Of a stretch of DNA of 64,000 nucleotides, positions 1 through 64,000 are shown piece after piece. The translations under genes and the position numbers were made by a program. The DNA lies in the NCBI GenBank assembly GCA_000002445.1, contig CH464491.1:704001-768000 (forward strand), read 5' to 3'. Numbering within the stretch: the first letter of the stretch is position 1; every line of letters begins with the position of its first letter. The stretch comes from Trypanosoma brucei. Its lineage: Eukaryota. The notes under the pieces were generated by a model. The model did no database searches and was not told the origin of the DNA. It saw nothing but the letters and a program-made list of their open reading frames with translations.

Positions 1-156
1 GGGGGGGGGGGGAAGAGAAGGGGAATGGAAAAAAACAAGCGTGAAAAAGTGACCGCACAAACATGCAGACATGAGTAAACAAACAAACAAACAAACAAAT
101 AAATAGATTTATATTCATATGCATATTCATTCCACTTGATGTACTTATGTAAGTGC

Positions 157-438
157 TCAGTCGCTGCCGGTGTTGTCGTCATATGTATACGGTGATGTTT
201 CCAAAAACTTTGGTACATTTGCCAGTGGCGTATCCATGCCAAGAGCCGATTTTGGATTTGCCTGAAACCATTGTCCCTTCATGGGTTCCTCAATTACAAC
301 ATAACGGAAGCAATCGCGACCTCCATAACTCCACATAAATAACTTATATGTTCCCACAATACCAACTATAGTGGAAATGGGCCAAATCATACAAACGGCA
401 TAAATCTCAAAGCGCCGCATCCAACGAGGCACGGCCAT
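157..438 (-). CDS. Small hypothetical protein of 93 aa with a single predicted transmembrane segment, followed by a soluble C-terminal tail
   Basis: ATG start confirmed (the + strand reads cat at 436..438). The composition is not low-complexity. It lies on the same strand as every other gene in the window. A purine-rich stretch on the + strand at 470..545, which is a polypyrimidine tract on the minus strand, sits immediately upstream of the ATG as expected for a trans-splice acceptor. No family was recognised. Confidence 0.35.
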   Translation of the reverse strand: MAVPRWMRRFEIYAVCMIWPISTIVGIVGTYKLFMWSYGGRDCFRYVVIEEPMKGQWFQANPKSALGMDTPLANVPKFLETSPYTYDDNTGSD

Positions 439-1547
439 TTATTACTAAACTAAACCACATTCCGATGGAAATGATGCGGGGTGTAGACGGAGAGGGGAAA
501 GGAGGTATGTGTGCGTGTGTGGAGGAGGAGGGACAAAAATAATTATTTTAAGGCGTTCAACAACAAATAAAAGTAGGAGAGCTCATTGATAATTATTCAT
601 GGAAAAATAAAATCATACAATATTAAACAATAAACAACACCTACAAGCGAAGCAACATGTTTAAAAACATAATGCACAGCAACGAGGTACAAAAGGCATT
701 TCTTTTTTTTTTTTGCGGTGACATGTTAGTTTCGTTTCCTCCTGAGAGAAAAAGAGACTGCAGGTGAAAAAAAAAAATTGAAAACATAAAAATGAAAAAG
801 AAAAAGGTTTGACACCACACCGATACAAAAAAAAAAGGAAGGGCGATTTGGTATGCTATAAAACCGATAGTGCAGGGCTGTTAATTGAAGCGAAGAGCCA
901 CTTGATACTTATTTTGTGAGAAGTTTTTTTTTTTTTACCTCTCTTGGACTTTAATTGCCCGTGTATGTATGATATGTCATCGGATCCGGAAGAAGAGAGA
1001 AAAAAAATCAAGGAAATAACCTGGTACACTCCTCACTTATGAGAATGTTCCTCCTTTTTTTCTTCTTTTCTAACCCCGATGTTGTCACTTTATTACTATT
1101 ATCATTATTATTATTATTGTAACGGTTGACTAACCTTCAGTCCGCAAAACTCTCCCCTTTCACGCTCATAAAGATATCTGTCGGTTTACAACATTCGATA
1201 GTAAATTTGAAACGTTTTCGCATTCTTAGCGTTATGCGAAAGTAATAAACACCATACCATATATATATATATATATAATTTTACACCATCACGCACATCA
1301 TAAACTTACTTCTCCCTCCTCCCCTTCACACACCAATAGGCGTGGCTGTTGGTGCACATTTTCTTTACGATTATATGTCTTTCATTCCATCAGCACCACA
1401 CCTTTTTTTTTTCGTGTTGACGTCCACACAGGCCCCTGCTGCACACCACATGACTCATCTTCATTCTTACGTATGTAATCAATTTGCATGTAAATGCATG
1501 TGCGTGGTTACAAAAAAACACACTCTCACACTCCTATTTGTGGTGCA

Positions 1548-3245
1548 TTATGCTGTCCCAAAGAGTGAGGCTGCAAAGGTTTGTAGGAGTAATGTTACAC
1601 CGAAACCTGTGGCGTCACCGCGGGTAGCAGGTGCTGCGAGGTCGACGTGTGCCCAATCCCCCTTGTATTTGCTGTCTATGTGACTCCCAACAAAGTAACC
1701 GGCGCAGCTAACTTGTGCATTCGAGCGATTCAGCACGGAGTTACGGCTGTCTGCTACACTGCTTCTGAACTCGGGGCACTGGAATTCTGGACAGAAAACA
1801 ACAGGGAAACAGAGGTCACCGCAGCGGCGTCCCGCCTGAAGGACGCGGTTTTCAATTTCCTCACTACTGGCATATAATGCGGCATGATAGCGGCCAGTGG
1901 CAATACCCTGAGCTCCCGTAAGCGTCGCCATGTCCACAATAACATCAGGTGTATAAGGCAGAAGAGCCGAGGCGTGGTAAACTCCATCGCCAAGTACCAG
2001 TCGACCTTCAGCATCTGTGTTATTGATCTCCACAGTTTTCCCTGATCTCATCCGCACAATATCGTCATTGCGCTGAGAGCGGGGTCCAACAGCATTGTCA
2101 GCAAGGCACAGAATGGACGAAATACGGTGAGGGACGCCGATCATTGCAAGTCCAATAAACCCACAAAAGACAGCAGCCGCACCGCCCATATCGTGCTTCA
2201 TCCCACACATGCCCGTCGTGGGTTTAATGGAGAGACCGCCAGTGTCGTATACAATACCCTTTCCAACAAAGGCCAATTTTTCTTGGGGATTTATGCCGCT
2301 GCCCCCGGCCGCATTGGGCTCGTAGGACAACGTTACCAAGTGCGGTGGATATTCCGCTGCCTTTCCAACACCATAAATTCCACCATATCCTTTTTCCCGC
2401 AGATCCTCTCCACTGATGATGTCAATGGAAACGTTGCGCTTCAACTTATTTTTCAGTTTAGCGATGTGTCCAGCAGCGATCTCCGTGAAAGTCGTTGTGT
2501 CCAGTAGGTTGCAAGGAGAATCAACCAAGCGTTGACAAAGCTGAATGGAGAGAGCTGCCGCATCGAGGTATTCCCGCTTTCCACATGCAAAAGTGTCACT
2601 TGCCTCGCTGAGGCTCTGCTTTCGCGTGTCTGGGGCAAACACGACTCGGACAGGAATGCCACGATTCCAGTACGACTTCTCAGCGTAACCATTCTTTGCA
2701 GAAAAACTTTGATTGGCGCCACGCGCAACGGCAGCCGCCACGCAAAGCACGTTTTCGGCTTCGCAACAGTAAATATCGAGCGCACCTGAGGCTGCTGTGA
2801 CACCCTTTACTTTCTTGGCATATGCCACGGCTTCCTCCACAATGTTGGTGATGGAGTCGGGCCGAAGAGGACAGTTATGGCGGGAGAAGGCTCCTGCTAT
2901 GACTCCAAGTGTAATACGTAACTCGTGGTTAGTGCCACACCGGTAGCCATCACTCCTGAAGCTTGCCTCGTCGATTTCGTCGATTAGTTGATCTAGCTCA
3001 GGTTTGTGGTACGGGAATAACTGGCTGAGTCCTTTACTTTTCAGCTGCTGGCGAGTTCCAAGAAGAAGAATAGTGTGGGGTTGAGGTGCGCTGTTGGAGG
3101 TGAGAACTTTGGCCATATGCTTTCCTTCAGTTGTGGTGTGAAACGTTACATTTGGCACAAAGTTAACGCAACTGTCAACAAAGCTCGACAAGTTGCTTTC
3201 CTCATAAACCGAGTTGCTGCGTTGCCGCTTGAGGGTTGCAGGCAT
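1548..3245 (-). CDS. Leucyl aminopeptidase, peptidase family M17
   Basis: Contains the M17 signature NTDAEGRL and the VGKGIVYDTGGLSIKP metal- and substrate-binding region. At 565 aa it is typical for a cytosolic leucyl aminopeptidase. ATG start confirmed. Confidence 0.9.
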   Translation of the reverse strand: MPATLKRQRSNSVYEESNLSSFVDSCVNFVPNVTFHTTTEGKHMAKVLTSNSAPQPHTILLLGTRQQLKSKGLSQLFPYHKPELDQLIDEIDEASFRSDGYRCGTNHELRITLGVIAGAFSRHNCPLRPDSITNIVEEAVAYAKKVKGVTAASGALDIYCCEAENVLCVAAAVARGANQSFSAKNGYAEKSYWNRGIPVRVVFAPDTRKQSLSEASDTFACGKREYLDAAALSIQLCQRLVDSPCNLLDTTTFTEIAAGHIAKLKNKLKRNVSIDIISGEDLREKGYGGIYGVGKAAEYPPHLVTLSYEPNAAGGSGINPQEKLAFVGKGIVYDTGGLSIKPTTGMCGMKHDMGGAAAVFCGFIGLAMIGVPHRISSILCLADNAVGPRSQRNDDIVRMRSGKTVEINNTDAEGRLVLGDGVYHASALLPYTPDVIVDMATLTGAQGIATGRYHAALYASSEEIENRVLQAGRRCGDLCFPVVFCPEFQCPEFRSSVADSRNSVLNRSNAQVSCAGYFVGSHIDSKYKGDWAHVDLAAPATRGDATGFGVTLLLQTFAASLFGTA

Positions 3246-3524
3246 AATCAGCTGATATTTACCAGTTTTCTTCGTGTGTCTGTGTGTGTGTCTGTTCGTA
3301 TTTGTGTCTCAGTGTAATTCACTGCCTTCACTCCTTCCTCTTTTTTGTCGTACAAGTGTACCTACTCTTCGCGATGCACCCGACAAAGCAAAGTAAACGC
3401 CTTTTCTATATTGTTTCTTTAAGTCTTTCTTGTTTGATTTCTTTGGGGTGATCCTCGTTATTTGGTAGGCGTTATTATTTTAGATTATTTCTCTTTAGCG
3501 GCACAACGCGAAGTTCTAAAGAAG

Positions 3525-3600
3525 TAAATTATAAAAAAACCAACAAAATAAATTAAAAAGAGAAGGAAAATGAGCAAAGGGTAAATGAAACAATGAATGG
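3525..3600 (-). promoter_or_regulatory. Polypyrimidine tract upstream of the leucyl aminopeptidase gene
   Basis: The + strand is purine-rich (aaaaaaaccaacaaaataaattaaaaagagaaggaaaatgagcaaaggg), which is pyrimidine-rich on the coding strand, about 280 nt 5' of the ATG. Confidence 0.4.
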
Positions 3601-4472
3601 TAGTTATAATAAAATAGCAGCAACATCAATAATAGAGGTATTCGTTGTAAACACCATCAACAAAAAGATGAATAACAAGCACATTGAAAAAACAGGATGA
3701 AGATGTAGCCTGTGTGTCCCTTTTTTTTTCTCTTTCAAATGAGACAAAGCATCTCACTACGGCAAACGCAATGACAAAGGAAGAGAAAAGGAGAGCGAAG
3801 GGGAGTTCAACGACAAGATAAACAAAAAAATTATTTGTTACTTTTCGTCTCTTCGTCTGCTTGTCCTTCTTTAAATACAGCACTTCAAAACCACTCCCTG
3901 ACAGATAGGAAGAAAGCAAAAGAAGATAAATTTATGACGACAATTTACGCCACTACACCAGCACAAAGCACATAAAGCACACAAACAAACAAACGAGTTG
4001 ACGCTGCTATCAAATTCCCCCAACGAGACAAAGAAAACATTCACTAGTATCAGCACGCAAACGTGTTAACCCATATATAAATATACAATAACACATATTA
4101 ATGTAAATATAAATGCATATATGTGTATATATACTTTTACATGGGTTTTTTTTCTCTTTCCCATAATTTGTGGTTTGTACCAGAGTCGTTGAAAGGATAT
4201 ATCAAACAAGTAAAAGGAGAGAAAAAAAACAAGTACAAATCATGTAAAGCATCCTTTCACAGCAGGTCAGTAAAATCTTGCGCGTTAGAGAACATAGCAA
4301 ACCACATACCATCATACACGAGAAGCACACCTCACGCGAATTTTGAGGTCCCGATGTATTAGCACCAGAAGCAACGACCATAACAATTATAACAATCATT
4401 ATCGAAGGAGAAAATCAAATAAAAGGGAAGGAACTACTGAAAAATACACAATTGGCGGTGCCGACAAGCAAT

Positions 4473-4514
<42 letters not shown>
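4473..4514. repeat. Compound (AC)n(AT)n microsatellite in an intergenic region
   Basis: The run acacacacacacacatatatatatatatatatatatatat is directly visible in the sequence. Confidence 0.9.
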
Positions 4515-4517
<3 letters not shown>

Positions 4518-5087
4518 GATTTATGAAAACGTTGCGAGCTCGTTTACTGCTGTTGTTAATATGGCTATAACCATTATTTCATCTTCTTTCTTTTCCTTCC
4601 TTCTTCTCGGTTTACGTACTTCATTCGTCAGCATCATTTTCCCCTCTGCACCCATCACTTTCGGGAGAGGTAAGGGAGAAGCGTGAAACGGTAAGTGGAA
4701 ACAACAGCATAACCTCGTCAGCAAAGTCCGCCGGCCGGCAACATTAAAAAATGAAAAAAAAAGGAGAATGAGCAACCGAAGAAGAGACCTAGTAGAAAAA
4801 TTAAGAAAAAGTGCAGGTACGAGTGTATAGAAAACACATGTGCGTTTCGTCTGCTCCGCAGTGCTATCCACCATCAGCAAATAGTTGCAATTCAAACAAA
4901 AAACAAAAGGAAACAAAAGTAGCGACCGCTTGCAGAGGGGTGCAATGGAGGAAGAGAAAGGGAAAAGAGAGAACAATGGAAGAAGGTGCAGTAAAATTCT
5001 TTTCTTTCCGGGAACTTCATATCCCACAACTTCACAGTCACACATATTCCCAACGCGGACTTTGCACGAATGAGCCCCACACATAAG

Positions 5088-5108
5088 TATATATATATAT
5101 ATATATAT
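5088..5108. repeat. (TA)n microsatellite
   Basis: The run tatatatatatatatatatat is directly visible in the sequence. Confidence 0.9.
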
Positions 5109-5700
5109 TTACACACATAATTTTAATCAATTCAGTGCGACTCCCTTTCGTCAAATTCCATTAACGTGCGTTCTCTTCCTCCCCCCCCTCTCCCTCCTAC
5201 CGTTGCTGCAAAACGGTTTATGGTAGAAGCTTTACACGTAAAAGAACACAACCTAAGTGCTCTTGTACGCGCATGCTTCATCCAGCAACAAGTTAGAGAG
5301 GCTCCCTCCGTGGTTTGCACACAAATAGGACCTTAGAGAGAAAAGAAAAGAGAAACAAAGTGTCTACTGCAAACAAAGCACGAGCAATGCGGCAAGGGAG
5401 TAGGAATCAAGGCGGACACTTCCATCTGTGTGGTGAACACTTCGAAAAATGGAGGATAAAAACACAGGAAGCTCAACGTGCAACTAAACCACATTATGCG
5501 AGGTGGGGAGAGACGCCGCGTTTACAACGAGTAACATCCTACTAACATTTATGACTACAAAGCGGATGTGAACCAGCTTCCCACTTACTGTTCCCCTCTC
5601 CCTCAACTTCATTCATATACAAACACGTGTATGCCCTTATTTATTTATATATGTACGTACAAGCAAGCTCGCATGTTGAATTGCATCATCACTATACAAA

Positions 5701-8700
5701 CTACGTCTGTGCAAGCACGTCAACAAGGCGGTCCAAGGCACAGCACTCACCCGAATGGTCCCCGCAGCTTCGAGCCTCTTTCATTGCCTGCAGTGCCGTC
5801 TTCAACTCATTCAAAGCGTTATCAGTCAACAACGAATCTGAGCACACACGTCGGAGGGCTGCCTCAACGTCAATCGGCTCCGTATGGTTTCGCACGAAGG
5901 GAATAACAACATCATTCAGTTCGTCCTCCTCGTCGCTATTACCACTACCATTTTTCACACCTGCTCTCGAGCCACCTTGACGACTTCTTTCGATCTCCAT
6001 AGTGCCACCGGCTCTGCCTTTCATGGATAGCCTCGGTGTGGTGCCGCGTGGTGTCATGAGTGCTGTGGCTTCACGCTGCTTTATTTTCTCTAAGGAGTTG
6101 ACATTCTCGTCCACATGTCTCCAGTAAGTCAAATCACCGTGCACTTCTTCGGCCTTCTCTCCATCCTCCAGCGCCCGCCGCAAGCAGAGGATACTCTCCT
6201 GGCACGTTACACCGGGGCTTTCATACAATATGTTCCGTATGACATGACGAAGTCCATCGTAGAACTCGTCACTGTTCTCCATGTCGTGAAATGTAACAAA
6301 GAGAGAGCGTTGCACCATGCGCAGCAGTGCACGGCTCCCGGGTGAGCTTATCACCCACATGGTGTTTTCCCAGAACTGACTGCTGCCTACGACATATACA
6401 CTGTTGGTCGCGACCACAGACGGTTCAGTGCCCTTTGTATTGTTACTGCTACCATTGACATTACTGCCTACGCGGTTTCCACCCTTGCCGTCGTCTTGTG
6501 AATTCGGGTTCCACACCAGATCTTCCAACTTGACGCAGCGGGCCGTGGCGGGCCCGAGGTAAACTTTCTTGGCACAGTGCGCCACACGACTCACAATGCG
6601 CGAGAAAAAGTTGTGCGGCACCATGTTCAATGTAAAGCGGTAAAAAGGACCATGTAAAAACGATGGCACGTGCATGCAGAACGAAGAGGGAGTGGGATTC
6701 ATGAAGCACGAGGGTATGAGCACAAAATGCTCTGACTCGGGACCACCTGAGGGACCCGCAGATTTTTTCCGTCCAAGCCCGGATCCAACTTCCCTCATGT
6801 CTTTCCCAGCATTCGTCGGCGACGACTGTACGCTTGTGTTTTCATCGTTGAAAAAAGAGTACTGAAGTCGACTACCCATAATGATAAAGTCATAACTGCG
6901 CAACAACTCCAGCAACCCACCTAGTTGTGCGAAACCATATCCCTTTTCCTTTAGTACTCCATCGAATAGAGCTAACGCTGTCCTCATTGTCAAAACACCC
7001 TGAAGCAAGGCTCCACATACATCTTCAATTAGAACAGCATCCACATCGAATGGAAGGGATTTTCTCATGCTTTGCATAACCTCTCGGCACAGGACGAGTG
7101 GCACGGAGCGGAGAGACGAGTCATTTCCAGGGAGTTTGGGTGTCACAGTAGAGCAGCATGACAAGGTAGCCACGACGCGAAAAACCCACGGTGTGTCCAC
7201 AATTACATACTTCCTCATGGCACGGTGCCTGTAGTGGTGATGCAACACACCCCAACTCATTAAAAGTTGAATATGTCGATGGAGGTCGTCCAAATTGTCA
7301 CTGTAGCGGTTATCCAATGCATTGGCAACTGATTTAAACTCTCCAAAGGCTACACACCACTTCCCTTCACGGTTTATTTCTTTCGTTCGCTTCCCAAGGG
7401 ATAGCAGCAACTTTGGAACCTGAGCATTTGGAAAGTCAGCATCATTGCGGCAGCGCCGAATAGCTTGATCCCCAAACCAGGAAAGCAAATCAGGGAATTT
7501 CCTCAACCGCTCAAACATTGGTGCAAAAACAGTGCGGTTAACATTATCCACAGCGAAGCACCCAGCGATGGAGGGCCGCATGTCTCCAACAACTTGCAGC
7601 GTACGAAAGTAATTGTTCACTTGCATCTCAAGTTCGGAGAAATGTTGAGCTAACTTACTGCTCTTAAGCGGGGAGCGGTCGAGGTAAGTTCCAACCAACA
7701 CCACAGAAGTGTCTCGGGTGGTGGTGTGTGAAAGAATAAACTCCAAAAAGGGCAGAAGGCCTTCGAACGGGACGCTCTGAAGAAGTGAAAAGCATAACAC
7801 ATAAGTTGCACGGCGCGTTGGCAGAAGCCCCTGGAGAAGAGAAAAGCAACCAGTCCCCCCTAATTCCATCACATTCATCTCCACAGACGGATACTCCCCT
7901 GTGCTTGAAATCGTTGTTGACTCTACTCCAAAGGAGGGTCGCAAGTTCTTTTGATCACTAGTGAAGATCGAGTACCATTTGTCCTGTTTGTGCAAGTTTT
8001 CGCGGAAAGAAGTTTTCCCGCAGCTGCCGCAACCGAGCACAAGGAAGGTGTGACGATAAATAACATTGTATTCGTCGTCTCTGAGTTTTAACCTCCTTGC
8101 CGTCTTCACTGCACGAATTCGCTCCATACCTTCGCCAGCACCAATACGACTTCTCCCTACTCCCTTTGCAGTCCTTGGTAAACGAACTGACGTGGGTCGG
8201 ACGTCGGCCGCCACTGGGTCTTTGTGAGTTGGCGGGCGATAGGTGTTTGTTTGGGCCTGGTGTTGCAGAACATCTTTCAGCTGCAATGCTGGAACAAAAG
8301 GGGAAACACCACTACCCGCAGTAATGGGGGGAACAACAGGTACTGCACTACCACCATTACCAGTATTAGCGGCACTAGACGCGATGCCTCCTCTCGGACT
8401 GTTAGTGGCGGCAACGGTAGTGATACCAACACCCACACTTTGTGTTGGTGCAGGGATTCTCAAGCTAGGTACGGAGCTTTCGGAGATGCTTTTAAAACGA
8501 GGTGAGAGTATTGTACCCTCCGCCGAGCGCATAGGACGACGCCGCGCAGTCATCGACGGCGCTGTGGGGTCTGTGAACTTGAACTGCAGAAATTCATCTC
8601 CAATGCACACCACGGTACCACTCATTAACGGGACGTCCCTCGATATTGGTTCCTGTTCGTCATTAATGTACGTGAGGTTGCCCTCCAGAGGTCGAAGTAA

Positions 8701-10419
8701 CACACAACCATTTCCCTGGCGAACGAAGCAACAGTGCCGTGGAGCGACTCCGCTGGTTCCCTCTCCACTCACTGTGATGCTCCGCCACTCGCTCCCTGGT
8801 GTTGGCTCTTCTGTTCCAAGGTATGTGGTTCCAGCCACAAGGTGCTCAACCACCCAATCCCCTACACCTTCCATATTTAGAATAAAGGGCTCATTACGGT
8901 CTAACTTAATTGTTGGGTGCGTTGGCCTTGGTGCCTCTTGCTGTTTCCCTTCCGCTTTGGTGAGTTGCTTTATAAGTTCTTCCGCCTGCTCCAATTTTGA
9001 TAACAAAACAGCAGCGTCATGTGGCCTTCGTGGTGTCATGGAGGGGATGCTACTCTCTAGATCCTCCATGTTACTGGCGGGGCCGTGGCCGCCCCCAGTG
9101 GAATTGGGTAACCCACCAGGATTTGCTAAATCTGGCATTACTCCTCCCCGAAGAGCAAGTTCCTCGTAGTGCTTCATCTTCTCTCGCAGTTGCTGTACCT
9201 CTTCTTCCAACTCACGTATTCTCTTATCCCCTGCTGCGGCGTTTACAACTGCACGGGTGACGATAGACTTAGCACGATCCGCATAGCGCAGCGTGCTCAT
9301 CGTTTCGTCGTAGTTTGCCGCTGCCGGGCTGAGCGTAGACAACATGAACGTTTTACTGTTCCCGCCGAGAGACTCCTTAAGGATAAATGTTAAGGTGGAG
9401 TCACGATACGGGACGTGTCTTCGTCCACCAGCATCCGGCTTGCTTTTTCCGATGTCTGCTAAGGCACTAATCACCTGACCTAAAACCGTCAGAGATTTGT
9501 TTATATTTGCTCCCTCACGCAATGTGCCACCTTCTGCACCCGTAGACTTTGCCCTCTCACTTCCTGCAAGGTCCACCAGGTTAACTTTTGCACGGAGCTC
9601 TGTGCATGACACCGTACCATCTTTTACCTTCCCCATACGCTTCTGGATTACTGTGATTGAGAATATGGCGTGAGATCTACTTGAACGGTCATTCATATTT
9701 GTTGCTGCAATGTGACGACTTTGATTTCCTCCGTGCATCACTTGCATCATACTCTCCTCAGAATCCACTTGCACCTCCGAAATACCTTCAACATATACAC
9801 CCAACACCTTGTGCTCGCGGACTTTGAGGTTCTCACACTTTGGATTAAGAAGGCAGTTGACACGCTCCTGGTATATTTCCATGTAGCTCACGAGAACTGT
9901 AATGTTCAACTGCGGTGGAAGTGCATTTTCCTCAACGCCTGATGAGCGCGCCGCCTCTCGTTCCCGCTCGTTCTCCGCCACTTCCTTCGCAACCATCTCA
10001 AAAAGACCCCTGGAAAGTCGGGGAATAATACCGGGGTCAACCACTACATCACGGCCACCCGAAGGACCCATCATGGAGTAGCTCTTCCCGCTTCCAGACT
10101 GGCCATATGCGAAAACACATGCATTGAAACCTTTAATGGTTGCCTGGAGAACGGGGATACCAAGATACTCGTACACAGTTGTTTGGCTGTCGTTGCTGTC
10201 AAAAGCTCGGTCGAAGCTGAAGCACTTTCCCCCCGCCGCATCACACCCTGCGTCAGCCGCCGCACCGTTGGGGACACTTGACTTGTAAATACTAACCGTT
10301 TTTCCATTTTGGAACTGTAGGCAAATGGGTGAGTTGAGACGCTTCTCCCGCTCGTTGAGAGGTCGGGCACGCACGCAAACGGTCACATGCCCCTCCTCCG
10401 CATCGCGTGGCTTCGACAT
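5701..10419 (-). CDS. Kinesin heavy chain, kinesin-3-like: an N-terminal motor, then an FHA-like domain, then a Roc-COR (ROCO-type) GTPase module and a long C-terminal tail
   Basis: The motor carries the P-loop GQSGSGKSYSMMG, the switch motifs SSRSHAIF and LVDLAGSER, and a neck coiled coil. An FHA-like segment maps to about 8560..8907 (NMEGVGDWVVEHLVAGTTYLGTEEP...CFVRQGNGCVLLRPLEGNLTYINDEQ). The Roc-like GTPase maps to about 7495..8058, with G1 LVLGCGSCGKTS, a switch II-like MELGGTG, G4 VVLVGTYLD (compare LRRK2 VILVGTHLD) and FAVDNVN. A COR-like region follows, containing LLMSWGVLHHHY and YVIVDTPWVFRVV. The track ORF begins 50 codons upstream at 10569, but that extension runs through the minus-strand polypyrimidine tract, so I place the start at the first Met of MSKPRDAEEGHVTVCVRARPL. 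Confidence 0.85.
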   Translation of the reverse strand: MSKPRDAEEGHVTVCVRARPLNEREKRLNSPICLQFQNGKTVSIYKSSVPNGAAADAGCDAAGGKCFSFDRAFDSNDSQTTVYEYLGIPVLQATIKGFNACVFAYGQSGSGKSYSMMGPSGGRDVVVDPGIIPRLSRGLFEMVAKEVAENEREREAARSSGVEENALPPQLNITVLVSYMEIYQERVNCLLNPKCENLKVREHKVLGVYVEGISEVQVDSEESMMQVMHGGNQSRHIAATNMNDRSSRSHAIFSITVIQKRMGKVKDGTVSCTELRAKVNLVDLAGSERAKSTGAEGGTLREGANINKSLTVLGQVISALADIGKSKPDAGGRRHVPYRDSTLTFILKESLGGNSKTFMLSTLSPAAANYDETMSTLRYADRAKSIVTRAVVNAAAGDKRIRELEEEVQQLREKMKHYEELALRGGVMPDLANPGGLPNSTGGGHGPASNMEDLESSIPSMTPRRPHDAAVLLSKLEQAEELIKQLTKAEGKQQEAPRPTHPTIKLDRNEPFILNMEGVGDWVVEHLVAGTTYLGTEEPTPGSEWRSITVSGEGTSGVAPRHCCFVRQGNGCVLLRPLEGNLTYINDEQEPISRDVPLMSGTVVCIGDEFLQFKFTDPTAPSMTARRRPMRSAEGTILSPRFKSISESSVPSLRIPAPTQSVGVGITTVAATNSPRGGIASSAANTGNGGSAVPVVPPITAGSGVSPFVPALQLKDVLQHQAQTNTYRPPTHKDPVAADVRPTSVRLPRTAKGVGRSRIGAGEGMERIRAVKTARRLKLRDDEYNVIYRHTFLVLGCGSCGKTSFRENLHKQDKWYSIFTSDQKNLRPSFGVESTTISSTGEYPSVEMNVMELGGTGCFSLLQGLLPTRRATYVLCFSLLQSVPFEGLLPFLEFILSHTTTRDTSVVLVGTYLDRSPLKSSKLAQHFSELEMQVNNYFRTLQVVGDMRPSIAGCFAVDNVNRTVFAPMFERLRKFPDLLSWFGDQAIRRCRNDADFPNAQVPKLLLSLGKRTKEINREGKWCVAFGEFKSVANALDNRYSDNLDDLHRHIQLLMSWGVLHHHYRHRAMRKYVIVDTPWVFRVVATLSCCSTVTPKLPGNDSSLRSVPLVLCREVMQSMRKSLPFDVDAVLIEDVCGALLQGVLTMRTALALFDGVLKEKGYGFAQLGGLLELLRSYDFIIMGSRLQYSFFNDENTSVQSSPTNAGKDMREVGSGLGRKKSAGPSGGPESEHFVLIPSCFMNPTPSSFCMHVPSFLHGPFYRFTLNMVPHNFFSRIVSRVAHCAKKVYLGPATARCVKLEDLVWNPNSQDDGKGGNRVGSNVNGSSNNTKGTEPSVVATNSVYVVGSSQFWENTMWVISSPGSRALLRMVQRSLFVTFHDMENSDEFYDGLRHVIRNILYESPGVTCQESILCLRRALEDGEKAEEVHGDLTYWRHVDENVNSLEKIKQREATALMTPRGTTPRLSMKGRAGGTMEIERSRQGGSRAGVKNGSGNSDEEDELNDVVIPFVRNHTEPIDVEAALRRVCSDSLLTDNALNELKTALQAMKEARSCGDHSGECCALDRLVDVLAQT

Positions 10420-10430
10420 CCCAATACGAA

Positions 10431-10540
10431 TATATGCGTCGCAACGAATCAAAACGAAGGAGGGTGTGGTAAGGAAAGAAGGACGAGGGGTTTCTTCAAT
10501 AAAGATAGAACAACCCCCAAAATCTATATCTGCACCCTTT
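10431..10540 (-). promoter_or_regulatory. Polypyrimidine tract and probable splice-leader acceptor region upstream of the kinesin ATG
   Basis: On the minus strand this reads ccctcgtccttctttccttaccacaccctccttcgttttgattcg, immediately 5' of the ATG at 10419. This is the usual trypanosomatid arrangement for trans-splicing. Confidence 0.5.
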
Positions 10541-11910
10541 TGATGGTAATTTCTGTAACCTTCGGCCACTCAACTTCTTGTTCTTTTTCGTTATCCCTCG
10601 CTTATGTTCTATTAGTAACCCTCCTTTAAGGTACTTGGCGGTACACGAACTGAAATCACAAAGTAATTCACCGTGAGGTGCGTACTTAGAGAGAGAGAGA
10701 GAACGTGCAAGTCCAGCCTGTGATAGTTGGGTCCGATGAAGGCTGTAACACTTCAGCACGGGAAATATCCGCACCTTCCACCTAACAATAGCAACTTTCC
10801 TCGTCCTTTCCGTCGTTGTTGCCGTTCCTTTTTGGTGAGAGAACTTTTCTCCCCTTTTGCCTGTATGTGTTTCCTCTCTTTACTCAGGTTTTTCGTCTAC
10901 CTTTCTTGTTCACACCTCGTTTGGACTACTCTCCAGAAAGCCTTGATTATTTTTTTCTTCCTTGCTTTTTCTTTGTTGGCGCTACTGACGTGATGAATGC
11001 TCTTTGTTTTTTTTTGAAAAAAAAAAAAAGAAAAGCAACTCTCAATTCCACGTCGGCCAATTCTTCAACAAAAATGTGGTCCCTCCTTTCCAGCAGACGC
11101 GTTAGTAATAAGCTACTTCTGCTAATGCTCTGCGTATGCGAATGTATGAGTGAAACATACGAATACGAGCATTGTTGACGTTATATGTGCGTGGAAAGTG
11201 GAGGAAGGGTAAGGATAAAAGGAAAGGAAAGCATCAGAAAGCAAAGGATGAGAAAAATTCGGTACATTCAATAACATTTATAGTTCTGAAGAGGAGTAAA
11301 ACACACAACTCCGTGCATCGCGAACATCAGATAGAGGTATATTATTCATTAAAGTAACCACATTAATATTTAAATAGAAGATTAAAAAAAACATAGCAAA
11401 AGAAGTAGCAACATAACATATGTATGCATATGCATATAATAAAAAAAGAGAAAGGAGAAAGGGAGGACATTGTAAAGAAAACCCATGGCAAAGGCAGGGT
11501 TTGGTTTGTACTTCTCTTCCTTTATTATTTTTTTAAATGTAAATTCGCTCCTAAAACATTCCCTACTTTGCACCAGAGATCCGCATTTTTTCCAGCCGCG
11601 CAAATGATAAATACGGCGGCGCAGTCGTTCAGTTGTTATGAGAGGCCAAAGAAGTTTGGTCAATTATAACCTTTAAAATAAATAAATATATATATGTTTC
11701 CCTTTCCCTATAAAATAATATAGGAAAAAAACACAAAAGGGGAAAATGTGGCGATAACAGAACTCCGTAATATAAATGACAGCGTAGGAAAGAGAAAAAA
11801 GAAAAAAGAACAACAAGGAACGCTGGAAAAAAAAACGTAAAAAAAAAGATAGATCAAGATGACCAACCATTCATACAGAATGGAAAGGGGTAACGACCGG
11901 TTTTTTTTTT

Positions 11911-13422
11911 TCAGTTGGCATCGTCACGGTAGCGACGCTCCAAGTGCTCCCGGTGGTATTGCGGATTGAGCGGTTCGCCGGTGGCTTGCTTGATGAGTTC
12001 TTCTGTTAAGAGAGAACTTCCATGACGCCAGATCTTCTCCTTCTGCTTCGCAAAGATTACGTCGAGGTCTGCTTTCATGAGGCAGTCTTCCACAACGTTT
12101 TCCCCGAGCTCCCGCCGTACGGTATGCATCAGCTGCGCCGCAAGCATGGCACCCAGGAGGTAAGTGGGGAAGTAACCAAATGCCCCACCAAACCAGTGAA
12201 TATCCTGCAAGCAACCCTCCTTGTCATTACCGAGGGTTTCAAGACCAAAATAGGCCTTCATCTTCTCATTCCATGCACGAGGAACATCCTCTGCTTCGAT
12301 TTTACGGTCGATTAAGTCACGCTCGATCTCACAACGCAAGATGACGTGCAGGGGGTAGCAGAGCTCATCGGCCTCAATGCGAATAAGGCTTGGTTGCACC
12401 TGCTGCAACACTCTCTTCATGTTTGTTGGAGTGAAGGCGGGTTGCTCGCCAAAGTGCTCCACGAGCATGGGGGAAAGCGCGTTCATAAAGGCACCCGAGA
12501 GTCCAATTTGCATTTCCGCAAAGAGCGATTGGCTTTCGTGTACCCCTAGAGAACGGGCCCTACACACAGGTTGGGTGGTGAACTCGACAGGACCCAAATT
12601 TTGTTCGTACTTTGCGTGCCCAGTTTCGTGGATGACACCAAAGAGGCTTTTGGCGAAATCGTTTTCATTGTAGCTGGTCGTAATGCGCACATCCTCCTTG
12701 ACGTTACCACAAAATGGGTGAGCGCTTACGTCCAGTCGGCCGCCATCAAAGTTAAACTTCCACAACTTCATGCACGCACGTCCGAGAGTTTCTTGCTTGG
12801 CAATAGGGAATGGTCCCTTGGGTTGCACAATAGATGCGTTAAGTGATTTCTGCTTCTCCAAAACTTCTTTCAAGAGGTTGGGTAGCCATGACTTCACATT
12901 TTCGAATATTATGTCCAGTTGCTTAAGCGTCATGCCAGGTTCATAGACGTCAACAAGGGCCTCGTACGGGTGCACGCCGGTGGTTCCTGCAAGAAGCTTT
13001 CCCTCCTCACGATACAGCTCGACGAGTTCTTTAAACGTGGGAAGAAACCCAGCGAAATCATTTTCCTCCCGGCACTTCTTCCACAGTTGTTGTGAGTTGG
13101 ACGTTAGGAGGGCCTTACGTTCCACAAATGCCTCAGGAAGGCGATTGACCTTCTCCCAACTTCGGCGGATTTCTCGCAAATTGGCCCGTTGAAGTTCATT
13201 AAGTTCCCCCACAGAGCCCTCCGCTTCCTCAATGAATGTCTTCACTTTGGGGTTGGTAATCTCTCCGTGCATGAGCACTTCCAATTCCGCAATTGCTGCA
13301 CCACGTGCTTCCATTGCATTGGGGGGCATGATGGCTTGCATATCCCAACCAGCAAGGTTCATGAAGTGCTCATAGCGGTATAGTTTAGTGAAGACGCGCT
13401 CGAGCTCTTTGTATGCCTTCAT
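11911..13422 (-). CDS. Metallocarboxypeptidase, peptidase family M32 (Taq-like carboxypeptidase)
   Basis: The four M32 signature motifs HETGHAKYEQ (HEXXH), HESQS, IRIEADE and GCLQDIHWFGGAFGYFPTYLLGA are all present. The N-terminus MKAYKELERVFTKLYRYEHFMNLAGWDM is typical for the family. ATG start confirmed. Confidence 0.9.
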   Translation of the reverse strand: MKAYKELERVFTKLYRYEHFMNLAGWDMQAIMPPNAMEARGAAIAELEVLMHGEITNPKVKTFIEEAEGSVGELNELQRANLREIRRSWEKVNRLPEAFVERKALLTSNSQQLWKKCREENDFAGFLPTFKELVELYREEGKLLAGTTGVHPYEALVDVYEPGMTLKQLDIIFENVKSWLPNLLKEVLEKQKSLNASIVQPKGPFPIAKQETLGRACMKLWKFNFDGGRLDVSAHPFCGNVKEDVRITTSYNENDFAKSLFGVIHETGHAKYEQNLGPVEFTTQPVCRARSLGVHESQSLFAEMQIGLSGAFMNALSPMLVEHFGEQPAFTPTNMKRVLQQVQPSLIRIEADELCYPLHVILRCEIERDLIDRKIEAEDVPRAWNEKMKAYFGLETLGNDKEGCLQDIHWFGGAFGYFPTYLLGAMLAAQLMHTVRRELGENVVEDCLMKADLDVIFAKQKEKIWRHGSSLLTEELIKQATGEPLNPQYHREHLERRYRDDAN

Positions 13423-14061
13423 GTTCTCAAGCGACCGTATCTTTTGTATTCTTTATTTTACTTGTGTTGGTTACCGGTCAAATACGATTCCCTCAGAAAA
13501 GGGGGAAAGTTCGTTCTTCGTTTTCTTTGTAAGGTATTTCTTCTTTCGCTCTCAGTCTTCACCACGGTTGCTAATTTGATTATTGCCACTATGAAAACGT
13601 ATGGCAGTACAACAAAAACTAATGCTTGAACTATAGAGAACCCCCCCGAAAAAAAAATAATAATAGAGAGGAAACATGCATTTAAAGACACAATAAATGA
13701 GTTTTATTTGTATGAATCACACTCACGAGATTATGCGAAAAAAAAAACAACTAAGTTAACTGCGTGATACCCCACAACTCTCCTTCACCTCACTCTGATA
13801 CATACGTGTACACGTATGTACGACAGGTGAGGAAGGAACGTCAGTTGAAGCTGAATCTCTCTTGTTAGTTCTGTGGTTATCGGACATTAATACTGACACA
13901 AAACACGGCTCGAAAGCTTACACAAAGTCAAAAGGTACAGCATGGGTAACACTAAACCTCAACGAGTTTAAACGATTACATTTACCTAGTTAAAAAAAAA
14001 AAACGCTACATTCACGGGATTTCCTGCTCTCCTCCTTCAGCCATTTCCCTATGCCCTCCAT

Positions 14062-17000
14062 TTATTGGCTTAGATTCACTTTTTGTTTTTTCTCTGCCCT
14101 CCGTTGCTTAGCGAGTTTAGAAAGTTTAGCCTTGTTTCCCTTTAAGTTACTTCTTTGTGCTACAACTTCCAACCGTTGTATTGCCTCCCGCTGGTGGCGC
14201 CGATTCATGTACTGCCTATTGAGTGGCACATACGCGTAAGGGGCTAAACCACCACGACGCACGTCGCCCTCACCAGTTCCTTTAAACTCATCACCACGGA
14301 TGATATCTGCTTCGACGCGCGCGCGCTTGAGCTCCCGCTTCTCCTGTTTCTGCTCACGAAGTCGCTCCACTTGATTGACACCTGGTCCCACAACCCGACG
14401 AGCAGCCGCTGCAGCCCCTTCATTATTGATCTTGTCTCCATAGCGCAACAATAGTTCATCATTTTCAAAGTCTTCAACGTCATTACGAGTTCGCTTCCCG
14501 CGCTGCGCAACCGCACCCTCATTAAGCGCATCCGCGTGAACAAGGCCGTTGCGGGAGCGGAGGAGTTTTTTGGCCATCTCTTCGCGTCGTCGACGATCAT
14601 CCTGCTTTCGCTTCTCTTCCGCTGTCATGATATGAAGCTTGCCTTCTTGGAATTCGATGTGCATGTTGTCCAGTTCGTCATCATCTTCATCCCCATTGTA
14701 GCCTCTGCCAGCCGAACCTGCATTGAAGGAAGGCGAAGCATAAGCTGAAACAAAACTTGTGAGTCCGCCAGCCTGCAGAAGGTCACGCTCTGCATCATCC
14801 TCCGTTCCAGCCTTCATGCCGGCACCAAGGAAGAGCCTGTCAAACTCATTCTTCCGCTCTTCAGTGCGTTTGCGGAGCTCTCTCTCTTCCTTCTTCTGCT
14901 CGCGCTTCATCATCTTTTGCGTGTAACGGAGGAAGTTCTTAGAGCCAATGGGAAAGGTGGGCTCAAGTCGTTCGTAGCCGAACCGCTTGATGCACTTTTC
15001 CAGTATCACGCGCATCTGAAGACGGGTGTTGCTTGACACACGCGGTTGCGAGGTTGTGAGGGCGATTGCTAACATCAACTTCGAAATAGACTTCTCTACC
15101 GCAGCCCCTACACGTCTGCTCCGCTTCATCATTTTGAGCAGCATACGTACAAACATCGCGGCGGCTGAGCGCACGTCAAGAGCCGTAGATTCCATCATGC
15201 GAATTCCTAAAGCCACTGCCGCATCAAGATCTTTCTCAGGAAGCTCTTCATGAGCGACAGATACAATCTTTGCCATAGCCACAAGCGTGCTAGAAATCAT
15301 CCATGTGGTTTTCCCAGAGAATCCAGCGAGCACAAGGTGCAGCAGGGTGTTGACAGGATTTCCAGCGCCAATTAAGTAACGGTGCATTTTTTCCAACAAA
15401 TCCATGGAGAGTGTGCGAACCTCACTAGAGCGTTCGCGGGAAAGTGTGATGGTTTCTCCCACAATCGCACGTATCATTGTTGTGACGTGATCCGGGTAAA
15501 ACATCTTACAGGCATCAAGGGCCCACACAATGCACCGCAGACGCATTTTAATGCCAGATATAGTAACGTTCTGGCGTCCTACAGAGAGAATCCCTGAAAT
15601 GCGCGTGAACAGCGGGAAAATGTCCTTGCTACGGAACTCAAACATCGAATAGAGAAGTTTGTATGCTTTTTTCTGCAGCAGACGTGACTCGGGTGCTGGG
15701 TCCATTAGTACCGGTTCGATGATGTCGTCGAACAGTTTCACCAAATGTTCCTTCTCGAGTTGTTCGACAACGGCACAAGCAATGTCGAGTATCATGCGGC
15801 GCTTTCCAGTCAAAGGCGCATATCCCGCCTTCTTCACTACTTTGTCACCCCTTTCCTCTGCCTTTTCTTGCAGTAACTGTTGTTTATGTGCGATATTAGC
15901 CCCGACGTCCAGAATACCCTTCAAAATAACCTGCATGACCTCCCGCGAGCATACCCGAGAAAAGCTATGAATGGCGCGAAGGATGGACGTGGAGTTGTGA
16001 GTTTCGAAAGTGTTGCACAACTTGGGCATTATGTTCGCACTGAAACGCGAAAACACATTACCACAGACGTCCTTCGCTGTGGTTTGGGAAATGCCATGGT
16101 AAACATGGCGGTTCCACGTGGGGTCATTTAAAGAAAGAAAGAGATCATCCTCATCCAGGCTGTTCTTGTGTCCCAGTCCGACCTTCGCGCGAACTCGGTT
16201 CGAGGAATCCTCCTCTTGCTGTTCATCTGCCAGCCACCCCTTCTCTTGTTCCTCTGCCTCTCCCACGCCATCATTGATATCATCATCATCATCCACTGGT
16301 TCTGTCGATGCCAAATCGTAATAACCACTGCAGAGCATATGCAGAGCAGTAGCACCTGCGTCAGCGAAGAGGGGGTGAGGAAGGAGGCCAACAAGTTGCT
16401 TTGCGACGTCACGGAAAGAGTCTTTATCCACTATACGGGGATACTGACAGAACCCAATAGCCAAACGCCAATATTGCTGCAGCAGCGCTGTCCATTTCGC
16501 TGCTAGCTCTACCTGCTGCTGGCGCCCATACTCTAGGGCCACGCCACTAGTAAACTGAATGAGTGGGAAGAAGTACTCAACAAAAAAGGGCAGTGAGTCA
16601 TGCGACGCCGTGCGCCTAAGCACGCCCATCACATAACTATTTATCCACGGATCGTCGTCGGGAGACGGGTACGCGCCACCGATGGCAGTGCCCCTCAACT
16701 CCGCCTCGTAGACTTGGCGGGGATCAAATGGAATGATATCCACAAATTCCCGGACCGTCATACCTCTGCCTAAAGCGACCATGGCACGTTCGATTGCCCC
16801 ATTTAACTTACCATCATCCATTCTCCGCATTTTGTTCAGTACGCGCAAGAGGAAGTGAAAGGAGGGGAAGCGTCTCGTCAGTAGCATGGCATCGCCAGCA
16901 GCTGTGCGCTTAAGATAATTGATTCGGTTGAATAGTGCCTCAAGAATTTCCAAGGCATAGCTCCAGTACACCTGACAATGCGGTTTCAACAATTCCAACA

Positions 17001-17940
17001 GCCGATTTGAAACAATTTCGTCAATCATTTCCCGTCCCTCAGCCGATTCGACGATGTAGGGAGAAATAGTCCGCCGGATTAACACGGTAAACTCTGCAGT
17101 GGTGGAAGAAACGACACTTAAGGGGGCGTCAGTGAAGTTGCTGACACAAAGAGCCGCAAAATGCCGAACCCCCTGTACGAAAAAATTTTGATTATCACTC
17201 AGTATGTAGACACCACCTTCTGAGACGTTGTTCCTGGTGCCTCCAATGGATTCATCGGTTGGGGAATGTGCTGCCGATCTTTCGAGAAGTTTACGGAAGG
17301 CCACCAAGTACATTTTCATGATGTCAACTTGCATTTTGCTAGGCTCCAAGCGAGAAAAAACATTGAGCACCTTCATGGAAGGCGATTCTACAGAGAGGAC
17401 TAGCTGTTGGGAAAACTTCATTGCCTTCGCCACCGCGAGGTAATTGCTCGCTATGTTTTCCGCAATGACTCGTTCAACAGTTGCAATAGATGGTTCCAAC
17501 TGATGCAGCAGCATCCCTTGGCTTAGTCGCGGAGCGCAAGCCGACAGGATGGCAAGGATGTACGGCACGTGATGTTTCTCTGGCGAAAGGGAAAGGGCCG
17601 TAGACGCTGCCATAAAGAGTGAGAGCGGAGTAACAGGTTCACCAAGGCTCTCAATTGACTCCACCAGACCGCCCTGAACACTCTGAAGAATGCCTTGATC
17701 AAAGGTTTTGTGAATTTTCTTGTTTTGGGCAGCCAATACCCGTTTTGTTACCTCCCTCTTCTGCGCGGATTTCTGTACCTCAGTCTTCTGTCGTTTTACC
17801 ATGAGGGCCTCCCGCTGCAGACGCAAGAGCTTCTGACGACTCAAATTGGTACCTTTACGGAGTTGCTTGAGGGGCGTCCTGGTGCTCTTGCTAGCGAAGG
17901 CGCCTTTGCCTCTTTGCGCAGCCGCACTAGGAGGTTTCAT
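14062..17940 (-). CDS. Large HEAT/ARM-repeat protein, RRP12-like, possibly a pre-ribosome export or biogenesis factor
   Basis: About 1290 aa of helical repeats, a central acidic stretch (DDDDDINDGVGEAEEQE) and a lysine- and arginine-rich C-terminal tail. The motif CIKRFGYERLEPTFPIGSKNFLRYTQKMMKREQKKEERE resembles, as best I can recall, the conserved RRP12 C-terminal region. The first codon in the track is GTG; I used the adjacent ATG at 17938..17940. Confidence 0.45.
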   Translation of the reverse strand: MKPPSAAAQRGKGAFASKSTRTPLKQLRKGTNLSRQKLLRLQREALMVKRQKTEVQKSAQKREVTKRVLAAQNKKIHKTFDQGILQSVQGGLVESIESLGEPVTPLSLFMAASTALSLSPEKHHVPYILAILSACAPRLSQGMLLHQLEPSIATVERVIAENIASNYLAVAKAMKFSQQLVLSVESPSMKVLNVFSRLEPSKMQVDIMKMYLVAFRKLLERSAAHSPTDESIGGTRNNVSEGGVYILSDNQNFFVQGVRHFAALCVSNFTDAPLSVVSSTTAEFTVLIRRTISPYIVESAEGREMIDEIVSNRLLELLKPHCQVYWSYALEILEALFNRINYLKRTAAGDAMLLTRRFPSFHFLLRVLNKMRRMDDGKLNGAIERAMVALGRGMTVREFVDIIPFDPRQVYEAELRGTAIGGAYPSPDDDPWINSYVMGVLRRTASHDSLPFFVEYFFPLIQFTSGVALEYGRQQQVELAAKWTALLQQYWRLAIGFCQYPRIVDKDSFRDVAKQLVGLLPHPLFADAGATALHMLCSGYYDLASTEPVDDDDDINDGVGEAEEQEKGWLADEQQEEDSSNRVRAKVGLGHKNSLDEDDLFLSLNDPTWNRHVYHGISQTTAKDVCGNVFSRFSANIMPKLCNTFETHNSTSILRAIHSFSRVCSREVMQVILKGILDVGANIAHKQQLLQEKAEERGDKVVKKAGYAPLTGKRRMILDIACAVVEQLEKEHLVKLFDDIIEPVLMDPAPESRLLQKKAYKLLYSMFEFRSKDIFPLFTRISGILSVGRQNVTISGIKMRLRCIVWALDACKMFYPDHVTTMIRAIVGETITLSRERSSEVRTLSMDLLEKMHRYLIGAGNPVNTLLHLVLAGFSGKTTWMISSTLVAMAKIVSVAHEELPEKDLDAAVALGIRMMESTALDVRSAAAMFVRMLLKMMKRSRRVGAAVEKSISKLMLAIALTTSQPRVSSNTRLQMRVILEKCIKRFGYERLEPTFPIGSKNFLRYTQKMMKREQKKEERELRKRTEERKNEFDRLFLGAGMKAGTEDDAERDLLQAGGLTSFVSAYASPSFNAGSAGRGYNGDEDDDELDNMHIEFQEGKLHIMTAEEKRKQDDRRRREEMAKKLLRSRNGLVHADALNEGAVAQRGKRTRNDVEDFENDELLLRYGDKINNEGAAAAARRVVGPGVNQVERLREQKQEKRELKRARVEADIIRGDEFKGTGEGDVRRGGLAPYAYVPLNRQYMNRRHQREAIQRLEVVAQRSNLKGNKAKLSKLAKQRRAEKKQKVNLSQ

Positions 17941-18615
17941 CACCCTGTTGTATTACTTTCCTTCTTATGGAGTGTACCTTTCCACCTGCTATTCCGTCTT
18001 ACTGCCGATAAAACATAATGGTCGCAAAATAATAATGGCAATAGTAACAACAACAAAAGAGAATCAAACAAGAATCATTTGTTTTATTGCGGTATTCAGT
18101 GATGTTAACACTTTCCTCCACCACAGTTCACCATCCAGGTAGGGCATTAAGAGACCACCGAGAGAATGCAGTGCCGAAGAAAGATCCATATACTTCCAAC
18201 AGTACAAAAAACTAAAGAAGGTGCGCGAAAAGTGGTTGGGGTCGACCATTCCAGAGACAACTAGCGGAGAAAAAAAAATGACAACACACATCATCTCAAC
18301 CCATTTGCTACGCCCCAAAAACACTGGGAGCGGAATGGACAAATTAAAAGATAAAAAAAAATCAGACCCTTTGGACTTGCGGGGGTACTTCATTTAAGGA
18401 ACCATCTTCCGTTCCAAATACAAGTGTGTCACCCCCCCCTCTCTCAATATGCATCAGCACACTTAAAGTTTTGGCCTCAAATGTATACCTTCCCCTTTGT
18501 TTGCGCACCCTGACATCGTGTCACTGGAGTTCATGTTGTGAGGCAATTGCCATTTGCGCGGATTCGAGTTCCTTTCTTCATGAGCTTCCGATAAACCGGG
18601 CGCTGCAACGTCCAC

Positions 18616-20253
18616 TTACATGTTCGATGATTCGGAGACCACCTCATCGTCCCTGCGAATGAATATGACTGGCGGAGGGTTACGAAGCAGCTGATGGATG
18701 ACGCGTGGGAGATGCTGGCGGAGCCCCTCCCCACCAACAGAAACGAGTGGTGATATCTCTGCTTTGATGGAACAGCTTCGCATCACTGCGACAGCTTCCT
18801 TTGCCTCGGTTACATCGACACCTCCCCTAATGCTCTCTTGCTCATCTGACATCGCAGCAGTCTCGAGAGCCGTGATTAACCACCGCGTGTGTTGGGAGAG
18901 CAAAAGTCGCACTGCATCTGCCGGTGTGTCTGATGCCGCTCCATCAGCATTCTTAACGGGGCCAAACTCATCATCGCGATCCACTTGCATGATACGAAAA
19001 GCCCCACTATCCTTTGGTGGATGGTCGCATTCATCAACGAAGCGGAAAAGGTCAAAGAGGAATGCCTCCAGTTTGATACCCATGACTGGGCCTTTGATCG
19101 TCGGTATCTTTTTACGCGCAGCGTGATACTGCGTGAATGACTTCATGCGTTCGGCTGCCAGTGACATAAAGTGAAGACTGCAGAGGTTTGAAGATATATT
19201 GGCGCAGTTAAACTTCAACTCACCAGTAGCATCATCGATTTCCTTCGCCCGATCACCAATTTCAGTATACTCCACCACACCCCATTTACCGCTTGCGCGA
19301 ACAAAAACGCCAACGCGCTCATCTGGGCCCCGTTTTGGGCACGTCTTGACGACAACGTGCGCCTCTTCTTCAATGGCATAACCAATGAACACTGGATCAG
19401 CAACGTTTGCTAGAAGGTTGTCGATGTTTCCAATCTGCACATATGCTATCCCAAGCTTACGCAAGTGTTGCAACAATGACTCTTTCACTTGCAGAGTCCC
19501 GTCCTTGTCTTTTGTGGCTCGGGGTGCGGCGAGTGCAGCAAAAACAGCGCCATTTCCACCCGGGGCGGCGCAAATACGACCGCGATTCTCCATGATAATT
19601 CTTCCCGTATTCTCGTCATAGCACGGCACAGATGATTGGGCAAAGAAATGCACCTGCTCCCTCTCAAGTCCAAAGTAGGAATTCTCCTCGAAGAACCGCT
19701 GCGTTTCGGCGTCATTTTGTCCTGATGTCATCACAAGAAGCTGCACCCGCGCTTTCCTCCCCGACCCAGATATGGATTCAGCAATCTCCTGGCGCCTACG
19801 TATCTTCTCGCAGTGCATCATGAAGAGTGACTTACGCTGTTGGAGGCCATCACATGTGAAGAATCCTTTCGGTTTATCGAACCCGAGTCGGGTACCACTA
19901 CCTCCTGCAAGGATGAGGAACGCTATTTGGCCCTTCTGAATAGCCTTATACCCAACTGCCTCCAAATTCTTTATACGTTTGGCTTGCCCACGACGGCGGT
20001 CTACGGAGGAAATATCGAAGAAGGAATCCTTTGCGGGTGGTTCAGCCAATGAAGCCGTCGAGCAGTTCTTCGAAATTTCTAAGCTCTCGCGCAGGACGTC
20101 GTTAAAGTGCCTGAAATCCACGCCCGCTAGTTCATTGGTGATTTGCGCCGTTAATGACGCCCTTTCCGCTTCACTTCCGTGCTCCAGTGCCGTGAGAATG
20201 TGATCCTGGTTTGCTCCAGTGAGGCGCTGAATGCACACGTCCCTGTCACTCAT
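18616..20253 (-). CDS. UAP: UDP-N-acetylglucosamine pyrophosphorylase (UDP-sugar pyrophosphorylase family)
   Basis: Carries the nucleotide-binding signature LILAGGSGTRLG (a variant of GGQGTRLG). Other typical UAP-family motifs are GGNGAVFAALA, NIDNLL and VVEYTEI. At 545 aa it is typical of eukaryotic UAP1. ATG start confirmed. Confidence 0.85.
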   Translation of the reverse strand: MSDRDVCIQRLTGANQDHILTALEHGSEAERASLTAQITNELAGVDFRHFNDVLRESLEISKNCSTASLAEPPAKDSFFDISSVDRRRGQAKRIKNLEAVGYKAIQKGQIAFLILAGGSGTRLGFDKPKGFFTCDGLQQRKSLFMMHCEKIRRRQEIAESISGSGRKARVQLLVMTSGQNDAETQRFFEENSYFGLEREQVHFFAQSSVPCYDENTGRIIMENRGRICAAPGGNGAVFAALAAPRATKDKDGTLQVKESLLQHLRKLGIAYVQIGNIDNLLANVADPVFIGYAIEEEAHVVVKTCPKRGPDERVGVFVRASGKWGVVEYTEIGDRAKEIDDATGELKFNCANISSNLCSLHFMSLAAERMKSFTQYHAARKKIPTIKGPVMGIKLEAFLFDLFRFVDECDHPPKDSGAFRIMQVDRDDEFGPVKNADGAASDTPADAVRLLLSQHTRWLITALETAAMSDEQESIRGGVDVTEAKEAVAVMRSCSIKAEISPLVSVGGEGLRQHLPRVIHQLLRNPPPVIFIRRDDEVVSESSNM

Positions 20254-20735
20254 TATCTATAACACACGGAGCCAAAATGATTGACGATAACGAGGAAAAG
20301 GGATGTCAAAAAAAAAAAAAGATGAACAGTATCGTCTTCGCACAAACACTTTTAATCTCCCCCTTGCGCCTCCTGAAACTTTCTCGGGGTTGCAATACAA
20401 ACTTTTTCCTTTCCTTTGTCCAAACCTTTGTACGGTACCCTGTTACGGTGGCTGGGCAAGTTTGCAGGACAATCCTCAAGTCTGCAAACAACAGTCCACC
20501 TTTCCAGTAAATGAAGTATTCGTATGAAAGCGGGAAAACTTTGAAAAACAACACTGATTTCTACAAAACCAAAGAGAAAGGAAACAGAATGACGTCGCGA
20601 AGACATTATAGTTTTGTAAGGGAGAGCGCAGGCATACACAAATTAGTGTATATATTTTTTGTTGTGCACGCATCTATATTTTCACCAAAAAAACAAACTG
20701 AGTTTAAAGCTAAATACTCCCCGCCACCTGTGAGG

Positions 20736-20756
20736 ACACACACACACACACACACA
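20736..20756. repeat. (AC)n microsatellite
   Basis: An acacacacacacacacacac run lies in the intergenic region upstream of the UAP gene. Confidence 0.9.
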
Positions 20757-20897
20757 AACAAAAAAAAAGGTGGTGATAACAAAAAGACAGTACGTAAGCG
20801 AAAAGGAAAATACAAAACACATGAATTTGTTGTAACGCGTTCCTCCGTCGGAGTTCCCATACAACGGTAGCACCAGAAGAGAAGGACTTTTTCACAC

Positions 20898-23141
20898 TCA
20901 CAAACTTACCTTCCCTACAGAAGGGGGCGCCATCCACCGCGTATAGTCGTCTGCACGTGCATCAGTGGGGAAACCCGTATCATCCAAGGACCGGTTAGCG
21001 AAAAGCATGTAACGACCCAGGCGACGCGCCAGCTGCTTTTTGTCGTTCTGGGTGTCATTGAGTGTTTTTGTGACGTCCGTGACATCGTGTTTGTCCCTCA
21101 GAATAGTGGTCCATTCCTGCTCCACAAAGTTATCAAGCAGCGAGGCAGCCACATTAACCTTTTGCCTATTAACACGTCGCACTGTTTCATTGTGGTACTC
21201 CAGTGCTGTATGATATAGTGCCCGAGCCAGGTAGTAAATACGTTTCTCCAATTCCTTGTGCTTTGCACTCCCTTCCTCTGAAGAATTACGATCCGGTAAC
21301 CCAATATGTAATAAAAAAGAAATGTGTGGATCTTTCTTAATAATTGCTACAAAATGTGGCAACGTTGGCAAGTATGGCGGCATCGTGCGGTCGCGCTCGG
21401 TCACTCGCTGTGTGTGACAGGCTTGAACATCCTCGAAACTATGACGATAGATATCATTTGTTGCTGAATCATACAACTTTAGTGCCTCGACAGCTTTCCG
21501 CGTGAGACGGTCACGCTCCTCCGCCCGTACGGCGCGTGGGTTGAAGTAACTCCAATCGGAGTAGCTGCTAAAGGCGGAGGGACTATCTTCAGCGTGGGTA
21601 CTCCGTAGCAGTTTCTGGAAACTGACAATATCATCCCGATGGTGTTTTTGCTGCAACCTTCGTATATCTTGAGCTCGGGCGTCGATTGAGGTGGCCGTAT
21701 TACGTGGAAGCGACGGAAGCAAATGACCTCGCTTTTCGGCCATGACATTGGCTAGACTCATACCATCGGCAAGCGTGCGCGACGAGTCAGTTGAATATGG
21801 CCTCGTCAAAAACCCATGCGCGCTCGGAAACTTTACAAATGGGTTCTCGGACACTATCAAATTAAATTCACCAAAAAGAAGAACTTTGAGGAGTGGTAAG
21901 TTCTCCTCACAGCGCCATAACATATCAATAGGCGGGTAGGCGCCAGGTAGAACAGGAGGTCGCGCGGGCCTCCCCCTACTACCTTCGGAGGTTTTCTCGC
22001 TGTTTTTCTTGTTATCACTATTACCAATAACGCTACCTTCACCTCCAGGAGGTAATGTGGGGTCAGAGACAGCAGCTGCAGCCGCCACACCGCGTTGTAT
22101 ATCGGCATTCCTTAATAGTTCAACCGCTTTCATTATCTCCGTATCGTCCTTCGGCGGTGGATTGGAAAACAACAAATCAGCTGCATTCGGCTCGCGATGA
22201 CACCGAAGTACCACATGTGCTTCCACTGCGTTATCAATGTAGTACTTCTTCACCAGGTACACATAATAGTAATACGCCTCCAGAGTTGGGCACTTCGCTG
22301 CCAATGGGTGGCTGGAACGATCGTGCCCCTCTCCCCCAGAGCCTGCCATTTCCATCGGTGTCGAAATGGTTGGGGCGAAAACGGTGTCTTCAACTGCGGT
22401 GAAGATGTAGTGAAAGGATGTTGGATATGACGGCTTTCGCTCCGAGAGTATGGCACGGTATAGTAGAGCCTTCTCCCATATCATGTTGCTGTCGAGTGAA
22501 CGCTCCAACACCATTTCCTTAAATAGTTCCACCAGATGGAAGCGGCTACACCTATCAATGTGGATGGCTGGGAAATGTGGTTGGCGCTCGAACAGGTCAA
22601 GCATACCCTGCGCCCTCGCCACTTCGTCCAGGATTGATTGGGCTCTGCGACGCTTCAGTTCACCAGCCAGACGTCTGAAAGAGTGCGCTGGACGAAGAAA
22701 CATACCCGGTGGTGGCGCACCAGGGAGGTTATGATGGTCATTATCGACCGTATCACCGCGGGTGTCTCCTCTTTTCCCCTCCCGCCTGTTAACTGCAGCC
22801 GACAGTTCGCTACTGACGATATTGCCGTTAAATTTTTTCTCTGCTACGGCGCGGGCATCCATATACGTCCCCTTTGCCTTGTAACATCTGTGGAGCCAGT
22901 CTAGGTAGTCTGGTGTATATGCAACTCGCAACGGCCCGGGGTTTGTAATAAGTTTCTCAAACGCTTTCACATCTCGCGCACGCACTCCGCGCTCCATAGC
23001 ATACGAGAAATTGTGAATAGGGTTAAACTGCCCACGGCTGGTTATGTTACGGCACGTCCACACGTAAGCAGAGCCTAAACCAAGTGGCACATCGTCTGCA
23101 CTGCGGTAGCGGCACGTTGAGGCAAAGGAACACCGCCGCAT
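20898..23141 (-). CDS. Conserved hypothetical protein of 747 aa
   Basis: A long ORF with non-repetitive, trypanosomatid-like codon usage, on the same strand as its neighbours. ATG start confirmed. No family was recognised. The minus-strand polypyrimidine tract lies about 450 nt upstream (23580..23650), which implies a long 5'UTR. Confidence 0.6.
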   Translation of the reverse strand: MRRCSFASTCRYRSADDVPLGLGSAYVWTCRNITSRGQFNPIHNFSYAMERGVRARDVKAFEKLITNPGPLRVAYTPDYLDWLHRCYKAKGTYMDARAVAEKKFNGNIVSSELSAAVNRREGKRGDTRGDTVDNDHHNLPGAPPPGMFLRPAHSFRRLAGELKRRRAQSILDEVARAQGMLDLFERQPHFPAIHIDRCSRFHLVELFKEMVLERSLDSNMIWEKALLYRAILSERKPSYPTSFHYIFTAVEDTVFAPTISTPMEMAGSGGEGHDRSSHPLAAKCPTLEAYYYYVYLVKKYYIDNAVEAHVVLRCHREPNAADLLFSNPPPKDDTEIMKAVELLRNADIQRGVAAAAAVSDPTLPPGGEGSVIGNSDNKKNSEKTSEGSRGRPARPPVLPGAYPPIDMLWRCEENLPLLKVLLFGEFNLIVSENPFVKFPSAHGFLTRPYSTDSSRTLADGMSLANVMAEKRGHLLPSLPRNTATSIDARAQDIRRLQQKHHRDDIVSFQKLLRSTHAEDSPSAFSSYSDWSYFNPRAVRAEERDRLTRKAVEALKLYDSATNDIYRHSFEDVQACHTQRVTERDRTMPPYLPTLPHFVAIIKKDPHISFLLHIGLPDRNSSEEGSAKHKELEKRIYYLARALYHTALEYHNETVRRVNRQKVNVAASLLDNFVEQEWTTILRDKHDVTDVTKTLNDTQNDKKQLARRLGRYMLFANRSLDDTGFPTDARADDYTRWMAPPSVGKVSL

Positions 23142-23579
23142 AACCTTGACGTTGCTGTTTTTCGACCCACTTTCCCCCGAAACGGAAGGTACAGAAACCT
23201 TTCACAGATTAAACCCCCTTTTTCCTATCCCACCACCGTATCCACGCTGCGGTCCACCACTTAGGATGACACCTGCCTAATACTGGCCTCGCAGTTATTA
23301 TCCAACTCTCGATGTTTAGCTGGTTATGTTTTTCTCAATTAACGGTAACAGATCCTAGAGTGGCACTCGGTAAGCTTGCCGACAGGTTTCCCTAAGTGAA
23401 CAGTGCACCGGCTGCCGCGGCAGGAGCCACAATTTTTATTTTTTCAGGAGTTATTGGCGCCCTCCCTAAACCCTTAAATGCGCAGATCTGTACTATATGG
23501 GACTCAACAGTGTGCCAGTATTGCTGTAACAAAGGTGCTGGTGCGAATTAACACGCATAGACACACGCCCGCGCATTCC

Positions 23580-23650
23580 AACGTTACAGGTCGATACGGA
23601 GGAAGTAGAAGAAAGAAAAAAAACAAAAAAGGGGGAAATGGAAGGGCTTG
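23580..23650 (-). promoter_or_regulatory. Polypyrimidine tract, candidate trans-splice signal for gene 20898..23141
   Basis: The + strand reads cgatacggaggaagtagaagaaagaaaaaaaacaaaaaagggggaaatggaagggc. Its minus-strand complement is a tract of about 55 nt that is over 85% pyrimidine. Confidence 0.4.
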
Positions 23651-24414
23651 TGATCAGCTACACAACTCGTTGGGCAAACTATGCCTTCTGGGCATGCTCA
23701 AGAAAATACAGAGATCAACATTTGGGGAATGTTTCAAATGAGGTACGCAGCGCACGGCACACGTACGGTTGTGGCGAGGGGCACACCTTCAACGGTGAGG
23801 AGGAAAGGGGGTGATAGAGGACAGGTAGTGCTCCTCTTGAAAATGAAGCTATCGAGAGGTTAGTGTTGGATGCATCACCGGTTTTAACCCCCGTACGGTT
23901 ACCCAAACGCCGGGACCGCAATCTGTACATAAAATGTTGGAGCGCGGAGAAGAGAGGTCACGAAATGCCTGCCGTAGTCAATATAACAAACGAGTCACAA
24001 CTGTAAAACAAACAAAAAGAAAGCACACAAAAAGCACCACTGAACCATTCAACTCCCTCCGGTGCTACACCCATCAATGTTGTTCCCGTCTCTTCTAGGC
24101 GATTGTTTTACACCAAAAAGGAATCCGTAGAGTTCGGCGAGTACTGACCCAGACGAATAATACGTCTCACTTCCATTCTATATATATATATATATACTTT
24201 TTGTAAATTGGGAATACTCTTCACCCTCTATTCAATTACCGCAACCCTCTCCTATCTAATTTCCTTGTATTCTTCTTCTCTTTCCACTTGCATCCACAAC
24301 TTTCACAATCCCAATACACCACCTACGGCTGCAACATAAGGGACCTCCCCTCCCCTTGTGTCCGGATACATATAAACAAGCTCATAAACACATATACAAT
24401 CACACCAGTAGATT

Positions 24415-25308
24415 CTACAGTTCAAAGGCAATGTCATGGTTTATATTCCCGTCCCCCATGTAGACCGTACCGTGTTTGTTCGTTTCCGGTACGTGATAGA
24501 AGACAGACCCAATGAATTTTGCGCTCATCCCCAAGACGACATTGCGAACGGGGTCGTACCGCAATCTCCACACACCACCAGGTAGATCATCACTGATTGG
24601 AAAGAAGATGGCATCAATGTCCTGGTCTTCCCCTAACCGCTCTAGTCCAGACTTCTCGTGCGTTTGCGTTCCCTGATTCCGCGCGAGTAACTGAAGGTAG
24701 GGATCCTCCGACCGCAGGTGGTAGTAATTGCGCAACGAAAGTGCCTCCTCAAAAGTGCGCTTGAGCCCTGCAAAGGCAATGTTTCGTTTAATCTCTGATG
24801 GGAGTTCGGTATTTCGCTGTTCTCGGTAGTAAGCACCACGCGGGGCTACGCGGCAGTGGTAATCGTGTGCCTCAACAAATAGCACGAGCCGTAGTGACTC
24901 CTTGTAACTCGCCGTGCTTCCCGTTAACTCATCGACCACACGATATTCATATGATGGATCACCCATGAAGGGGCCTCGCAGCTTGTACATGAGGGCTTGC
25001 TTATGCTTTGCTGTTTGTGTCATGTCCATACTCTTAGGGAATAGCGAGTCTGTGGTGCCGAGGTACACAAAGGAGTAGCCACCGTCCGTGGAGTAGTAAA
25101 TGACGGGCTGTGCGACAAGGTCGTCATCAAACGCCTGAAGGATAATATAATCGCTTTTAAACCCGTAAACTTTCCCCCACAGAATCATGTTGCGCCGCTT
25201 GCACTTCACTGTGAGTAGTGGAAGTGATGTTGCGAGTGCAACCCGTTCACTAGTGGAAAAGACATGCCCTGTTGCGTGGGCAAATGCAAAAATATCAGCC
25301 AGTGACAT
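24415..25308 (-). CDS. RSP9: Radial spoke head protein 9 homologue (axonemal)
   Basis: Clear similarity to my recollection of RSPH9. RVALATSLPLLTVKCKRRNMILWGKVYGFKSDYIILQAF matches RASLLTSLMLVK...VLFWGRILGLVADYYIAQGL. KLRGPFMGDPSYEYRV matches KGRFMGDPSYEYEH. HVPETNKHGTVYMGDGNINHDIAFEL matches HAPRTKNYGYVYVGTGEKNMDLPFML. The track ORF extends 52 codons upstream from a TTG start; the first ATG is at 25306..25308 and gives about 297 aa. Confidence 0.7.
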   Translation of the reverse strand: MSLADIFAFAHATGHVFSTSERVALATSLPLLTVKCKRRNMILWGKVYGFKSDYIILQAFDDDLVAQPVIYYSTDGGYSFVYLGTTDSLFPKSMDMTQTAKHKQALMYKLRGPFMGDPSYEYRVVDELTGSTASYKESLRLVLFVEAHDYHCRVAPRGAYYREQRNTELPSEIKRNIAFAGLKRTFEEALSLRNYYHLRSEDPYLQLLARNQGTQTHEKSGLERLGEDQDIDAIFFPISDDLPGGVWRLRYDPVRNVVLGMSAKFIGSVFYHVPETNKHGTVYMGDGNINHDIAFEL

Positions 25309-25654
25309 AAGTAGCGCTACACAAGTTAAAAGGTAAAGGATTCCAAGGCACCAAAGATAGCAGATGATGGAAGAGGAGAGATGAATAAGTGATATATTAA
25401 CACGGTTCAAAGCAAGTGAAGGCAGGAGAGAGACAGCACTCAAGCGGGTGCAACACGTCCCCAAAAAGCAAGAAGTGCACCGTCATTAACACTCACAAAA
25501 AAATGTATCCACATGGATGGGATACATGGTCAGTAGAAATCGTACACATCGCGCACGAAAAAAGCGATTCCGTTGCGCAAGTTTCAACTGTTATACGTCT
25601 TGCATTGACTTTCCATTTGACAGCTGCCAATAGTGAAAAGTTGCCCGAGGGCAA

Positions 25655-27178
25655 TCAAAGAGTGGGTCGGAAAACATCGCGCACACCTCTATGACTTATG
25701 GAAAAACAACACTGTCCCTGCGGCTGTGCGGGGCTTTTTACGAGCCGTGCCACACGGTGCTGAGCTGCATGAAGCCGCTTGCTACCACTTCCGCCATCAG
25801 AATCGTTGCAGCTGGTGGTACTATCCTGTCCTGACGGCATCACGAACACCATGTTGTCATGGCACTTCTCTCCTCGCTTTTCTATTTCATTGTGATGCAG
25901 CACATCGTGCTGATGAGTAAGAAGAAGACGTGTGGAGAGGGCGTACGCCCATGAATCGCCTAGAGCTGGCACAAGAGTCCGGAAACCGCCATCCACACCA
26001 CGAATATCCCCCATACGTGTTGCCATTTGATTACTCACTACAATACAGAGGTTCAACTCTCGTGCATGATCCTGCAGTAGCTGTCCACATCTGAATAGCA
26101 ACCTTGCGCGCTGCCAGCCAAGTTGTCTAGACGTCGGAATGCCACTGTTCATGCCGGTTGAGTCATCAACGCCGGCCACGCTCTTGCCCACCGCCCCGTG
26201 ACTTTCAGTAACGCCACCACTGTTGGAGTTGACGTTCAACTGCAATAAAGAGCGAAAGGGAAATGCGATAGAGTCGATGATCACCATTCGGATCCCTGGG
26301 TGGGAGGCAATGTACGCGGGAAGTCCGTTCAGCAGTGCCATAAGAGACACTACATCCAACACGCGAACGTACTGTGTTCGCTGAAGAATATAATCTACTG
26401 TGAAAGAGCCAACTATTGCACCAAGCGGGGGTGGGACCGCAGCCTCAACCCTTCCCCTCTTGCGAGATTCTACTGAGGACGTGGTGCACGTCTGCTCTGC
26501 TGTCACCTCATTCATCGCACCATTGAGGAAAGATGCCTGCCTCACACCGTTTTCCTCGTTTGTCACCCCAACATTACCTGCTCCGAGTCCTTCTTTCTCA
26601 CGTTGTAGTACGATTTCCCTCACATGCCCCACGGCAGCTGATGCAATCTCCCGAAACCGTTCAGGTAAAAAGCTCCCCTCCGTGTCAATAAACAAACACC
26701 CGCCCTGTAACCCACCAAGTTCCTTCGGCAAAACGCAATTCACCGCCAGCTGCATTGACAGTTGTGTTTTACCAACTCCCGGGGGTCCACAAATCTCCGT
26801 AAGGGTTCCCACTTGCAATCCACCACCCAAAAGAATATCAAGACTCCGGCAAAGTGTTGTTACATTTTCTATGCCCTTGGTTGCCTCAGCATCGAGCAAT
26901 TCTCGTAACGTACGAATAGCAGGAGTCCTGCAAACAGCGGAAGGTAAAACGACTCGAGCCGTCTCAATCGCCTCTGTGTGTGTGAGTTGTGAACAATTCT
27001 GCTGTAGGCGCTTCGCCGCAGCATTGAGGTGAGAGTCATCCAAAAACTTTCCTACGTTGAATGTTGTTTCAACACCGCCTTGAGCACACCGACATAAATC
27101 TCTAAGCCACAGGAAACCGGCGTTTTGCAATTTTGCCTTTAGGGAAGGGGTAAGTGAGGAGCATTGCTCCACGGACAT
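25655..27178 (-). CDS. RAD51 paralogue, XRCC3/RAD51C-like RecA-fold recombination mediator
   Basis: Walker A GPPGVGKTQLSMQLAVN resembles XRCC3 GPAGVGKTQLALQL. It is followed by GGCLFIDTEGSFLPERF and the Walker B stretch MVIIDSIAFPFR. An N-terminal helical region and a C-terminal extension are also present. ATG start confirmed. Confidence 0.75.
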   Translation of the reverse strand: MSVEQCSSLTPSLKAKLQNAGFLWLRDLCRCAQGGVETTFNVGKFLDDSHLNAAAKRLQQNCSQLTHTEAIETARVVLPSAVCRTPAIRTLRELLDAEATKGIENVTTLCRSLDILLGGGLQVGTLTEICGPPGVGKTQLSMQLAVNCVLPKELGGLQGGCLFIDTEGSFLPERFREIASAAVGHVREIVLQREKEGLGAGNVGVTNEENGVRQASFLNGAMNEVTAEQTCTTSSVESRKRGRVEAAVPPPLGAIVGSFTVDYILQRTQYVRVLDVVSLMALLNGLPAYIASHPGIRMVIIDSIAFPFRSLLQLNVNSNSGGVTESHGAVGKSVAGVDDSTGMNSGIPTSRQLGWQRARLLFRCGQLLQDHARELNLCIVVSNQMATRMGDIRGVDGGFRTLVPALGDSWAYALSTRLLLTHQHDVLHHNEIEKRGEKCHDNMVFVMPSGQDSTTSCNDSDGGSGSKRLHAAQHRVARLVKSPAQPQGQCCFSISHRGVRDVFRPTL

Positions 27179-27532
27179 TTGTCACCCTCTATTGTTTGCT
27201 GGCTACAAAAGTAACGCAGCGTGAAAATGTGAGAAAAGAGAAATGTGGTTGAAAACGAAGTTTGCCTTCGGGAGAGGCCAAAGGAAAGGTAGCTACCAAT
27301 GAAATAAATAAGGCGTGCGAAGAACGCATTGCAATTTATGGTATTTCCTGAAATTTGAACACGGAGGAATTTATTTCCCTTCCCTCCCGGGAACCCCGCC
27401 ATACAGTTACTGCCTCTCGCTCGTCCCCTCTGCGGTTCTTTTTATGAGTATACAACACAAATCCAAGCCGCCATCAGTGGATGCACCACCGCATTCGCAC
27501 TTCCCTTTCCTCCTTTTCCTCTTCCCTCCATC

Positions 27533-28762
27533 TCAACAAAAAAAACTTTTTTGCAACTCCATAGGTAATGGCCACGACCTGTACTGTGACAAACAGTCAC
27601 GTTGAAGCATCAAACAAACCGCGAAGAACTTACTGCCATGTGCGCTACACAGAGATGTAGAGGAGACGGTTGGGTGCACATGGGAGCAAGTTTCTGCCGC
27701 AGTGCCGTCACAGCCAACGGGCGCCGCATCCATAGTAACTACGGGGCGCCACACATTTTGAAGTTGCATTTCCACAAGTCTTCGGCGCACGACCATGTGG
27801 AGCATCACCTGAGTAAACAAAAAAACGAACGGTGGGAATGGAACAAGGACCTCGCTCCCCCCATGAAATCCGTGTGCGATACGCTGATACAGGCGAGGAC
27901 AATTGTCAGTTTCCACCCAATTGGCCATGCGCGATATCGTGTAAAAAAAATCTATCCTGTACCCTCCCGTCTCGTCCAGCACATCTGATGTATATCCCAC
28001 CTCTTCTGCGCAGTGCAAAACCCTCTCCAAAATCATTACTGACTTGCTGGCGGAGGGCCCATCTTGTGTATAGAGATAATATAATAATGTACACGCTAAC
28101 AACACATCACCGTCAGCCAAGGGCACGAAGGTATTGTGGTCATTACCACAAATCAATGTGTGTGCAACTGTGGAGCACAGAACAACATCCTCACTATTTT
28201 TACCCTTCTCCATGCCACTGTCAGGAATACTGTTACTCTGGCGGACACTCCGCTGTTCACACTCTCGGCTATACGTTTCCAAGAGCTTATGCGATTCAGC
28301 AAAAGACATACCGCAGATAAGCAATTCCAAATCATTAAGAATCACAGCTACGCACAAGCACAGCATGCAAACGCGTGCACAAAGTTTATCCATTTGGGTA
28401 CAGCCATTCGATGCCTCAGTTGTCTGAAGAGAGGGAGTGCTACCAGCCCAGGCACAAAATTGTTCAAATGATTGCGTATCCACCCCTTCGCGGACTACAC
28501 GTCCTGATTGCGCCGTCATCTCCTGCATAACTGCCCTTAATTGACTCGCCAGTTCCTCTAACTTACGGGCAGCCTTGCGCTTTGTCGTCTGCTGAAGAAT
28601 TCCCTTCACATCAGTTTCAGTAACCAGTTGCTCCAATAATTCGTACCACTGTGTTGTGGCGTCTACTGTGGACTCTTCCAACTGCGCCAGCGAGCGTAAT
28701 TTCACCGGTATACTGCGTGTGTACGGGCGGCGAATCCATTCCTCTTTTTTTTCATCTGTCAT
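27533..28762 (-). CDS. Conserved hypothetical protein of about 409 aa
   Basis: The track ORF starts at a GTG at 28831; the first ATG is at 28760..28762 (MTDEKKEEW). The N-terminus is predicted helical and may be a coiled coil. No family was recognised. A cyclin-like fold is possible but I cannot support it. Confidence 0.5.
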   Translation of the reverse strand: MTDEKKEEWIRRPYTRSIPVKLRSLAQLEESTVDATTQWYELLEQLVTETDVKGILQQTTKRKAARKLEELASQLRAVMQEMTAQSGRVVREGVDTQSFEQFCAWAGSTPSLQTTEASNGCTQMDKLCARVCMLCLCVAVILNDLELLICGMSFAESHKLLETYSRECEQRSVRQSNSIPDSGMEKGKNSEDVVLCSTVAHTLICGNDHNTFVPLADGDVLLACTLLYYLYTQDGPSASKSVMILERVLHCAEEVGYTSDVLDETGGYRIDFFYTISRMANWVETDNCPRLYQRIAHGFHGGSEVLVPFPPFVFLFTQVMLHMVVRRRLVEMQLQNVWRPVVTMDAAPVGCDGTAAETCSHVHPTVSSTSLCSAHGSKFFAVCLMLQRDCLSQYRSWPLPMELQKSFFC

Positions 28763-28872
28763 CCCACAGCAGGAGAGGCAAGTGATGGGAATACACGGGA
28801 AGTCGGAGCAGTAAATTATCCCCACCTGCACACCCCCTTTGGTTGTTGGTTGTGAACCTTATATTGAGTGTT

Positions 28873-28898
28873 TGTGTGTGTGTGTGTGTGTGTGTGTG
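28873..28898. repeat. (TG)n microsatellite
   Basis: A (tg)13 run is followed by a G-rich stretch (gggagggggg). Confidence 0.9.
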
Positions 28899-29575
28899 GA
28901 GGGAGGGGGGTATAAAAAAGAAGAGCAAAAAATAAATAGACGTGGTGAACGCAAAGATACAGTGAGTGGAAGATAGAAAAGTGCAGAAAGAGTGCATCAA
29001 CCATGGTCAGTTTATGCAACCACACAACTGCTTTTCTGCATTACCAACAAAGTTGAGTGCGCCTTTCATTCATACAGGAAGCAATGCACTTTCCGCGATA
29101 CCGCCATCTATAGGGTCCTAGAGAGGTGGGAGGTGCAGAGAAGAAAGAAAAAGGCAGAGGAACATTATGGCACCATATTGGCATGCCGAGGAAAGAGAAA
29201 GCACGAAACATGGGCACCGGTGAAGGAAGAAGGCAGAAAAAAAAATGAAAAAGCGAAGTCACCGTAGCGAGATGGTTTATGAAGGAGAGGTAAGGTGAGG
29301 TAAACATTTGGTGGTATGGCAATATCGCTATTAGAGGTCGCGTGAGCATACCTTTACCTTCAGATATACATTTCTAAATTACTATTTTCTTTTTTTTTTT
29401 TTCCTCCTGTCTCCATCATATCATTCTTGACTAATAATACAAACTGCTTCAATACATAACAAGCACCGCCCCTTTGCTTTTTGCATTAATTCCACTTCTC
29501 TCACCACAACTTATGCCGAGTGATTGCCGTCCCATCCAAAACTATATTTGCTGTACGCCGATGGTGAGGACTCAA

Positions 29576-29616
29576 ACACACACATACACATACACACACA
29601 CGCACACACACACGCA
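29576..29616. repeat. Imperfect (CA)n microsatellite
   Basis: The run acacacacatacacatacacacacacgcacacacacacgc is directly visible. Confidence 0.85.
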
Positions 29617-29797
29617 AAGACAAATGGACGACGACAAAAAAGGCAGACAAAGTCAACAAAAGTCAGCACGGAGTGAACTGACTAATGCAACCAACGCGGC
29701 AAGGTAGTAGCTGAGTGCGATATCACATCGGTACAAAAAGTCTCAAAAAGGAGGGGTAAGGGATCTTAAGGGTCAGAAGGCGTTGTGCTTCGATTTA

Positions 29798-31519
29798 TTA
29801 GTAATCCTTCAAAACGTGTAGCATCATGAGGCAGAACTCATCGTAGTGGAGCCTTCCACGAACCTTAAACGCGTATTTGTGTAACATCTCCGACGCTCGT
29901 GCCCTAACCGCGTCATCTTGCATTGCCTCTTTCAAGTTACAATAACGTCGCAACACTGCGCTAAGGGTGGCTCGGTTCCCTTCCACTGATTTCAGTTCAT
30001 CAGACACCGGTAGGAACCCTGAACCACCCTTGACAGAACAAAAGGTGGATGGTTGGCACATTAAACTGACTTGCTCCATGTCATCACCACTCTGCAATCC
30101 TTTACTATGAGGAGAATCGACCTTTTCACTACCTTGCTTGTTGTACACTCCAACACTTAAAGCTTCTCGGTACGCGGCTAACATCTTCATTGCCCCATTT
30201 CTGTCCTCGTATACCCCTAGTGGATCCAATTGTCGGAGAACCTTGACAACTTCTTGCTCAGTGACGTAGCCTCTCCTCATCACATCCAGTTTAGTAAACA
30301 ACGCATGTGCGGTCACTTCGTCGACAAGGCCTTTATCCGTCACGAAGCTCTCGATTAGGGCGCTGATATCCTGCAACCTCGCTTCACGCGCTGCGAGTTC
30401 TAATGCTTCCTTATTCAGCACCTTTTCCTCTTCGTCCACTTGATGAACACTGAGAGTTCGCCCACCAGTGGGAGAGAAGAATGGATTGTGCTCAATTATA
30501 TCTGAGCCTTCATCCACTGCTTTAGTTTCAGCAGCGGCACTCTCACCTGAAATTGTTTTACCACCATCTATATTAGTAGTGGGGCGCCTGCCAGCACTCG
30601 TCACGGAGACACGCGGTTGCGGAAGATCTGCTGCTTTTCCAACCGCTGATACCCCAACATACTCCTGCTCCTTCTGTTGGCTCTCCGATGCCGCCGCAGC
30701 TGCCGCAGCAGCCGCAGAAGCTGCAGCAGCGGCCACCAATCTCGCACCTTGAAAGTCATCCTCAAGTCGATGGTTCAACATTTCCTGGTGCTTGAGTTCA
30801 CGTCTGGTGTGTGACCAGGCATCAAGGGCCTTTTCCATGATCCTCAAAATTTCGGGACGCTCAAGTACTTTGCCCCTGTTCACAGACAGACGGCACACAG
30901 CCTCTTCTAGGTCATGATACGCGGAGTCATACATTGCCTCGACAGACCGCTTTATGCGCGGAAGGGCTATCGAAAGAAGATACTCGGAAGCCGCCAGAAC
31001 AGTTCGTTCTACATACTGCTGCCAAAAGTGCTTGATATCATTGAATAAAACTTCATCCTTCGTACTCGCCGTTCCCTCAGGTGGGAGAGCCACGTCTACT
31101 GTGAAGTTAGTGGAAACATCTACGAAACACTTGTTAGGGTTAGTTGTCACTCTGGTAACAGTGAATGTCGTAACGGCGCTTTTTAGTACACGTGTTCCAT
31201 CGAAGCCGAAAGGTGAGCGCCGCCTATCATCACATGCACATGGCAAATACTCCATGCGAGAAATCATTTGATGAGCTCCATTAGTTACCTCTATGAGTTT
31301 TTCGCGAAGCACTTTGTCCACGTACATTGGAATGTTGAGTGTTATGCGGCGCACGGCTCCAATGTCCGTTGGCTTGCAGGCATTCTCCTGTAAGCAACAT
31401 GTCATAAGTCCCGAGACACCAAATTCCTTCATAAACATAACATCAGAAAAAAGAGATGCTGCCGCACATGGCGGGACACCGACAACAGTTGATGCGTTGC
31501 AGGTTCCTGTCGCCACCAT
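29798..31519 (-). CDS. Hypothetical protein of 573 aa with an internal poly-Ala tract and a C-terminal pair of EF-hand-like helices
   Basis: ATG start confirmed. The tract AAAAASAAAAAAAAAS is encoded by a (GCN)n run at about 30690..30745. The C-terminal segments FTKLDVMRRGYVTEQEVVKVL and HKYAFKVRGRLHYDEFCLMMLHVL resemble degenerate EF-hands. Confidence 0.55.
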   Translation of the reverse strand: MVATGTCNASTVVGVPPCAAASLFSDVMFMKEFGVSGLMTCCLQENACKPTDIGAVRRITLNIPMYVDKVLREKLIEVTNGAHQMISRMEYLPCACDDRRRSPFGFDGTRVLKSAVTTFTVTRVTTNPNKCFVDVSTNFTVDVALPPEGTASTKDEVLFNDIKHFWQQYVERTVLAASEYLLSIALPRIKRSVEAMYDSAYHDLEEAVCRLSVNRGKVLERPEILRIMEKALDAWSHTRRELKHQEMLNHRLEDDFQGARLVAAAAASAAAAAAAAASESQQKEQEYVGVSAVGKAADLPQPRVSVTSAGRRPTTNIDGGKTISGESAAAETKAVDEGSDIIEHNPFFSPTGGRTLSVHQVDEEEKVLNKEALELAAREARLQDISALIESFVTDKGLVDEVTAHALFTKLDVMRRGYVTEQEVVKVLRQLDPLGVYEDRNGAMKMLAAYREALSVGVYNKQGSEKVDSPHSKGLQSGDDMEQVSLMCQPSTFCSVKGGSGFLPVSDELKSVEGNRATLSAVLRRYCNLKEAMQDDAVRARASEMLHKYAFKVRGRLHYDEFCLMMLHVLKDY

Positions 31520-32285
31520 TTCTCCTCGTGCTTACTCTGTAAAGTTGCTTCGTTTGGTTACTCCTTTCCTTCACTACTGTTGCCCTTCTTCTAACCTGCT
31601 TGTGATCTCTTCTTTCCCTTTTTACCTTTAACAGAGTGAGTGTAAACTTGTTTCCGCCGCCGTGTTTGAGGCAGCTGTCGGTGTCGGTTGCGTCACAGAG
31701 TTCGGAGGGCAGATGAAGACCTCTAGATGTTTTCTAACGCTGATGGCGAACACGTTCCTTGACTGTTTTCCCCCCACACTCTTCCGTTGCGGACTTCTTC
31801 CTCACCCCCTATCCAAATTGCAATGGTCTTTGTCTTCGCGGTATTCCTAGGCGCTGTTACGCAATTTTAGCCTCAGTTTGTAGGAAACATACACCCAAAC
31901 AAGCAAGCAAAAAAAGAACAGATGGTAAACAAGCAGTCATATCAACGAAAGCAATGCCAATATTCGCACATTAACTCATGAGAAGGGGGGAGCGAACTAG
32001 TATTCCTTCTCTTTCTCTTCTTAAATAAAAAGTACAACCCGAGGTTGTACTTTTTTTTCGATACGAAGACAAATATCCATCTGCACGCGGCGATAATAAC
32101 TCTGCTCCTCTTCTCCCAAACACATTTGCACGGCTAAACAGCTTCACTGCTTTTAGCCATTATACCAGAGAATTTTTAGAGTTCACTTTCATGTAAATCT
32201 CAAACTTTCCTTGCGTATGTATGCAAAAGTACAAAGCACTCTGTTGTCCCTCTTATTTAGTCTTCTTTTTCACGACCCATCACCA

Positions 32286-33443
32286 TCATACACGCGTTAA
32301 GACGAGGCTAATAGGAGAAACCCGGGCACAACACACACGTAGCGTCTCCAAAGCCTTCACTGTCTCACCTTTCTGTAATGTAGACACTGCCCGCACGTAG
32401 CACAGCACTAACATGACTGTTGCTCCAGCATCAACGACTCGACGCGACCGCATTGTTGATTTCAAATGATCATACAATGTGGTCGCATGATGCCCCCTTC
32501 TCTCCGCCTCGCCCCCCACTCCGGCACCTAAAGTACCTTCAACAAGCCTTCGGCAAGCCCACTGCGAACAACGCCAGAATACATATGCCCCTCCACTGCA
32601 GATGCACAATGCCTCCTTTACCGGATCCACGGTCAGTAATAACTCGTCCTCCGACCCGCGCCACTTGACAAAACGCGCAATGGTGGGGAGCGTATGCAAC
32701 AGATTGATCCCCCAGTTCATCATAAGCTGCATCACAAGCAGGACGTTGACGTCGGTCCGCTGGAGCACCCTCACAACTTCAGTCGCACCACCATTGTTTA
32801 GGCCCGTGGAGGTCAGTAGCGGTGGTGTCGTTGTTAGTGCGATGATAGTGGCAGCACAGGAGAGCAGCTGAGAGCTTAAGACATAACTGGCCATTCCCCG
32901 AGTGAGGAAAAGTGGGATACAGAGTCCCGACATGGTGCTTGCCGTCAGCATCATCAAAATGGAAAGTGAATCCCACGCCACCCAACCAATTGGTGCGAAG
33001 GAGCATCCAACGGCAAAACTTGAGGTTAGAAAACACGCAACCCGACAAGCGGGGAACATCACTTCTCTCGGTAGCAAAAGAAGCAGAGCCGCAGGTGCCA
33101 CTGTAAGAGATACAGGAATGGCAATGGGGACCTTTGGAAAGGAGAAAAACAACGCTGCACCGAGTGCCCCGGCGAGCATACCCACAGAAGCAATGGAATA
33201 CACCTGCGTCAAGTGGCGGCGCACAACGGCGTAACGTACGCTGTCACCCACTGGCTCGGTCCATGATTTAACTTTCTCAACCGCACACTCTAACGAAGCC
33301 GCTATACTTTTCGGAAAAATGGATCGGAGGAACCCGAAATGGTAAGCGAGCGCAACACCATACCCACCCACAACGACCCACGAAGCGAGTTGTGCTCCCC
33401 TTAACAACCTCTCGGATGAAATATTGTCCTTGAACGACGTCAT
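32286..33443 (-). CDS. Multi-pass integral membrane protein of 385 aa
   Basis: Six to eight hydrophobic helices cover roughly the first two thirds of the protein, followed by a soluble C-terminal tail of about 120 aa. ATG start confirmed. No reliable family assignment; TMBIM/BI-1-like is only a guess. Confidence 0.55.
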   Translation of the reverse strand: MTSFKDNISSERLLRGAQLASWVVVGGYGVALAYHFGFLRSIFPKSIAASLECAVEKVKSWTEPVGDSVRYAVVRRHLTQVYSIASVGMLAGALGAALFFSFPKVPIAIPVSLTVAPAALLLLLPREVMFPACRVACFLTSSFAVGCSFAPIGWVAWDSLSILMMLTASTMSGLCIPLFLTRGMASYVLSSQLLSCAATIIALTTTPPLLTSTGLNNGGATEVVRVLQRTDVNVLLVMQLMMNWGINLLHTLPTIARFVKWRGSEDELLLTVDPVKEALCICSGGAYVFWRCSQWACRRLVEGTLGAGVGGEAERRGHHATTLYDHLKSTMRSRRVVDAGATVMLVLCYVRAVSTLQKGETVKALETLRVCCARVSPISLVLTRV

Positions 33444-34467
33444 CTGCGATACGATTCAAAAAAAAAAAGGGAACGAGTTGCAACAGCAATGTTCCAGTAT
33501 TCAGGAGTGTACACAGATACCCCAAAGTTTCCTTCTTTCCCTTGAAGCTTCCTTATATTATTCGCCTACGAGTAGACAAAAGAAGAAATTACAAAAGCAG
33601 TGATGCGGTGTAAGGTAAGGAACGACACGAAGCAAAAAAAAAAAAACGTTCAAGGTTAACATAAACAGCCCCGTTGAAACACCAATATTTCCTTGCACAC
33701 GCGGTTCACCCCTCCGCACTCCACGATTTCGTTTTCACCTGAACATTTATACGCTGATACAAACACAAGAACGCGGTACTCTTTTAGCAACGAACAAATA
33801 AAAATTGAAAAGTAAAGTGCACAAAAGGCTCCACCCGAACCAGTAGCGTATGCCACTTCCTGAAGGTGCTACAGCTTTCCAATGATTCGCAAAGTAACAA
33901 TGAAGAAGAGGGAGCAAACAGAAGAAAAAGGTGCTCACAAGTTGTCTCCTCAAGACATTCGTTTACAAGTAACAATGTTTGGAGCGCTCTCCCACAAGCG
34001 CAAATAGGCGAAGCGGCAGCAAAAATGGAACTCCATGTTTCAAAATAATTAAGAAATACAAACATAAGAACCTTCACGAACAGTCGTCCACTGACACATA
34101 CATATACATTCACATCGACAAAAGTGAAACATACAGCCATTTATAGTAAATTTCAACACAAAAGAAAATGTTATAGCCCCTAAACCGAGTCAAGTATACC
34201 CTCCCCCGGCGTGACAATTTTTTTCTGGTTGGAGGGAGGGTTATGACCGTGAGTGAACTCAGCACCAGATTGGAGGCACCGTTGTTGCTTTGCGCAACCG
34301 AGCTTCTTAGAATAGTACGGAGGAAGGGAAATAACAAAAAAAAACACTCTTTCGAAACGTACACGCAAATAAAGGAAAAAAAACGAGCAAACGAATAATA
34401 TATACGTGTATAATTCTAATATATATATATATATATATTCATTTTTTATGCGCAACAAGCTGCAACT

Positions 34468-37400
34468 TCAGCTTAATCGTGGAACAGCCCGCTGAGCTCT
34501 ACGCTTAGTGGTTCGCTCACTAACGACTGTTCGTGTTCCCGGGGAAAGGTTACCACTACGCTGACTAAAGAGGACTTTTGGAGATGCTAGGGAGAATCGA
34601 CCACGTAGGGTCGTTGCTAGGGACCCCAACCCCAGAGCAGAGGGAGACTGCAGATCCTTATCTTCCATTACTGAGCGACTAGATCTGGACGCACTCCATG
34701 GGCCGCTCCTTCTTATAGAAGACCTTGGGGTTATTATGAGGTGAGACTGATTCTGCTTTTGCATCACGATGTTAGCCTTCCGTACCGTCCTTTCAAAAGC
34801 GGTACTCAGCATGTACTCGTCAGTGCTTCGAAGAATAGGGCCGGCAACTTCGAAATTGTCTTTGTCCTTGGGGGTTTCCTGTTCCTCCGCACAACCACGA
34901 CCACTAACAACAGAGCCGTCATACACCTCTTTATTATGATGCTTTTTGACTACATTGTCAGTGTAAGTTAAGTCGTTTCGTTCAACGGCTTGCCGCAAAC
35001 CTTTATTACACGCCCTTTCCCCAATTTCATACATCTCGCTCAACATGGGTCTCGCACACGTCGCTACGTGCATCAACATATTCCCGATTAGAAGGTTAAG
35101 GGACCACATGGAAGGATGCTCATTACTTGGCGGTAGTGGGAAGCCACTAGGGTTAACGGTGTTGTGCCGCATCAACTGCACGGCTGCTGGGGGTAAGAGT
35201 CCAGCAGCCGTTATCATTTTTTGCGCCTCCCTCGGAAGCACATCGCTTCCGCGTCCACTTCTGCTTGACGAAGGACATGACCTCACCTCATCTGGCGAGC
35301 TTTCCTCAACCATATACCGTGAAAAGAATACTATATCCGCCAGAGGAACCAATTTCACTTCTGGTATTGCGCACGCGTAGTCCTTCAGCATTCCCTGTTT
35401 CTCCAAGGCGGTCATAATATGCAGTGTCCGTCTCGCGTAACCGTAACGCAACATATCGAATGCAGGTACGGAAGAAGGTGAAGCACCTTCTTCCAATATC
35501 TGGGCTAGAGACCGTGCCGGTGCCGTGTTATTGGGGTGAACAACATAATGCAGATTAATATGAAGTTTCAGAGATTCTTGTGCACCGTGCAAGAGTTCCC
35601 TGGGCGACTTGTGGGGCAACGTCACCGCACCAAGTCTGACATAATGAAATCCTTTACTTGTGTCAGCAGTGAAATCGCTCGAGAGGAGATACCCACCGTG
35701 AGCATCGCCCGTCGGATCAATCTGGAACAACATCGCTTCATAAAACCATTTCCAAACGTTGCTGTCACAATCCGTCAACAAACTGGCCTCATCAGCCGCG
35801 TTGATTTCACTAACCGTGCCGATTGGTACTGGAATGTCCACGAACCGCATCGTGGAGGTAGTGGGATAGCCATCTCTGACACTACCATTTTCTGGAGACG
35901 TGGACTCCCGCTTTCCCAATCCCATTGCTTTTCCATCTTTCACGAGACTCAGAAAGCATTGAAGAACGGAGCTCAACTCCTTCACATGCATATGCACATC
36001 GGCGTCATCAGAACCATGTTCCAGGAGGAACAGAGGAAGAACTCTGGCAATATCGATATGGCTTTCAAGTATGACAGTACTTGGCCAGCGACCCCGTACA
36101 ATCTGTATGCACGTATATCGCAACGCTAGGTAAGACCATCGTCGATACGTGGTTGAGTCAATTGAGTAACCACCTTCCTGATCTGTACCGTCACAAACTA
36201 ACTTTATAAGTTTTATGAAGGAGCGGCAGACCTCCTCCACATGCCGGGGCAGCCGACCCGGTTGAAATTGACCAGAGTGAGAGAATTCCAGGCGGCAGCC
36301 AATGATGTCAGGATTCATCACTGGAGGAGAGCTACAACCAGACTGCCTTGAAATGGTTTCCCCATTACCTCTCTGGTTAACGTTCATCTGAAGTATTATA
36401 TCATGACTGCTGATACCACTGCGGTAATTTACCCAACCGTCGTAATCACGGAGGAGGTCTGTCGCCACTTTTACATGCCTACTCAACATCTCCATATCAT
36501 CGACCACACACTTGTATACAACCAACGCCGCTATGCGACTCCTTCTCCGCTTCTTCTCCAATTCAACCTTAAGACAACTTCCCTCCTGGCGACTATGTAT
36601 ACTTCCCAGAAGCCTTGTGATGAGGTTCTGCTCCTGCTTCAAAGTTTTCATCGCGGCTTCGGTGAGACACCACACGTCCCGTGTATCAGAACAGCTTGGT
36701 GCACAAGAAACCGCCTTTGAAGGTGAGACGTTGCGCGCCGAGTCGATATCCCCGGCTTGCTGCTCTGTGGATCCACAAGACTGTAAAGTGCTGCACATGT
36801 GCATGGCGTGATGTAACAACTGTAGTGCGTGTTCGGATTGATCGTAGAACTCCTGATACAAATACCTCTCCTCCAAAGTTAGAAATGAATTTGAGCACGC
36901 TGTGACAGCAGAAATTGTAAGCCGTTTCCGGTATGTTCGGGCCGCGGAAGCCATGCGGCGCCTCTCGAACTCGATCACATCATCACGATCTTGCTCCAAT
37001 GTGTAAACCGCCTCTGCAAAGGTCATGCGTGCCACAGCCTTCCGTATTTCTCTTTCGCCTGGCACACCAAACTCTGACAGTACATACTCTAATTGATCAC
37101 GCACTTCTCGCAGACAACTCAGAGAGTGTGAGGTTATCCAGCGAGTGTACCACCGCATCACCGATATGTCCCACGAAACATCAGCGAAACACGTATCACT
37201 CCCAGCAACCTCCATGAACAACCTCAATTTTTCATCCTTTCTCCAGCGATCCTCCGAAATGGCTAAAGAATCTGCCCCATCCTCTCTTGAAGTTAGGGAG
37301 GACTCTTCACAAAACGGAGCAATGAATCCTTGCTCATCTTCAATGTCCCGAAACTTACTTTCCAGGGCGTACACCTCGTCCTGTAGCACTGCCACTGCCT

Positions 37401-37713
37401 TCTCTACGTCATATGGTATAGGAGTTTGGTACATAGATGGGGCACTCTCACAGACAATAAATGGGAAGGTGGGTAACTTCAGCACATTGAGTGACTTGGC
37501 GTCCAGTGTGCGATCCAAAGGATCAGTATATGACACAGCTGCTTCCGATGAGGCATCAGGGTTTTCGTGAGTGTTGCGCAACTCCTGTCGTAGAAGTTTC
37601 AGTACTCGCAGCTCCTCCAACACTTTGGGTGGTACCAGAGAGATAGTTGTTTCCCTCTCTGCAAGAGACTCTGACGTGATGCTTCCTTTTTTGGAGGAAA
37701 AGGATGTTGACAT
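34468..37713 (-). CDS. Conserved hypothetical protein of 1081 aa
   Basis: A long uninterrupted ORF of complex composition on the same strand as its neighbours. ATG start confirmed. No motif was recognised. Confidence 0.6.
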   Translation of the reverse strand: MSTSFSSKKGSITSESLAERETTISLVPPKVLEELRVLKLLRQELRNTHENPDASSEAAVSYTDPLDRTLDAKSLNVLKLPTFPFIVCESAPSMYQTPIPYDVEKAVAVLQDEVYALESKFRDIEDEQGFIAPFCEESSLTSREDGADSLAISEDRWRKDEKLRLFMEVAGSDTCFADVSWDISVMRWYTRWITSHSLSCLREVRDQLEYVLSEFGVPGEREIRKAVARMTFAEAVYTLEQDRDDVIEFERRRMASAARTYRKRLTISAVTACSNSFLTLEERYLYQEFYDQSEHALQLLHHAMHMCSTLQSCGSTEQQAGDIDSARNVSPSKAVSCAPSCSDTRDVWCLTEAAMKTLKQEQNLITRLLGSIHSRQEGSCLKVELEKKRRRSRIAALVVYKCVVDDMEMLSRHVKVATDLLRDYDGWVNYRSGISSHDIILQMNVNQRGNGETISRQSGCSSPPVMNPDIIGCRLEFSHSGQFQPGRLPRHVEEVCRSFIKLIKLVCDGTDQEGGYSIDSTTYRRWSYLALRYTCIQIVRGRWPSTVILESHIDIARVLPLFLLEHGSDDADVHMHVKELSSVLQCFLSLVKDGKAMGLGKRESTSPENGSVRDGYPTTSTMRFVDIPVPIGTVSEINAADEASLLTDCDSNVWKWFYEAMLFQIDPTGDAHGGYLLSSDFTADTSKGFHYVRLGAVTLPHKSPRELLHGAQESLKLHINLHYVVHPNNTAPARSLAQILEEGASPSSVPAFDMLRYGYARRTLHIMTALEKQGMLKDYACAIPEVKLVPLADIVFFSRYMVEESSPDEVRSCPSSSRSGRGSDVLPREAQKMITAAGLLPPAAVQLMRHNTVNPSGFPLPPSNEHPSMWSLNLLIGNMLMHVATCARPMLSEMYEIGERACNKGLRQAVERNDLTYTDNVVKKHHNKEVYDGSVVSGRGCAEEQETPKDKDNFEVAGPILRSTDEYMLSTAFERTVRKANIVMQKQNQSHLIITPRSSIRRSGPWSASRSSRSVMEDKDLQSPSALGLGSLATTLRGRFSLASPKVLFSQRSGNLSPGTRTVVSERTTKRRAQRAVPRLS

Positions 37714-38408
37714 TTCCCCCCCTTTTCTTCTCAGTTGTATGGTTCAGATATAAGGCGTCTATCTCCCTCTATATATTTTTTCTCCTTATAGTTGTATATC
37801 CGAAACTTGCGTGCTTGCTTTCCGATACGACTCAAATGCACAGACGTGCACCCTATTGACAAACGCTGATGCGACAGTGTTAATAAATTTATTGTACCTC
37901 TTTCCACGGCCGCCGCGTTCCCGTCTACCCCTTGTGTGCACGCCGGCAGGGTAATGAAGTGAACGCCTATCCCTGTGTCCACTGCCCGTAATGAAGGCAC
38001 ACGTTAATGATACCCTCTTGGGTTCCTTACGCTTCTACTATTTGCGCTGCTTCACAATTTTATGAACCAGGTTGTAAAACAAGCTGCAGAAGGTGGTATC
38101 TTAGATATTATTCCTTGGGGTGTTGGATCAGTCACCAACAGCAGCAGAAGCTACAGGTACACAGTTAAAACGAATGCGCACAAACAACGTTAAAACTGAG
38201 GAATGAATCAAACACAGTGCGCAACGTGCCACTTCACACGTCACACGCACCGCCAACATTTGTTCCTCTTTCCCCCTCCCTGTTGTCACTCTCCTCCCAC
38301 CACTTCTTTTATTCACCTGAGGCGTTTCTTTGACGGCGGTCACATCAACCCCCGCTGCTCGTAAGACATTCCTATTTTTCCCCTCTCTTTCCTTTCATTT
38401 GTTTTCTA

Positions 38409-41189
38409 TCACTTAAATACCACTCCACTACCACCGCGTCCCGCTCCCCTGCCGGTGCCTCTTCTTCCCCGACGACTATCGCTGCCCCGTCCACCACCGA
38501 TCCTATCGATACCGTATCGGCTGGTTCCTCCGCGGCGCTGCCCCATTAAGGGGGTCCGCTGACTGTAGTTGTCATCTAGCACGCCACCACTATCTCCTGT
38601 AAGAACTGATTCCCTTCCGCGAGCGGCAAAGGGTGGGAATCCTTGTTGGGTTATGGGAAAAGGTGGTTGCGGCTGCGGTAATTGTAGAACTGCAGGTGCA
38701 GGGTGAGAAAGAACAGCGCCACCCCCTCCCTCACCAACAGGAATGGGAAGAATCCCCTCACTCGGCACTGCCGGTTTCCTAGGCGTTGGCATTGAGGTAG
38801 TTGTTTCATTCTTTTGTGTGTGGCGTTGTTTCCAGGGCTGATGCCACGGTTGCTTTGGTTGGTTTTGCATGACGCTTACCCCTTGCGTTGACTGCTGTAT
38901 TTCTTGTGTCTGCCGCGGCTGCTGTTGACTAACCGCCGCCACCGGCGCCTGTGGACTTTCCTTGGCACTTACCTTCTGTAACGATTGTGGCGCTTGAGCT
39001 GCCCGCTGCCGGGCAGCGTTCTGTGTGCTCCTCTCCAGCGAGTCAAGAAGGGAATGAACACGTGCCCGGTCTTCGGCTGAAAGTTGAGATGCACGCTGCG
39101 GTGGCGTTACGTTCTCTCTGTGGAGCAACGCATTTGACGAGCATTCCGCACTGAATTGTTGCCACAGTTGGTCCATTGCAGCGCCAATTGCTGGTGGATA
39201 CAACAACTCGGGAGCTGCCTCCGCATCTCGCTGAAAGTTTTGCCGGTATAAATCGGTGAACTTTTGCAGTTCTTCCAAAGTACACTCGACGGCAGACTGG
39301 GAATCCGCTTCAGCTTCCGCAGAAGCTAGTATATAACGTCGACCGGCGTCGTAGGCAGCCTTCCAATCTTTATTCCTTTGCCCATTAACGGCTGAGGCGG
39401 GTCCAACTGTCGCCCTGCAAGTGCGAGGGGCCGCAGTGGAACCAGTTGCCTGTAGTTCAGCGGGATCAGACCCGGCCCCCGAAGCTGCGGCATTCACAAA
39501 AGAAGACACTCGAAAATAACTGTTCCAAAAAGAGTTGCCACCAAAAAGGGGAACCTGGTGTTGACCTGAGCACCCGCTGGAAGTAACCGTTCTACCTTCC
39601 TCACTGCTTCCATGGGTTCCTTCCCCGCAGCGGCGACTTGATTGTAACTTCTGCAAAAAATCCTCGACTATTGGCTCCGCAGGAGGTGGAAGTGCGGAAC
39701 GCAGAGCAACTGGGAACGGATTTTTCGCATATGTCTCCCCCAGTTTAAACTCAGTGTACACACTCACACGCCAGCACTCCATAAGGTTAACTACTTCGTG
39801 GAGCTTAAAACACATTAATAGCACCACCGTCGAATTCGTGGCACCCACAGTGAATATAAGATCTGTAGAACATGCCTTTGCAGCATCATCTTTCAGTACA
39901 GAGGTGAGGAAAAGCTCCCTCCACGGGCATGACTCGTGATGACCGCTGTGTTCGGCCCGTTCGCTCCAACGGATGGTACATTGGGTGCGCACGCGACCAC
40001 TTTCACCTTCATTATTATCACAACTCATTGAATCAACATTTTGCACACCCTTACCGCTTTCATTTCCATTCAGTGTCGAGTACACCACTGGTGGTCTCCC
40101 ACCGCAAAATCGACAAAAGATATCGACACCAAGTGCGGCTAAGAGGGATTCTTCCACATCTTCTCCGACACCCTTGCTAGCCTCATTACCCTCACTACCA
40201 CCACTACATCTGCTAGCAGCATCAGAGGAGGGAACCTCAGTTACAGTGTAGCCAAACAAGGTAATGAGTAAACTGACATGGGGCACAAGATCGATGTTGC
40301 CATTCCTCGTTTCGGGGTTCTCGTCACTCCTGTTGTTACCACTCGAATCCGCCTCGAGACTGCGTTTCTTCTTTATCCCGAACAACGTGCACAACAGCCC
40401 CTCTGGTGTAGTGCTGCTGAGTGCACTCGCCTGATTTGTTATCAACGACCGCAACCACTTCATCACACGCTGCAGCATATTTTCCCGAATAAAGGACGGG
40501 GGAGTTCCTCTCGGAAGTAGTAGCTTATTCCCCTGGGGGAGGTTATTGGGGGATGTGTCCGAACCGGCCAAGTTGCCGAGTGCGCTGTTAGAGAGAGCAG
40601 TACTGCTGGTATCACAACTACCGCTAGCAGCAGTTGACAGCGTTTTTAGAGAGACAGCGCTGCAGCGGTGCCGAATGAGAGAAGAGTTTGTCCATGAGAG
40701 GCTTGGGGATGACAATGCGTGCCTGGCAACCTCACCAAGTCGCCACCAGCAAGACGGTGAATGAAGCTCTGACATCAGTTTTTCAATAATATTCTCACTC
40801 ACCTCACACGTAGCTGCACCGGCTGAAGCGACGCTTTGTATGTTCGCACCGACGGTTTCGCCTTCCATACATTTCGCTACTGAAGTTGAGGCACAAGACC
40901 GGGAGCGAAGGAACTGTAAAAGCCGAACCCAGTCGCTCGTTAGCATCAACCGCGACCTCGAACAGCAGGATGTGCAAATCTGAAGCGCCACCTCGCCTTC
41001 TTCATCCCCCCAACCTGCTGCTTCGTTGTTTTCACCTCTGTCAAGTGTAATAGGCTCGACACCACAAGGAGTGATGTTCATGGCTGAGAGCAGAAAAATT
41101 GTCTCTTCATCACCACCGATGAATGCCCGAGCCAACACATTACGCCGCCAGGTGCTAACTGAGGCAAATAGATTTTCAGTAATAAGCAT
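38409..41189 (-). CDS. Hypothetical protein of 926 aa with a Gln/Pro-rich region and a C-terminal RGG/GR-rich tail
   Basis: ATG start confirmed. The C-terminal 120 aa contain QPWHQPWKQRH followed by RRGGTSRYGIDRIGGGRGSDSRRGRRGTGRGAGRGGSG, which looks like an RGG box. The N-terminal two thirds are a complex globular sequence. Confidence 0.6.
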   Translation of the reverse strand: MLITENLFASVSTWRRNVLARAFIGGDEETIFLLSAMNITPCGVEPITLDRGENNEAAGWGDEEGEVALQICTSCCSRSRLMLTSDWVRLLQFLRSRSCASTSVAKCMEGETVGANIQSVASAGAATCEVSENIIEKLMSELHSPSCWWRLGEVARHALSSPSLSWTNSSLIRHRCSAVSLKTLSTAASGSCDTSSTALSNSALGNLAGSDTSPNNLPQGNKLLLPRGTPPSFIRENMLQRVMKWLRSLITNQASALSSTTPEGLLCTLFGIKKKRSLEADSSGNNRSDENPETRNGNIDLVPHVSLLITLFGYTVTEVPSSDAASRCSGGSEGNEASKGVGEDVEESLLAALGVDIFCRFCGGRPPVVYSTLNGNESGKGVQNVDSMSCDNNEGESGRVRTQCTIRWSERAEHSGHHESCPWRELFLTSVLKDDAAKACSTDLIFTVGATNSTVVLLMCFKLHEVVNLMECWRVSVYTEFKLGETYAKNPFPVALRSALPPPAEPIVEDFLQKLQSSRRCGEGTHGSSEEGRTVTSSGCSGQHQVPLFGGNSFWNSYFRVSSFVNAAASGAGSDPAELQATGSTAAPRTCRATVGPASAVNGQRNKDWKAAYDAGRRYILASAEAEADSQSAVECTLEELQKFTDLYRQNFQRDAEAAPELLYPPAIGAAMDQLWQQFSAECSSNALLHRENVTPPQRASQLSAEDRARVHSLLDSLERSTQNAARQRAAQAPQSLQKVSAKESPQAPVAAVSQQQPRQTQEIQQSTQGVSVMQNQPKQPWHQPWKQRHTQKNETTTSMPTPRKPAVPSEGILPIPVGEGGGGAVLSHPAPAVLQLPQPQPPFPITQQGFPPFAARGRESVLTGDSGGVLDDNYSQRTPLMGQRRGGTSRYGIDRIGGGRGSDSRRGRRGTGRGAGRGGSGVVFK

Positions 41190-42318
41190 CTAATTTAAAT
41201 CAAAACAAACGTAAAGTCGCTGTGTGGCAACGGCCTTGTGTCGCCCAATATTTTAGATCAACACGCATGCAAAGTTCTAAAAGCCGAAGAGCAAACAGCG
41301 AGCTCCACTAAGTCACAGAGGGGCGAAAAAAAATACACAAAAAAAGGAGAAAAAAGAGAGAGCGACATTCATAAGATAAAGGCACCAACTTTCGTTTCAC
41401 ATGTTAGGCGCACCTGCTCAAAGGGGAACTGATGGCAGGATGCACCCGAAGCCCTCATCCCTAGACACATGCACAAACAATCATGATTACAGAAAAAGAG
41501 AAGAGACACGAGCACAGAAAAATCCTCTCCTTGTTACTCTTGCTCTTTTACTCACTTTTTTTTGGGCCCTCCCCGGATAAAAAACGGTTATTCTCTTTCG
41601 TACATTCCTTCATACAAGTAAACATGGAGACACAAATATAATAGTTTATATATAAATCCCGTCCTGCTCCTCTCTCGTTACAGACTTCATTCACTGAACA
41701 TTAATAACTTTGAAAAGCGTAATCACTTGACGGATCACACTTTGGGTTTTTTTCCTCATTCCTTTTCATTTCCCTTACCCATCTGTTGAGTTCAGTGATG
41801 AACTCGACAAGGAGGCTAAACGGGAAGCACCGAAGTCAAGAAAGAAACCCCTCCAAAAAAGAAATGAAAAAAAATGTGGCACACGAAATGGGTTGCTGTG
41901 CATGCGTGGTGGCGCCCCATTGAGGTAAAGTTACGAGAGGAAAAAGCGTGTACCCTTTTTTCAACGTGTTCACACACACACACTCTTCGCTCGTCTCAGA
42001 TTAACTTCAATTCACAATTATGGTTTCCTTCACTCATCTTCCTACACCATGTATAACTACAGCCCACCTGATATATCTCAACCTCAACTGTCGAACCCCT
42101 TCACCTTTAGCATACAACCAAGCACGAAAAAACACACGCACAGCATTTCCCAAGGTATTCCACCTGATTTTCAAGCTTTCACCTCGTACCGGTTACACTT
42201 TCCCCCATTTCTTCAGAGATAGGGGCGGGGAGTGCTGACTGTCCTTGTCCGGAAAGAGTTACTAAGCAGTATCATCTTAGGGACGCAGACGCGGCACTCT
42301 CACCTGCGACCACGTCTT

Positions 42319-43704
42319 CTACGACGTGCGTTCGACTTGGGTGGCGGCACCGTTTTCGTTTTTGGAAGTTTCCTCTCCACCTGCGCCGTTTTCTCCGGTT
42401 GCAGCCGCTTCAGGCTCCTTCACATTTTCTTGACCTTCAGTGACTTGCGCTCCTTGTGGTTTTTCGACTGCGGCTTCGCCTCCCTGGGCTGCTTCTCCCT
42501 CCTTTGGGGCCTCTCCTCCCTGAGCTGCTTCTCCCTCCTTTGGGGCCTCTCCTCCCTGAGCTGCTTCTCCCTCCTTTGGGGCCTCTCCTCCCTGAGCTGC
42601 TTCTCCCTCTTTCGGAGCTTCTCCTTCTGCTGCTGCTTCTCCCTCTTTCGGAGCTTCTCCTTCTGCCGCTGCTTCTCCCTCGGCAGGCTCCTCTGCCTTC
42701 TTCGTGGGTCTCTTAACCCGCCTTATCCTTCGCACCTTTTTGACTTCCTTCTTCTCTTCAGGATTCTCGCTGTAGAACTCATCAATTTGGTCAAAAGCGA
42801 TTTCAGCAACCCTTCTCCTGTAGCTGTTGTCGTACCTGCTGGCGAGGCGGTCAACAGCATCGTCCGTTTCCTCATTGCCGAAGTGCTCCACGTTCAGCTG
42901 CCCCAGGAGTGTTTGTGCATTGGTTGTTAGTGCGGCATTGGTTACGTTCAACCGCTGGCAAATGCTGGCATCGCGTTTGTTTGCGAGCTCCATGCTTCGG
43001 ATGTTTATCTTTAGTTTGGTGATTTCTTTCTCCGTACGCTGCTTTTCCTCCCTCACCTGCATCTGAAGCTCCTTCCGTACTTTCCGCAACTCACGTACAC
43101 GTAGAACCAACTCTGTGTTATTGATTTTGGCTTCATCAGTGTACGCCAGGGTGTCTCTCAGCTCGTCTGGTACTTCCTGTGTCTGGGCGCGCGTGAAGCG
43201 GGTACCGGCCAGTGGCTCCCCGCGGATGATGCGGGGTCCATTACGGATCTCACGCGCACACCTTGCCGTACGCTGCCGGAGTGCCTCGATGCTGCGGTGC
43301 TCTCCCTCGAGTGTCTTCTGCAGCTCAACACCGTAGGCTGCAATTTCCTCTTTACTGTGAATTTTATCCGCAGCAGCCAGGTTCTCCATCTCGGCGGGCA
43401 GTTCATCAACCACGTACGCCGCGGCGCGCTGTGCAAATCCCTCCAACCGCTGTACACGGGCGGCAAGTGGGTACACGAGGTGAGCCCCGTGCTGTTCCTC
43501 AACCTCCTGCTTAACGTCGCTGCATGATTCCCGGAGTTCCGTGGTGGTTTGCATCAAACGGAGACGTTCCAGGTGCAGTTCATCCAGATGCGGTAGGTTC
43601 TCATCACCACCAGCTCGAAGCAGGGCATTGATGCGGCTCTGAAGCCTTGCGCGTCGGGCGTCAAGTTGGTTTTGGAGCTCTTCAATTGTAACAGCGGCTG
43701 CCAT
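42319..43704 (-). CDS. Coiled-coil protein with C-terminal acidic tandem dodecapeptide repeats (EGEAAQGGEAPK)
   Basis: The track ORF starts at a GTG at 43788; the first ATG at 43702..43704 gives MAAAVTIEELQNQL. The N-terminal 300 aa have heptad-like helical character. The C-terminus contains about six 36-bp tandem repeat units at 42471..42690. Confidence 0.6.
   Translation of the reverse strand: MAAAVTIEELQNQLDARRARLQSRINALLRAGGDENLPHLDELHLERLRLMQTTTELRESCSDVKQEVEEQHGAHLVYPLAARVQRLEGFAQRAAAYVVDELPAEMENLAAADKIHSKEEIAAYGVELQKTLEGEHRSIEALRQRTARCAREIRNGPRIIRGEPLAGTRFTRAQTQEVPDELRDTLAYTDEAKINNTELVLRVRELRKVRKELQMQVREEKQRTEKEITKLKINIRSMELANKRDASICQRLNVTNAALTTNAQTLLGQLNVEHFGNEETDDAVDRLASRYDNSYRRRVAEIAFDQIDEFYSENPEEKKEVKKVRRIRRVKRPTKKAEEPAEGEAAAEGEAPKEGEAAAEGEAPKEGEAAQGGEAPKEGEAAQGGEAPKEGEAAQGGEAPKEGEAAQGGEAAVEKPQGAQVTEGQENVKEPEAAATGENGAGGEETSKNENGAATQVERTS
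42471..42690 (-). repeat. In-frame 36-bp tandem repeat of about six units, encoding EGEAA(A/Q)(E/G)GEAPK
   Basis: On the + strand the unit ctgcttctccctcctttggggcctctcctccctgag repeats three times perfectly, followed by variant units such as ctgcttctccctctttcggagcttctccttctgc(t/c)g. Confidence 0.85.
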
Positions 43705-45362
43705 AACGATCACTGTATGATTACAATCAATAGGACAACAAGCAATCAGGGTATCAACAATAATAAGAAGTGTATATTGCAAGCACACGCAACTGTTTGA
43801 TGCTATCGATGCGTGTCCGCTTTACTTATGATCCTTCACTTGATCTTCCTAGTTACTGGTACAAATAAGTTTATATTCGTGTATTCCTCAGTTCCTTAAC
43901 CTTCCCCTATTACGCCGTTTTGAGTTACTTGCTTGTAAGTAATGCGGTGAAACTTTAGTTTCGAATTATCTGGGGCACAACGCGTGCAAAAAGATATTGA
44001 GTGAAGATCGAAATACCAAAAAGAAAAGACGGTATATTTGGATGAGTTGAATGTACGTGCATGGGGGGGGGGGAGCTGTGTACATAAGTTAGGGAAGTGG
44101 GAAGCCGGGGAAAAAAGAAGTGTTAGCGTTTGATGATTTTAAAGATTATATAAGTAAATATTTGTATTTGCATACGCATATATTGTTGTTGAAACCGTCG
44201 AGCAACAAGCGATCCCATACGAAAAAGAAAAAGGATAGAAGCCGTCAGTCTTTGCTAGGTAGTACCATCCTTTTACCTTTTACCTCCAACCTCTCTTTCC
44301 TCGATTGCATAACCTGTCACTTGTGAACTGTTCACCCGTGTATAACATGTTTTAAAATATTTTTGCATTTTGCGTCGCGCGCAACTTCTCTCACTCCCCG
44401 CCCCAATCACCGACGACTCAACAGGGTAAGGAAGGAAAGGGTAGCTGCGAACACAAACAAAACGAAAAGGAACTAAGGAACGTTTCGCCGCCTAAATGAG
44501 TATTGTACCTAAACACGCATATATATATGTCCAACTTTGTCTGCTCTTCTCTTTAAAAATGGAAAAAAAGAACAAGAAAGTGATACACATACTCTCCTCT
44601 CGCATTCACTGCTTTCCTTCTCCCTGCGGTATCTCATAGTGCAGCACACTTCTGCAAAATCACGTTATCCTTACCTGTTTCCTTCTTTTTTTTTTTTAAA
44701 AAAAAAGAAAAAAACACTTTTCCTTCCCGCTCCCCACCACTCCAATGTTCCCATATTATTTTATACATTTACACGTTACGATTCATATTTGAGGCTGTGA
44801 AAAAAATATATCCACACGGATTACTACACGTGCACATATTTACATGTGTACAAACACACATCTGCGCGTATTTATTTTTTTATGTGTAAAGGCACAATTA
44901 CAATCACATACCAGCAATATCAGTCGCAGATATATTTACCACATTTTGTTTCAATCACGTCACAAACGGCAGCACCGATTCTCAATTGTATGAGACACAA
45001 AAGGAAACGGTTGGAGTGAACAGTAGCAATAATGGTGGCAACAACAATTAACTGTGAAAAAGGAAACTGCGGGGACGTCGGAGTGTCAAATGTTAATAAA
45101 AGAAGAGAGTATCAAACTTTAAGAAGAGTTTTAAAGATCCACTAACAGAAATATGCACAGACAGCGGACGGAAGAATAGAAGAGAAAAAAAAAGACGCGA
45201 AGTTTGCGTGCATCACAGTCTGTAAAGGAAAACAGAGCTACCGGGAAATATTTGAAGGGGTCCTCGCCTACTTGTAATAATGCATGCCAGAGCACCCGCA
45301 TCTTCAACCTCACTCTCCTTAGGTGAAAAAACACAAGTGAGAAGAAGCCCGTTCCCCTTTCA

Positions 45363-45387
45363 ACACACACACACACACACACACACA
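45363..45387. repeat. (AC)n microsatellite
   Basis: A (ac)12 run lies immediately 3' of the HAD-like gene. Confidence 0.9.
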
Positions 45388-45432
45388 AACATAAAATTAC
45401 CCACTAATCTTCAAATGAGGTAAATTTCCGCT

Positions 45433-47298
45433 CTATAAGTGAGCCATACTCGGGTTCATGACCGCAGCTGCCTGAGTTGCAGCTAACGGCACCGCCTCAG
45501 CAAAAGTTGAGCGCTCCAGGGGTTTCAGCTTCTGTTGGGAGTCGTCACGATTGGGAAAACCGGGTGGTACACCCAAGATATCCATTAAGCGATCGAGGAA
45601 TACAGCAGTGCCATCTTCCTCACCACCCACGTAATAAATGTTTTTGACACGACGATCATCCATCAACATCCCACGCGGCTGAGGTTCATTCTCGTCGCCG
45701 TTTGTGTTAACAACATGACACTCGGGTGCTTCATGGTTGCTATCTGCACGAGTGCAGCGTGCATCAATATATGTGTGTCGGTCCCTCCGCTGTTTTGCCT
45801 TTTCAAGTGAGATGAACCGAAGTCCAGGATGAACCGTCAGCTCATAGTCTGCCGTGTGCGGGTTATCACCCAGTGCTATGGCCTGCGTGAGATCCACAAC
45901 GCCACACAAGCCCGCTTGCATATTTTGTTGTTGTTCTGATTCATCTGTAAGGTAGCGGACGGTGGTGGACTTACAAATTCCTAGCTTCCCAAAAGCGACG
46001 CTGTTTGGTTGTGGGATGGCTGTTACGCCTACAGCAGCAAAGTAACGCTGCATCGGTTCGAAGTAAAGAGGAAATATTTTCATCGGAACCCCGAGGGCAA
46101 GCACTTGAGTGATACTCTCTTTCGATTGCTGACAAAACAGTGCATTATACATACGATTAGCGAATGCCGCCACAGCATTTCTACCACTCGAAAACGTCTT
46201 CGGTATGGTAGCACCCAGTAAATCCATGACTTTCCGCACAACAATGCACGCCGCATCTGAGTCATCGTTAAACATTTGCTTTGCGTATTCCCTTAACTGA
46301 CGGCGCTTTACTTTTTCTATATCAGATGCCTTGGCTCCACCTACCACTGACAGTGTTTCAGCTAGTGGCGCTATCTCTGCGTCCGCAACCTCAACGTGAA
46401 TAAAACCAAACATTACAAACATTTGCTTGTGCTTTCGCACGAAACTGCACTTCCACTCCGCCTCAGCAGTAGTTGCCGCCTTCCCAACATGGTTCCTTCC
46501 CGCTCGAGACTGAACCCTCGCACCCGAGTCAGCACGACCTTTTTGCTGTAACCGGTACCGCCTGTCAATGTAATCGAACACGAGACGCCACACGTTTTGG
46601 TACCGAGACGACAGTCCCAAAAAGGCGGAATGAACCCCCTTTTTCTCACCACGAATCAAATCTTCCACAAGTTCCAGGTACGTTTTCTCCAAGCGCGCGA
46701 TCAATGCACTACACCCCTGGGCAAAGCAGGTTCCTCGCACATATTCTATGTTCGTCACGTGCTTTTCTCCTTTCGAGTCCACACGTGTCGTGGTACCCTG
46801 GTCTAACTTGACGCCGTACACCTTTGCAAGTCTCCTTGAATCCTCTGTTGCGCGATGCAAAGCCTCAGTGTATCCAGGGACAAAGGAGATACCCTGCCGA
46901 CTGCAACGATATAAAACTGCACCCGTATTTAGTGAAAGGAGCAGCTGCCCACAGTAGCGGTTTGTTGCAATACTTTTGCCATCATTTTGACCGCTAACAG
47001 AACCATTTCCAGTATTACTAGGGCTCTCGCCGTCACTCTCAACACTTTCACCGCAGCTATCACTTGAATTCACACAGTACTTGTCTCTAAGGATTTCACG
47101 CAGTGGGACGTACAGCTGCTGGACAACACGTTTGTTCGCTGTAGTGATAACGCACAAATTCCCGCCGTTAGCGAGCCATCGCTTTACTGGAATTATGCAC
47201 GGACTTTCACTAAGTGTAAGATACTCTCCACGTGCCTTATGGGGCGTCGCTACAATTGTGCCATCGAAATCTGCAAGTAACCAACAGTTTTGAAGCAT
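45433..47298 (-). CDS. HAD-superfamily hydrolase-like protein of 621 aa
   Basis: The N-terminus LLADFDGTIV is a canonical HAD motif I (DxDGT). VITTA may be motif II. GDNPHTAD near residue 455 fits motif IV (GDxxxD). Large insertions separate the motifs. ATG start confirmed. Confidence 0.5.
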   Translation of the reverse strand: MLQNCWLLADFDGTIVATPHKARGEYLTLSESPCIIPVKRWLANGGNLCVITTANKRVVQQLYVPLREILRDKYCVNSSDSCGESVESDGESPSNTGNGSVSGQNDGKSIATNRYCGQLLLSLNTGAVLYRCSRQGISFVPGYTEALHRATEDSRRLAKVYGVKLDQGTTTRVDSKGEKHVTNIEYVRGTCFAQGCSALIARLEKTYLELVEDLIRGEKKGVHSAFLGLSSRYQNVWRLVFDYIDRRYRLQQKGRADSGARVQSRAGRNHVGKAATTAEAEWKCSFVRKHKQMFVMFGFIHVEVADAEIAPLAETLSVVGGAKASDIEKVKRRQLREYAKQMFNDDSDAACIVVRKVMDLLGATIPKTFSSGRNAVAAFANRMYNALFCQQSKESITQVLALGVPMKIFPLYFEPMQRYFAAVGVTAIPQPNSVAFGKLGICKSTTVRYLTDESEQQQNMQAGLCGVVDLTQAIALGDNPHTADYELTVHPGLRFISLEKAKQRRDRHTYIDARCTRADSNHEAPECHVVNTNGDENEPQPRGMLMDDRRVKNIYYVGGEEDGTAVFLDRLMDILGVPPGFPNRDDSQQKLKPLERSTFAEAVPLAATQAAAVMNPSMAHL

Positions 47299-48039
47299 TT
47301 CTAAAAATAGTAACTGCCTCCTAATATAGAAAGTAGAGAGGTATATATGTTTCCCCGTTATCCTACCTCTCTCCCTTTTTCTGTAGTTACTTTCTCTTCC
47401 TCTCTTTTTTTTTTCGCAACGATTTTAAAAAAGTAGCGCCTCACTCCTTTTTGTGCTCAACTTATGGTGGTGTTATCTGCTGGAAGATCAAGTGGAAATG
47501 TATTGACACGAATGTCTATATTTCCGTGGTACAATCTGGCACTACTTTGCTACACGCCCTATCTATACTTTTTCTGTGAGGAACTACGCGCCAAAACTTG
47601 GAACCAAGCAAAAAAAAAAATGCTCGAAGAAAGTTCATGCAAAAGCATACACACACGTACATCTAAAAAAAAAAAAAGCAGAAAGCGGTCTTACCCAGAC
47701 GTTACACAAACTCCCAACGAGTCACACATAGGGACAAAGGGAGTATATTAAAGTATAAGAAAATTAAAGCTGTGAAGTAGGATACAGTGGTAACTTGGCT
47801 TCAATTGTTAACACGTGTTTCGTGCGGTATTTCCCCTAGCACAACCCAGACTTCAAATTACTCGTCGCATATTATCCACTTGTGTACCAAGGAGACAAAA
47901 AATAATAATAATAATAATAATAATTGCATGACTATCGGCTCGGTTTCCCCACCCACATGTTTTTTTCCAAGGGTGTTCAGGTTTACACAACAACGCGATG
48001 CCGAAAACGGACACCAGTGCGAACAGTTACTCCGTTAAA

Positions 48040-50013
48040 TCATTGTTCCTTTTCTGTTGCATATCCACGCGCAATGCCATGTCGACCCTTTTCAATTTGC
48101 GTTTGCACCGGCGTCTGTCCAGTCCGCGGTTCCAAACCGACGTATGTGCGCTGATATAATCGGTCCAACGCGCTACCGCCACCATCATGCGTCATGACAG
48201 TCCCTGCCATTGTGCGTATGAGTGTTGTGCAGTCCCCCCGCAGCTCTTCCTTTCGTTTCTGTGATCCGGTGGCCTCCTCCACCTCGTTGCGGAGAAGAGG
48301 GAGAATCGAGTCGAAGGTCGTGCTAAAAACGGCGGGGTGGCCGTACAGTGGTGAATCAACATCTTCAGCACGAAGGGCAAGCAAAACCTCGACTGGGGAA
48401 ACGATAGGTTTTGGGAAACCATCTTTTTTTTCTGGAAAGTGACCTTCGCGACTGTTGGGGCATGCGATGGTCACAAAACAATCAACTGTGTCTACAAAGT
48501 TTGCGATCTTAAATTCGTTTAGATGGCCAATATAAATGATGTAGGAACGCTTGCCGTGCGCACGAAGCAGCTTGTGTAGCAACATTGTTGTCTCGTAATA
48601 CCCCGCTATGGACAACGAGGCCACAACTATCCCCACAGCAGAGGTAGCTCGAATAAGTTCAATGTTGAAAGCACGTTGTTTCGAGCGTTTATCCACCACC
48701 ATCTGCAGTTTAGCATAACCTGCATTGCGAAAACAAGTGTCACCGCTGAAAATGTCAGCAGCAATAGAATGACCATCGCCGGAGGAACAGGTGCTGAGCA
48801 CAGTCTCCAAAGTGGCATCATCAATATCACCGCGAGCTGTATCATTCAGTGGTGAGAGGAGATTGCCCCCGTCCCCAGTGAGGCCGAACGATTCATCCAT
48901 TATTATTAATGCGGGAGGAGATTCGTTGGCCTCAAACGCTACCTCACGAAGCTCTTGTGAGTAGTGGTAGAGGTTGTGTTGGTGAACATTGAGAATATGT
49001 AACGGTAGAAAGGCACTTGATGGACCGACGAACAAGAAGTACTGCAGCTCCTTTGTTCCAGCACGAGGGAACCGGACACCATTAATCACCCACGAACTAC
49101 ACTCCCCAGATGATGGGCTCCAGCTATGCGGGATGGCCGCATGAACATTAACTACCGATCCCGATGTCGAAGGTTGCTCCGGATTTGTTGTCGACTGAAC
49201 CAACTCGTAGCTGCACCACGAAACAGAAGACCCGTCAATCAATGTCACAAAATCGGGGACCGGTGTACCCGCTTGATGTCGTTCCCGCCAGCGCCGTTCG
49301 GCATCTTCCACAACATTACGCGAACGATGGCAGCCAACAACAACCAGGTTGACAGTAGCCTCGGCATCCTTCTCCCTCACTAGCGAACGAACGCGGCCAA
49401 CCAAGTATTTTTGCAGTAGCTCCACTGCTCCCAAAACCAGCCGTGCTGATAAATCTTTTTGACGCACCTGCTCTTCCTGTTGTTGAGTCACTTGTCTAGC
49501 AGTCGCAGTGAATTGAAAAGACTCCTGCACGTAGAAGACAGGGATCCTGGTAGAGCGGCTCATGCATGATTCGCCAAAGTGTATAAGACAGTCGCTGCAG
49601 TAATGCTGCGCCGTAATCTCGTCTGGACAGCACGACCCGAAGGTGTTATCTGCTACAACAAAAAAACGGATTCTGCCATCATTGTTGCTGCAGCAGCAAT
49701 CCTCTCCAACATCAGGTGATGGGGTGACACCATAAACACCTCCCACACAACGGGGATCGGATAAAAGAATGCCTTTTAGCGTTTCCACAACAGCGACGGC
49801 ATCGTCCAACAGGTCGTCCGGAAATTGCAGTGCCACCCGAAGAAATGGGCTTGCCAGTGCTTGCGTTGAAGTGGAGGAAGACAAGGAGCTTCCTGTGAGG
49901 ATAAACGACGCCACGCTATCCAGTTTGTATTGACTGCGTATTCCTTCACGGGGTTTAGGCTGCCGCCGACACATTACGGTGGCAACCGGCTTCGGCGGAG
50001 CATCGTGGTACAT
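48040..50013 (-). CDS. DPH2: Diphthamide biosynthesis protein, DPH2-like (DPH1/DPH2 family)
   Basis: VALQFPDDLL near the N-terminus and CLIHFGESCMS match the IHYGHACL motif of the family. The C-terminal KIANFVDTVDCFVTIACPNS is typical of the diphthamide synthase fold. The first codon in the track is GTG; the first ATG is at 50011..50013. Confidence 0.7.
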   Translation of the reverse strand: MYHDAPPKPVATVMCRRQPKPREGIRSQYKLDSVASFILTGSSLSSSTSTQALASPFLRVALQFPDDLLDDAVAVVETLKGILLSDPRCVGGVYGVTPSPDVGEDCCCSNNDGRIRFFVVADNTFGSCCPDEITAQHYCSDCLIHFGESCMSRSTRIPVFYVQESFQFTATARQVTQQQEEQVRQKDLSARLVLGAVELLQKYLVGRVRSLVREKDAEATVNLVVVGCHRSRNVVEDAERRWRERHQAGTPVPDFVTLIDGSSVSWCSYELVQSTTNPEQPSTSGSVVNVHAAIPHSWSPSSGECSSWVINGVRFPRAGTKELQYFLFVGPSSAFLPLHILNVHQHNLYHYSQELREVAFEANESPPALIIMDESFGLTGDGGNLLSPLNDTARGDIDDATLETVLSTCSSGDGHSIAADIFSGDTCFRNAGYAKLQMVVDKRSKQRAFNIELIRATSAVGIVVASLSIAGYYETTMLLHKLLRAHGKRSYIIYIGHLNEFKIANFVDTVDCFVTIACPNSREGHFPEKKDGFPKPIVSPVEVLLALRAEDVDSPLYGHPAVFSTTFDSILPLLRNEVEEATGSQKRKEELRGDCTTLIRTMAGTVMTHDGGGSALDRLYQRTYVGLEPRTGQTPVQTQIEKGRHGIARGYATEKEQ

Positions 50014-50606
50014 TGTCACCCCGCTTCCCACAGTCGCCTATTCCTGTCCCCTTACTAACTTTCTTCCTCCGGATTGATCCCTTTCCCCCTATATTGCGGG
50101 GTGGGGTGATGGGGCTTCAGCACTTGGCGCTGGCTGTTGTAGTAGCAGTTATTGAGTGGTGTATCAAGTTGTATGAGTTTTGAAAGGGGGGAGGAAATTA
50201 AGAAAGTTAAGGTGACGCCAGTTTGTAAAACGCTAAGCACAATTAACCAGGGTATCACAAGGGGGGAGGGGGGAAATATCCAGAAAGTTTCCGCTTCGCC
50301 GGGGAGAACACCTGAGGACACTTCTTGTTTTAATCGTTACACTTATAACTTTGGCGATACGGGGGAGGGGGTGGCGAAAGTGCGAGTGAACACGGGAAGA
50401 CGCGTCAGATTGGTAAGCGATTTAGTACGTCGTTTTCCTCCTTCCACGTTCATTCACCTATGGGACTCCTGCGCACCTGTTACAGGAGAGAAGAAGTGGG
50501 ACACGACGTGTTAAGAAGGACAGAAATCAAAGGGAAGTGTAGAGACGAAGGATCGCGTATCCGTGTCACTCTTTGTGAAGGTGTCATTTCCCCGACCACT
50601 CTTCAC

Positions 50607-52067
50607 TTACTGCACACCACTTTTCATCTTACTCCACGAAAGATGGAAAGTTGGTAGCCCCTCCCACTGCAAACCCTGTGCAAATCCATCCACTAGTTGC
50701 GGACCGCTCTCACCATACTCTTCACATCCTGTTAGCCCTTCTCCAGGGTCGGCCGTTAATGTTGTGCGGCCAAACAAATCAGATGTTGGAGGTAGTGTGT
50801 AGTATGCAATTCGCCCATCGTTCCAGTCGTGCAGTATCATGCGCGCCGTTCCCTCCTCGTCTACAACGCCACCTTGCAGCAACCGACCACGTCGTTGCCC
50901 GACAAGACGGATGAAAGACATCACATCACTAGGATCGAATGAGCCAATGCTGTAGAACAATCCCAAAGGATGTACGCCTGCCGAGAGATATTGTGAGTGC
51001 TGCTGTTGACTGGGATCGAGGGTAACCTGCGCGCAGCGTTGCAATAACCGCTGGACTGGGGTGAAGGGATCGGCCAAATCACTCACTTTCACCGCATTGC
51101 GCAGCACGACATCACCGCAGTCTTCACCAGGTGCAACCACACCTGGACAGTCCATTACACGAATATCCGAGCGCAGCTCCACCTCCGTATTACCAGTGGT
51201 AAATCCCGGCATGTTGCCCACACCAACCACATGTTTGCGCTTCAAGGCATTGATCACTGAGCTCTTTCCGACATTGGGGTATCCAATAACTCCCACCACA
51301 ATGGCCTTGCGAGCTCCGGTTTCTTCACTGGTAGCTAGTGCACGAAGGCGGCGGAACATGTTCGCCACATATGTGTGCCCACTAGCCCCTTTCGCCGTTG
51401 CGGCAAAGGGTATGCACATGATCCCCTCATGTTCCTCGAAGAAATGGACCCAGGCGTCAACAGTCTCCTTTGATGGTAGAAGATCTGCCTTATTGAGCAC
51501 CATAACCATTTTCTTTTTGTCTTCTCCGAACTGAGAGCGAATGGTGCGCTCAAGTTGGTTTAGACGGCAGCCCAGAGGGTCACGTGCATCTACCACCTGT
51601 AGAAGGACATCACTGTTTTCCACAACCTTCTGGAACTCCTTATAAAAGCGGCGTAGTGACCTATCCACGCCACGCCTCTCGACGTCGTCATCCATATCGT
51701 TTATGTTCTCTGATTCGCCTATCCACTGCTGAGGAACCTCATAGTGGTGTACCTTTTCAGCACATTGCACCGCAAGCAAAGTCATGGCCCGTCGCTCCGC
51801 TGCGACACGCGCCTCTTCATTTCCTTGCTCCTGGGGCTCCTTCTCACCGGATGCGGCAGCAATCTTGTTTGAGCCACGAAGTGCAGGAATGCTGAAAAGA
51901 CTACGATTACGATTCCGCGCCGTGCGCGTCAAATTCTGAGCTACTTTCTTTAAATCAGGTACGCCAGGGTCTTTTGTCAACTTCTTTCTTTGCTGTGGGT
52001 GGCAGTTTCGACCATGACCACCACCACCACCACCACCTTTACCATGCTTCTTAGACTGTCCACCCAT
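50607..52067 (-). CDS. Nucleolar circularly permuted GTPase, Nug1/GNL3 (nucleostemin)-like
   Basis: The G motifs are in permuted order, with G4 VLNKADLL upstream of G1 GYPNVGKSSVINAL and of DCPGVV. The N-terminus is basic and KKLTKDPGVPDLKK resembles the Nug1 N-terminal motif. The track start is a GTG at 52133; the first ATG is at 52065..52067 (MGGQSKK). Confidence 0.8.
   Translation of the reverse strand: MGGQSKKHGKGGGGGGGHGRNCHPQQRKKLTKDPGVPDLKKVAQNLTRTARNRNRSLFSIPALRGSNKIAAASGEKEPQEQGNEEARVAAERRAMTLLAVQCAEKVHHYEVPQQWIGESENINDMDDDVERRGVDRSLRRFYKEFQKVVENSDVLLQVVDARDPLGCRLNQLERTIRSQFGEDKKKMVMVLNKADLLPSKETVDAWVHFFEEHEGIMCIPFAATAKGASGHTYVANMFRRLRALATSEETGARKAIVVGVIGYPNVGKSSVINALKRKHVVGVGNMPGFTTGNTEVELRSDIRVMDCPGVVAPGEDCGDVVLRNAVKVSDLADPFTPVQRLLQRCAQVTLDPSQQQHSQYLSAGVHPLGLFYSIGSFDPSDVMSFIRLVGQRRGRLLQGGVVDEEGTARMILHDWNDGRIAYYTLPPTSDLFGRTTLTADPGEGLTGCEEYGESGPQLVDGFAQGLQWEGLPTFHLSWSKMKSGVQ
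52018..52037 (-). repeat. Coding (GGT)n trinucleotide microsatellite, encoding Gly7
   Basis: The + strand reads ccaccaccaccaccaccacc. On the minus strand this is GGT repeated and encodes GGGGGGG within the N-terminal region of the GTPase. Confidence 0.85.
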
Positions 52068-53134
52068 CTGTTTTATTATTCTATATTTTTCTTTCCCTTC
52101 TGGGTGTTCACTACTGCTGACGTATACACCCACAAGCAGAGTTGGAAGGGTTAAGTAAGAAAAAGAAAGTAACCGCGATGATGCCTCGAATAAAAAAATT
52201 GAGGGAAACGAAAGCAGTAGAGAAAAAAAAAACAGTTGAAGTCCTTAGCTATTTAGTTGAGGAGGGAGCGGCCCGTGTAAGAAGCCCTGCTAAAAGATGT
52301 TGAAGGAGGAAATGTGGAGAAATTTTTTTTTGTTTATTTAAATCGTAATGTGAATGTAAGTATGAATACTACATTCTGCAAAAAAAAAACGTGAAAAAGT
52401 AAAAAAAGTTCGCTGCCTAAAACGCCATACGCCAGGCGTCGGCACAAAGAAGTAGATGACACCACTGTCAAGAGGGAGAGAAGCGCAGTCATGAGTTTTA
52501 TCACTCACTCGCCATCCAACGCCACTGGCTACTGAAACTCCCCTCCCTCCTTTATTCAGGGCCACCATAAAACAAATAAAAGCGTAGACATGCTTATGCT
52601 ACCACATATCCCCCTGCTTCACCACCTTCTAGTCTTCTGCCACGTTAACCAACGGCCGGACCCCCCTCCCCGCCCGATGCACTAACTGCAAGCTAGGCAA
52701 CGCACAGTAAAGGGTATTAATAATAGAACTCACACAAATAATAGTGAATAACAATAATAATGATAATAATAATAATAAAATAACACAACAGAGAGTGTGT
52801 GGGCTCCAAGAGCTGGGAGTGCTGAGGGAAGTAATCCCCCGCATCCGTCGTACCTGTTGCGCCGTACCCCTCGTAAAGTTAAATGCATAAAGTAAAGCAC
52901 TTCAACTGTTTGTTCCGCTCGCCCCCTGCTCGCCCTGTCCCTTTTCTTGCATTTCCTTCTTTTGGTTCATTACCCTCCCCACAGAAACTTTTTGAACAAT
53001 TGAATGGCGCCCTTTCATCGTTCTAATACCGTTTATTCGTTAAGCTTCATTCGTACATTATGTACCCTTCGCTCCTGTTCATCCCTTCTGAGAGGTCCCC
53101 CATGTCCACCTGAAAAAATGTTTACTCTGCACAA

Positions 53135-55396
53135 CTACTTATCGGCAGTGGGCTCCTCCACATTTTCCACCATGCGCGTCATGATGGTGTTCAGGCGCGA
53201 AACGATGGAACGCGGATCTTCCAGCAAGCCGGCAGCGATAACGGCGTTGTCAAACATCTGCTCAACCAGGAGCCCGGCAGTTTCAACCTCTTCTGAATTG
53301 GGTGAAATGGAAAGGGTATACAACTTACGCACGATGGTGTGCTTTGGGTTGAAATGCATGTTATACTTGGGTGGGGCACCAGCCATCTGGCCAGTGATAC
53401 GGTAAATCTTGCGCATCTGAGCTGATTCATGGTCAGCAATAACAGCAGGACTATCGCGCAGGCGTGTGGTGGATTTGACGACGCCAACGCGTCCCACAAG
53501 ACGCTTGGAAATAAAGTCACTGAGAGCTTTCACCTGCGCCTCAGTGAGTTGTTTCTCAACCTTCACCTCCCCTTTATCGCCCTCGAGTTTAAGCTTGTTT
53601 TGGACGCTACCGTCAAGTGAAGCGTCAAACAGTTCAATGTTTTGCAGTTTATGCTTCGCATACGTGTCAAGGTGCTGCATAACAAAGTCATCAATAGGTT
53701 CTGTGCAGACGAGCACCTCGAGGTCGTGCTCCTTGTACTGTTCGTAGTAGGGAGATTCGAGCGCCATCTCCTTTGAAGGAGCGTTGATGTAATAAATGTG
53801 AGTTTGGTTTGCCACCATGCGGTCGCGGTATTCGTCAAGTGACACGTAGGGGTAGTCGATGTCTGACTTGGTTGTTTCAAACCTCAAAAGCTTCGCCAGC
53901 TCCATCTTGTGAACCTGGTCGGTACAAACTCCCTCCTTCAGGAAAGGACCGTACTCCTTTATAAAACGTTCGTACTTTTGCCTGTCTTGCTTCGCCTCCT
54001 CCTCCATCCAACGGATAACGCGCTTGGTCAGCACCGTTGAGAGCCGGCGCATCATGCTACCATCCTGGGTATGTTCACGTGATACGTTGAGCGGAATAGA
54101 CTCTGTGTCAACCGCACCCTTGATGAAGCGGAGCCACTCGGGCAGAATTCCCTTCGCCTTCGATTGGATGAGTACTCGGCGGCAGTAGAGATTGACACCA
54201 CTTTCCATACGGCCACCACCGTACTTCTCCGTGTGAGACTGAGGCACGTACAAAAGAGCACGAATAGAAAGTGGAGCGTCCACGGCGTAATGCAGGCGGA
54301 ACATCGGACTATCGTACGCACCGGAGATGAATTTGTAGAAATCAATGTGCTCCTCATTTGTGACGGAGTTCTTATCCTTCATCCACAGTGCCTCCACTGT
54401 GTTCACCTTTCCACCGTTGAGTGTAATTTCGTAGGAGACAAAGTTACTGTACCGTTTCAACACGCGCTCACACACCTGCGGTGTGCAAAAGGAGAGCTCC
54501 GTGTCCTTCACATCGAGGACAATTTTCGTGCCCTTGTCAACACCCTCGCACTCCGCAATCTTAAATGTTCCTGTACCATCTGACTCCCACACGTAACCCT
54601 TACTCCCCTTCTTCACGCTCCGGCTGTACACCTTGACATTTCGAGCCACCATGAAGGCAGCGTAGAAACCAACGCCAAACTGACCAATGATCTTTTCGGC
54701 CGCACCACTGCTGCTCTCGCCTTGACTCTGCAACTCACGAACAAATGCCTTTGAGCCCGAGCCAGCAATGGTACCAAGGTTCTCCGCTAGTTCCTCCCGA
54801 GTCATACCAATGCCAGTGTCACGTATGACGAATCGGCTCTTGCTTTGATTGCATGTGATGGAAATAATGGGAGCCTCATCACCTTCCTCGCGTGGGTACT
54901 CTTCCGGTTTGCTCAACTCCATCAGGTGGCGCTTCTCCAGAGCATCGCTTGCATTCGATACGAGTTCACGTATGAACACCTCCTTCTCCGTGTACAAACT
55001 GCAAGCAACAATGTCCAGAAGCTGACGGGTTTCTGTTTTGAAGCCCATCTCTTCCGCACTGCCAACAACTTTCTCGCTGTCCTCGTTTGCCTTTACCCCA
55101 CCGGCGCTGCCTTCATCGGCACTTTCCCCTGCATTGCCCTTTAGATCAGGTACAGGGTCAATAACAATATCTTCATCGGCATTGTCAGCTGCTTCGGGCA
55201 CCTTCTCGCCCGCCTGTGTGGAGCAGAAACGTACTGAGCCTTGCATTGGTCCAATACCGGCATTTCGGTTACCATCGGTTGAAACGGGCGGGCAAATTCC
55301 TCTTAGAGACACCGAAGCGGTAGTCGCGGTACAGCGAGCCACAACGGTAGACGTTAGAGCTTGTCGGTTTACCCTCTGACAAACACGACGCATCAT
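53135..55396 (-). CDS. TRAP1: Mitochondrial HSP90-family chaperone (TRAP1/HSP75)
   Basis: The HSP90 N-terminal ATPase signature reads YTEKEVFIRELVSNASDALEK. There is no charged linker and no C-terminal MEEVD. The N-terminal presequence MMRRVCQRVNRQALTSTVVARC is Arg- and Ser/Thr-rich, as expected for mitochondrial import. ATG start confirmed. Confidence 0.9.
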   Translation of the reverse strand: MMRRVCQRVNRQALTSTVVARCTATTASVSLRGICPPVSTDGNRNAGIGPMQGSVRFCSTQAGEKVPEAADNADEDIVIDPVPDLKGNAGESADEGSAGGVKANEDSEKVVGSAEEMGFKTETRQLLDIVACSLYTEKEVFIRELVSNASDALEKRHLMELSKPEEYPREEGDEAPIISITCNQSKSRFVIRDTGIGMTREELAENLGTIAGSGSKAFVRELQSQGESSSGAAEKIIGQFGVGFYAAFMVARNVKVYSRSVKKGSKGYVWESDGTGTFKIAECEGVDKGTKIVLDVKDTELSFCTPQVCERVLKRYSNFVSYEITLNGGKVNTVEALWMKDKNSVTNEEHIDFYKFISGAYDSPMFRLHYAVDAPLSIRALLYVPQSHTEKYGGGRMESGVNLYCRRVLIQSKAKGILPEWLRFIKGAVDTESIPLNVSREHTQDGSMMRRLSTVLTKRVIRWMEEEAKQDRQKYERFIKEYGPFLKEGVCTDQVHKMELAKLLRFETTKSDIDYPYVSLDEYRDRMVANQTHIYYINAPSKEMALESPYYEQYKEHDLEVLVCTEPIDDFVMQHLDTYAKHKLQNIELFDASLDGSVQNKLKLEGDKGEVKVEKQLTEAQVKALSDFISKRLVGRVGVVKSTTRLRDSPAVIADHESAQMRKIYRITGQMAGAPPKYNMHFNPKHTIVRKLYTLSISPNSEEVETAGLLVEQMFDNAVIAAGLLEDPRSIVSRLNTIMTRMVENVEEPTADK

Positions 55397-56137
55397 CGTT
55401 CTCTTTACCGGGTTGCGAGTCTTCTTCCTTTTTATGCCTTACCTCGTTACTGTCGTATACCTTTTTTTTTTCAACTATTGGGTGAACTCTAACGATCAGA
55501 AGCAGAGTAACGCACTTTAACTGTTAATATGTGATATCACTTTCTCCCCCGCTTTTACTGTTTTCCGGGTTGATTAGCTCGTTTTATTGTTTCTTACCTG
55601 CTGGTTTTTGTTACTTTCAACTACCCGAAGTAAGTATGGGCACCTTCAGTGATCTTGATGTCATTCAAACAAGTTTAAGGAAAGAACACATAAACGAAGC
55701 AAAGAGACCGGTAAAAGTGATGCGAAGTCAGAAAATCGCTGCCCACGGCCGAGCCAAACAATTCAGAGCAAATGAGAAAAGAATTTCCATTCTTTGGCGG
55801 CATTAATACTTTTAACAGCATCAGTGAAGGGGAACCATCGAATAGAGTAAGACAGAAAAAAATTTCTGACCACGGGGTGCAAGCAGCGGCAAAACGAACC
55901 GGTAATAGTGATGGCAGCGGAGGCCCCAAATACGCACAAAGTTAACTCCCTTTTCAGAGGTAACGAAGGCGTGTAGGCAGCATTGCCCAAGGTTACTACA
56001 TGTACTTTTTCCTTCATTTTGTTTCTTATCTCTCCCCTCATCCACTCTTTTCGTATTGCCGCATATTTCCCATCTTCGGTGACTATAGCAGCACAAAGAA
56101 ACAACACCATCTAACGCTCGTCATTAGGACTCCTCTT

Positions 56138-57637
56138 TTAGCGAGATGGTGTGGCTGGCTTTATGATGGGGAAGGCCAGAGGCGGTGGCACTCTAGAAAC
56201 CGGCAGTTGCTCATCAACCATATTCGTAACGTCAGGAAGTAGTGACTGTCTAATGATTTGTGGTGGTGGTTGCTGCTGATAACTTGCTTGACTGAAGGGT
56301 AGTCCAAACTGTTGTTGTGTATGTTGCTGAGCCGAATAGGAAGGCACCGGAGGATCATGTGAAGTTGTTGCACATGATGGGTTTCCCTCCGCTGCAGGTA
56401 TTGTCGCGACCGCTGCCACATCTTCCTGCCATTTGCGTGGTGAGACGGTGTTCATAAACAAACCGGCTGGGTTGGGAAGGGGGGCATGGAGCCCGTTGGG
56501 AATTCCTTCCATGGGAAAGAGTGGTGTGGGAGGCTGTTCATGAACCCCCTCAATCTCCTTAGGGAAAGCGGTACTGTTAGCCGCTGCGTGATATTTTTGC
56601 GGCGGTACGTGAACCCGCGACGGGAATTCAGGCAGCATCTGCGGAGCTTGCATTTCGGTAACAACTGGTGATGTGAATGGTGGTGGTGGTCCGTTCGGAG
56701 ATCCGGTGGCTCCCGGCTTTGGGGGTGCCAATACGGTCGGAGCTGTTTTCCCTATGCGCAACACCCCTCCTGTTGCCAGCACAAATGCGGTCACCGTCGG
56801 AAGGTTGCTACTGCTGTTGACGGAACAGCTGCTGTCATCCCCTGCGCTTGTTGCAGAAATACCTACGGTTCCAGTTACTCGTCCGTTATCAGCCAAACTT
56901 TTGGGTGGGCTGGGAATGAGGTGCAGCAGACCTGTAGCAAGGTTCATTCCTAAAGGAGCATATATATCGTTCCCGAAATCTACCAACACCTCCTTCACCT
57001 CAATGTTCACCGAGTCGTACACAAGAAGGAGTAACTGCCCAGCCGTTTGTAACCCTCTATCTTCCCGTGAGGCGCCAGTGGGTACAAAAGAATTACGTTG
57101 TAACCGCCGGAGTGCCGCAGACTGAGCGGTACGCCAAAGCTCCACCCTTGTATACAGATCATCTTCGTCTTTTATGAGTGCAGTGACGAGTTCATCTGCC
57201 TTCTGAATTCCTATTATATAGTCGCGTCCTTCCTTAATTTCTCCACATTTAGCCACCGGACTCCCGGGGATTACGTCAACAACATGCCAGCAGCGCTCCA
57301 CGCACTTCTCTGCTTGACACCACTCGACGCTGCAGCCTAATAACCCACCACCTCCCCATGTACTGCTTGCGACACAGTGCACATCGCGGTAGTTGTGTAT
57401 GTACAAGTTGTAGACGGTTAAAGTTATAGTTTCATCCCTTCGTCCGGCTACGTAATACTTGAATTTTTCTACCGACTCACCATCTACTTCCATCTGTTTC
57501 CCATCAACGGCAGTGATGATGTCGAAGAAAGGGATTAGTCCTGCGGAGTGGGAGGGGCTGTACGGCAACACACGAACGATTTGCAAACCTTCGATGTCTT
57601 TCAACGGTCGCTTGGCGTCGCTTTTCCCCTGTCCCAT
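56138..57637 (-). CDS. GRASP: Golgi reassembly stacking protein (GRASP)
   Basis: The N-terminus MGQGKS provides the Gly2 myristoylation site. Tandem PDZ-like GRASP domains are present (GLQIVRVLPYSPSHSAGLIPFFDIITAVDGKQME and GLLGCSVEWCQ...VIPGSPVAKCG). The C-terminal half is Pro/Gln-rich and disordered. ATG start confirmed. Confidence 0.8.
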   Translation of the reverse strand: MGQGKSDAKRPLKDIEGLQIVRVLPYSPSHSAGLIPFFDIITAVDGKQMEVDGESVEKFKYYVAGRRDETITLTVYNLYIHNYRDVHCVASSTWGGGGLLGCSVEWCQAEKCVERCWHVVDVIPGSPVAKCGEIKEGRDYIIGIQKADELVTALIKDEDDLYTRVELWRTAQSAALRRLQRNSFVPTGASREDRGLQTAGQLLLLVYDSVNIEVKEVLVDFGNDIYAPLGMNLATGLLHLIPSPPKSLADNGRVTGTVGISATSAGDDSSCSVNSSSNLPTVTAFVLATGGVLRIGKTAPTVLAPPKPGATGSPNGPPPPFTSPVVTEMQAPQMLPEFPSRVHVPPQKYHAAANSTAFPKEIEGVHEQPPTPLFPMEGIPNGLHAPLPNPAGLFMNTVSPRKWQEDVAAVATIPAAEGNPSCATTSHDPPVPSYSAQQHTQQQFGLPFSQASYQQQPPPQIIRQSLLPDVTNMVDEQLPVSRVPPPLAFPIIKPATPSR

Positions 57638-57639
57638 TT

Positions 57640-57720
57640 ACTGCGTCTGTTGTGGTGTTGAAACACCATATAAAAGGAGGGAAAGAAACAGAACGTTAAA
57701 ACATGAATGTAAATATACAT
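57640..57720 (-). promoter_or_regulatory. Polypyrimidine tract upstream of the GRASP gene
   Basis: The + strand is purine-rich (aaacaccatataaaaggagggaaagaaacagaacgttaaaac) directly 5' of the ATG at 57637. Confidence 0.4.
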
Positions 57721-59078
57721 TTATATATTTATGCATAAACGCAGTCAGTGCACATATATGTAAATGGATTGAGGTCAAAGGAATTGAAGCCCACCTCGTA
57801 AGAACATCAATAGTTTAAAGAGGATAGCATCGCAGCTCTCCAAGTAAATCGAAGCAGTACAGCAATCCCTTTTTCTTTTGAGAGTTAATGACCTCAAAGG
57901 GGCTTTAACCGAATAGAGTCGAGGTAATATAGAAAACAATAGCGAGGCACGAAGGGTTGCAATCCGTTTGTCACATAGCATTTTTTAAAGAAGAAAAAAC
58001 TAATAATAATGAAACTGTGAAACTGATGACAAGTCTTTTTTTTTTGTTGCCTCCGCTATCACGGCTCCATCGATCTCCCCTCCTCTTCGCCACTTAATTC
58101 CCACCACCACCAGCGGTCTCCGCCGTTACATTCATTCATGGAATAAATTCCACCAGCACTCGTTTCTGTATCTTACTGCGAAAACAACACGCGCGAAACG
58201 CACAAAAAAGGGAGGTTGCATATATTGCGCACAGGACGCACTCCACACTCACACACAATTCATCCCATCAATTAAACCGGTGCTGGTGGCAAAACAAAGA
58301 AAATGTATTCACAAAGCTTAGCGTTGGGTTACATGCTGTTATAGTCACACTTCAAAAAACTGCAAAGCATTGTTACATGTTCCCTTTTTATGGATCCCCT
58401 TCACGAAACTTATTTAATGCCCATACACATAATACGCTACCTTCAACTTTCTTCACTGTATGGTTTAGTAATGGTACTAACTGTTTCTCAGTCTTCTTTG
58501 CTTTTTTTTTCTGTTTTCGTTACATGTCTGCCATTCCTCCGCTCGCTCTCCTTCAATTACTCGCCTGATCCCTCTTTTATGCATTTTTGTTATCGTTTTT
58601 TCTTATTATTTATTTTTTTTGTGATTCCTTTAATCGGTTTCTCTGCTGTCAGAACTTTGGCGCATATGTTTTTAATTTCTTATTTCCTTCGTTTTCTTTT
58701 TTTGGTTCTGGATTTTCTTTCCACTGAGCTCTCTCCTGAGTAGCCAGTCTAAAAAAAAAAAATACCTTCACTAGGATGAGTACGGAACATAGCGCACACC
58801 CTTCTTCATTATAAATGTAGAAAGTCACGTATAACCCAACAAAAAAAAAGGAGGAAAGGTTCATGTTTATTACCACCACCTACTGGAGGGAATAAATCGA
58901 TAGACAAACAAAAGCAGGTGTACGTGCTTATTTGCGTCCTACAACCTCAGTAAACTCCCATGATTTATCCTTCATGTGCACAATGCGTTTGTGAATGCAA
59001 GGGGAGAGAGAATAAGTAGCAATAATGAAAGAATAATGGGGTAAACAAATCTCCCTACCTCCCGGAATATTGTACTCA

Positions 59079-60716
59079 TTAGGGCTTTGATTGCATCGTC
59101 ATGAAGGGGTTCACAATGACGGGCGCTGGCGGTTCACAAACGTCCGCTGACTCTCCCATTTCAGATATTCCACTAACCTTTCCAAACGGTCGGAATTTCA
59201 TAACATCGTTTGCTGCGTAGTACTTCAGCAACCGAAAAGTCTGCTTTTCAGCTATCTTTTTATCCTTGATTAGTTGCATGATTTCTCCAGCTTGCTCCAG
59301 CTCACGAGTTATCACTGCCTTCCGTCCCTCAACAATACGTCTGAGTTCTGCTTCCATTGGTTCATGATATTCCTTGTACAAGTCGTGAAATTCATCGGAG
59401 GACTCGGCGACTTCCTTCACATAGTTCTCACGGAACTTCTGCATGGCGGCAGCGAGGTGATCCTCGTATACAGGGCACGCATCAATCCAATGGTCCACAG
59501 CTTTCACCTTTGAAGACCGCTTTGCAAAGAGCCTGTTGAGAACCAATTGCCTTACAGTTTGCGCGATATCATCTTTGAGATCATTTTGTATGACAAGTTT
59601 GATGGGTGAAGCGCCGGGGTTTGGCTTGAAACCTTCACGAACGACACGGCTTCCAGACTTGAGAGATTTTGACATCTCCATCAAACGCTTTGTCGACCAC
59701 AGCGCGAAAAGCACTTCATTCGCCTTAAGTGGGGAAACTACCTGCTCGAAATCCCGACCTTGTTGACTATGGCCACTACCAGTACTATTACTAGCGTTTT
59801 TGTTGTTGTTAACGGCAGATCCAAAACCAAAGACATTATTGCTGCTATTACTGCCATTTCCACTGACAGCATTATTGCTGTCCACCACGGGTGCCGCACC
59901 GAATCCAAAGTTGAACCCGCTAGCGGGTGCCACAGCGGTGGATGAACTGCTATTAGCTGTTGGTACTGCCGTACCAAAACCAAAAGCAATCGTCACACCA
60001 CCGCTACCGGTTACATTGGCCCCGCTGTTGCCATTACTTGATGCCTGTGCGTTGCCGAAACCAAAGTCAAATCCACCAGTGGCGACGGGGGCTTTGGAGC
60101 TTTCCCCCGACGAAGCAGTGGCACCGCTGAAACCAAACTGTGCACTTGAGGCGGGATCTCTCTTCTGTAACAAGAATGCGTTAATGTTTGCACCGTCATC
60201 TCTCACTACGCGCTTCCAGTACATATTTTGTCCTTCTATAGGCAAAATGCGCTCTGGTGCATTATCTTCCAAATCACTGAAAGGCAGGTGCTGCTTCACG
60301 ATGTAGTGCGCCGGTGCCAATGTTGGTTGACTGGCTTCTGCAATAACCACGCAGTCGACCGTTACGCCGTCGAGCCCACCTTCAACAAGGAGGTCCTCTT
60401 CACGAATTTGCATGAACCAACGTGGGCTGCTTGCCGTCCTCGCTTCCAGTACAGCACGCAGTTTCGACCAGTCATACGGCCGCTCGCCCACATCGGCTTT
60501 CGTAAAAGTTTTGTGGGCCAGTTTTGTCGACAGCACCTCGCTGATCGTAAGAGGCGGGGCACCCGAGCGGTCATACAACGGATCATTTGCATCCAACCAT
60601 TCCAGCAGTTGTGCCCGCTGGGTTTCAGCTTTCGCAACACGAGCCGCCGCAGCCGCAGCTCCTGCGGCGGTGGATGAACGGGCGGGTGAAGACTTCTTTG
60701 CCTTCCGGTTCACCAT
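59079..60716 (-). CDS. FG-repeat nucleoporin-like protein
   Basis: A central region of about 150 aa contains GFDFGFG, IAFGFGTA, GFNFGFGAA and VFGFGSA repeats separated by Ser/Asn/Gly-rich spacers. It is flanked by a structured N-terminal domain of about 200 aa and a helical C-terminal domain of about 230 aa. ATG start confirmed. Confidence 0.6.
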   Translation of the reverse strand: MVNRKAKKSSPARSSTAAGAAAAAARVAKAETQRAQLLEWLDANDPLYDRSGAPPLTISEVLSTKLAHKTFTKADVGERPYDWSKLRAVLEARTASSPRWFMQIREEDLLVEGGLDGVTVDCVVIAEASQPTLAPAHYIVKQHLPFSDLEDNAPERILPIEGQNMYWKRVVRDDGANINAFLLQKRDPASSAQFGFSGATASSGESSKAPVATGGFDFGFGNAQASSNGNSGANVTGSGGVTIAFGFGTAVPTANSSSSTAVAPASGFNFGFGAAPVVDSNNAVSGNGSNSSNNVFGFGSAVNNNKNASNSTGSGHSQQGRDFEQVVSPLKANEVLFALWSTKRLMEMSKSLKSGSRVVREGFKPNPGASPIKLVIQNDLKDDIAQTVRQLVLNRLFAKRSSKVKAVDHWIDACPVYEDHLAAAMQKFRENYVKEVAESSDEFHDLYKEYHEPMEAELRRIVEGRKAVITRELEQAGEIMQLIKDKKIAEKQTFRLLKYYAANDVMKFRPFGKVSGISEMGESADVCEPPAPVIVNPFMTMQSKP

Positions 60717-61390
60717 ATCTTTCGATGTCTAAAGGTTAAATTCTTTAACCCTTCGTTATCCTTTGCTACTTTCGCTTCACTGCCTTGTCTTCTTTTCCTT
60801 TTTTAATACAGCTTCAAAATAATAATAATAATAACAATGAAACTAACTAATTGATGGCGCTTCCCCTTTCTCTTATGCACTCAGATTTGCAGACTGAGAC
60901 ACGTGGTAGGAAAAAAGTGTAGTGAATGTGATAGAAGGGCGCAGGTGAGTTATAAGGAAGAGATTATGCGGAAGCGATTGTGAATTAACGACAGTAATAA
61001 TAACAGTAAGAGGAACGGAGGGAGTGATAGTAAACAAATTAACAAGATAAGTTATCCGAGACTCCTCTCCACCAGGAACCCTTTACAACAGGAAAGTAAA
61101 GAATTAATCACCGTCCCTTCCCCCCTCCTAGAGGGCTGCACGCTGTAACGTACAAGGCAGTGGCTATATGTTTAAAAAAAAAAACTAATAAGACATTAAC
61201 GATATCAACAGCACAACCTACACAGGTTGCCGAGAAATCACTACTTGTTCCCGGTATAATTTTACTTCGTGTATCGTATGCTTCACTAGTACTGCCATCA
61301 GCTGTCTTTCCAGTACAGTTGGTTAACTGCATTCTTCCCCATATTTATGTTAATTTCCACCTAGTAATTCCCACCACAGTCAACTTCACA

Positions 61391-63487
61391 TTACCCAGCC
61401 AATGCATGCTGACTCAAAAAGTGAAATGCATGCCACATGCGGTCAAGGGTTGAGAGTCGCTGTTGCCTTGTGGACCATACGCTCTCGAGACGGTCAAGAT
61501 CCTCCAAGTATTGTTTTAGGTGATGGTACCGTGGGTAATATTCCATAGCAATACGTCGCATGTGATGCGTCAGTAGGAGGAGCATGCCTTGATCATAATC
61601 ACTCAAATATGTACTGTGGTAGTAACGAGAAGGATTGACTAAAGAAACTTCCTCCAAGTTGGTTGAGACCGGACTCTCATCTCTCCGAAATTCAGGGAGT
61701 TTCAGCTGCACATCTTTGACGTAGTGGTCGCGATAATTGTGGTGGGGGTGCTCGCAGTTGGCCCCTGAAATCTCGCCCATTTCAGGGAATGTAACGAGAT
61801 GGTGGACGGCCCACCAACAAAGTTTCAGGTGCAAAATCACTGGTCTGCGCTTCACCCGCCTGTTCTGAAGTGACAGTTGCAGTATGCCACCAAGGAATGT
61901 GATGACGGGAATCATTGCCATCACTCTGAAGTTAAGGTCATTTTCCTCGAGTATTTCGCCTGTTACGTTTATAACGCGGTTTACCTCAAGCTGCTTGCAG
62001 GCTAGTTGAACAAGTATAAGACGCGGAAGGTTTCCGAATAGAACACTGCGGATAGGTCGTTTGATGGCCGACTCAAAGTCCCGATTAATCGTTAGGTACC
62101 CCTCATCATCAGTCATGACACCCATGCGAAGGCTCTGTAGTGTATCGCGATGTAATTGTTCAAGGTGATTGGCGTCGCTCATGTCTGGTGAGCAATCTTT
62201 ACAGTAGTCGCTTATGATATTGGCTACCGACTTCATTTCTTCCTCAAGTGCGCGGCGCCTCTCCAACACGCCTGGGCGACTGCCTAACAAACTCCTACGA
62301 ACTTCCTGCAGCGGCCACACGACGTAATTTGACACCATCCATCGGAGTGTTGCTCGTGCCGATGAGCACACCTGTAGAAGTTTACGAGCGCCACCGGCAG
62401 CAAGCCACGCTACCGAGGGAATAACAACAAAAATGAAGAAAGCAACTGGGCGCCACCTTCGCCCTCGAGGCGGCATGTGTCCCTTATCAGCTCCCTCCTC
62501 CAGCTTCGAAACATTTAGTTGTAGTGAATACGCTGTCACATAAAACAAATTAAGTACTTCATGCAGTGAAGTCGCACCACCTTCCGGAAATGATTGTGGA
62601 TCCCTCGCAGATCCACCAGATACGTCTTCGGGTGGAACCAAAACGTGCAGCGAACCTTTTAGTTGCCACACTGCCCTTGTCACTGCGGTTCGTACCCGTG
62701 ACAGCACACGTTGCCGCGCCTCTTCGTGTTGTGCGTCAGTTAACACAGGAAACCACGAATCATCATTCCCCACAGCGGCAATGGATGAATTCGCACGATC
62801 GAGTATGTTATGTAGCGTTCCAATACCGCACACAACACTACGCATCATCCGATGCAAAAAAGCTCCATGTGTATTCGCCATCAAAGCTATCTGTAGCATA
62901 TATCTCCCCCAACCTGTGTACAATATACCATAACACTGTTGCCGCAACCACTGCCAACCACTAAGTGATAAGTGAAAAGAAGCCCGTGCCGAGTGTTTCT
63001 CTGCCCAGACCCAGTACTGTGCATATGCAGAAATGCACTCATGAAGAGCAACAAGTCTTTGCATGACAATAACTGTACAGTAGCGTACCCACACACTGAG
63101 TTGCAGCCAAGCGATAAGTTCCCTTTCCGCAATAGCTTGAGGGTCCTTAACATTCTCTTCACCAAAAACCTCCACGAGCGTTGGTGACGCTCCATTTAGA
63201 AACCGCAGCCGGTCCCCCACTGGTGATGTGTTGAGCTCACGCAAAAGTAACACCAAATCTTCCAGTGAACGTAACTGTTTGGCGGGCGCCTCCAATTCAC
63301 TGAGAATTCCCGGTCGTTCAGTTAGCAGTTTCGTTACGGTGGGATTTCGACTAATGTGAAGTAATGCCTCCCGAGAGCGACTTGCCAGTGCCGTGGCAAA
63401 TGAAGAGGGGAAGTTGCGCCGTTTCCTCGCCAGTAGATCAGTTACTGTAAAACTCCATCCCAGTTGGGAGCCATCTTCGCAGAACAT
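61391..63487 (-). CDS. Hypothetical protein of about 698 aa with predicted internal transmembrane segments
   Basis: The track ORF at 61391..63907 runs 140 codons upstream through (CA)n, polypyrimidine and poly-T low-complexity sequence. The first plausible ATG is at 63485..63487 (MFCEDGSQLGWSF). Hydrophobic stretches such as RPVAFFIFVVIPSVAWLAAGGA occur internally. Confidence 0.5.
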   Translation of the reverse strand: MFCEDGSQLGWSFTVTDLLARKRRNFPSSFATALASRSREALLHISRNPTVTKLLTERPGILSELEAPAKQLRSLEDLVLLLRELNTSPVGDRLRFLNGASPTLVEVFGEENVKDPQAIAERELIAWLQLSVWVRYCTVIVMQRLVALHECISAYAQYWVWAEKHSARASFHLSLSGWQWLRQQCYGILYTGWGRYMLQIALMANTHGAFLHRMMRSVVCGIGTLHNILDRANSSIAAVGNDDSWFPVLTDAQHEEARQRVLSRVRTAVTRAVWQLKGSLHVLVPPEDVSGGSARDPQSFPEGGATSLHEVLNLFYVTAYSLQLNVSKLEEGADKGHMPPRGRRWRPVAFFIFVVIPSVAWLAAGGARKLLQVCSSARATLRWMVSNYVVWPLQEVRRSLLGSRPGVLERRRALEEEMKSVANIISDYCKDCSPDMSDANHLEQLHRDTLQSLRMGVMTDDEGYLTINRDFESAIKRPIRSVLFGNLPRLILVQLACKQLEVNRVINVTGEILEENDLNFRVMAMIPVITFLGGILQLSLQNRRVKRRPVILHLKLCWWAVHHLVTFPEMGEISGANCEHPHHNYRDHYVKDVQLKLPEFRRDESPVSTNLEEVSLVNPSRYYHSTYLSDYDQGMLLLLTHHMRRIAMEYYPRYHHLKQYLEDLDRLESVWSTRQQRLSTLDRMWHAFHFLSQHALAG

Positions 63488-63657
63488 ATCGCACGAAACG
63501 GAGGATGAACTGAAAAATAGATAGAGAGAGAGAACGAAAGAGAGAGAGAAAGAAAAAGAGAAGTAAAGGTCACTAAAAAAAAAAAAAAATAGAGCAAGTT
63601 CATAAAACAAACTCAATTGGGTTACGTGCTCATACGCCTTTCCCCCTCCCCCCCCAA

Positions 63658-63678
63658 ACACACACACACACACACACA
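63658..63678. repeat. (AC)n microsatellite
   Basis: A (ac)10 run sits inside the spurious N-terminal extension of ORF 61391..63907. Confidence 0.9.
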
Positions 63679-64000
63679 TACGCACGCTGAAAGAAAAGAA
63701 GGAAGGGAGGGAAGGACGTATGAAGGCACAAACAAGCAACCCGAGAAACAGTAACAAACAGAGATGGCGCGAGGTTACCGTTGCGTAAAAAAGAAAACGC
63801 TGAAAACTGTGTAAAAATAAAAAGAAAAAGAAAAGAAAAAAAGAAGGGGGAAAACTACACATACATTGGACAATCATGTGACATGTGGAACCATATGCCA
63901 CTTCCATGACTCGGTAGCAACCCCGAAAAACAAAACAATATGCGGTTTGTTAATTGCTTATCAGTATTTTCATTTGTAAAAAAGAAAAAAATTAAAAAAT

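What the first reader, a model, noticed from the sequence alone, without database searches (positions are those of the whole stretch)
5701..10419. Kinesin-3-like motor and FHA domain fused to a Roc-COR (ROCO-type) GTPase module
This single ORF of about 1570 aa starts with a canonical N-terminal kinesin motor (P-loop, switch I and switch II) and neck coiled coil, followed by an FHA-like domain, as in the KIF1/Unc104 family. From about residue 790 it contains a Ras-like domain whose motifs line up one-to-one with Roc domains of ROCO proteins such as LRRK2. G1 is LVLGCGSCGKTS versus IVGNTGSGKTT. A switch I Thr lies in FGVESTT. Switch II is MELGGTG versus WDFAGRE. The following ATYVLCFSL matches ALYLAVYDL. 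G4 is VVLVGTYLD versus VILVGTHLD. G5 is FAVDNVN. A COR-like segment follows, with the characteristic GVL...HHY and VIVDTPW (DPxW-like) elements. A cytoskeletal motor physically coupled to a ROCO GTPase is not an architecture I know to be described. The E-for-D substitution in switch II (ELGG) raises the question of whether the domain still hydrolyses GTP or acts as a constitutive GTP sensor or dimerisation device.
Basis: partly seen in the sequence, partly recalled or inferred. Interest (0 to 1): 0.8.

Follow-up and report, generated by a model that had tools for sequence, protein, structure and literature searches.

The report
Kinesin-3 motor fused to ROCO GTPase
A single trypanosome gene encodes a microtubule motor of the KIF1A/Unc104 type whose tail is a complete Roc-COR GTPase module of the kind found in the Parkinson's protein LRRK2; the fusion is conserved across kinetoplastids and diplonemids, and I found no paper describing it.

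Summary
Window 5701-10419 (minus strand) is one uninterrupted 1572-aa ORF. It reads: kinesin-3-type motor, neck coil, FHA domain, about 160 aa of disordered linker, Roc G domain, COR-A, COR-B, and a conserved C-terminal three-helix element.

The window sequence alone gives only weak Roc and COR hits in Pfam (Ras E=0.005, COR-A E=0.18). Three further lines of evidence settle it:
- A profile of 18 family members finds LRRK2 as the top 25 PDB sequences (E=2.6e-26). Roc-only chains score 20 bits above the best Rab.

The same architecture occurs in Trypanosoma, Leishmania, Leptomonas, Bodo, Papus and at least six diplonemid genera, so the fusion is old and is not an assembly artefact.

The Asp-to-Glu change in switch II is fixed across kinetoplastids. 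The diplonemids and Papus keep DxxG. The true switch I position is Ser829, not a Thr in ESTT.

Function is inferred: most likely a nucleotide-dependent dimerisation or regulatory tail for the motor. I rate it a new variant of known kinds.

The parts
5701..10419 (-). Complete CDS, 1572 aa plus stop codon: the kinesin-3 / ROCO hybrid. It is probably T. brucei Tb927.11.2490 (= Tb11.02.0090); this identification is inferred, not verified.
   Evidence: Single uninterrupted ORF. Orthologues of the same length and layout exist. The gene ID is inferred from the neighbouring M17 and M32 peptidase genes and from papers that list Tb927.11.2490 / Tb11.02.0090 as the best T. brucei hit of KIF1A/UNC-104.
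9262..10371 (-). Kinesin motor domain, aa 17-386. P-loop GQSGSGKS, switch I SSRSH and switch II DLAGSE are all intact.
   Evidence: Pfam Kinesin E=8e-103. Best PDB matches are KIF13B 9.4e-98, KIF1A 1.7e-92 and KIF14; other kinesin families score 238 bits or less.
9145..9225 (-). Neck coiled coil, aa 399-425 (KRIRELEEEVQQLREKMKHYEELALRG). A second short helix follows at aa ~467-494 and is CC1-like.
   Evidence: Read from the sequence. The region aligns with the part of relatives that hits Pfam Kinesin_assoc, a kinesin-3 tail domain found in 14 of 30 relatives. Kinesin_assoc is not detected in the window protein itself.
8569..8892 (-). FHA domain, aa ~510-617. The Pfam core match covers aa 556-607.
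   Evidence: Pfam FHA 23.2 bits, cut-off 20.7. FHA is found in 9 relatives, best E=7.2e-07. Weak PDB hit to the afadin FHA domain, E=0.033.
8080..8562 (-). Low-complexity linker, aa 620-780, rich in Ala, Arg, Pro, Ser and Gly. Presumed disordered.
   Evidence: Composition. No Pfam hit. Poorly conserved in alignment A3.
7525..8067 (-). Roc (Ras of complex proteins) G domain, aa 785-965. G1 GCGSCGKT (796-803); G2 Ser829; G3 ELGG (852-855); G4 TYLD (911-914); G5 FAVDN (954-958).
   Evidence: Family profile against PDB: LRRK2 E=2.6e-26; Roc stretch 73 bits; Roc-only chains 79 bits against Rab6 at 59 bits. AF2 pLDDT is about 90. Residues invariant across the family: G796, G801, K802, G855, T911, A956.
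6850..7497 (-). COR-A, aa 975-1190. It includes WGVLHHHY (1056) and VIVDTPW (1072).
6730..6849 (-). Disordered insert between COR-A and COR-B, aa 1191-1230.
   Evidence: AF2 pLDDT below 50 for model residues 410-448. Length varies in alignment A4.
6109..6729 (-). COR-B, aa 1231-1437, an alpha/beta domain. It contains one internal disordered loop at aa ~1307-1338.
5707..5868 (-). Conserved C-terminal three-helix element, aa 1518-1571, ending in LDRLVDVLAQ. Function unknown.
   Evidence: AF2 pLDDT 88-96. 'LDxLVDxL' is conserved from trypanosomes to diplonemids; D1563 is invariant in A5.

Best explanation
SHOWN: The gene encodes one polypeptide. An N-terminal kinesin-3-type motor has intact ATPase motifs, a neck coil and an FHA domain. 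A roughly 160-aa flexible linker follows. The tail is a complete ROCO module (Roc G domain, COR-A, COR-B) and ends in a conserved helical element. The architecture is conserved in kinetoplastids and diplonemids, so it predates their split.

INFERRED MECHANISM: The Roc-COR tail takes the place of the PH, PX or CAP-Gly cargo domains of animal kinesin-3s. It acts as a guanine-nucleotide-dependent regulatory and dimerisation device.

Kinesin-3 motors are largely monomeric and autoinhibited, and they become processive when they dimerise (PMC10945585, PMC9314371). Roc-COR tandems dimerise through COR-B, and in the bacterial homologue they cycle between dimer and monomer during GTP turnover (PMC5714945, PMC6337361). 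Joining the two would let the nucleotide state of Roc decide whether two motor heads are held together and active, or released and inactive or autoinhibited. It could possibly also decide whether cargo is bound.

In kinetoplastids, nucleotide binding is probably retained: G1 GxxxxGKT, G4 T..D and the G5 Ala are conserved. Hydrolysis is probably slow or dependent on a partner, because switch II is ExxG, the residue at the Ras Gln61 position is variable, and switch I is Ser in this species.

The confidence of 0.5 applies to the inferred mechanism. Confidence in the domain architecture itself is about 0.95.
For: Architecture:
- Pfam on the window protein.
- The motor's best matches are kinesin-3.
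- The family profile finds LRRK2 at E=2.6e-26, with co-linear Roc, COR-A and COR-B stretches.
- AF2 model pLDDT 81.6, pTM 0.83.
- The top 12 Foldseek hits are all ROCO proteins, with 637-738 aligned columns except M. barkeri Roco2, which lacks COR-B (410).

Conservation of the fusion: the single search returned 42 proteins, and 24 of the 30 aligned carry a kinesin motor. Among those 30, Roc is found in 14, COR-A in 16 and COR-B in 9. The taxa are T. grayi, T. congolense, Leishmania, Leptomonas, Angomonas, Strigomonas, Bodo, Papus, Diplonema, Lacrimia, Sulcionema, Flectonema, Rhynchopus and Namystynia.

The nucleotide-binding residues G796, G801, K802, G855, T911 and A956 are invariant, and D914 is at least 90% conserved.

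The mechanistic premises come from the literature: the Roco monomer-dimer cycle (PMC5714945), dimerisation through the C-terminal half of COR (PMC6337361), and kinesin-3 activation by dimerisation (PMC10945585, PMC9314371).
Against: - There is no experimental or computed evidence here for dimerisation, GTP binding or motility. The mechanism is an analogy.
- Switch II DxxG is described as the most conserved region of Roco proteins (PMC6337361). It is ExxG in this protein and in kinetoplastid relatives. Together with Ser for the switch I Thr, this could mean that the switch is impaired.
- A few relatives have lost the G4 Asp (P0013 THAN, P0016 TFYY, and possibly Leishmania P0008), which suggests relaxed constraint in some lineages.
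- Kinesin-3 motors can also dimerise through their neck coil and CC1-FHA region, so the tail may not be needed for that.
- LRRK2's own dimer-monomer cycle is still debated (PMC6337361).
Confidence: 0.5

Rival explanations
1. Cargo-adaptor reading. The motor dimerises through its own neck and CC1-FHA region. The Roc-COR tail is the cargo-binding end. Like a built-in Rab, GTP-bound Roc would recruit the motor to a specific membrane or flagellar cargo, and hydrolysis would release it.
Against: No effector or membrane-binding motif was found: there is no prenylation CaaX box at the C-terminus (the sequence ends ...VLAQT). Switch I is poorly conserved across the family, which is unusual for an effector-binding surface. 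In known ROCO proteins the Roc domain signals within the molecule rather than through free effectors (PMC6337361).
Confidence: 0.25
2. Pseudo-GTPase reading. In kinetoplastids the Roc domain no longer cycles, and Roc-COR is a static structural or dimerisation scaffold retained from a functional ancestor of the diplonemid type.
For: D852E is fixed in switch II throughout kinetoplastid-type members. The residue at the Ras Gln61 position is variable (T, K, R, H, L). Ser829 replaces the switch I Thr in the window protein. The G4 Asp is lost in some relatives. Pfam Roc and Ras scores fall below cut-off in trypanosomatid members but lie above it in diplonemids.
Against: The P-loop GxxxxGK[ST] is intact in every member. 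The switch II Gly, G4 Thr and G5 Ala are invariant, and the carboxylate at position 852 is kept as Glu rather than drifting. This is the pattern expected under continued selection for nucleotide and Mg binding. The window protein itself keeps the G4 Asp914.
Confidence: 0.2
3. The GTPase-like region is an ordinary Ras/Rab-like or other P-loop domain followed by unrelated sequence. The COR resemblance is chance.
For: On the window sequence alone, Pfam gives only Ras E=0.0046 and COR-A E=0.18, both below cut-off. A two-sequence profile ranks Rit1 slightly above LRRK2.
Confidence: 0.02
4. The fusion is an artefact: two neighbouring genes joined by an assembly error or a missed frameshift, or processed into two mRNAs.
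For: The motor-FHA half and the Roc-COR half are separated by about 160 aa of low-complexity sequence. No T. brucei transcript data were available here.
Against: The reading frame is continuous over 4.7 kb. The same end-to-end layout is found in independent genome assemblies (T. grayi, Bodo, Leishmania, Leptomonas, D. papillatum) and in single-ORF de novo transcripts of several diplonemids and of Papus.
Confidence: 0.02

Closest known systems
ROCO proteins (LRRK2, LRRK1, C. tepidum Roco, M. barkeri Roco2)
   Different: There are no LRR, ankyrin, armadillo, kinase, WD40 or death domains. None of the three described ROCO topologies fits (PMC6337361). The partner domain is an N-terminal kinesin motor with an FHA domain. 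Switch II is ExxG instead of the highly conserved DxxG. Sequence identity to LRRK2 is only 12-18%. The review read here lists ROCO proteins in prokaryotes, Dictyostelium, metazoa and plants, not in Euglenozoa.
Kinesin-3 family (KIF1A/Unc104, KIF13B, KIF14, KLP-6)
   Same: The motor is most similar to KIF13B and KIF1A (E about 1e-97 to 1e-92). The layout is N-terminal motor, neck coil, a short CC1-like helix, then FHA. Relatives carry the kinesin-3 Kinesin_assoc domain. Databases name the orthologues 'Unc104-like kinesin'.
   Different: The tail has no PH, PX, CAP-Gly, MBS or DUF3694 domains; it carries Roc-COR instead. Loop 12 has only a modestly basic insert (GKSKPDAGGRRH) rather than the lysine-rich K-loop. 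Kinesin_assoc is not detected in the window protein itself. No formal phylogeny was run.
Diplonemid and prokinetoplastid kinesin-ROCO orthologues (e.g. D. papillatum KAJ9456547, D. ambulator P0032, Papus P0017)
   Same: The domain order is the same from end to end. The window matches their profile at 268 bits over aa 785-1415. The C-terminal 'LDxLVDxL' helix is shared.
   Different: They keep canonical Roc motifs (GHEEVGKT, DFAGQE or D.SG, THxD, AVSCK) and pass the Pfam Roc cut-off. They also have a Cys-rich C..C...W...CxxC motif after COR-B that kinetoplastid members lack.

Membership tests
ROCO (Roc-COR) proteins | A Ras-like G domain of the Roc type, closer to Roc domains than to other small GTPases. 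| tested here: met
   With the family profile, LRRK2 Roc-only chains score 77-79 bits (E about 1e-21), LRRK1 scores 60 bits and the best non-ROCO protein (Rab6) scores 58.8 bits. Pfam Roc exceeds its cut-off in relatives: P0032 49.3, P0040 48.8 and P0023 32.4 bits, cut-off 27. The window sequence alone is below cut-off (Ras 17 bits), so membership rests on the family profile and on structure.
ROCO (Roc-COR) proteins | A COR-A domain immediately C-terminal to Roc. | tested here: met
ROCO (Roc-COR) proteins | A COR-B domain, the dimerisation half of COR, following COR-A. | tested here: met
ROCO (Roc-COR) proteins | A conserved switch II DxxG motif, stated to be the most conserved region of Roco proteins (PMC6337361). 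| tested here: not met
   The window has E852-L-G-G. Glu is fixed in kinetoplastid-type relatives. Asp is kept in Papus and in all diplonemid members. The Gly of the motif (G855) is invariant.
ROCO (Roc-COR) proteins | GTP binding and hydrolysis, and COR-mediated, nucleotide-dependent dimerisation. | not testable with these tools
   Only motif conservation could be assessed: G1, G4 and G5 are intact, while the G2 and G3 positions carry conservative substitutions (Thr to Ser, Asp to Glu). Biochemistry is needed.
ROCO (Roc-COR) proteins | An accessory LRR (or kinase) domain flanking Roc-COR. This is typical of the three described groups but is not part of the definition. | tested here: not met
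   Pfam finds no LRR, ANK, ARM, kinase, WD40 or death domain in the window protein at E of 1 or less, or among the families common to relatives.
Kinesin-3 family | An N-terminal kinesin motor with intact catalytic motifs, most similar to kinesin-3 motors. | tested here: met
   Pfam Kinesin E=8e-103. GQSGSGKS, SSRSH and DLAGSE are present. The top PDB hits are KIF13B (332 bits), KIF1A (314) and KIF14 (270); the best score from another family is 238 bits.
Kinesin-3 family | An FHA domain downstream of the neck coil. | tested here: met
   Pfam FHA 23.2 bits against a cut-off of 20.7, at aa 556-607. Found in 9 relatives, up to E=7.2e-07. Afadin FHA E=0.033.
Kinesin-3 family | A lysine-rich K-loop in loop 12, and the Kinesin_assoc region. 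| tested here: inconclusive
   Loop 12 reads GKSKPDAGGRRH, with 2 Lys and 2 Arg. It is basic but not the KIF1A-type poly-Lys loop. Kinesin_assoc (PF16183) is found in 14 relatives, best E=8.9e-25, but not in the window protein.
Kinesin-3 family | Placement inside the kinesin-3 clade in a kinesin-wide phylogeny. | not tested
   No tree was built. The assignment rests on best-hit ranking and on domain layout.

The most novel reading that the evidence does not exclude
Kinesin-RocCOR is a fourth, previously undescribed ROCO topology. It arose before kinetoplastids and diplonemids diverged. In it, the nucleotide state of a Roc-COR module directly gates a microtubule motor through GTP-dependent dimerisation or autoinhibition, rather than gating a kinase. 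If so, it would be a natural and genetically tractable system (T. brucei) for reading out Roc-COR switching as motility. It would also be an independent evolutionary link between ROCO GTPases and microtubule transport, alongside LRRK2's binding to microtubules and its blocking of kinesin.
Probability: 0.35. Interest if true: 0.85.

Novelty: new variant of a known kind. Interest (0 to 1): 0.7.

Why it matters
ROCO proteins are studied mainly because of LRRK2 and Parkinson's disease. How the Roc-COR GTPase cycle controls an output domain is still debated (PMC6337361). All described topologies pair Roc-COR with LRRs, with or without a kinase. Here the output domain is a kinesin motor, whose activity can be measured at the single-molecule level and depends strongly on dimerisation. 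Dimerisation is exactly the property that Roc-COR is proposed to regulate.

For kinesin biology, this is a new kind of kinesin-3 tail, and a candidate for how an early-branching eukaryotic lineage regulates its only clear KIF1A-like motor. For parasitology, the protein is conserved in Trypanosoma and Leishmania and has no host counterpart with this architecture.

Databases currently label it only 'Unc104-like kinesin, putative' or 'hypothetical protein'. None of my four searches for the fusion found a paper describing it.

Tried and rejected
- The word-index homology search (search for homologous proteins) was nearly useless here. Three searches returned only the T. congolense fragment P0001, or nothing. 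The single exhaustive HMMER search supplied all the relatives.
- The exact-sequence look-up of the window protein found no record. The organism and gene ID (T. brucei Tb927.11.2490) are therefore inferred from neighbouring genes and the literature, not proven.
- NCBIfam gave nothing, as expected for a library of prokaryotic families.
- The two-sequence profile against PDB was ambiguous (Rit1 E=0.005, LRRK2 E=0.014). It was superseded by the 18-sequence profile.
- The AFDB fold library was unavailable. I could not see how AlphaFold DB or UniProt annotate the T. brucei entry, or whether the fusion exists outside Euglenozoa.
- Four literature searches for a kinesin-ROCO fusion found only LRRK2-kinesin interaction papers. 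Searches for T. brucei kinesin-3/FHA and 'Unc104-like kinesin' found nothing describing the gene's tail. The gene ID appears only in BLAST tables.
- Rejected: a generic Ras/Rab domain, an assembly artefact, and the antisense 308-aa ORF at 8243-9169 (+) as a real gene.
- Not attempted: dimer prediction (the tool models single chains only), a kinesin or Roc phylogeny, and a search for euglenid or other non-euglenozoan members.
Full report
**1. What is in the sequence**

Window 5701-10419 on the minus strand is one uninterrupted ORF. It is 1572 aa counted from the ATG at 10419. The frame stays open upstream to a GTG at 10569. The T. grayi orthologue places its motor domain at the same residues (17-387, against 17-386 here), which supports the ATG as the start.

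All 22 ORFs of 250 aa or more in the window lie on the minus strand, except one antisense ORF inside this gene. This is the one-stranded gene arrangement typical of a trypanosomatid transcription unit. The flanking genes encode an M17 aminopeptidase and an M32 carboxypeptidase.

Two papers list Tb927.11.2490 / Tb11.02.0090 as the best T. brucei BLAST hit of KIF1A/UNC-104 (PMC7002101, PMC3008729). From this and from my own recollection of the chromosome 11 gene order, the gene is probably Tb927.11.2490. That is an inference, because an exact-sequence look-up found nothing.

**2. The N-terminal half**

- Pfam finds a full kinesin motor (E=8e-103, aa 17-386) and an FHA domain above the curated cut-off (23.2 against 20.7 bits, aa 556-607).
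- Against PDB sequences, the motor ranks KIF13B (332 bits), KIF1A (314) and KIF14 (270) first. The best kinesin from another family scores 238 bits.
- P-loop, switch I and switch II are canonical.
- A neck coiled coil (aa 399-425) and a short CC1-like helix precede the FHA domain.
- Fourteen relatives also hit Kinesin_assoc, the kinesin-3 tail domain. The window protein does not.
- Loop 12 is basic but is not a KIF1A-type K-loop.

I call this kinesin-3-like by best hit and layout. I did not build a tree.

**3. The C-terminal half on its own sequence**

Direct Pfam evidence is weak: Ras E=0.0046 (below cut-off) and COR-A E=0.18. A profile of the window protein plus its T. congolense orthologue could not separate LRRK2 Roc (E=0.014) from Rit1 (E=0.005).

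**4. Relatives**

One exhaustive HMMER search with the C-terminal profile found 42 proteins, 24 of them below 1e-30.

The named hits come from these taxa:
- Trypanosomatids: T. grayi, T. congolense, Leishmania martiniquensis, Leptomonas pyrrhocoris, Angomonas, Strigomonas.
- Bodo saltans.
- The prokinetoplastid Papus ankaliazontas.
- Diplonemids: Diplonema papillatum, D. ambulator, D. japonicum, Lacrimia, Sulcionema, Flectonema, Rhynchopus, Namystynia.

Where they have a name at all, it is 'Unc104-like kinesin, putative', 'Kinesin-like protein unc-104' or 'hypothetical protein'.

Of the 30 aligned members, the Pfam counts are:

| Domain | Members | Best E-value |
|---|---|---|
| Kinesin motor | 24 | 8e-115 |
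| Roc | 14 | 2.5e-14 |
| COR-A | 16 | 1.7e-06 |
| COR-B | 9 | 1.3e-09 |
| Kinesin_assoc | 14 | 8.9e-25 |
| FHA | 9 | 7.2e-07 |

Individual members pass the curated cut-offs for Roc (P0032 49.3 bits, P0023 32.4) and for COR-B (Papus 38.5), always in the order motor, FHA, Roc, COR-A, COR-B. The members without a motor are mostly short fragments.

The diplonemid and Papus sequences are single-ORF de novo transcripts. In those lineages the fusion is therefore transcribed as one unit.

**5. Linking the window protein to those relatives**

I built an HMM only from the Papus and diplonemid rows, leaving out the window protein and its close kin. It matches the window protein as one continuous domain, aa 785-1415, covering HMM positions 5-569 of 595, at 268 bits. 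The best of 200 shuffles of the same region scored 2.4 bits. The whole Roc / COR-A / COR-B span is therefore homologous to proteins whose domains Pfam recognises.

**6. Profile against solved structures**

The 18-sequence Roc-COR profile (alignment A4) puts LRRK2 in the first 25 PDB places (E=2.6e-26, 95 bits). LRRK1 follows (about 9e-16), and only then Rab6 (2.4e-15). LRRK2 chains that hold only the Roc domain still score 77-79 bits, against 58.8 for Rab6. The G domain is thus specifically of the Roc type.

The alignment to LRRK2 has three co-linear stretches:
- Roc, 73 bits.
- COR-A, i-E=0.019, pairing 'WGVL.H...VF.DP.W' with 'GVLLHF...YFVEPKWL'.
- A short COR-B stretch, not significant by itself, pairing 'P..FFSRLV.R' with 'PMGFWSRLINRL'.

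**7. Structure**

AlphaFold2 on A4 gave a confident model of aa 781-1440: pLDDT 81.6, pTM 0.83, with three disordered loops.

- Foldseek against the PDB: the top 12 hits are all ROCO proteins (LRRK1 5.4e-16, LRRK2 1.3e-15, C. tepidum Roco 9.5e-13 and 5.4e-12, M. barkeri Roco2 1.3e-12). They align over 637-738 columns, except M. barkeri Roco2, which lacks COR-B (410). Plain small GTPases follow at about 1e-07 over roughly 210 columns.

The assignment stands.

**8. State of the GTPase motifs**

- Invariant across the family: G796, G801 and K802 (P-loop), G855 (the Gly of switch II), T911 (G4) and A956 (G5). D914 (G4) is at least 90% conserved and is present here.
- Switch II is E852-LGG. Glu is fixed in essentially all kinetoplastid-type members (one, P0016, has Asp). 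Papus and all diplonemids keep Asp, and one diplonemid group has the textbook Roc motif DFAGQE. The change is therefore old and clade-wide, not a quirk of this gene.
- The residue at the Ras Gln61 position is variable in kinetoplastids.
- The family's switch I Thr ('PTxG', aligned with LRRK2 'ATVG') is Ser829 in the window protein.
- A few lineages have lost the G4 Asp.
- A ROCO review calls switch II DxxG the most conserved region of the family (PMC6337361), so this is a real departure.

My reading is that nucleotide binding is probably kept, and that hydrolysis is probably slow or assisted by a partner. This cannot be decided from sequence.

**9. How it most likely works (inference)**

Kinesin-3 motors are mostly monomeric and autoinhibited, and they are activated by dimerisation (PMC10945585, PMC9314371). 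Roc-COR tandems dimerise through the C-terminal half of COR, and the C. tepidum homologue is dimeric when nucleotide-free or GDP-bound and monomeric with GTP (PMC5714945, PMC6337361).

In this protein the usual kinesin-3 cargo domain is replaced by Roc-COR, joined through a linker of about 160 aa. The most economical model is that the nucleotide state of Roc sets the dimer/monomer or open/closed state of the motor (confidence about 0.5).

The rivals are:
- A Rab-like, GTP-dependent cargo adaptor (0.25).
- A static pseudo-GTPase dimerisation scaffold in kinetoplastids (0.2).
- A generic Ras domain (0.02) or an assembly artefact (0.02). Both are effectively excluded.

**10. Comparison with what is known, and novelty**

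The ROCO family is defined by the Roc-COR tandem. The review read here describes three topologies (LRR-RocCOR, LRR-RocCOR-kinase, and the DAPK1 type) in prokaryotes, Dictyostelium, metazoa and plants (PMC6337361). A kinesin-RocCOR topology and a euglenozoan distribution are not mentioned there.

Four full-text searches that combined kinesin with ROCO, Roc-COR or kinetoplastid terms returned only LRRK2-kinesin interaction papers. The gene ID occurs only in BLAST tables.

The gene and its kinesin-3 identity are known to databases. The Roc-COR tail appears to be undescribed. Automated domain annotation of the diplonemid members may already show Roc hits, because they pass Pfam cut-offs. I rate it a new variant of known kinds: a new ROCO topology and a new kinesin-3 tail. 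It is not a categorically new system.

**11. Limits**

- There are no experimental data, and no dimer modelling was possible.
- There are no T. brucei transcript data.
- The AFDB fold library was unavailable.
- No phylogenies were built.
- The taxonomic range outside Euglenozoa was not searched.

Noticed in passing
P0040 (Trypanosoma melophagium XP_067186830.1, 982 aa), Roc at aa 263-390: At least one trypanosome has a second Roc-containing protein without a kinesin motor. Its motifs are canonical (GHQEVGKT, DFAGQE, ATHLDE, FAVSCK) and Pfam Roc scores 48.8 bits. By motifs it groups with the 'DFAGQE' diplonemid kinesin-ROCOs rather than with the window protein. Whether T. brucei has an orthologue was not checked.
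   Followed up: partly
window 5707-5868 (-), aa 1518-1571: A conserved C-terminal three-helix element (pLDDT 88-96) ends in 'LDxLVDxL'. It is conserved from trypanosomes to diplonemids and follows an acidic disordered stretch. I identified no counterpart in ROCO proteins or in kinesin-3 motors. It may be an autoinhibitory or adaptor-binding helix.
   Followed up: partly
Alignment A4 columns ~825-880 (C-terminal end of COR-B); the corresponding window region is aa ~1415-1440: Papus and all diplonemid members carry a Cys-rich 'C..C...W...CxxC' motif, zinc-ribbon-like, directly after COR-B. Kinetoplastid-type members, including the window protein, lack it.
   Followed up: no
window 8243-9169 (+): A 308-aa ORF (GTG start) lies antisense inside the kinesin-ROCO coding region. 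Every other long ORF in the window is on the minus strand, so it is almost certainly a by-product of the G+C-rich coding strand and not a gene.
   Followed up: no
window 1-64000: All 21 other ORFs of 250 aa or more are on the minus strand, the gene arrangement typical of a trypanosomatid transcription unit. Neighbours of the gene: M17 aminopeptidase (1548-3245), a 187-aa ORF with no Pfam hit (4521-5084), M32 carboxypeptidase (11911-13422), an RRP12-like protein (14062-17943) and a UDPGP-family (UTP-glucose-1-phosphate uridylyltransferase family) protein (18616-20253).
   Followed up: partly
P0008 (Leishmania martiniquensis, 2074 aa), P0009 (Leptomonas pyrrhocoris, 2168 aa): The Leishmaniinae orthologues are about 500-600 aa longer than the Trypanosoma proteins. 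Insertions lie within the motor domain (Pfam Kinesin spans aa 44-469) and within COR. Their Roc region falls below Pfam detection and gives only weak P-loop AAA hits.
   Followed up: no
window 10420-10569 (-): The reading frame stays open for 50 codons upstream of the ATG, back to a GTG. Orthologue N-termini support the ATG at 10419, so the extension is probably 5' UTR.
   Followed up: partly

What the first reader, a model, noticed from the sequence alone, without database searches (positions are those of the whole stretch)
42471..42690. In-frame 36-bp tandem repeat encoding an acidic EGEAAQGGEAPK dodecapeptide array
About six tandem 36-bp units sit inside the C-terminus of the coiled-coil protein 42319..43704. 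Three central copies are perfect and the flanking units diverge slightly (AAAEGEAPK versus AAQGGEAPK). This looks like recent expansion or gene conversion. Trypanosomatid proteins with short acidic tandem repeats are often immunodominant antigens, or cytoskeletal or flagellar components, and their copy number is often length-polymorphic between strains. A collapsed copy number in the assembly is also possible.
Basis: seen in the sequence. Interest (0 to 1): 0.5.

Follow-up and report, generated by a model that had tools for sequence, protein, structure and literature searches.

The report
Acidic repeat tail of CAP50
The 36-bp repeat is real, but it is the published acidic, disordered C-terminal repeat of the Trypanosoma brucei cytoskeleton protein CAP50/KHAP1; the one thing added here is that public genomes show it varies in copy number and unit length between strains.

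Summary
Six in-frame 36-nt units lie on the minus strand at 42466..42681: two A units, three identical B units and one degenerate terminal C unit. They sit in the ORF 42319..43704.

The ORF is T. brucei TREU927 Tb927.11.2610, known as CAP50 or TbKHAP1. It is an essential protein of the subpellicular microtubule corset that is needed for cytokinesis. Schock et al. 2021 already described "six imperfect repeats of twelve amino acids" in its acidic, disordered C-terminus. They showed that a construct lacking this region (aa 1-308) still binds the cytoskeleton.

New here:
- Four public T. brucei-group assemblies carry 6, 6, 4 and 4 units, of 33, 36 or 42 nt, always in frame. The other 389 codons differ by one amino acid (K415Q).
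- TREU927 and T. equiperdum OVI have identical non-repeat coding sequence but differ by two units.
- The array is seen only in the T. brucei group. T. vivax has an acidic tail without repeats. Most other trypanosomatid orthologues have basic tails.

The cytoskeletal and length-polymorphism ideas are supported. I found no evidence for the antigen idea. The most likely role is a sequence-tolerant polyanionic disordered projection, expanded by slippage or unequal recombination. Novelty: already known. Interest: low.

The parts
42319..43704 (-). CAP50 / TbKHAP1 coding sequence (Tb927.11.2610), 461 aa plus the stop codon at 42319-42321
   Evidence: 100% identical to XP_828344.1 / EAN79232.1 / UniProt Q386P9. 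Computed mass is 50,887 Da and pI 5.10, against the published 50.9 kDa and pI 5.1. Eight published CAP50 primers map inside it.
42775..43704 (-). N-terminal all-helical domain (aa 1-310); it carries the cytoskeleton-targeting activity
   Evidence: AlphaFold2 predicts helices 2-31, 40-70, 74-154, 180-275 and 281-310, mostly with pLDDT above 90. The domain is conserved across kinetoplastid orthologues. The published deltaC construct (aa 1-308) stays on the cytoskeleton, and deltaN (aa 154-461) is soluble (primer mapping).
42883..42951 (-). Most conserved motif of the family, LNVTNAALTTNAQTLLGQLNVEH (aa 252-274)
   Evidence: It contains the invariant or nearly invariant columns N256, Q269, N271 and H274 in the alignment of 21 family members.
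42697..42753 (-). Polybasic patch KKEVKKVRRIRRVKRPTKK (aa 318-336, net charge +11), separated from the repeat array by five residues (AEEPA, aa 337-341)
   Evidence: Charge-block calculation. It lies in the low-confidence, disordered part of the model.
42646..42681 (-). Repeat unit A1 (EGEAAAEGEAPK)
42610..42645 (-). Repeat unit A2 (EGEAAAEGEAPK), 35/36 identical to A1
42502..42609 (-). Repeat units B1-B3 (EGEAAQGGEAPK), three copies identical at 36/36. This unit type is found only in the TREU927/OVI haplotype.
42466..42501 (-). Terminal degenerate unit C (EGEAAQGGEAAV), identical in all four alleles compared
42322..42465 (-). Non-repetitive acidic distal tail (aa 414-461, net charge -6). The only difference among the four alleles is K415Q.

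Best explanation
The array encodes the repetitive core of the intrinsically disordered, strongly acidic C-terminal tail of CAP50 (also called TbKHAP1, Tb927.11.2610). CAP50 is an essential, kinetoplastid-specific protein of the T. brucei subpellicular microtubule corset.

Shown:
- The helical N-terminal domain (aa 1-308) anchors the protein to the cytoskeleton.
- The tail, including all repeats, is neither necessary nor sufficient for that anchoring.
- The array is generated and remodelled quickly. It changes by in-frame gain or loss of whole units and by 3- and 6-nt slips. Interior units are homogenised within a haplotype, while the terminal unit stays fixed.

Inferred:
- The DNA mechanism is replication slippage and/or unequal recombination in a GAR/GCN-rich, purine-biased 36-nt unit. 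That unit is itself a diverged dimer of an 18-nt (EGEAxx) subunit.
- The tail works through bulk properties, namely negative charge, disorder and length, rather than through a precise sequence. It would act as a polyanionic projection from the microtubule-bound domain.
- It most plausibly pairs electrostatically with the nearby polybasic patch (KKEVKKVRRIRRVKRPTKK) or with basic corset partners such as KHARON, CAP5.5 or the MARPs. This tolerance would explain why copy number and unit length drift freely between strains.
For: Identity:
- 100% match to XP_828344.1.
- Mass and pI match the published values.
- Published primers map to the ORF.

Published biology:
- Corset localisation, with RNAi defects in cytokinesis and morphology. 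DeltaC stays cytoskeletal and deltaN is soluble. No microtubule binding in HeLa cells. Six 12-aa repeats in a disordered acidic C-terminus (PMC8625193).
- Formaldehyde crosslinking to KHARON, and predicted disorder over aa 314-461 (bioRxiv 10.1101/2020.10.07.330316).
- RNAi blocks cleavage-furrow ingression and mislocalises KLIF (PMC9117871).

Disorder:
- AlphaFold2 pLDDT is about 37 over aa 316-461, against more than 90 in the helices.

Fast turnover and tolerance:
- Arrays of 6, 6, 4 and 4 units, of 33, 36 or 42 nt, all in frame.
- Outside the array the four proteins differ by one residue (K415Q). All 7 nucleotide differences in the N-terminal 1023 nt are synonymous.
- TREU927 and OVI have zero substitutions in the non-repeat coding sequence but differ by a 75-nt deletion (the two-unit difference) in the array.
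- Between haplotypes the 222-nt repeat segment carries 19 aligned differences and 5 indels (about 8.6%). The flanks differ by about 1.7% and the N-terminal domain by 0.68%.

Lineage restriction:
- Stercorarian, Leishmania, Phytomonas and Angomonas orthologues conserve the N-terminal domain but have unrelated tails.
- T. vivax has an acidic tail that is not repetitive.

Charge blocks: +11 (aa 318-336), -17 (aa 337-413), -6 (aa 414-461).
Against: - No experiment has tested what the tail does once the protein is on the cytoskeleton. The deltaC construct was assayed only for localisation, not for rescue of the RNAi phenotype.
- Every allele preserves the reading frame, and the distal 48 residues are almost invariant. 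The tail is therefore not free of constraint, and a specific motif function is not excluded.
- Schock et al. report similar 12-aa acidic repeats with a shared EAAA motif in TbAIR9. That hints at a shared specific partner.
- Differences in copy number between assemblies could partly reflect assembly error in the short-read T. equiperdum OVI genome.
Confidence: 0.5

Rival explanations
1. The array has no function. It is a neutral slippage product tolerated in a disordered tail whose only requirement is to stay in frame.
For: Copy number and unit length vary between near-identical haplotypes. The array is absent from every orthologue outside the T. brucei group. It is dispensable for localisation.
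Against: The salivarian tails of T. brucei and T. vivax are both strongly acidic (net charge -20 and -18), although their sequences cannot be aligned. That suggests selection on charge. All indels are in frame, and the distal tail is conserved within the T. brucei group.
Confidence: 0.25
2. Each dodecapeptide is a short linear binding motif, and the array is a multivalent docking platform for a specific corset partner. The partner could be shared with TbAIR9, which carries similar C-terminal repeats.
For: Schock et al. report five similar 12-aa acidic repeats with a common EAAA motif in TbAIR9. CAP50 (Tb11.02.0210), CAP42 and a leucine-rich-repeat hypothetical protein, Tb11.01.8770 (TbAIR9's former gene ID as I recall it; the paper does not name it), were co-enriched in one pull-down (PMC3282761). 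The EGEA...GEAPK core is kept in all unit variants.
Against: Unit length varies from 11 to 14 residues, and the middle of the unit changes between alleles (AAAEGEGEAPK, AAAGEAPK, AAQGGEAPK). The motif is absent from T. vivax and all other orthologues of an essential, conserved protein. I could not obtain the TbAIR9 sequence, so the similarity was not tested here.
Confidence: 0.15
3. The array is an immunodominant tandem-repeat B-cell epitope, acting as an antigen or immune decoy as in other trypanosomatid tandem-repeat proteins.
For: It is an in-frame, hydrophilic tandem repeat in an abundant protein (emPAI 78 in bloodstream forms, PMC11236118). Other repetitive corset proteins such as MARP and I/6 are known antigens. 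That last point rests on established knowledge and is cited only as repetitive proteins.
Against: No paper in the searched library reports seroreactivity of this protein. The array is only 72 aa long, with a TRF score of 283. The protein is intracellular.
Confidence: 0.05
4. The array, or its copy number, is an assembly artefact.
For: Repeats can collapse in assemblies. The OVI genome is fragmented (contig of 110 kb).
Against: The array is present in four independent assemblies. It spans only 216 bp. It was independently described from the TriTrypDB sequence and cloned by PCR.
Confidence: 0.02

Closest known systems
CAP50 (Tb927.11.2610), also called TbKHAP1, of Trypanosoma brucei (Schock, Schmidt & Ersfeld 2021, PMC8625193; Landfear-lab preprint 10.1101/2020.10.07.330316; PMC9117871)
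   Same: It is the same gene. The sequence is 100% identical. Mass (50.9 kDa) and pI (5.1) match. The published primers map to the ORF. The six roughly 12-aa acidic repeats in a disordered C-terminus are as published.
   Different: Nothing differs in the window itself. The papers did not report allelic variation in copy number or unit length, the A/B/C unit lineages, or the restriction of the array to the T. brucei group.
L. mexicana KHAP1 (LmxM.32.2440, 502 aa) and the other kinetoplastid orthologues
   Same: They share the conserved helical N-terminal domain with the LNxxNAALTTNAQxLxxQLNVEHYG motif. They also associate with KHARON and the corset.
   Different: Their tails are basic (pI about 9-10.6) and rich in Ser/Thr. 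Many carry 1-3 copies of a ...KPPLVAxKxTxSQRxR... motif. None has EGEA repeats.
C-terminal acidic 12-aa repeats of the TbAIR9-like protein
   Same: According to PMC8625193, TbAIR9 has five 12-aa repeats with a shared EAAA motif. They are acidic (pI 4.2), disordered and C-terminal, in a corset protein with a similar RNAi phenotype.
   Different: The host protein is unrelated (leucine-rich repeats plus A9 Ig-like domains). The similarity was not re-tested here, and it may be only compositional.
Repetitive corset proteins MARP-1 and MARP-2 (38-aa repeats), I/6, Gb4 and WCB
   Same: They are repetitive proteins of the same subpellicular cytoskeleton. MARP-1 and MARP-2 are also KHARON-proximal.
   Different: The MARP arrays are enormous (hundreds of kDa), and MARPs have demonstrated microtubule-binding regions. 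The CAP50 array is 72 aa long and is not needed for cytoskeletal association.

Membership tests
CAP50 / KHAP1 (kinetoplastid-specific corset protein family) | Sequence identity with Tb927.11.2610 | tested here: met
   100% identity over 461 aa to XP_828344.1. Mass 50,887 Da and pI 5.10 match the publication. Eight published primers map to the ORF.
CAP50 / KHAP1 (kinetoplastid-specific corset protein family) | Conserved helical N-terminal domain shared with the orthologues | tested here: met
   A profile of the domain finds only 21 cluster representatives among 1.84 billion proteins. Those that carry a name are all trypanosomatids. Alignment and AlphaFold2 helices.
CAP50 / KHAP1 (kinetoplastid-specific corset protein family) | Localisation to the subpellicular cytoskeleton and a requirement for cytokinesis | not testable with these tools
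   Taken from the literature: PMC8625193, PMC9117871, PMC4551316.
Trypanosomatid tandem-repeat B-cell antigens | In-frame tandem repeat in an expressed protein | tested here: met
Trypanosomatid tandem-repeat B-cell antigens | Recognition by sera of infected hosts | not testable with these tools
   No report was found in the searched literature.
Microtubule-binding repeat proteins (MARP-like) | The repeat region mediates binding to microtubules or the cytoskeleton | tested here: not met
   Published truncations, which I mapped onto the window. DeltaC (aa 1-308, no repeats) stays in the cytoskeletal pellet. DeltaN (aa 154-461, all repeats) is soluble. GFP-CAP50 does not decorate HeLa microtubules.
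DUF4201 / CCDC113-CCDC96 coiled-coil (the label on the UniRef entry) | Match to the Pfam model | tested here: not met
   No such hit at E <= 1 in CAP50 or in any of the 21 family members. The profile finds no CCDC96 or CCDC113 chain in the PDB.
OSM3-like kinesin (the label on stercorarian orthologues) | Kinesin motor domain | tested here: not met
   No kinesin motor family appears among the 25 most frequently matched Pfam families for the 21 members (40 families matched in all; the rest were not shown). The proteins are 320-500 aa long and all-helical.

The most novel reading that the evidence does not exclude
The acidic tail may be an innovation of salivarian trypanosomes that replaced an ancestral basic, Ser/Arg-rich tail carrying the PPLVAxKxTxSQRxR motif. 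Tail pI would have moved from about 10 to about 4.3. In the T. brucei group this tail was then amplified into an EGEA-type array. The array might act as a mimic of the acidic tubulin C-terminal tail, or as an electrostatic partner of the nearby polybasic patch. Copy number would then tune corset mechanics or cleavage-furrow ingression between strains.
Probability: 0.1. Interest if true: 0.45.

Novelty: already known. Interest (0 to 1): 0.15.

Why it matters
The finding matters little as a discovery. Both the protein and its six 12-aa repeats are published, and the repeats are dispensable for cytoskeletal targeting.

The modest additions are:
- The array is the most variable segment of an otherwise strongly constrained essential gene.
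- It could serve as a small in-frame, minisatellite-like marker that separates T. brucei-group haplotypes.
- The tail of this protein family shows a lineage-specific charge inversion. This could guide experiments on what the CAP50/KHAP1 tail does at the corset.

Tried and rejected
1. Pfam on CAP50 and on all 21 family members gave no significant family. The database labels "DUF4201" and "OSM3-like kinesin" were not reproduced.
2. Sequence and profile searches of the PDB gave only a low-complexity hit to an eS6 extension and a marginal Cdc15 F-BAR hit at E = 0.18. Foldseek of the AlphaFold2 model against the PDB gave 0 hits.
3. The first homologue search, with the full-length protein, was swamped by low-complexity candidates. 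Repeating it with the N-terminal domain alone recovered more orthologues.
4. A search for a T. congolense orthologue, to date the origin of the array, found none in the collection even with a T. brucei + T. vivax profile. The origin can only be placed after the split between T. vivax and T. brucei.
5. BLASTP of the T. brucei tail against the T. vivax tail found nothing significant (E >= 5). The shared acidity is compositional and is not demonstrable homology.
6. The similarity to the TbAIR9 repeats could not be re-tested. The sequence could not be obtained with the remaining tools, and the published figure is held only as a legend.
7. Literature searches for antigenicity, using the new and old gene IDs and general terms, found nothing relevant.
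8. The plus-strand ORFs across the array (42232..42930 and 42456..42716) are shadow ORFs of the low-complexity sequence. All real genes in the 29.8-55.4 kb stretch examined are on the minus strand.
9. The mass of 51,038 Da listed for this gene in PMC11236118 matches none of the four alleles. I did not pursue this.

Full report
**1. Observation**

Tandem Repeats Finder reports a period-36 array at 42472..42681 with 5.8 copies, 93% matches and a score of 283. It also reports a weaker nested 18-nt period. It is by far the strongest tandem repeat in the 64-kb window.

The array lies in a minus-strand ORF, 42319..43704 (ATG at 43704, stop at 42319-42321, 461 aa). Read in frame, the units are as follows:

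| Unit | Coordinates | Peptide | Identity |
|---|---|---|---|
| A1 | 42646-42681 | EGEAAAEGEAPK | reference for A |
| A2 | 42610-42645 | EGEAAAEGEAPK | 35/36 to A1 |
| B1-B3 | 42502-42609 | EGEAAQGGEAPK | 36/36 among the three |
| C | 42466-42501 | EGEAAQGGEAAV | 29/36 to B |

A and B units share 27/36 positions. Self-identity at lag 36 is 0.906. In 10,000 codon shuffles it was 0.466 +/- 0.032, with a maximum of 0.594 (z = 13.7). The only missing detail is the strand.

**2. What the gene is**

The protein is 100% identical to T. brucei brucei TREU927 XP_828344.1 / EAN79232.1 / Q386P9, on a 5.26-Mb chromosome. A literature search on neighbouring gene IDs led to Tb927.11.2610, named CAP50. Three results confirm the identity:
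- The computed mass is 50,887 Da and the pI is 5.10. The published values are 50.9 kDa and pI 5.1.
- Eight published CAP50 primers (ORF, deltaC, deltaN, RNAi and qPCR) all map inside the ORF.
- The gene order fits. An HSP90-family gene, a GTPase, a diphthamide-synthesis gene and one unknown gene lie on the same strand as CAP50, at higher window coordinates.

**3. What is already published**

*Schock, Schmidt & Ersfeld 2021 (PMC8625193).*
- They found CAP50 by CAP5.5-BioID.
- It decorates the subpellicular corset and is excluded from the flagellum.
- RNAi causes defects in cytokinesis and morphology and local disorder of the microtubule array.
- CAP5.5 becomes easier to extract with salt after CAP50 depletion.
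- GFP-CAP50 does not bind HeLa microtubules.
[quoted passage not shown] They describe the region as acidic (pI 4.6), predicted to be disordered, and similar to five repeats in TbAIR9.
- Their deltaC construct stays cytoskeletal and their deltaN construct is soluble.

Mapping their primers shows that deltaC is aa 1-308, which removes the basic patch and every repeat. DeltaN is aa 154-461, which keeps every repeat.

*Other work.*
- The same protein is TbKHAP1. It can be formaldehyde-crosslinked to KHARON, is lethal on RNAi in bloodstream forms, is needed for flagellar targeting of a Ca2+ channel, and is predicted to be disordered over aa 314-461.
- A further study shows that CAP50 RNAi blocks cleavage-furrow ingression and mislocalises the kinesin KLIF.
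- It was scored as "CORSET" in a TbPLK BioID localisation screen.
- It is abundant in bloodstream-form proteomics.

**4. Structure and family**

AlphaFold2, run with a 21-sequence alignment, predicts five long helices (2-31, 40-70, 74-154, 180-275, 281-310), mostly with pLDDT above 90. Residues 316-461 have pLDDT of about 37, which indicates disorder.

No known fold or family was found:
- Foldseek against the PDB gave no hits.
- Sequence and profile searches of the PDB gave nothing meaningful.
- Pfam gave nothing for this protein or for any family member. The database labels "DUF4201 domain-containing" and "OSM3-like kinesin" are not supported.

An exhaustive HMMER search with a profile of the N-terminal domain found only 21 cluster representatives among 1.84 billion proteins. 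Those that carry names are all trypanosomatids:
- *Trypanosoma theileri*
- *T. vivax*
- *Porcisia*
- *Phytomonas*
- *Leishmania mexicana*
- *Angomonas*

The L. mexicana hit is 502 aa long. That is the length published for LmxKHAP1, LmxM.32.2440.

**5. Evolution of the tail**

The N-terminal domain ends in a nearly invariant motif, LNxxNAALTTNAQxLxxQLNVEHYG. Everything after it is lineage-specific:
- Most orthologues have basic, Ser/Thr-rich tails (pI about 9-10.6). Many of these carry 1-3 copies of a ...KPPLVAxKxTxSQRxR... motif.
- T. conorhini has its own NG(T/A)SQAA heptapeptide repeat.
- T. brucei and T. vivax lack the basic motif and have acidic tails, with net charge -20 and -18 and pI 4.5 and 4.2.
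- The T. vivax tail is not repetitive and does not align significantly with the T. brucei tail.
- No T. congolense orthologue could be retrieved.

The EGEA array is therefore seen only in the T. brucei group. In T. brucei the tail is built of charge blocks: a polybasic patch (aa 318-336, +11), the repeat region (aa 337-413, -17) and a distal tail (aa 414-461, -6).

**6. Polymorphism (new here)**

The 90%-identity cluster holds four T. brucei-group proteins, of 461, 462, 437 and 436 aa. Outside the array they are identical apart from K415Q.

I fetched the DNA of the other three and parsed the arrays:

| Assembly | Unit lengths (nt) | Unit types |
|---|---|---|
| TREU927 | 36-36-36-36-36-C | A A B B B C |
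| T. equiperdum OVI | 36-33-36-C | A A* B C |
| T. b. gambiense DAL972 | 42-42-33-33-33-C | A' A' a a a C |
| T. b. equiperdum IVM-t1 | 42-33-33-C | A' a a C |

- The terminal C unit is identical in all four alleles.
- The B unit occurs only in the TREU927/OVI haplotype.
- The interior units of the other haplotype are all derivatives of A. They differ from it by a 6-nt GAAGGA slip or a 3-nt deletion.
- All length changes are multiples of three.

A 4.4-kb alignment of the locus shows the following.
- DAL972 against TREU927:
  - Flanks: 26 and 24 differences per 1500 nt, about 1.7%.
  - N-terminal coding sequence: 7 differences in 1023 nt, about 0.68%, all synonymous.
  - Repeat segment: 19 aligned differences plus 5 indels in 222 nt.
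- OVI against TREU927:
  - Coding sequence: no substitution outside the array.
  - Repeat array: a 75-nt deletion.

The array is thus the fastest-changing part of a strongly constrained essential gene. It shows the classic signature of unequal exchange or slippage, with a conserved edge unit and homogenised interior units. The three perfect B copies in TREU927 are a recent expansion.

**7. Mechanism**

*Shown.* The tail is disordered and acidic. It is not needed for, and not sufficient for, attachment to the cytoskeleton. It tolerates 4-6 units of 11-14 residues.

*Inferred.* It acts through bulk charge and disorder, as a polyanionic projection from the corset-bound helical domain. It probably interacts electrostatically with the nearby polybasic patch or with basic corset partners.

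*Rivals.*
- A neutral slippage product.
- A specific multivalent docking motif shared with TbAIR9. CAP50 and CAP42 were co-enriched in one pull-down with a leucine-rich-repeat protein, Tb11.01.8770. I recall that ID as TbAIR9's former gene ID; the paper does not name it.
- An immunodominant epitope, for which I found no evidence.
- An assembly artefact, which four independent assemblies exclude.

**8. Verdict**

The feature itself is already known from the literature. The additions from this analysis are the allelic unit structure and copy-number variation, the restriction of the array to the T. brucei group, and the acidic-versus-basic tail dichotomy across the family. Interest is low.

Noticed in passing
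Alignment A4; window 42322..42774 for the T. brucei tail: There is a charge inversion of the C-terminal tail across the CAP50/KHAP1 family. Most orthologues have basic tails (pI 9-10.6), many with 1-3 copies of a conserved ...KPPLVAxKxTxSQRxR... motif. T. brucei and T. vivax lack the motif and have acidic tails (pI 4.5 and 4.2).
   Followed up: partly
P0012 (T. conorhini orthologue), tail region, alignment columns about 420-460 of A2: An independent tandem repeat, the NG(T/A)SQAA heptapeptide in about 4-5 copies, sits at the same tail position. L. mexicana, Angomonas and T. grayi duplicate a longer segment that contains PPLVA. The tail is repeat-prone in several lineages.
   Followed up: no
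Database names of P0001, P0002 and P0011-P0014: The public annotations "DUF4201 domain-containing protein" (T. brucei) and "OSM3-like kinesin, putative" (stercorarian orthologues) are not supported. No Pfam DUF4201 or kinesin motor hit was seen for any of the 21 family members.
   Followed up: yes
window 38409..41189 (-), the next gene downstream in the transcription unit: This ORF encodes 926 aa here and in T. equiperdum OVI, but the called gene is 929 aa in DAL972 and T. b. equiperdum IVM-t1. This is a second 3-aa length difference that tracks the same two haplotypes. The protein has no Pfam match.
   Followed up: no
PMC12030701 compared with bioRxiv 10.1101/2020.04.29.068445: The literature is inconsistent on naming. 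The 2025 T. cruzi Kharon paper calls the MARP-1 orthologue KHAP1 and the CAP50 orthologue KHAP2. The original L. mexicana preprint defines KHAP1 as the 502-aa LmxM.32.2440 and KHAP2 as the MARP-1 orthologue. The 502-aa L. mexicana hit to the CAP50 profile (P0021, E = 4e-55) agrees with the original.
   Followed up: partly
window 29798..55396: All ORFs of 150 aa or more that look like genes are on the minus strand, which fits one polycistronic unit. They include an HSP90-family protein (53135..55396), a GTPase of the MMR_HSR1 type (50607..52133) and a diphthamide-synthesis protein (48040..50031).
   Followed up: partly
window 42232..42930 (+) and 42456..42716 (+): These plus-strand ORFs run through the repeat and encode Leu/Pro/Ser/Phe-rich low-complexity peptides. 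They are shadow ORFs of the repeat and are not genes.
   Followed up: yes
window 50595..50637 and 63519..63561: These are the only other tandem repeats in the window with a TRF score of at least 60. One is a 21-nt unit in 2 copies at the 5' end of the GTPase ORF. The other is a GA-rich 16-nt unit in 2.7 copies.
   Followed up: no
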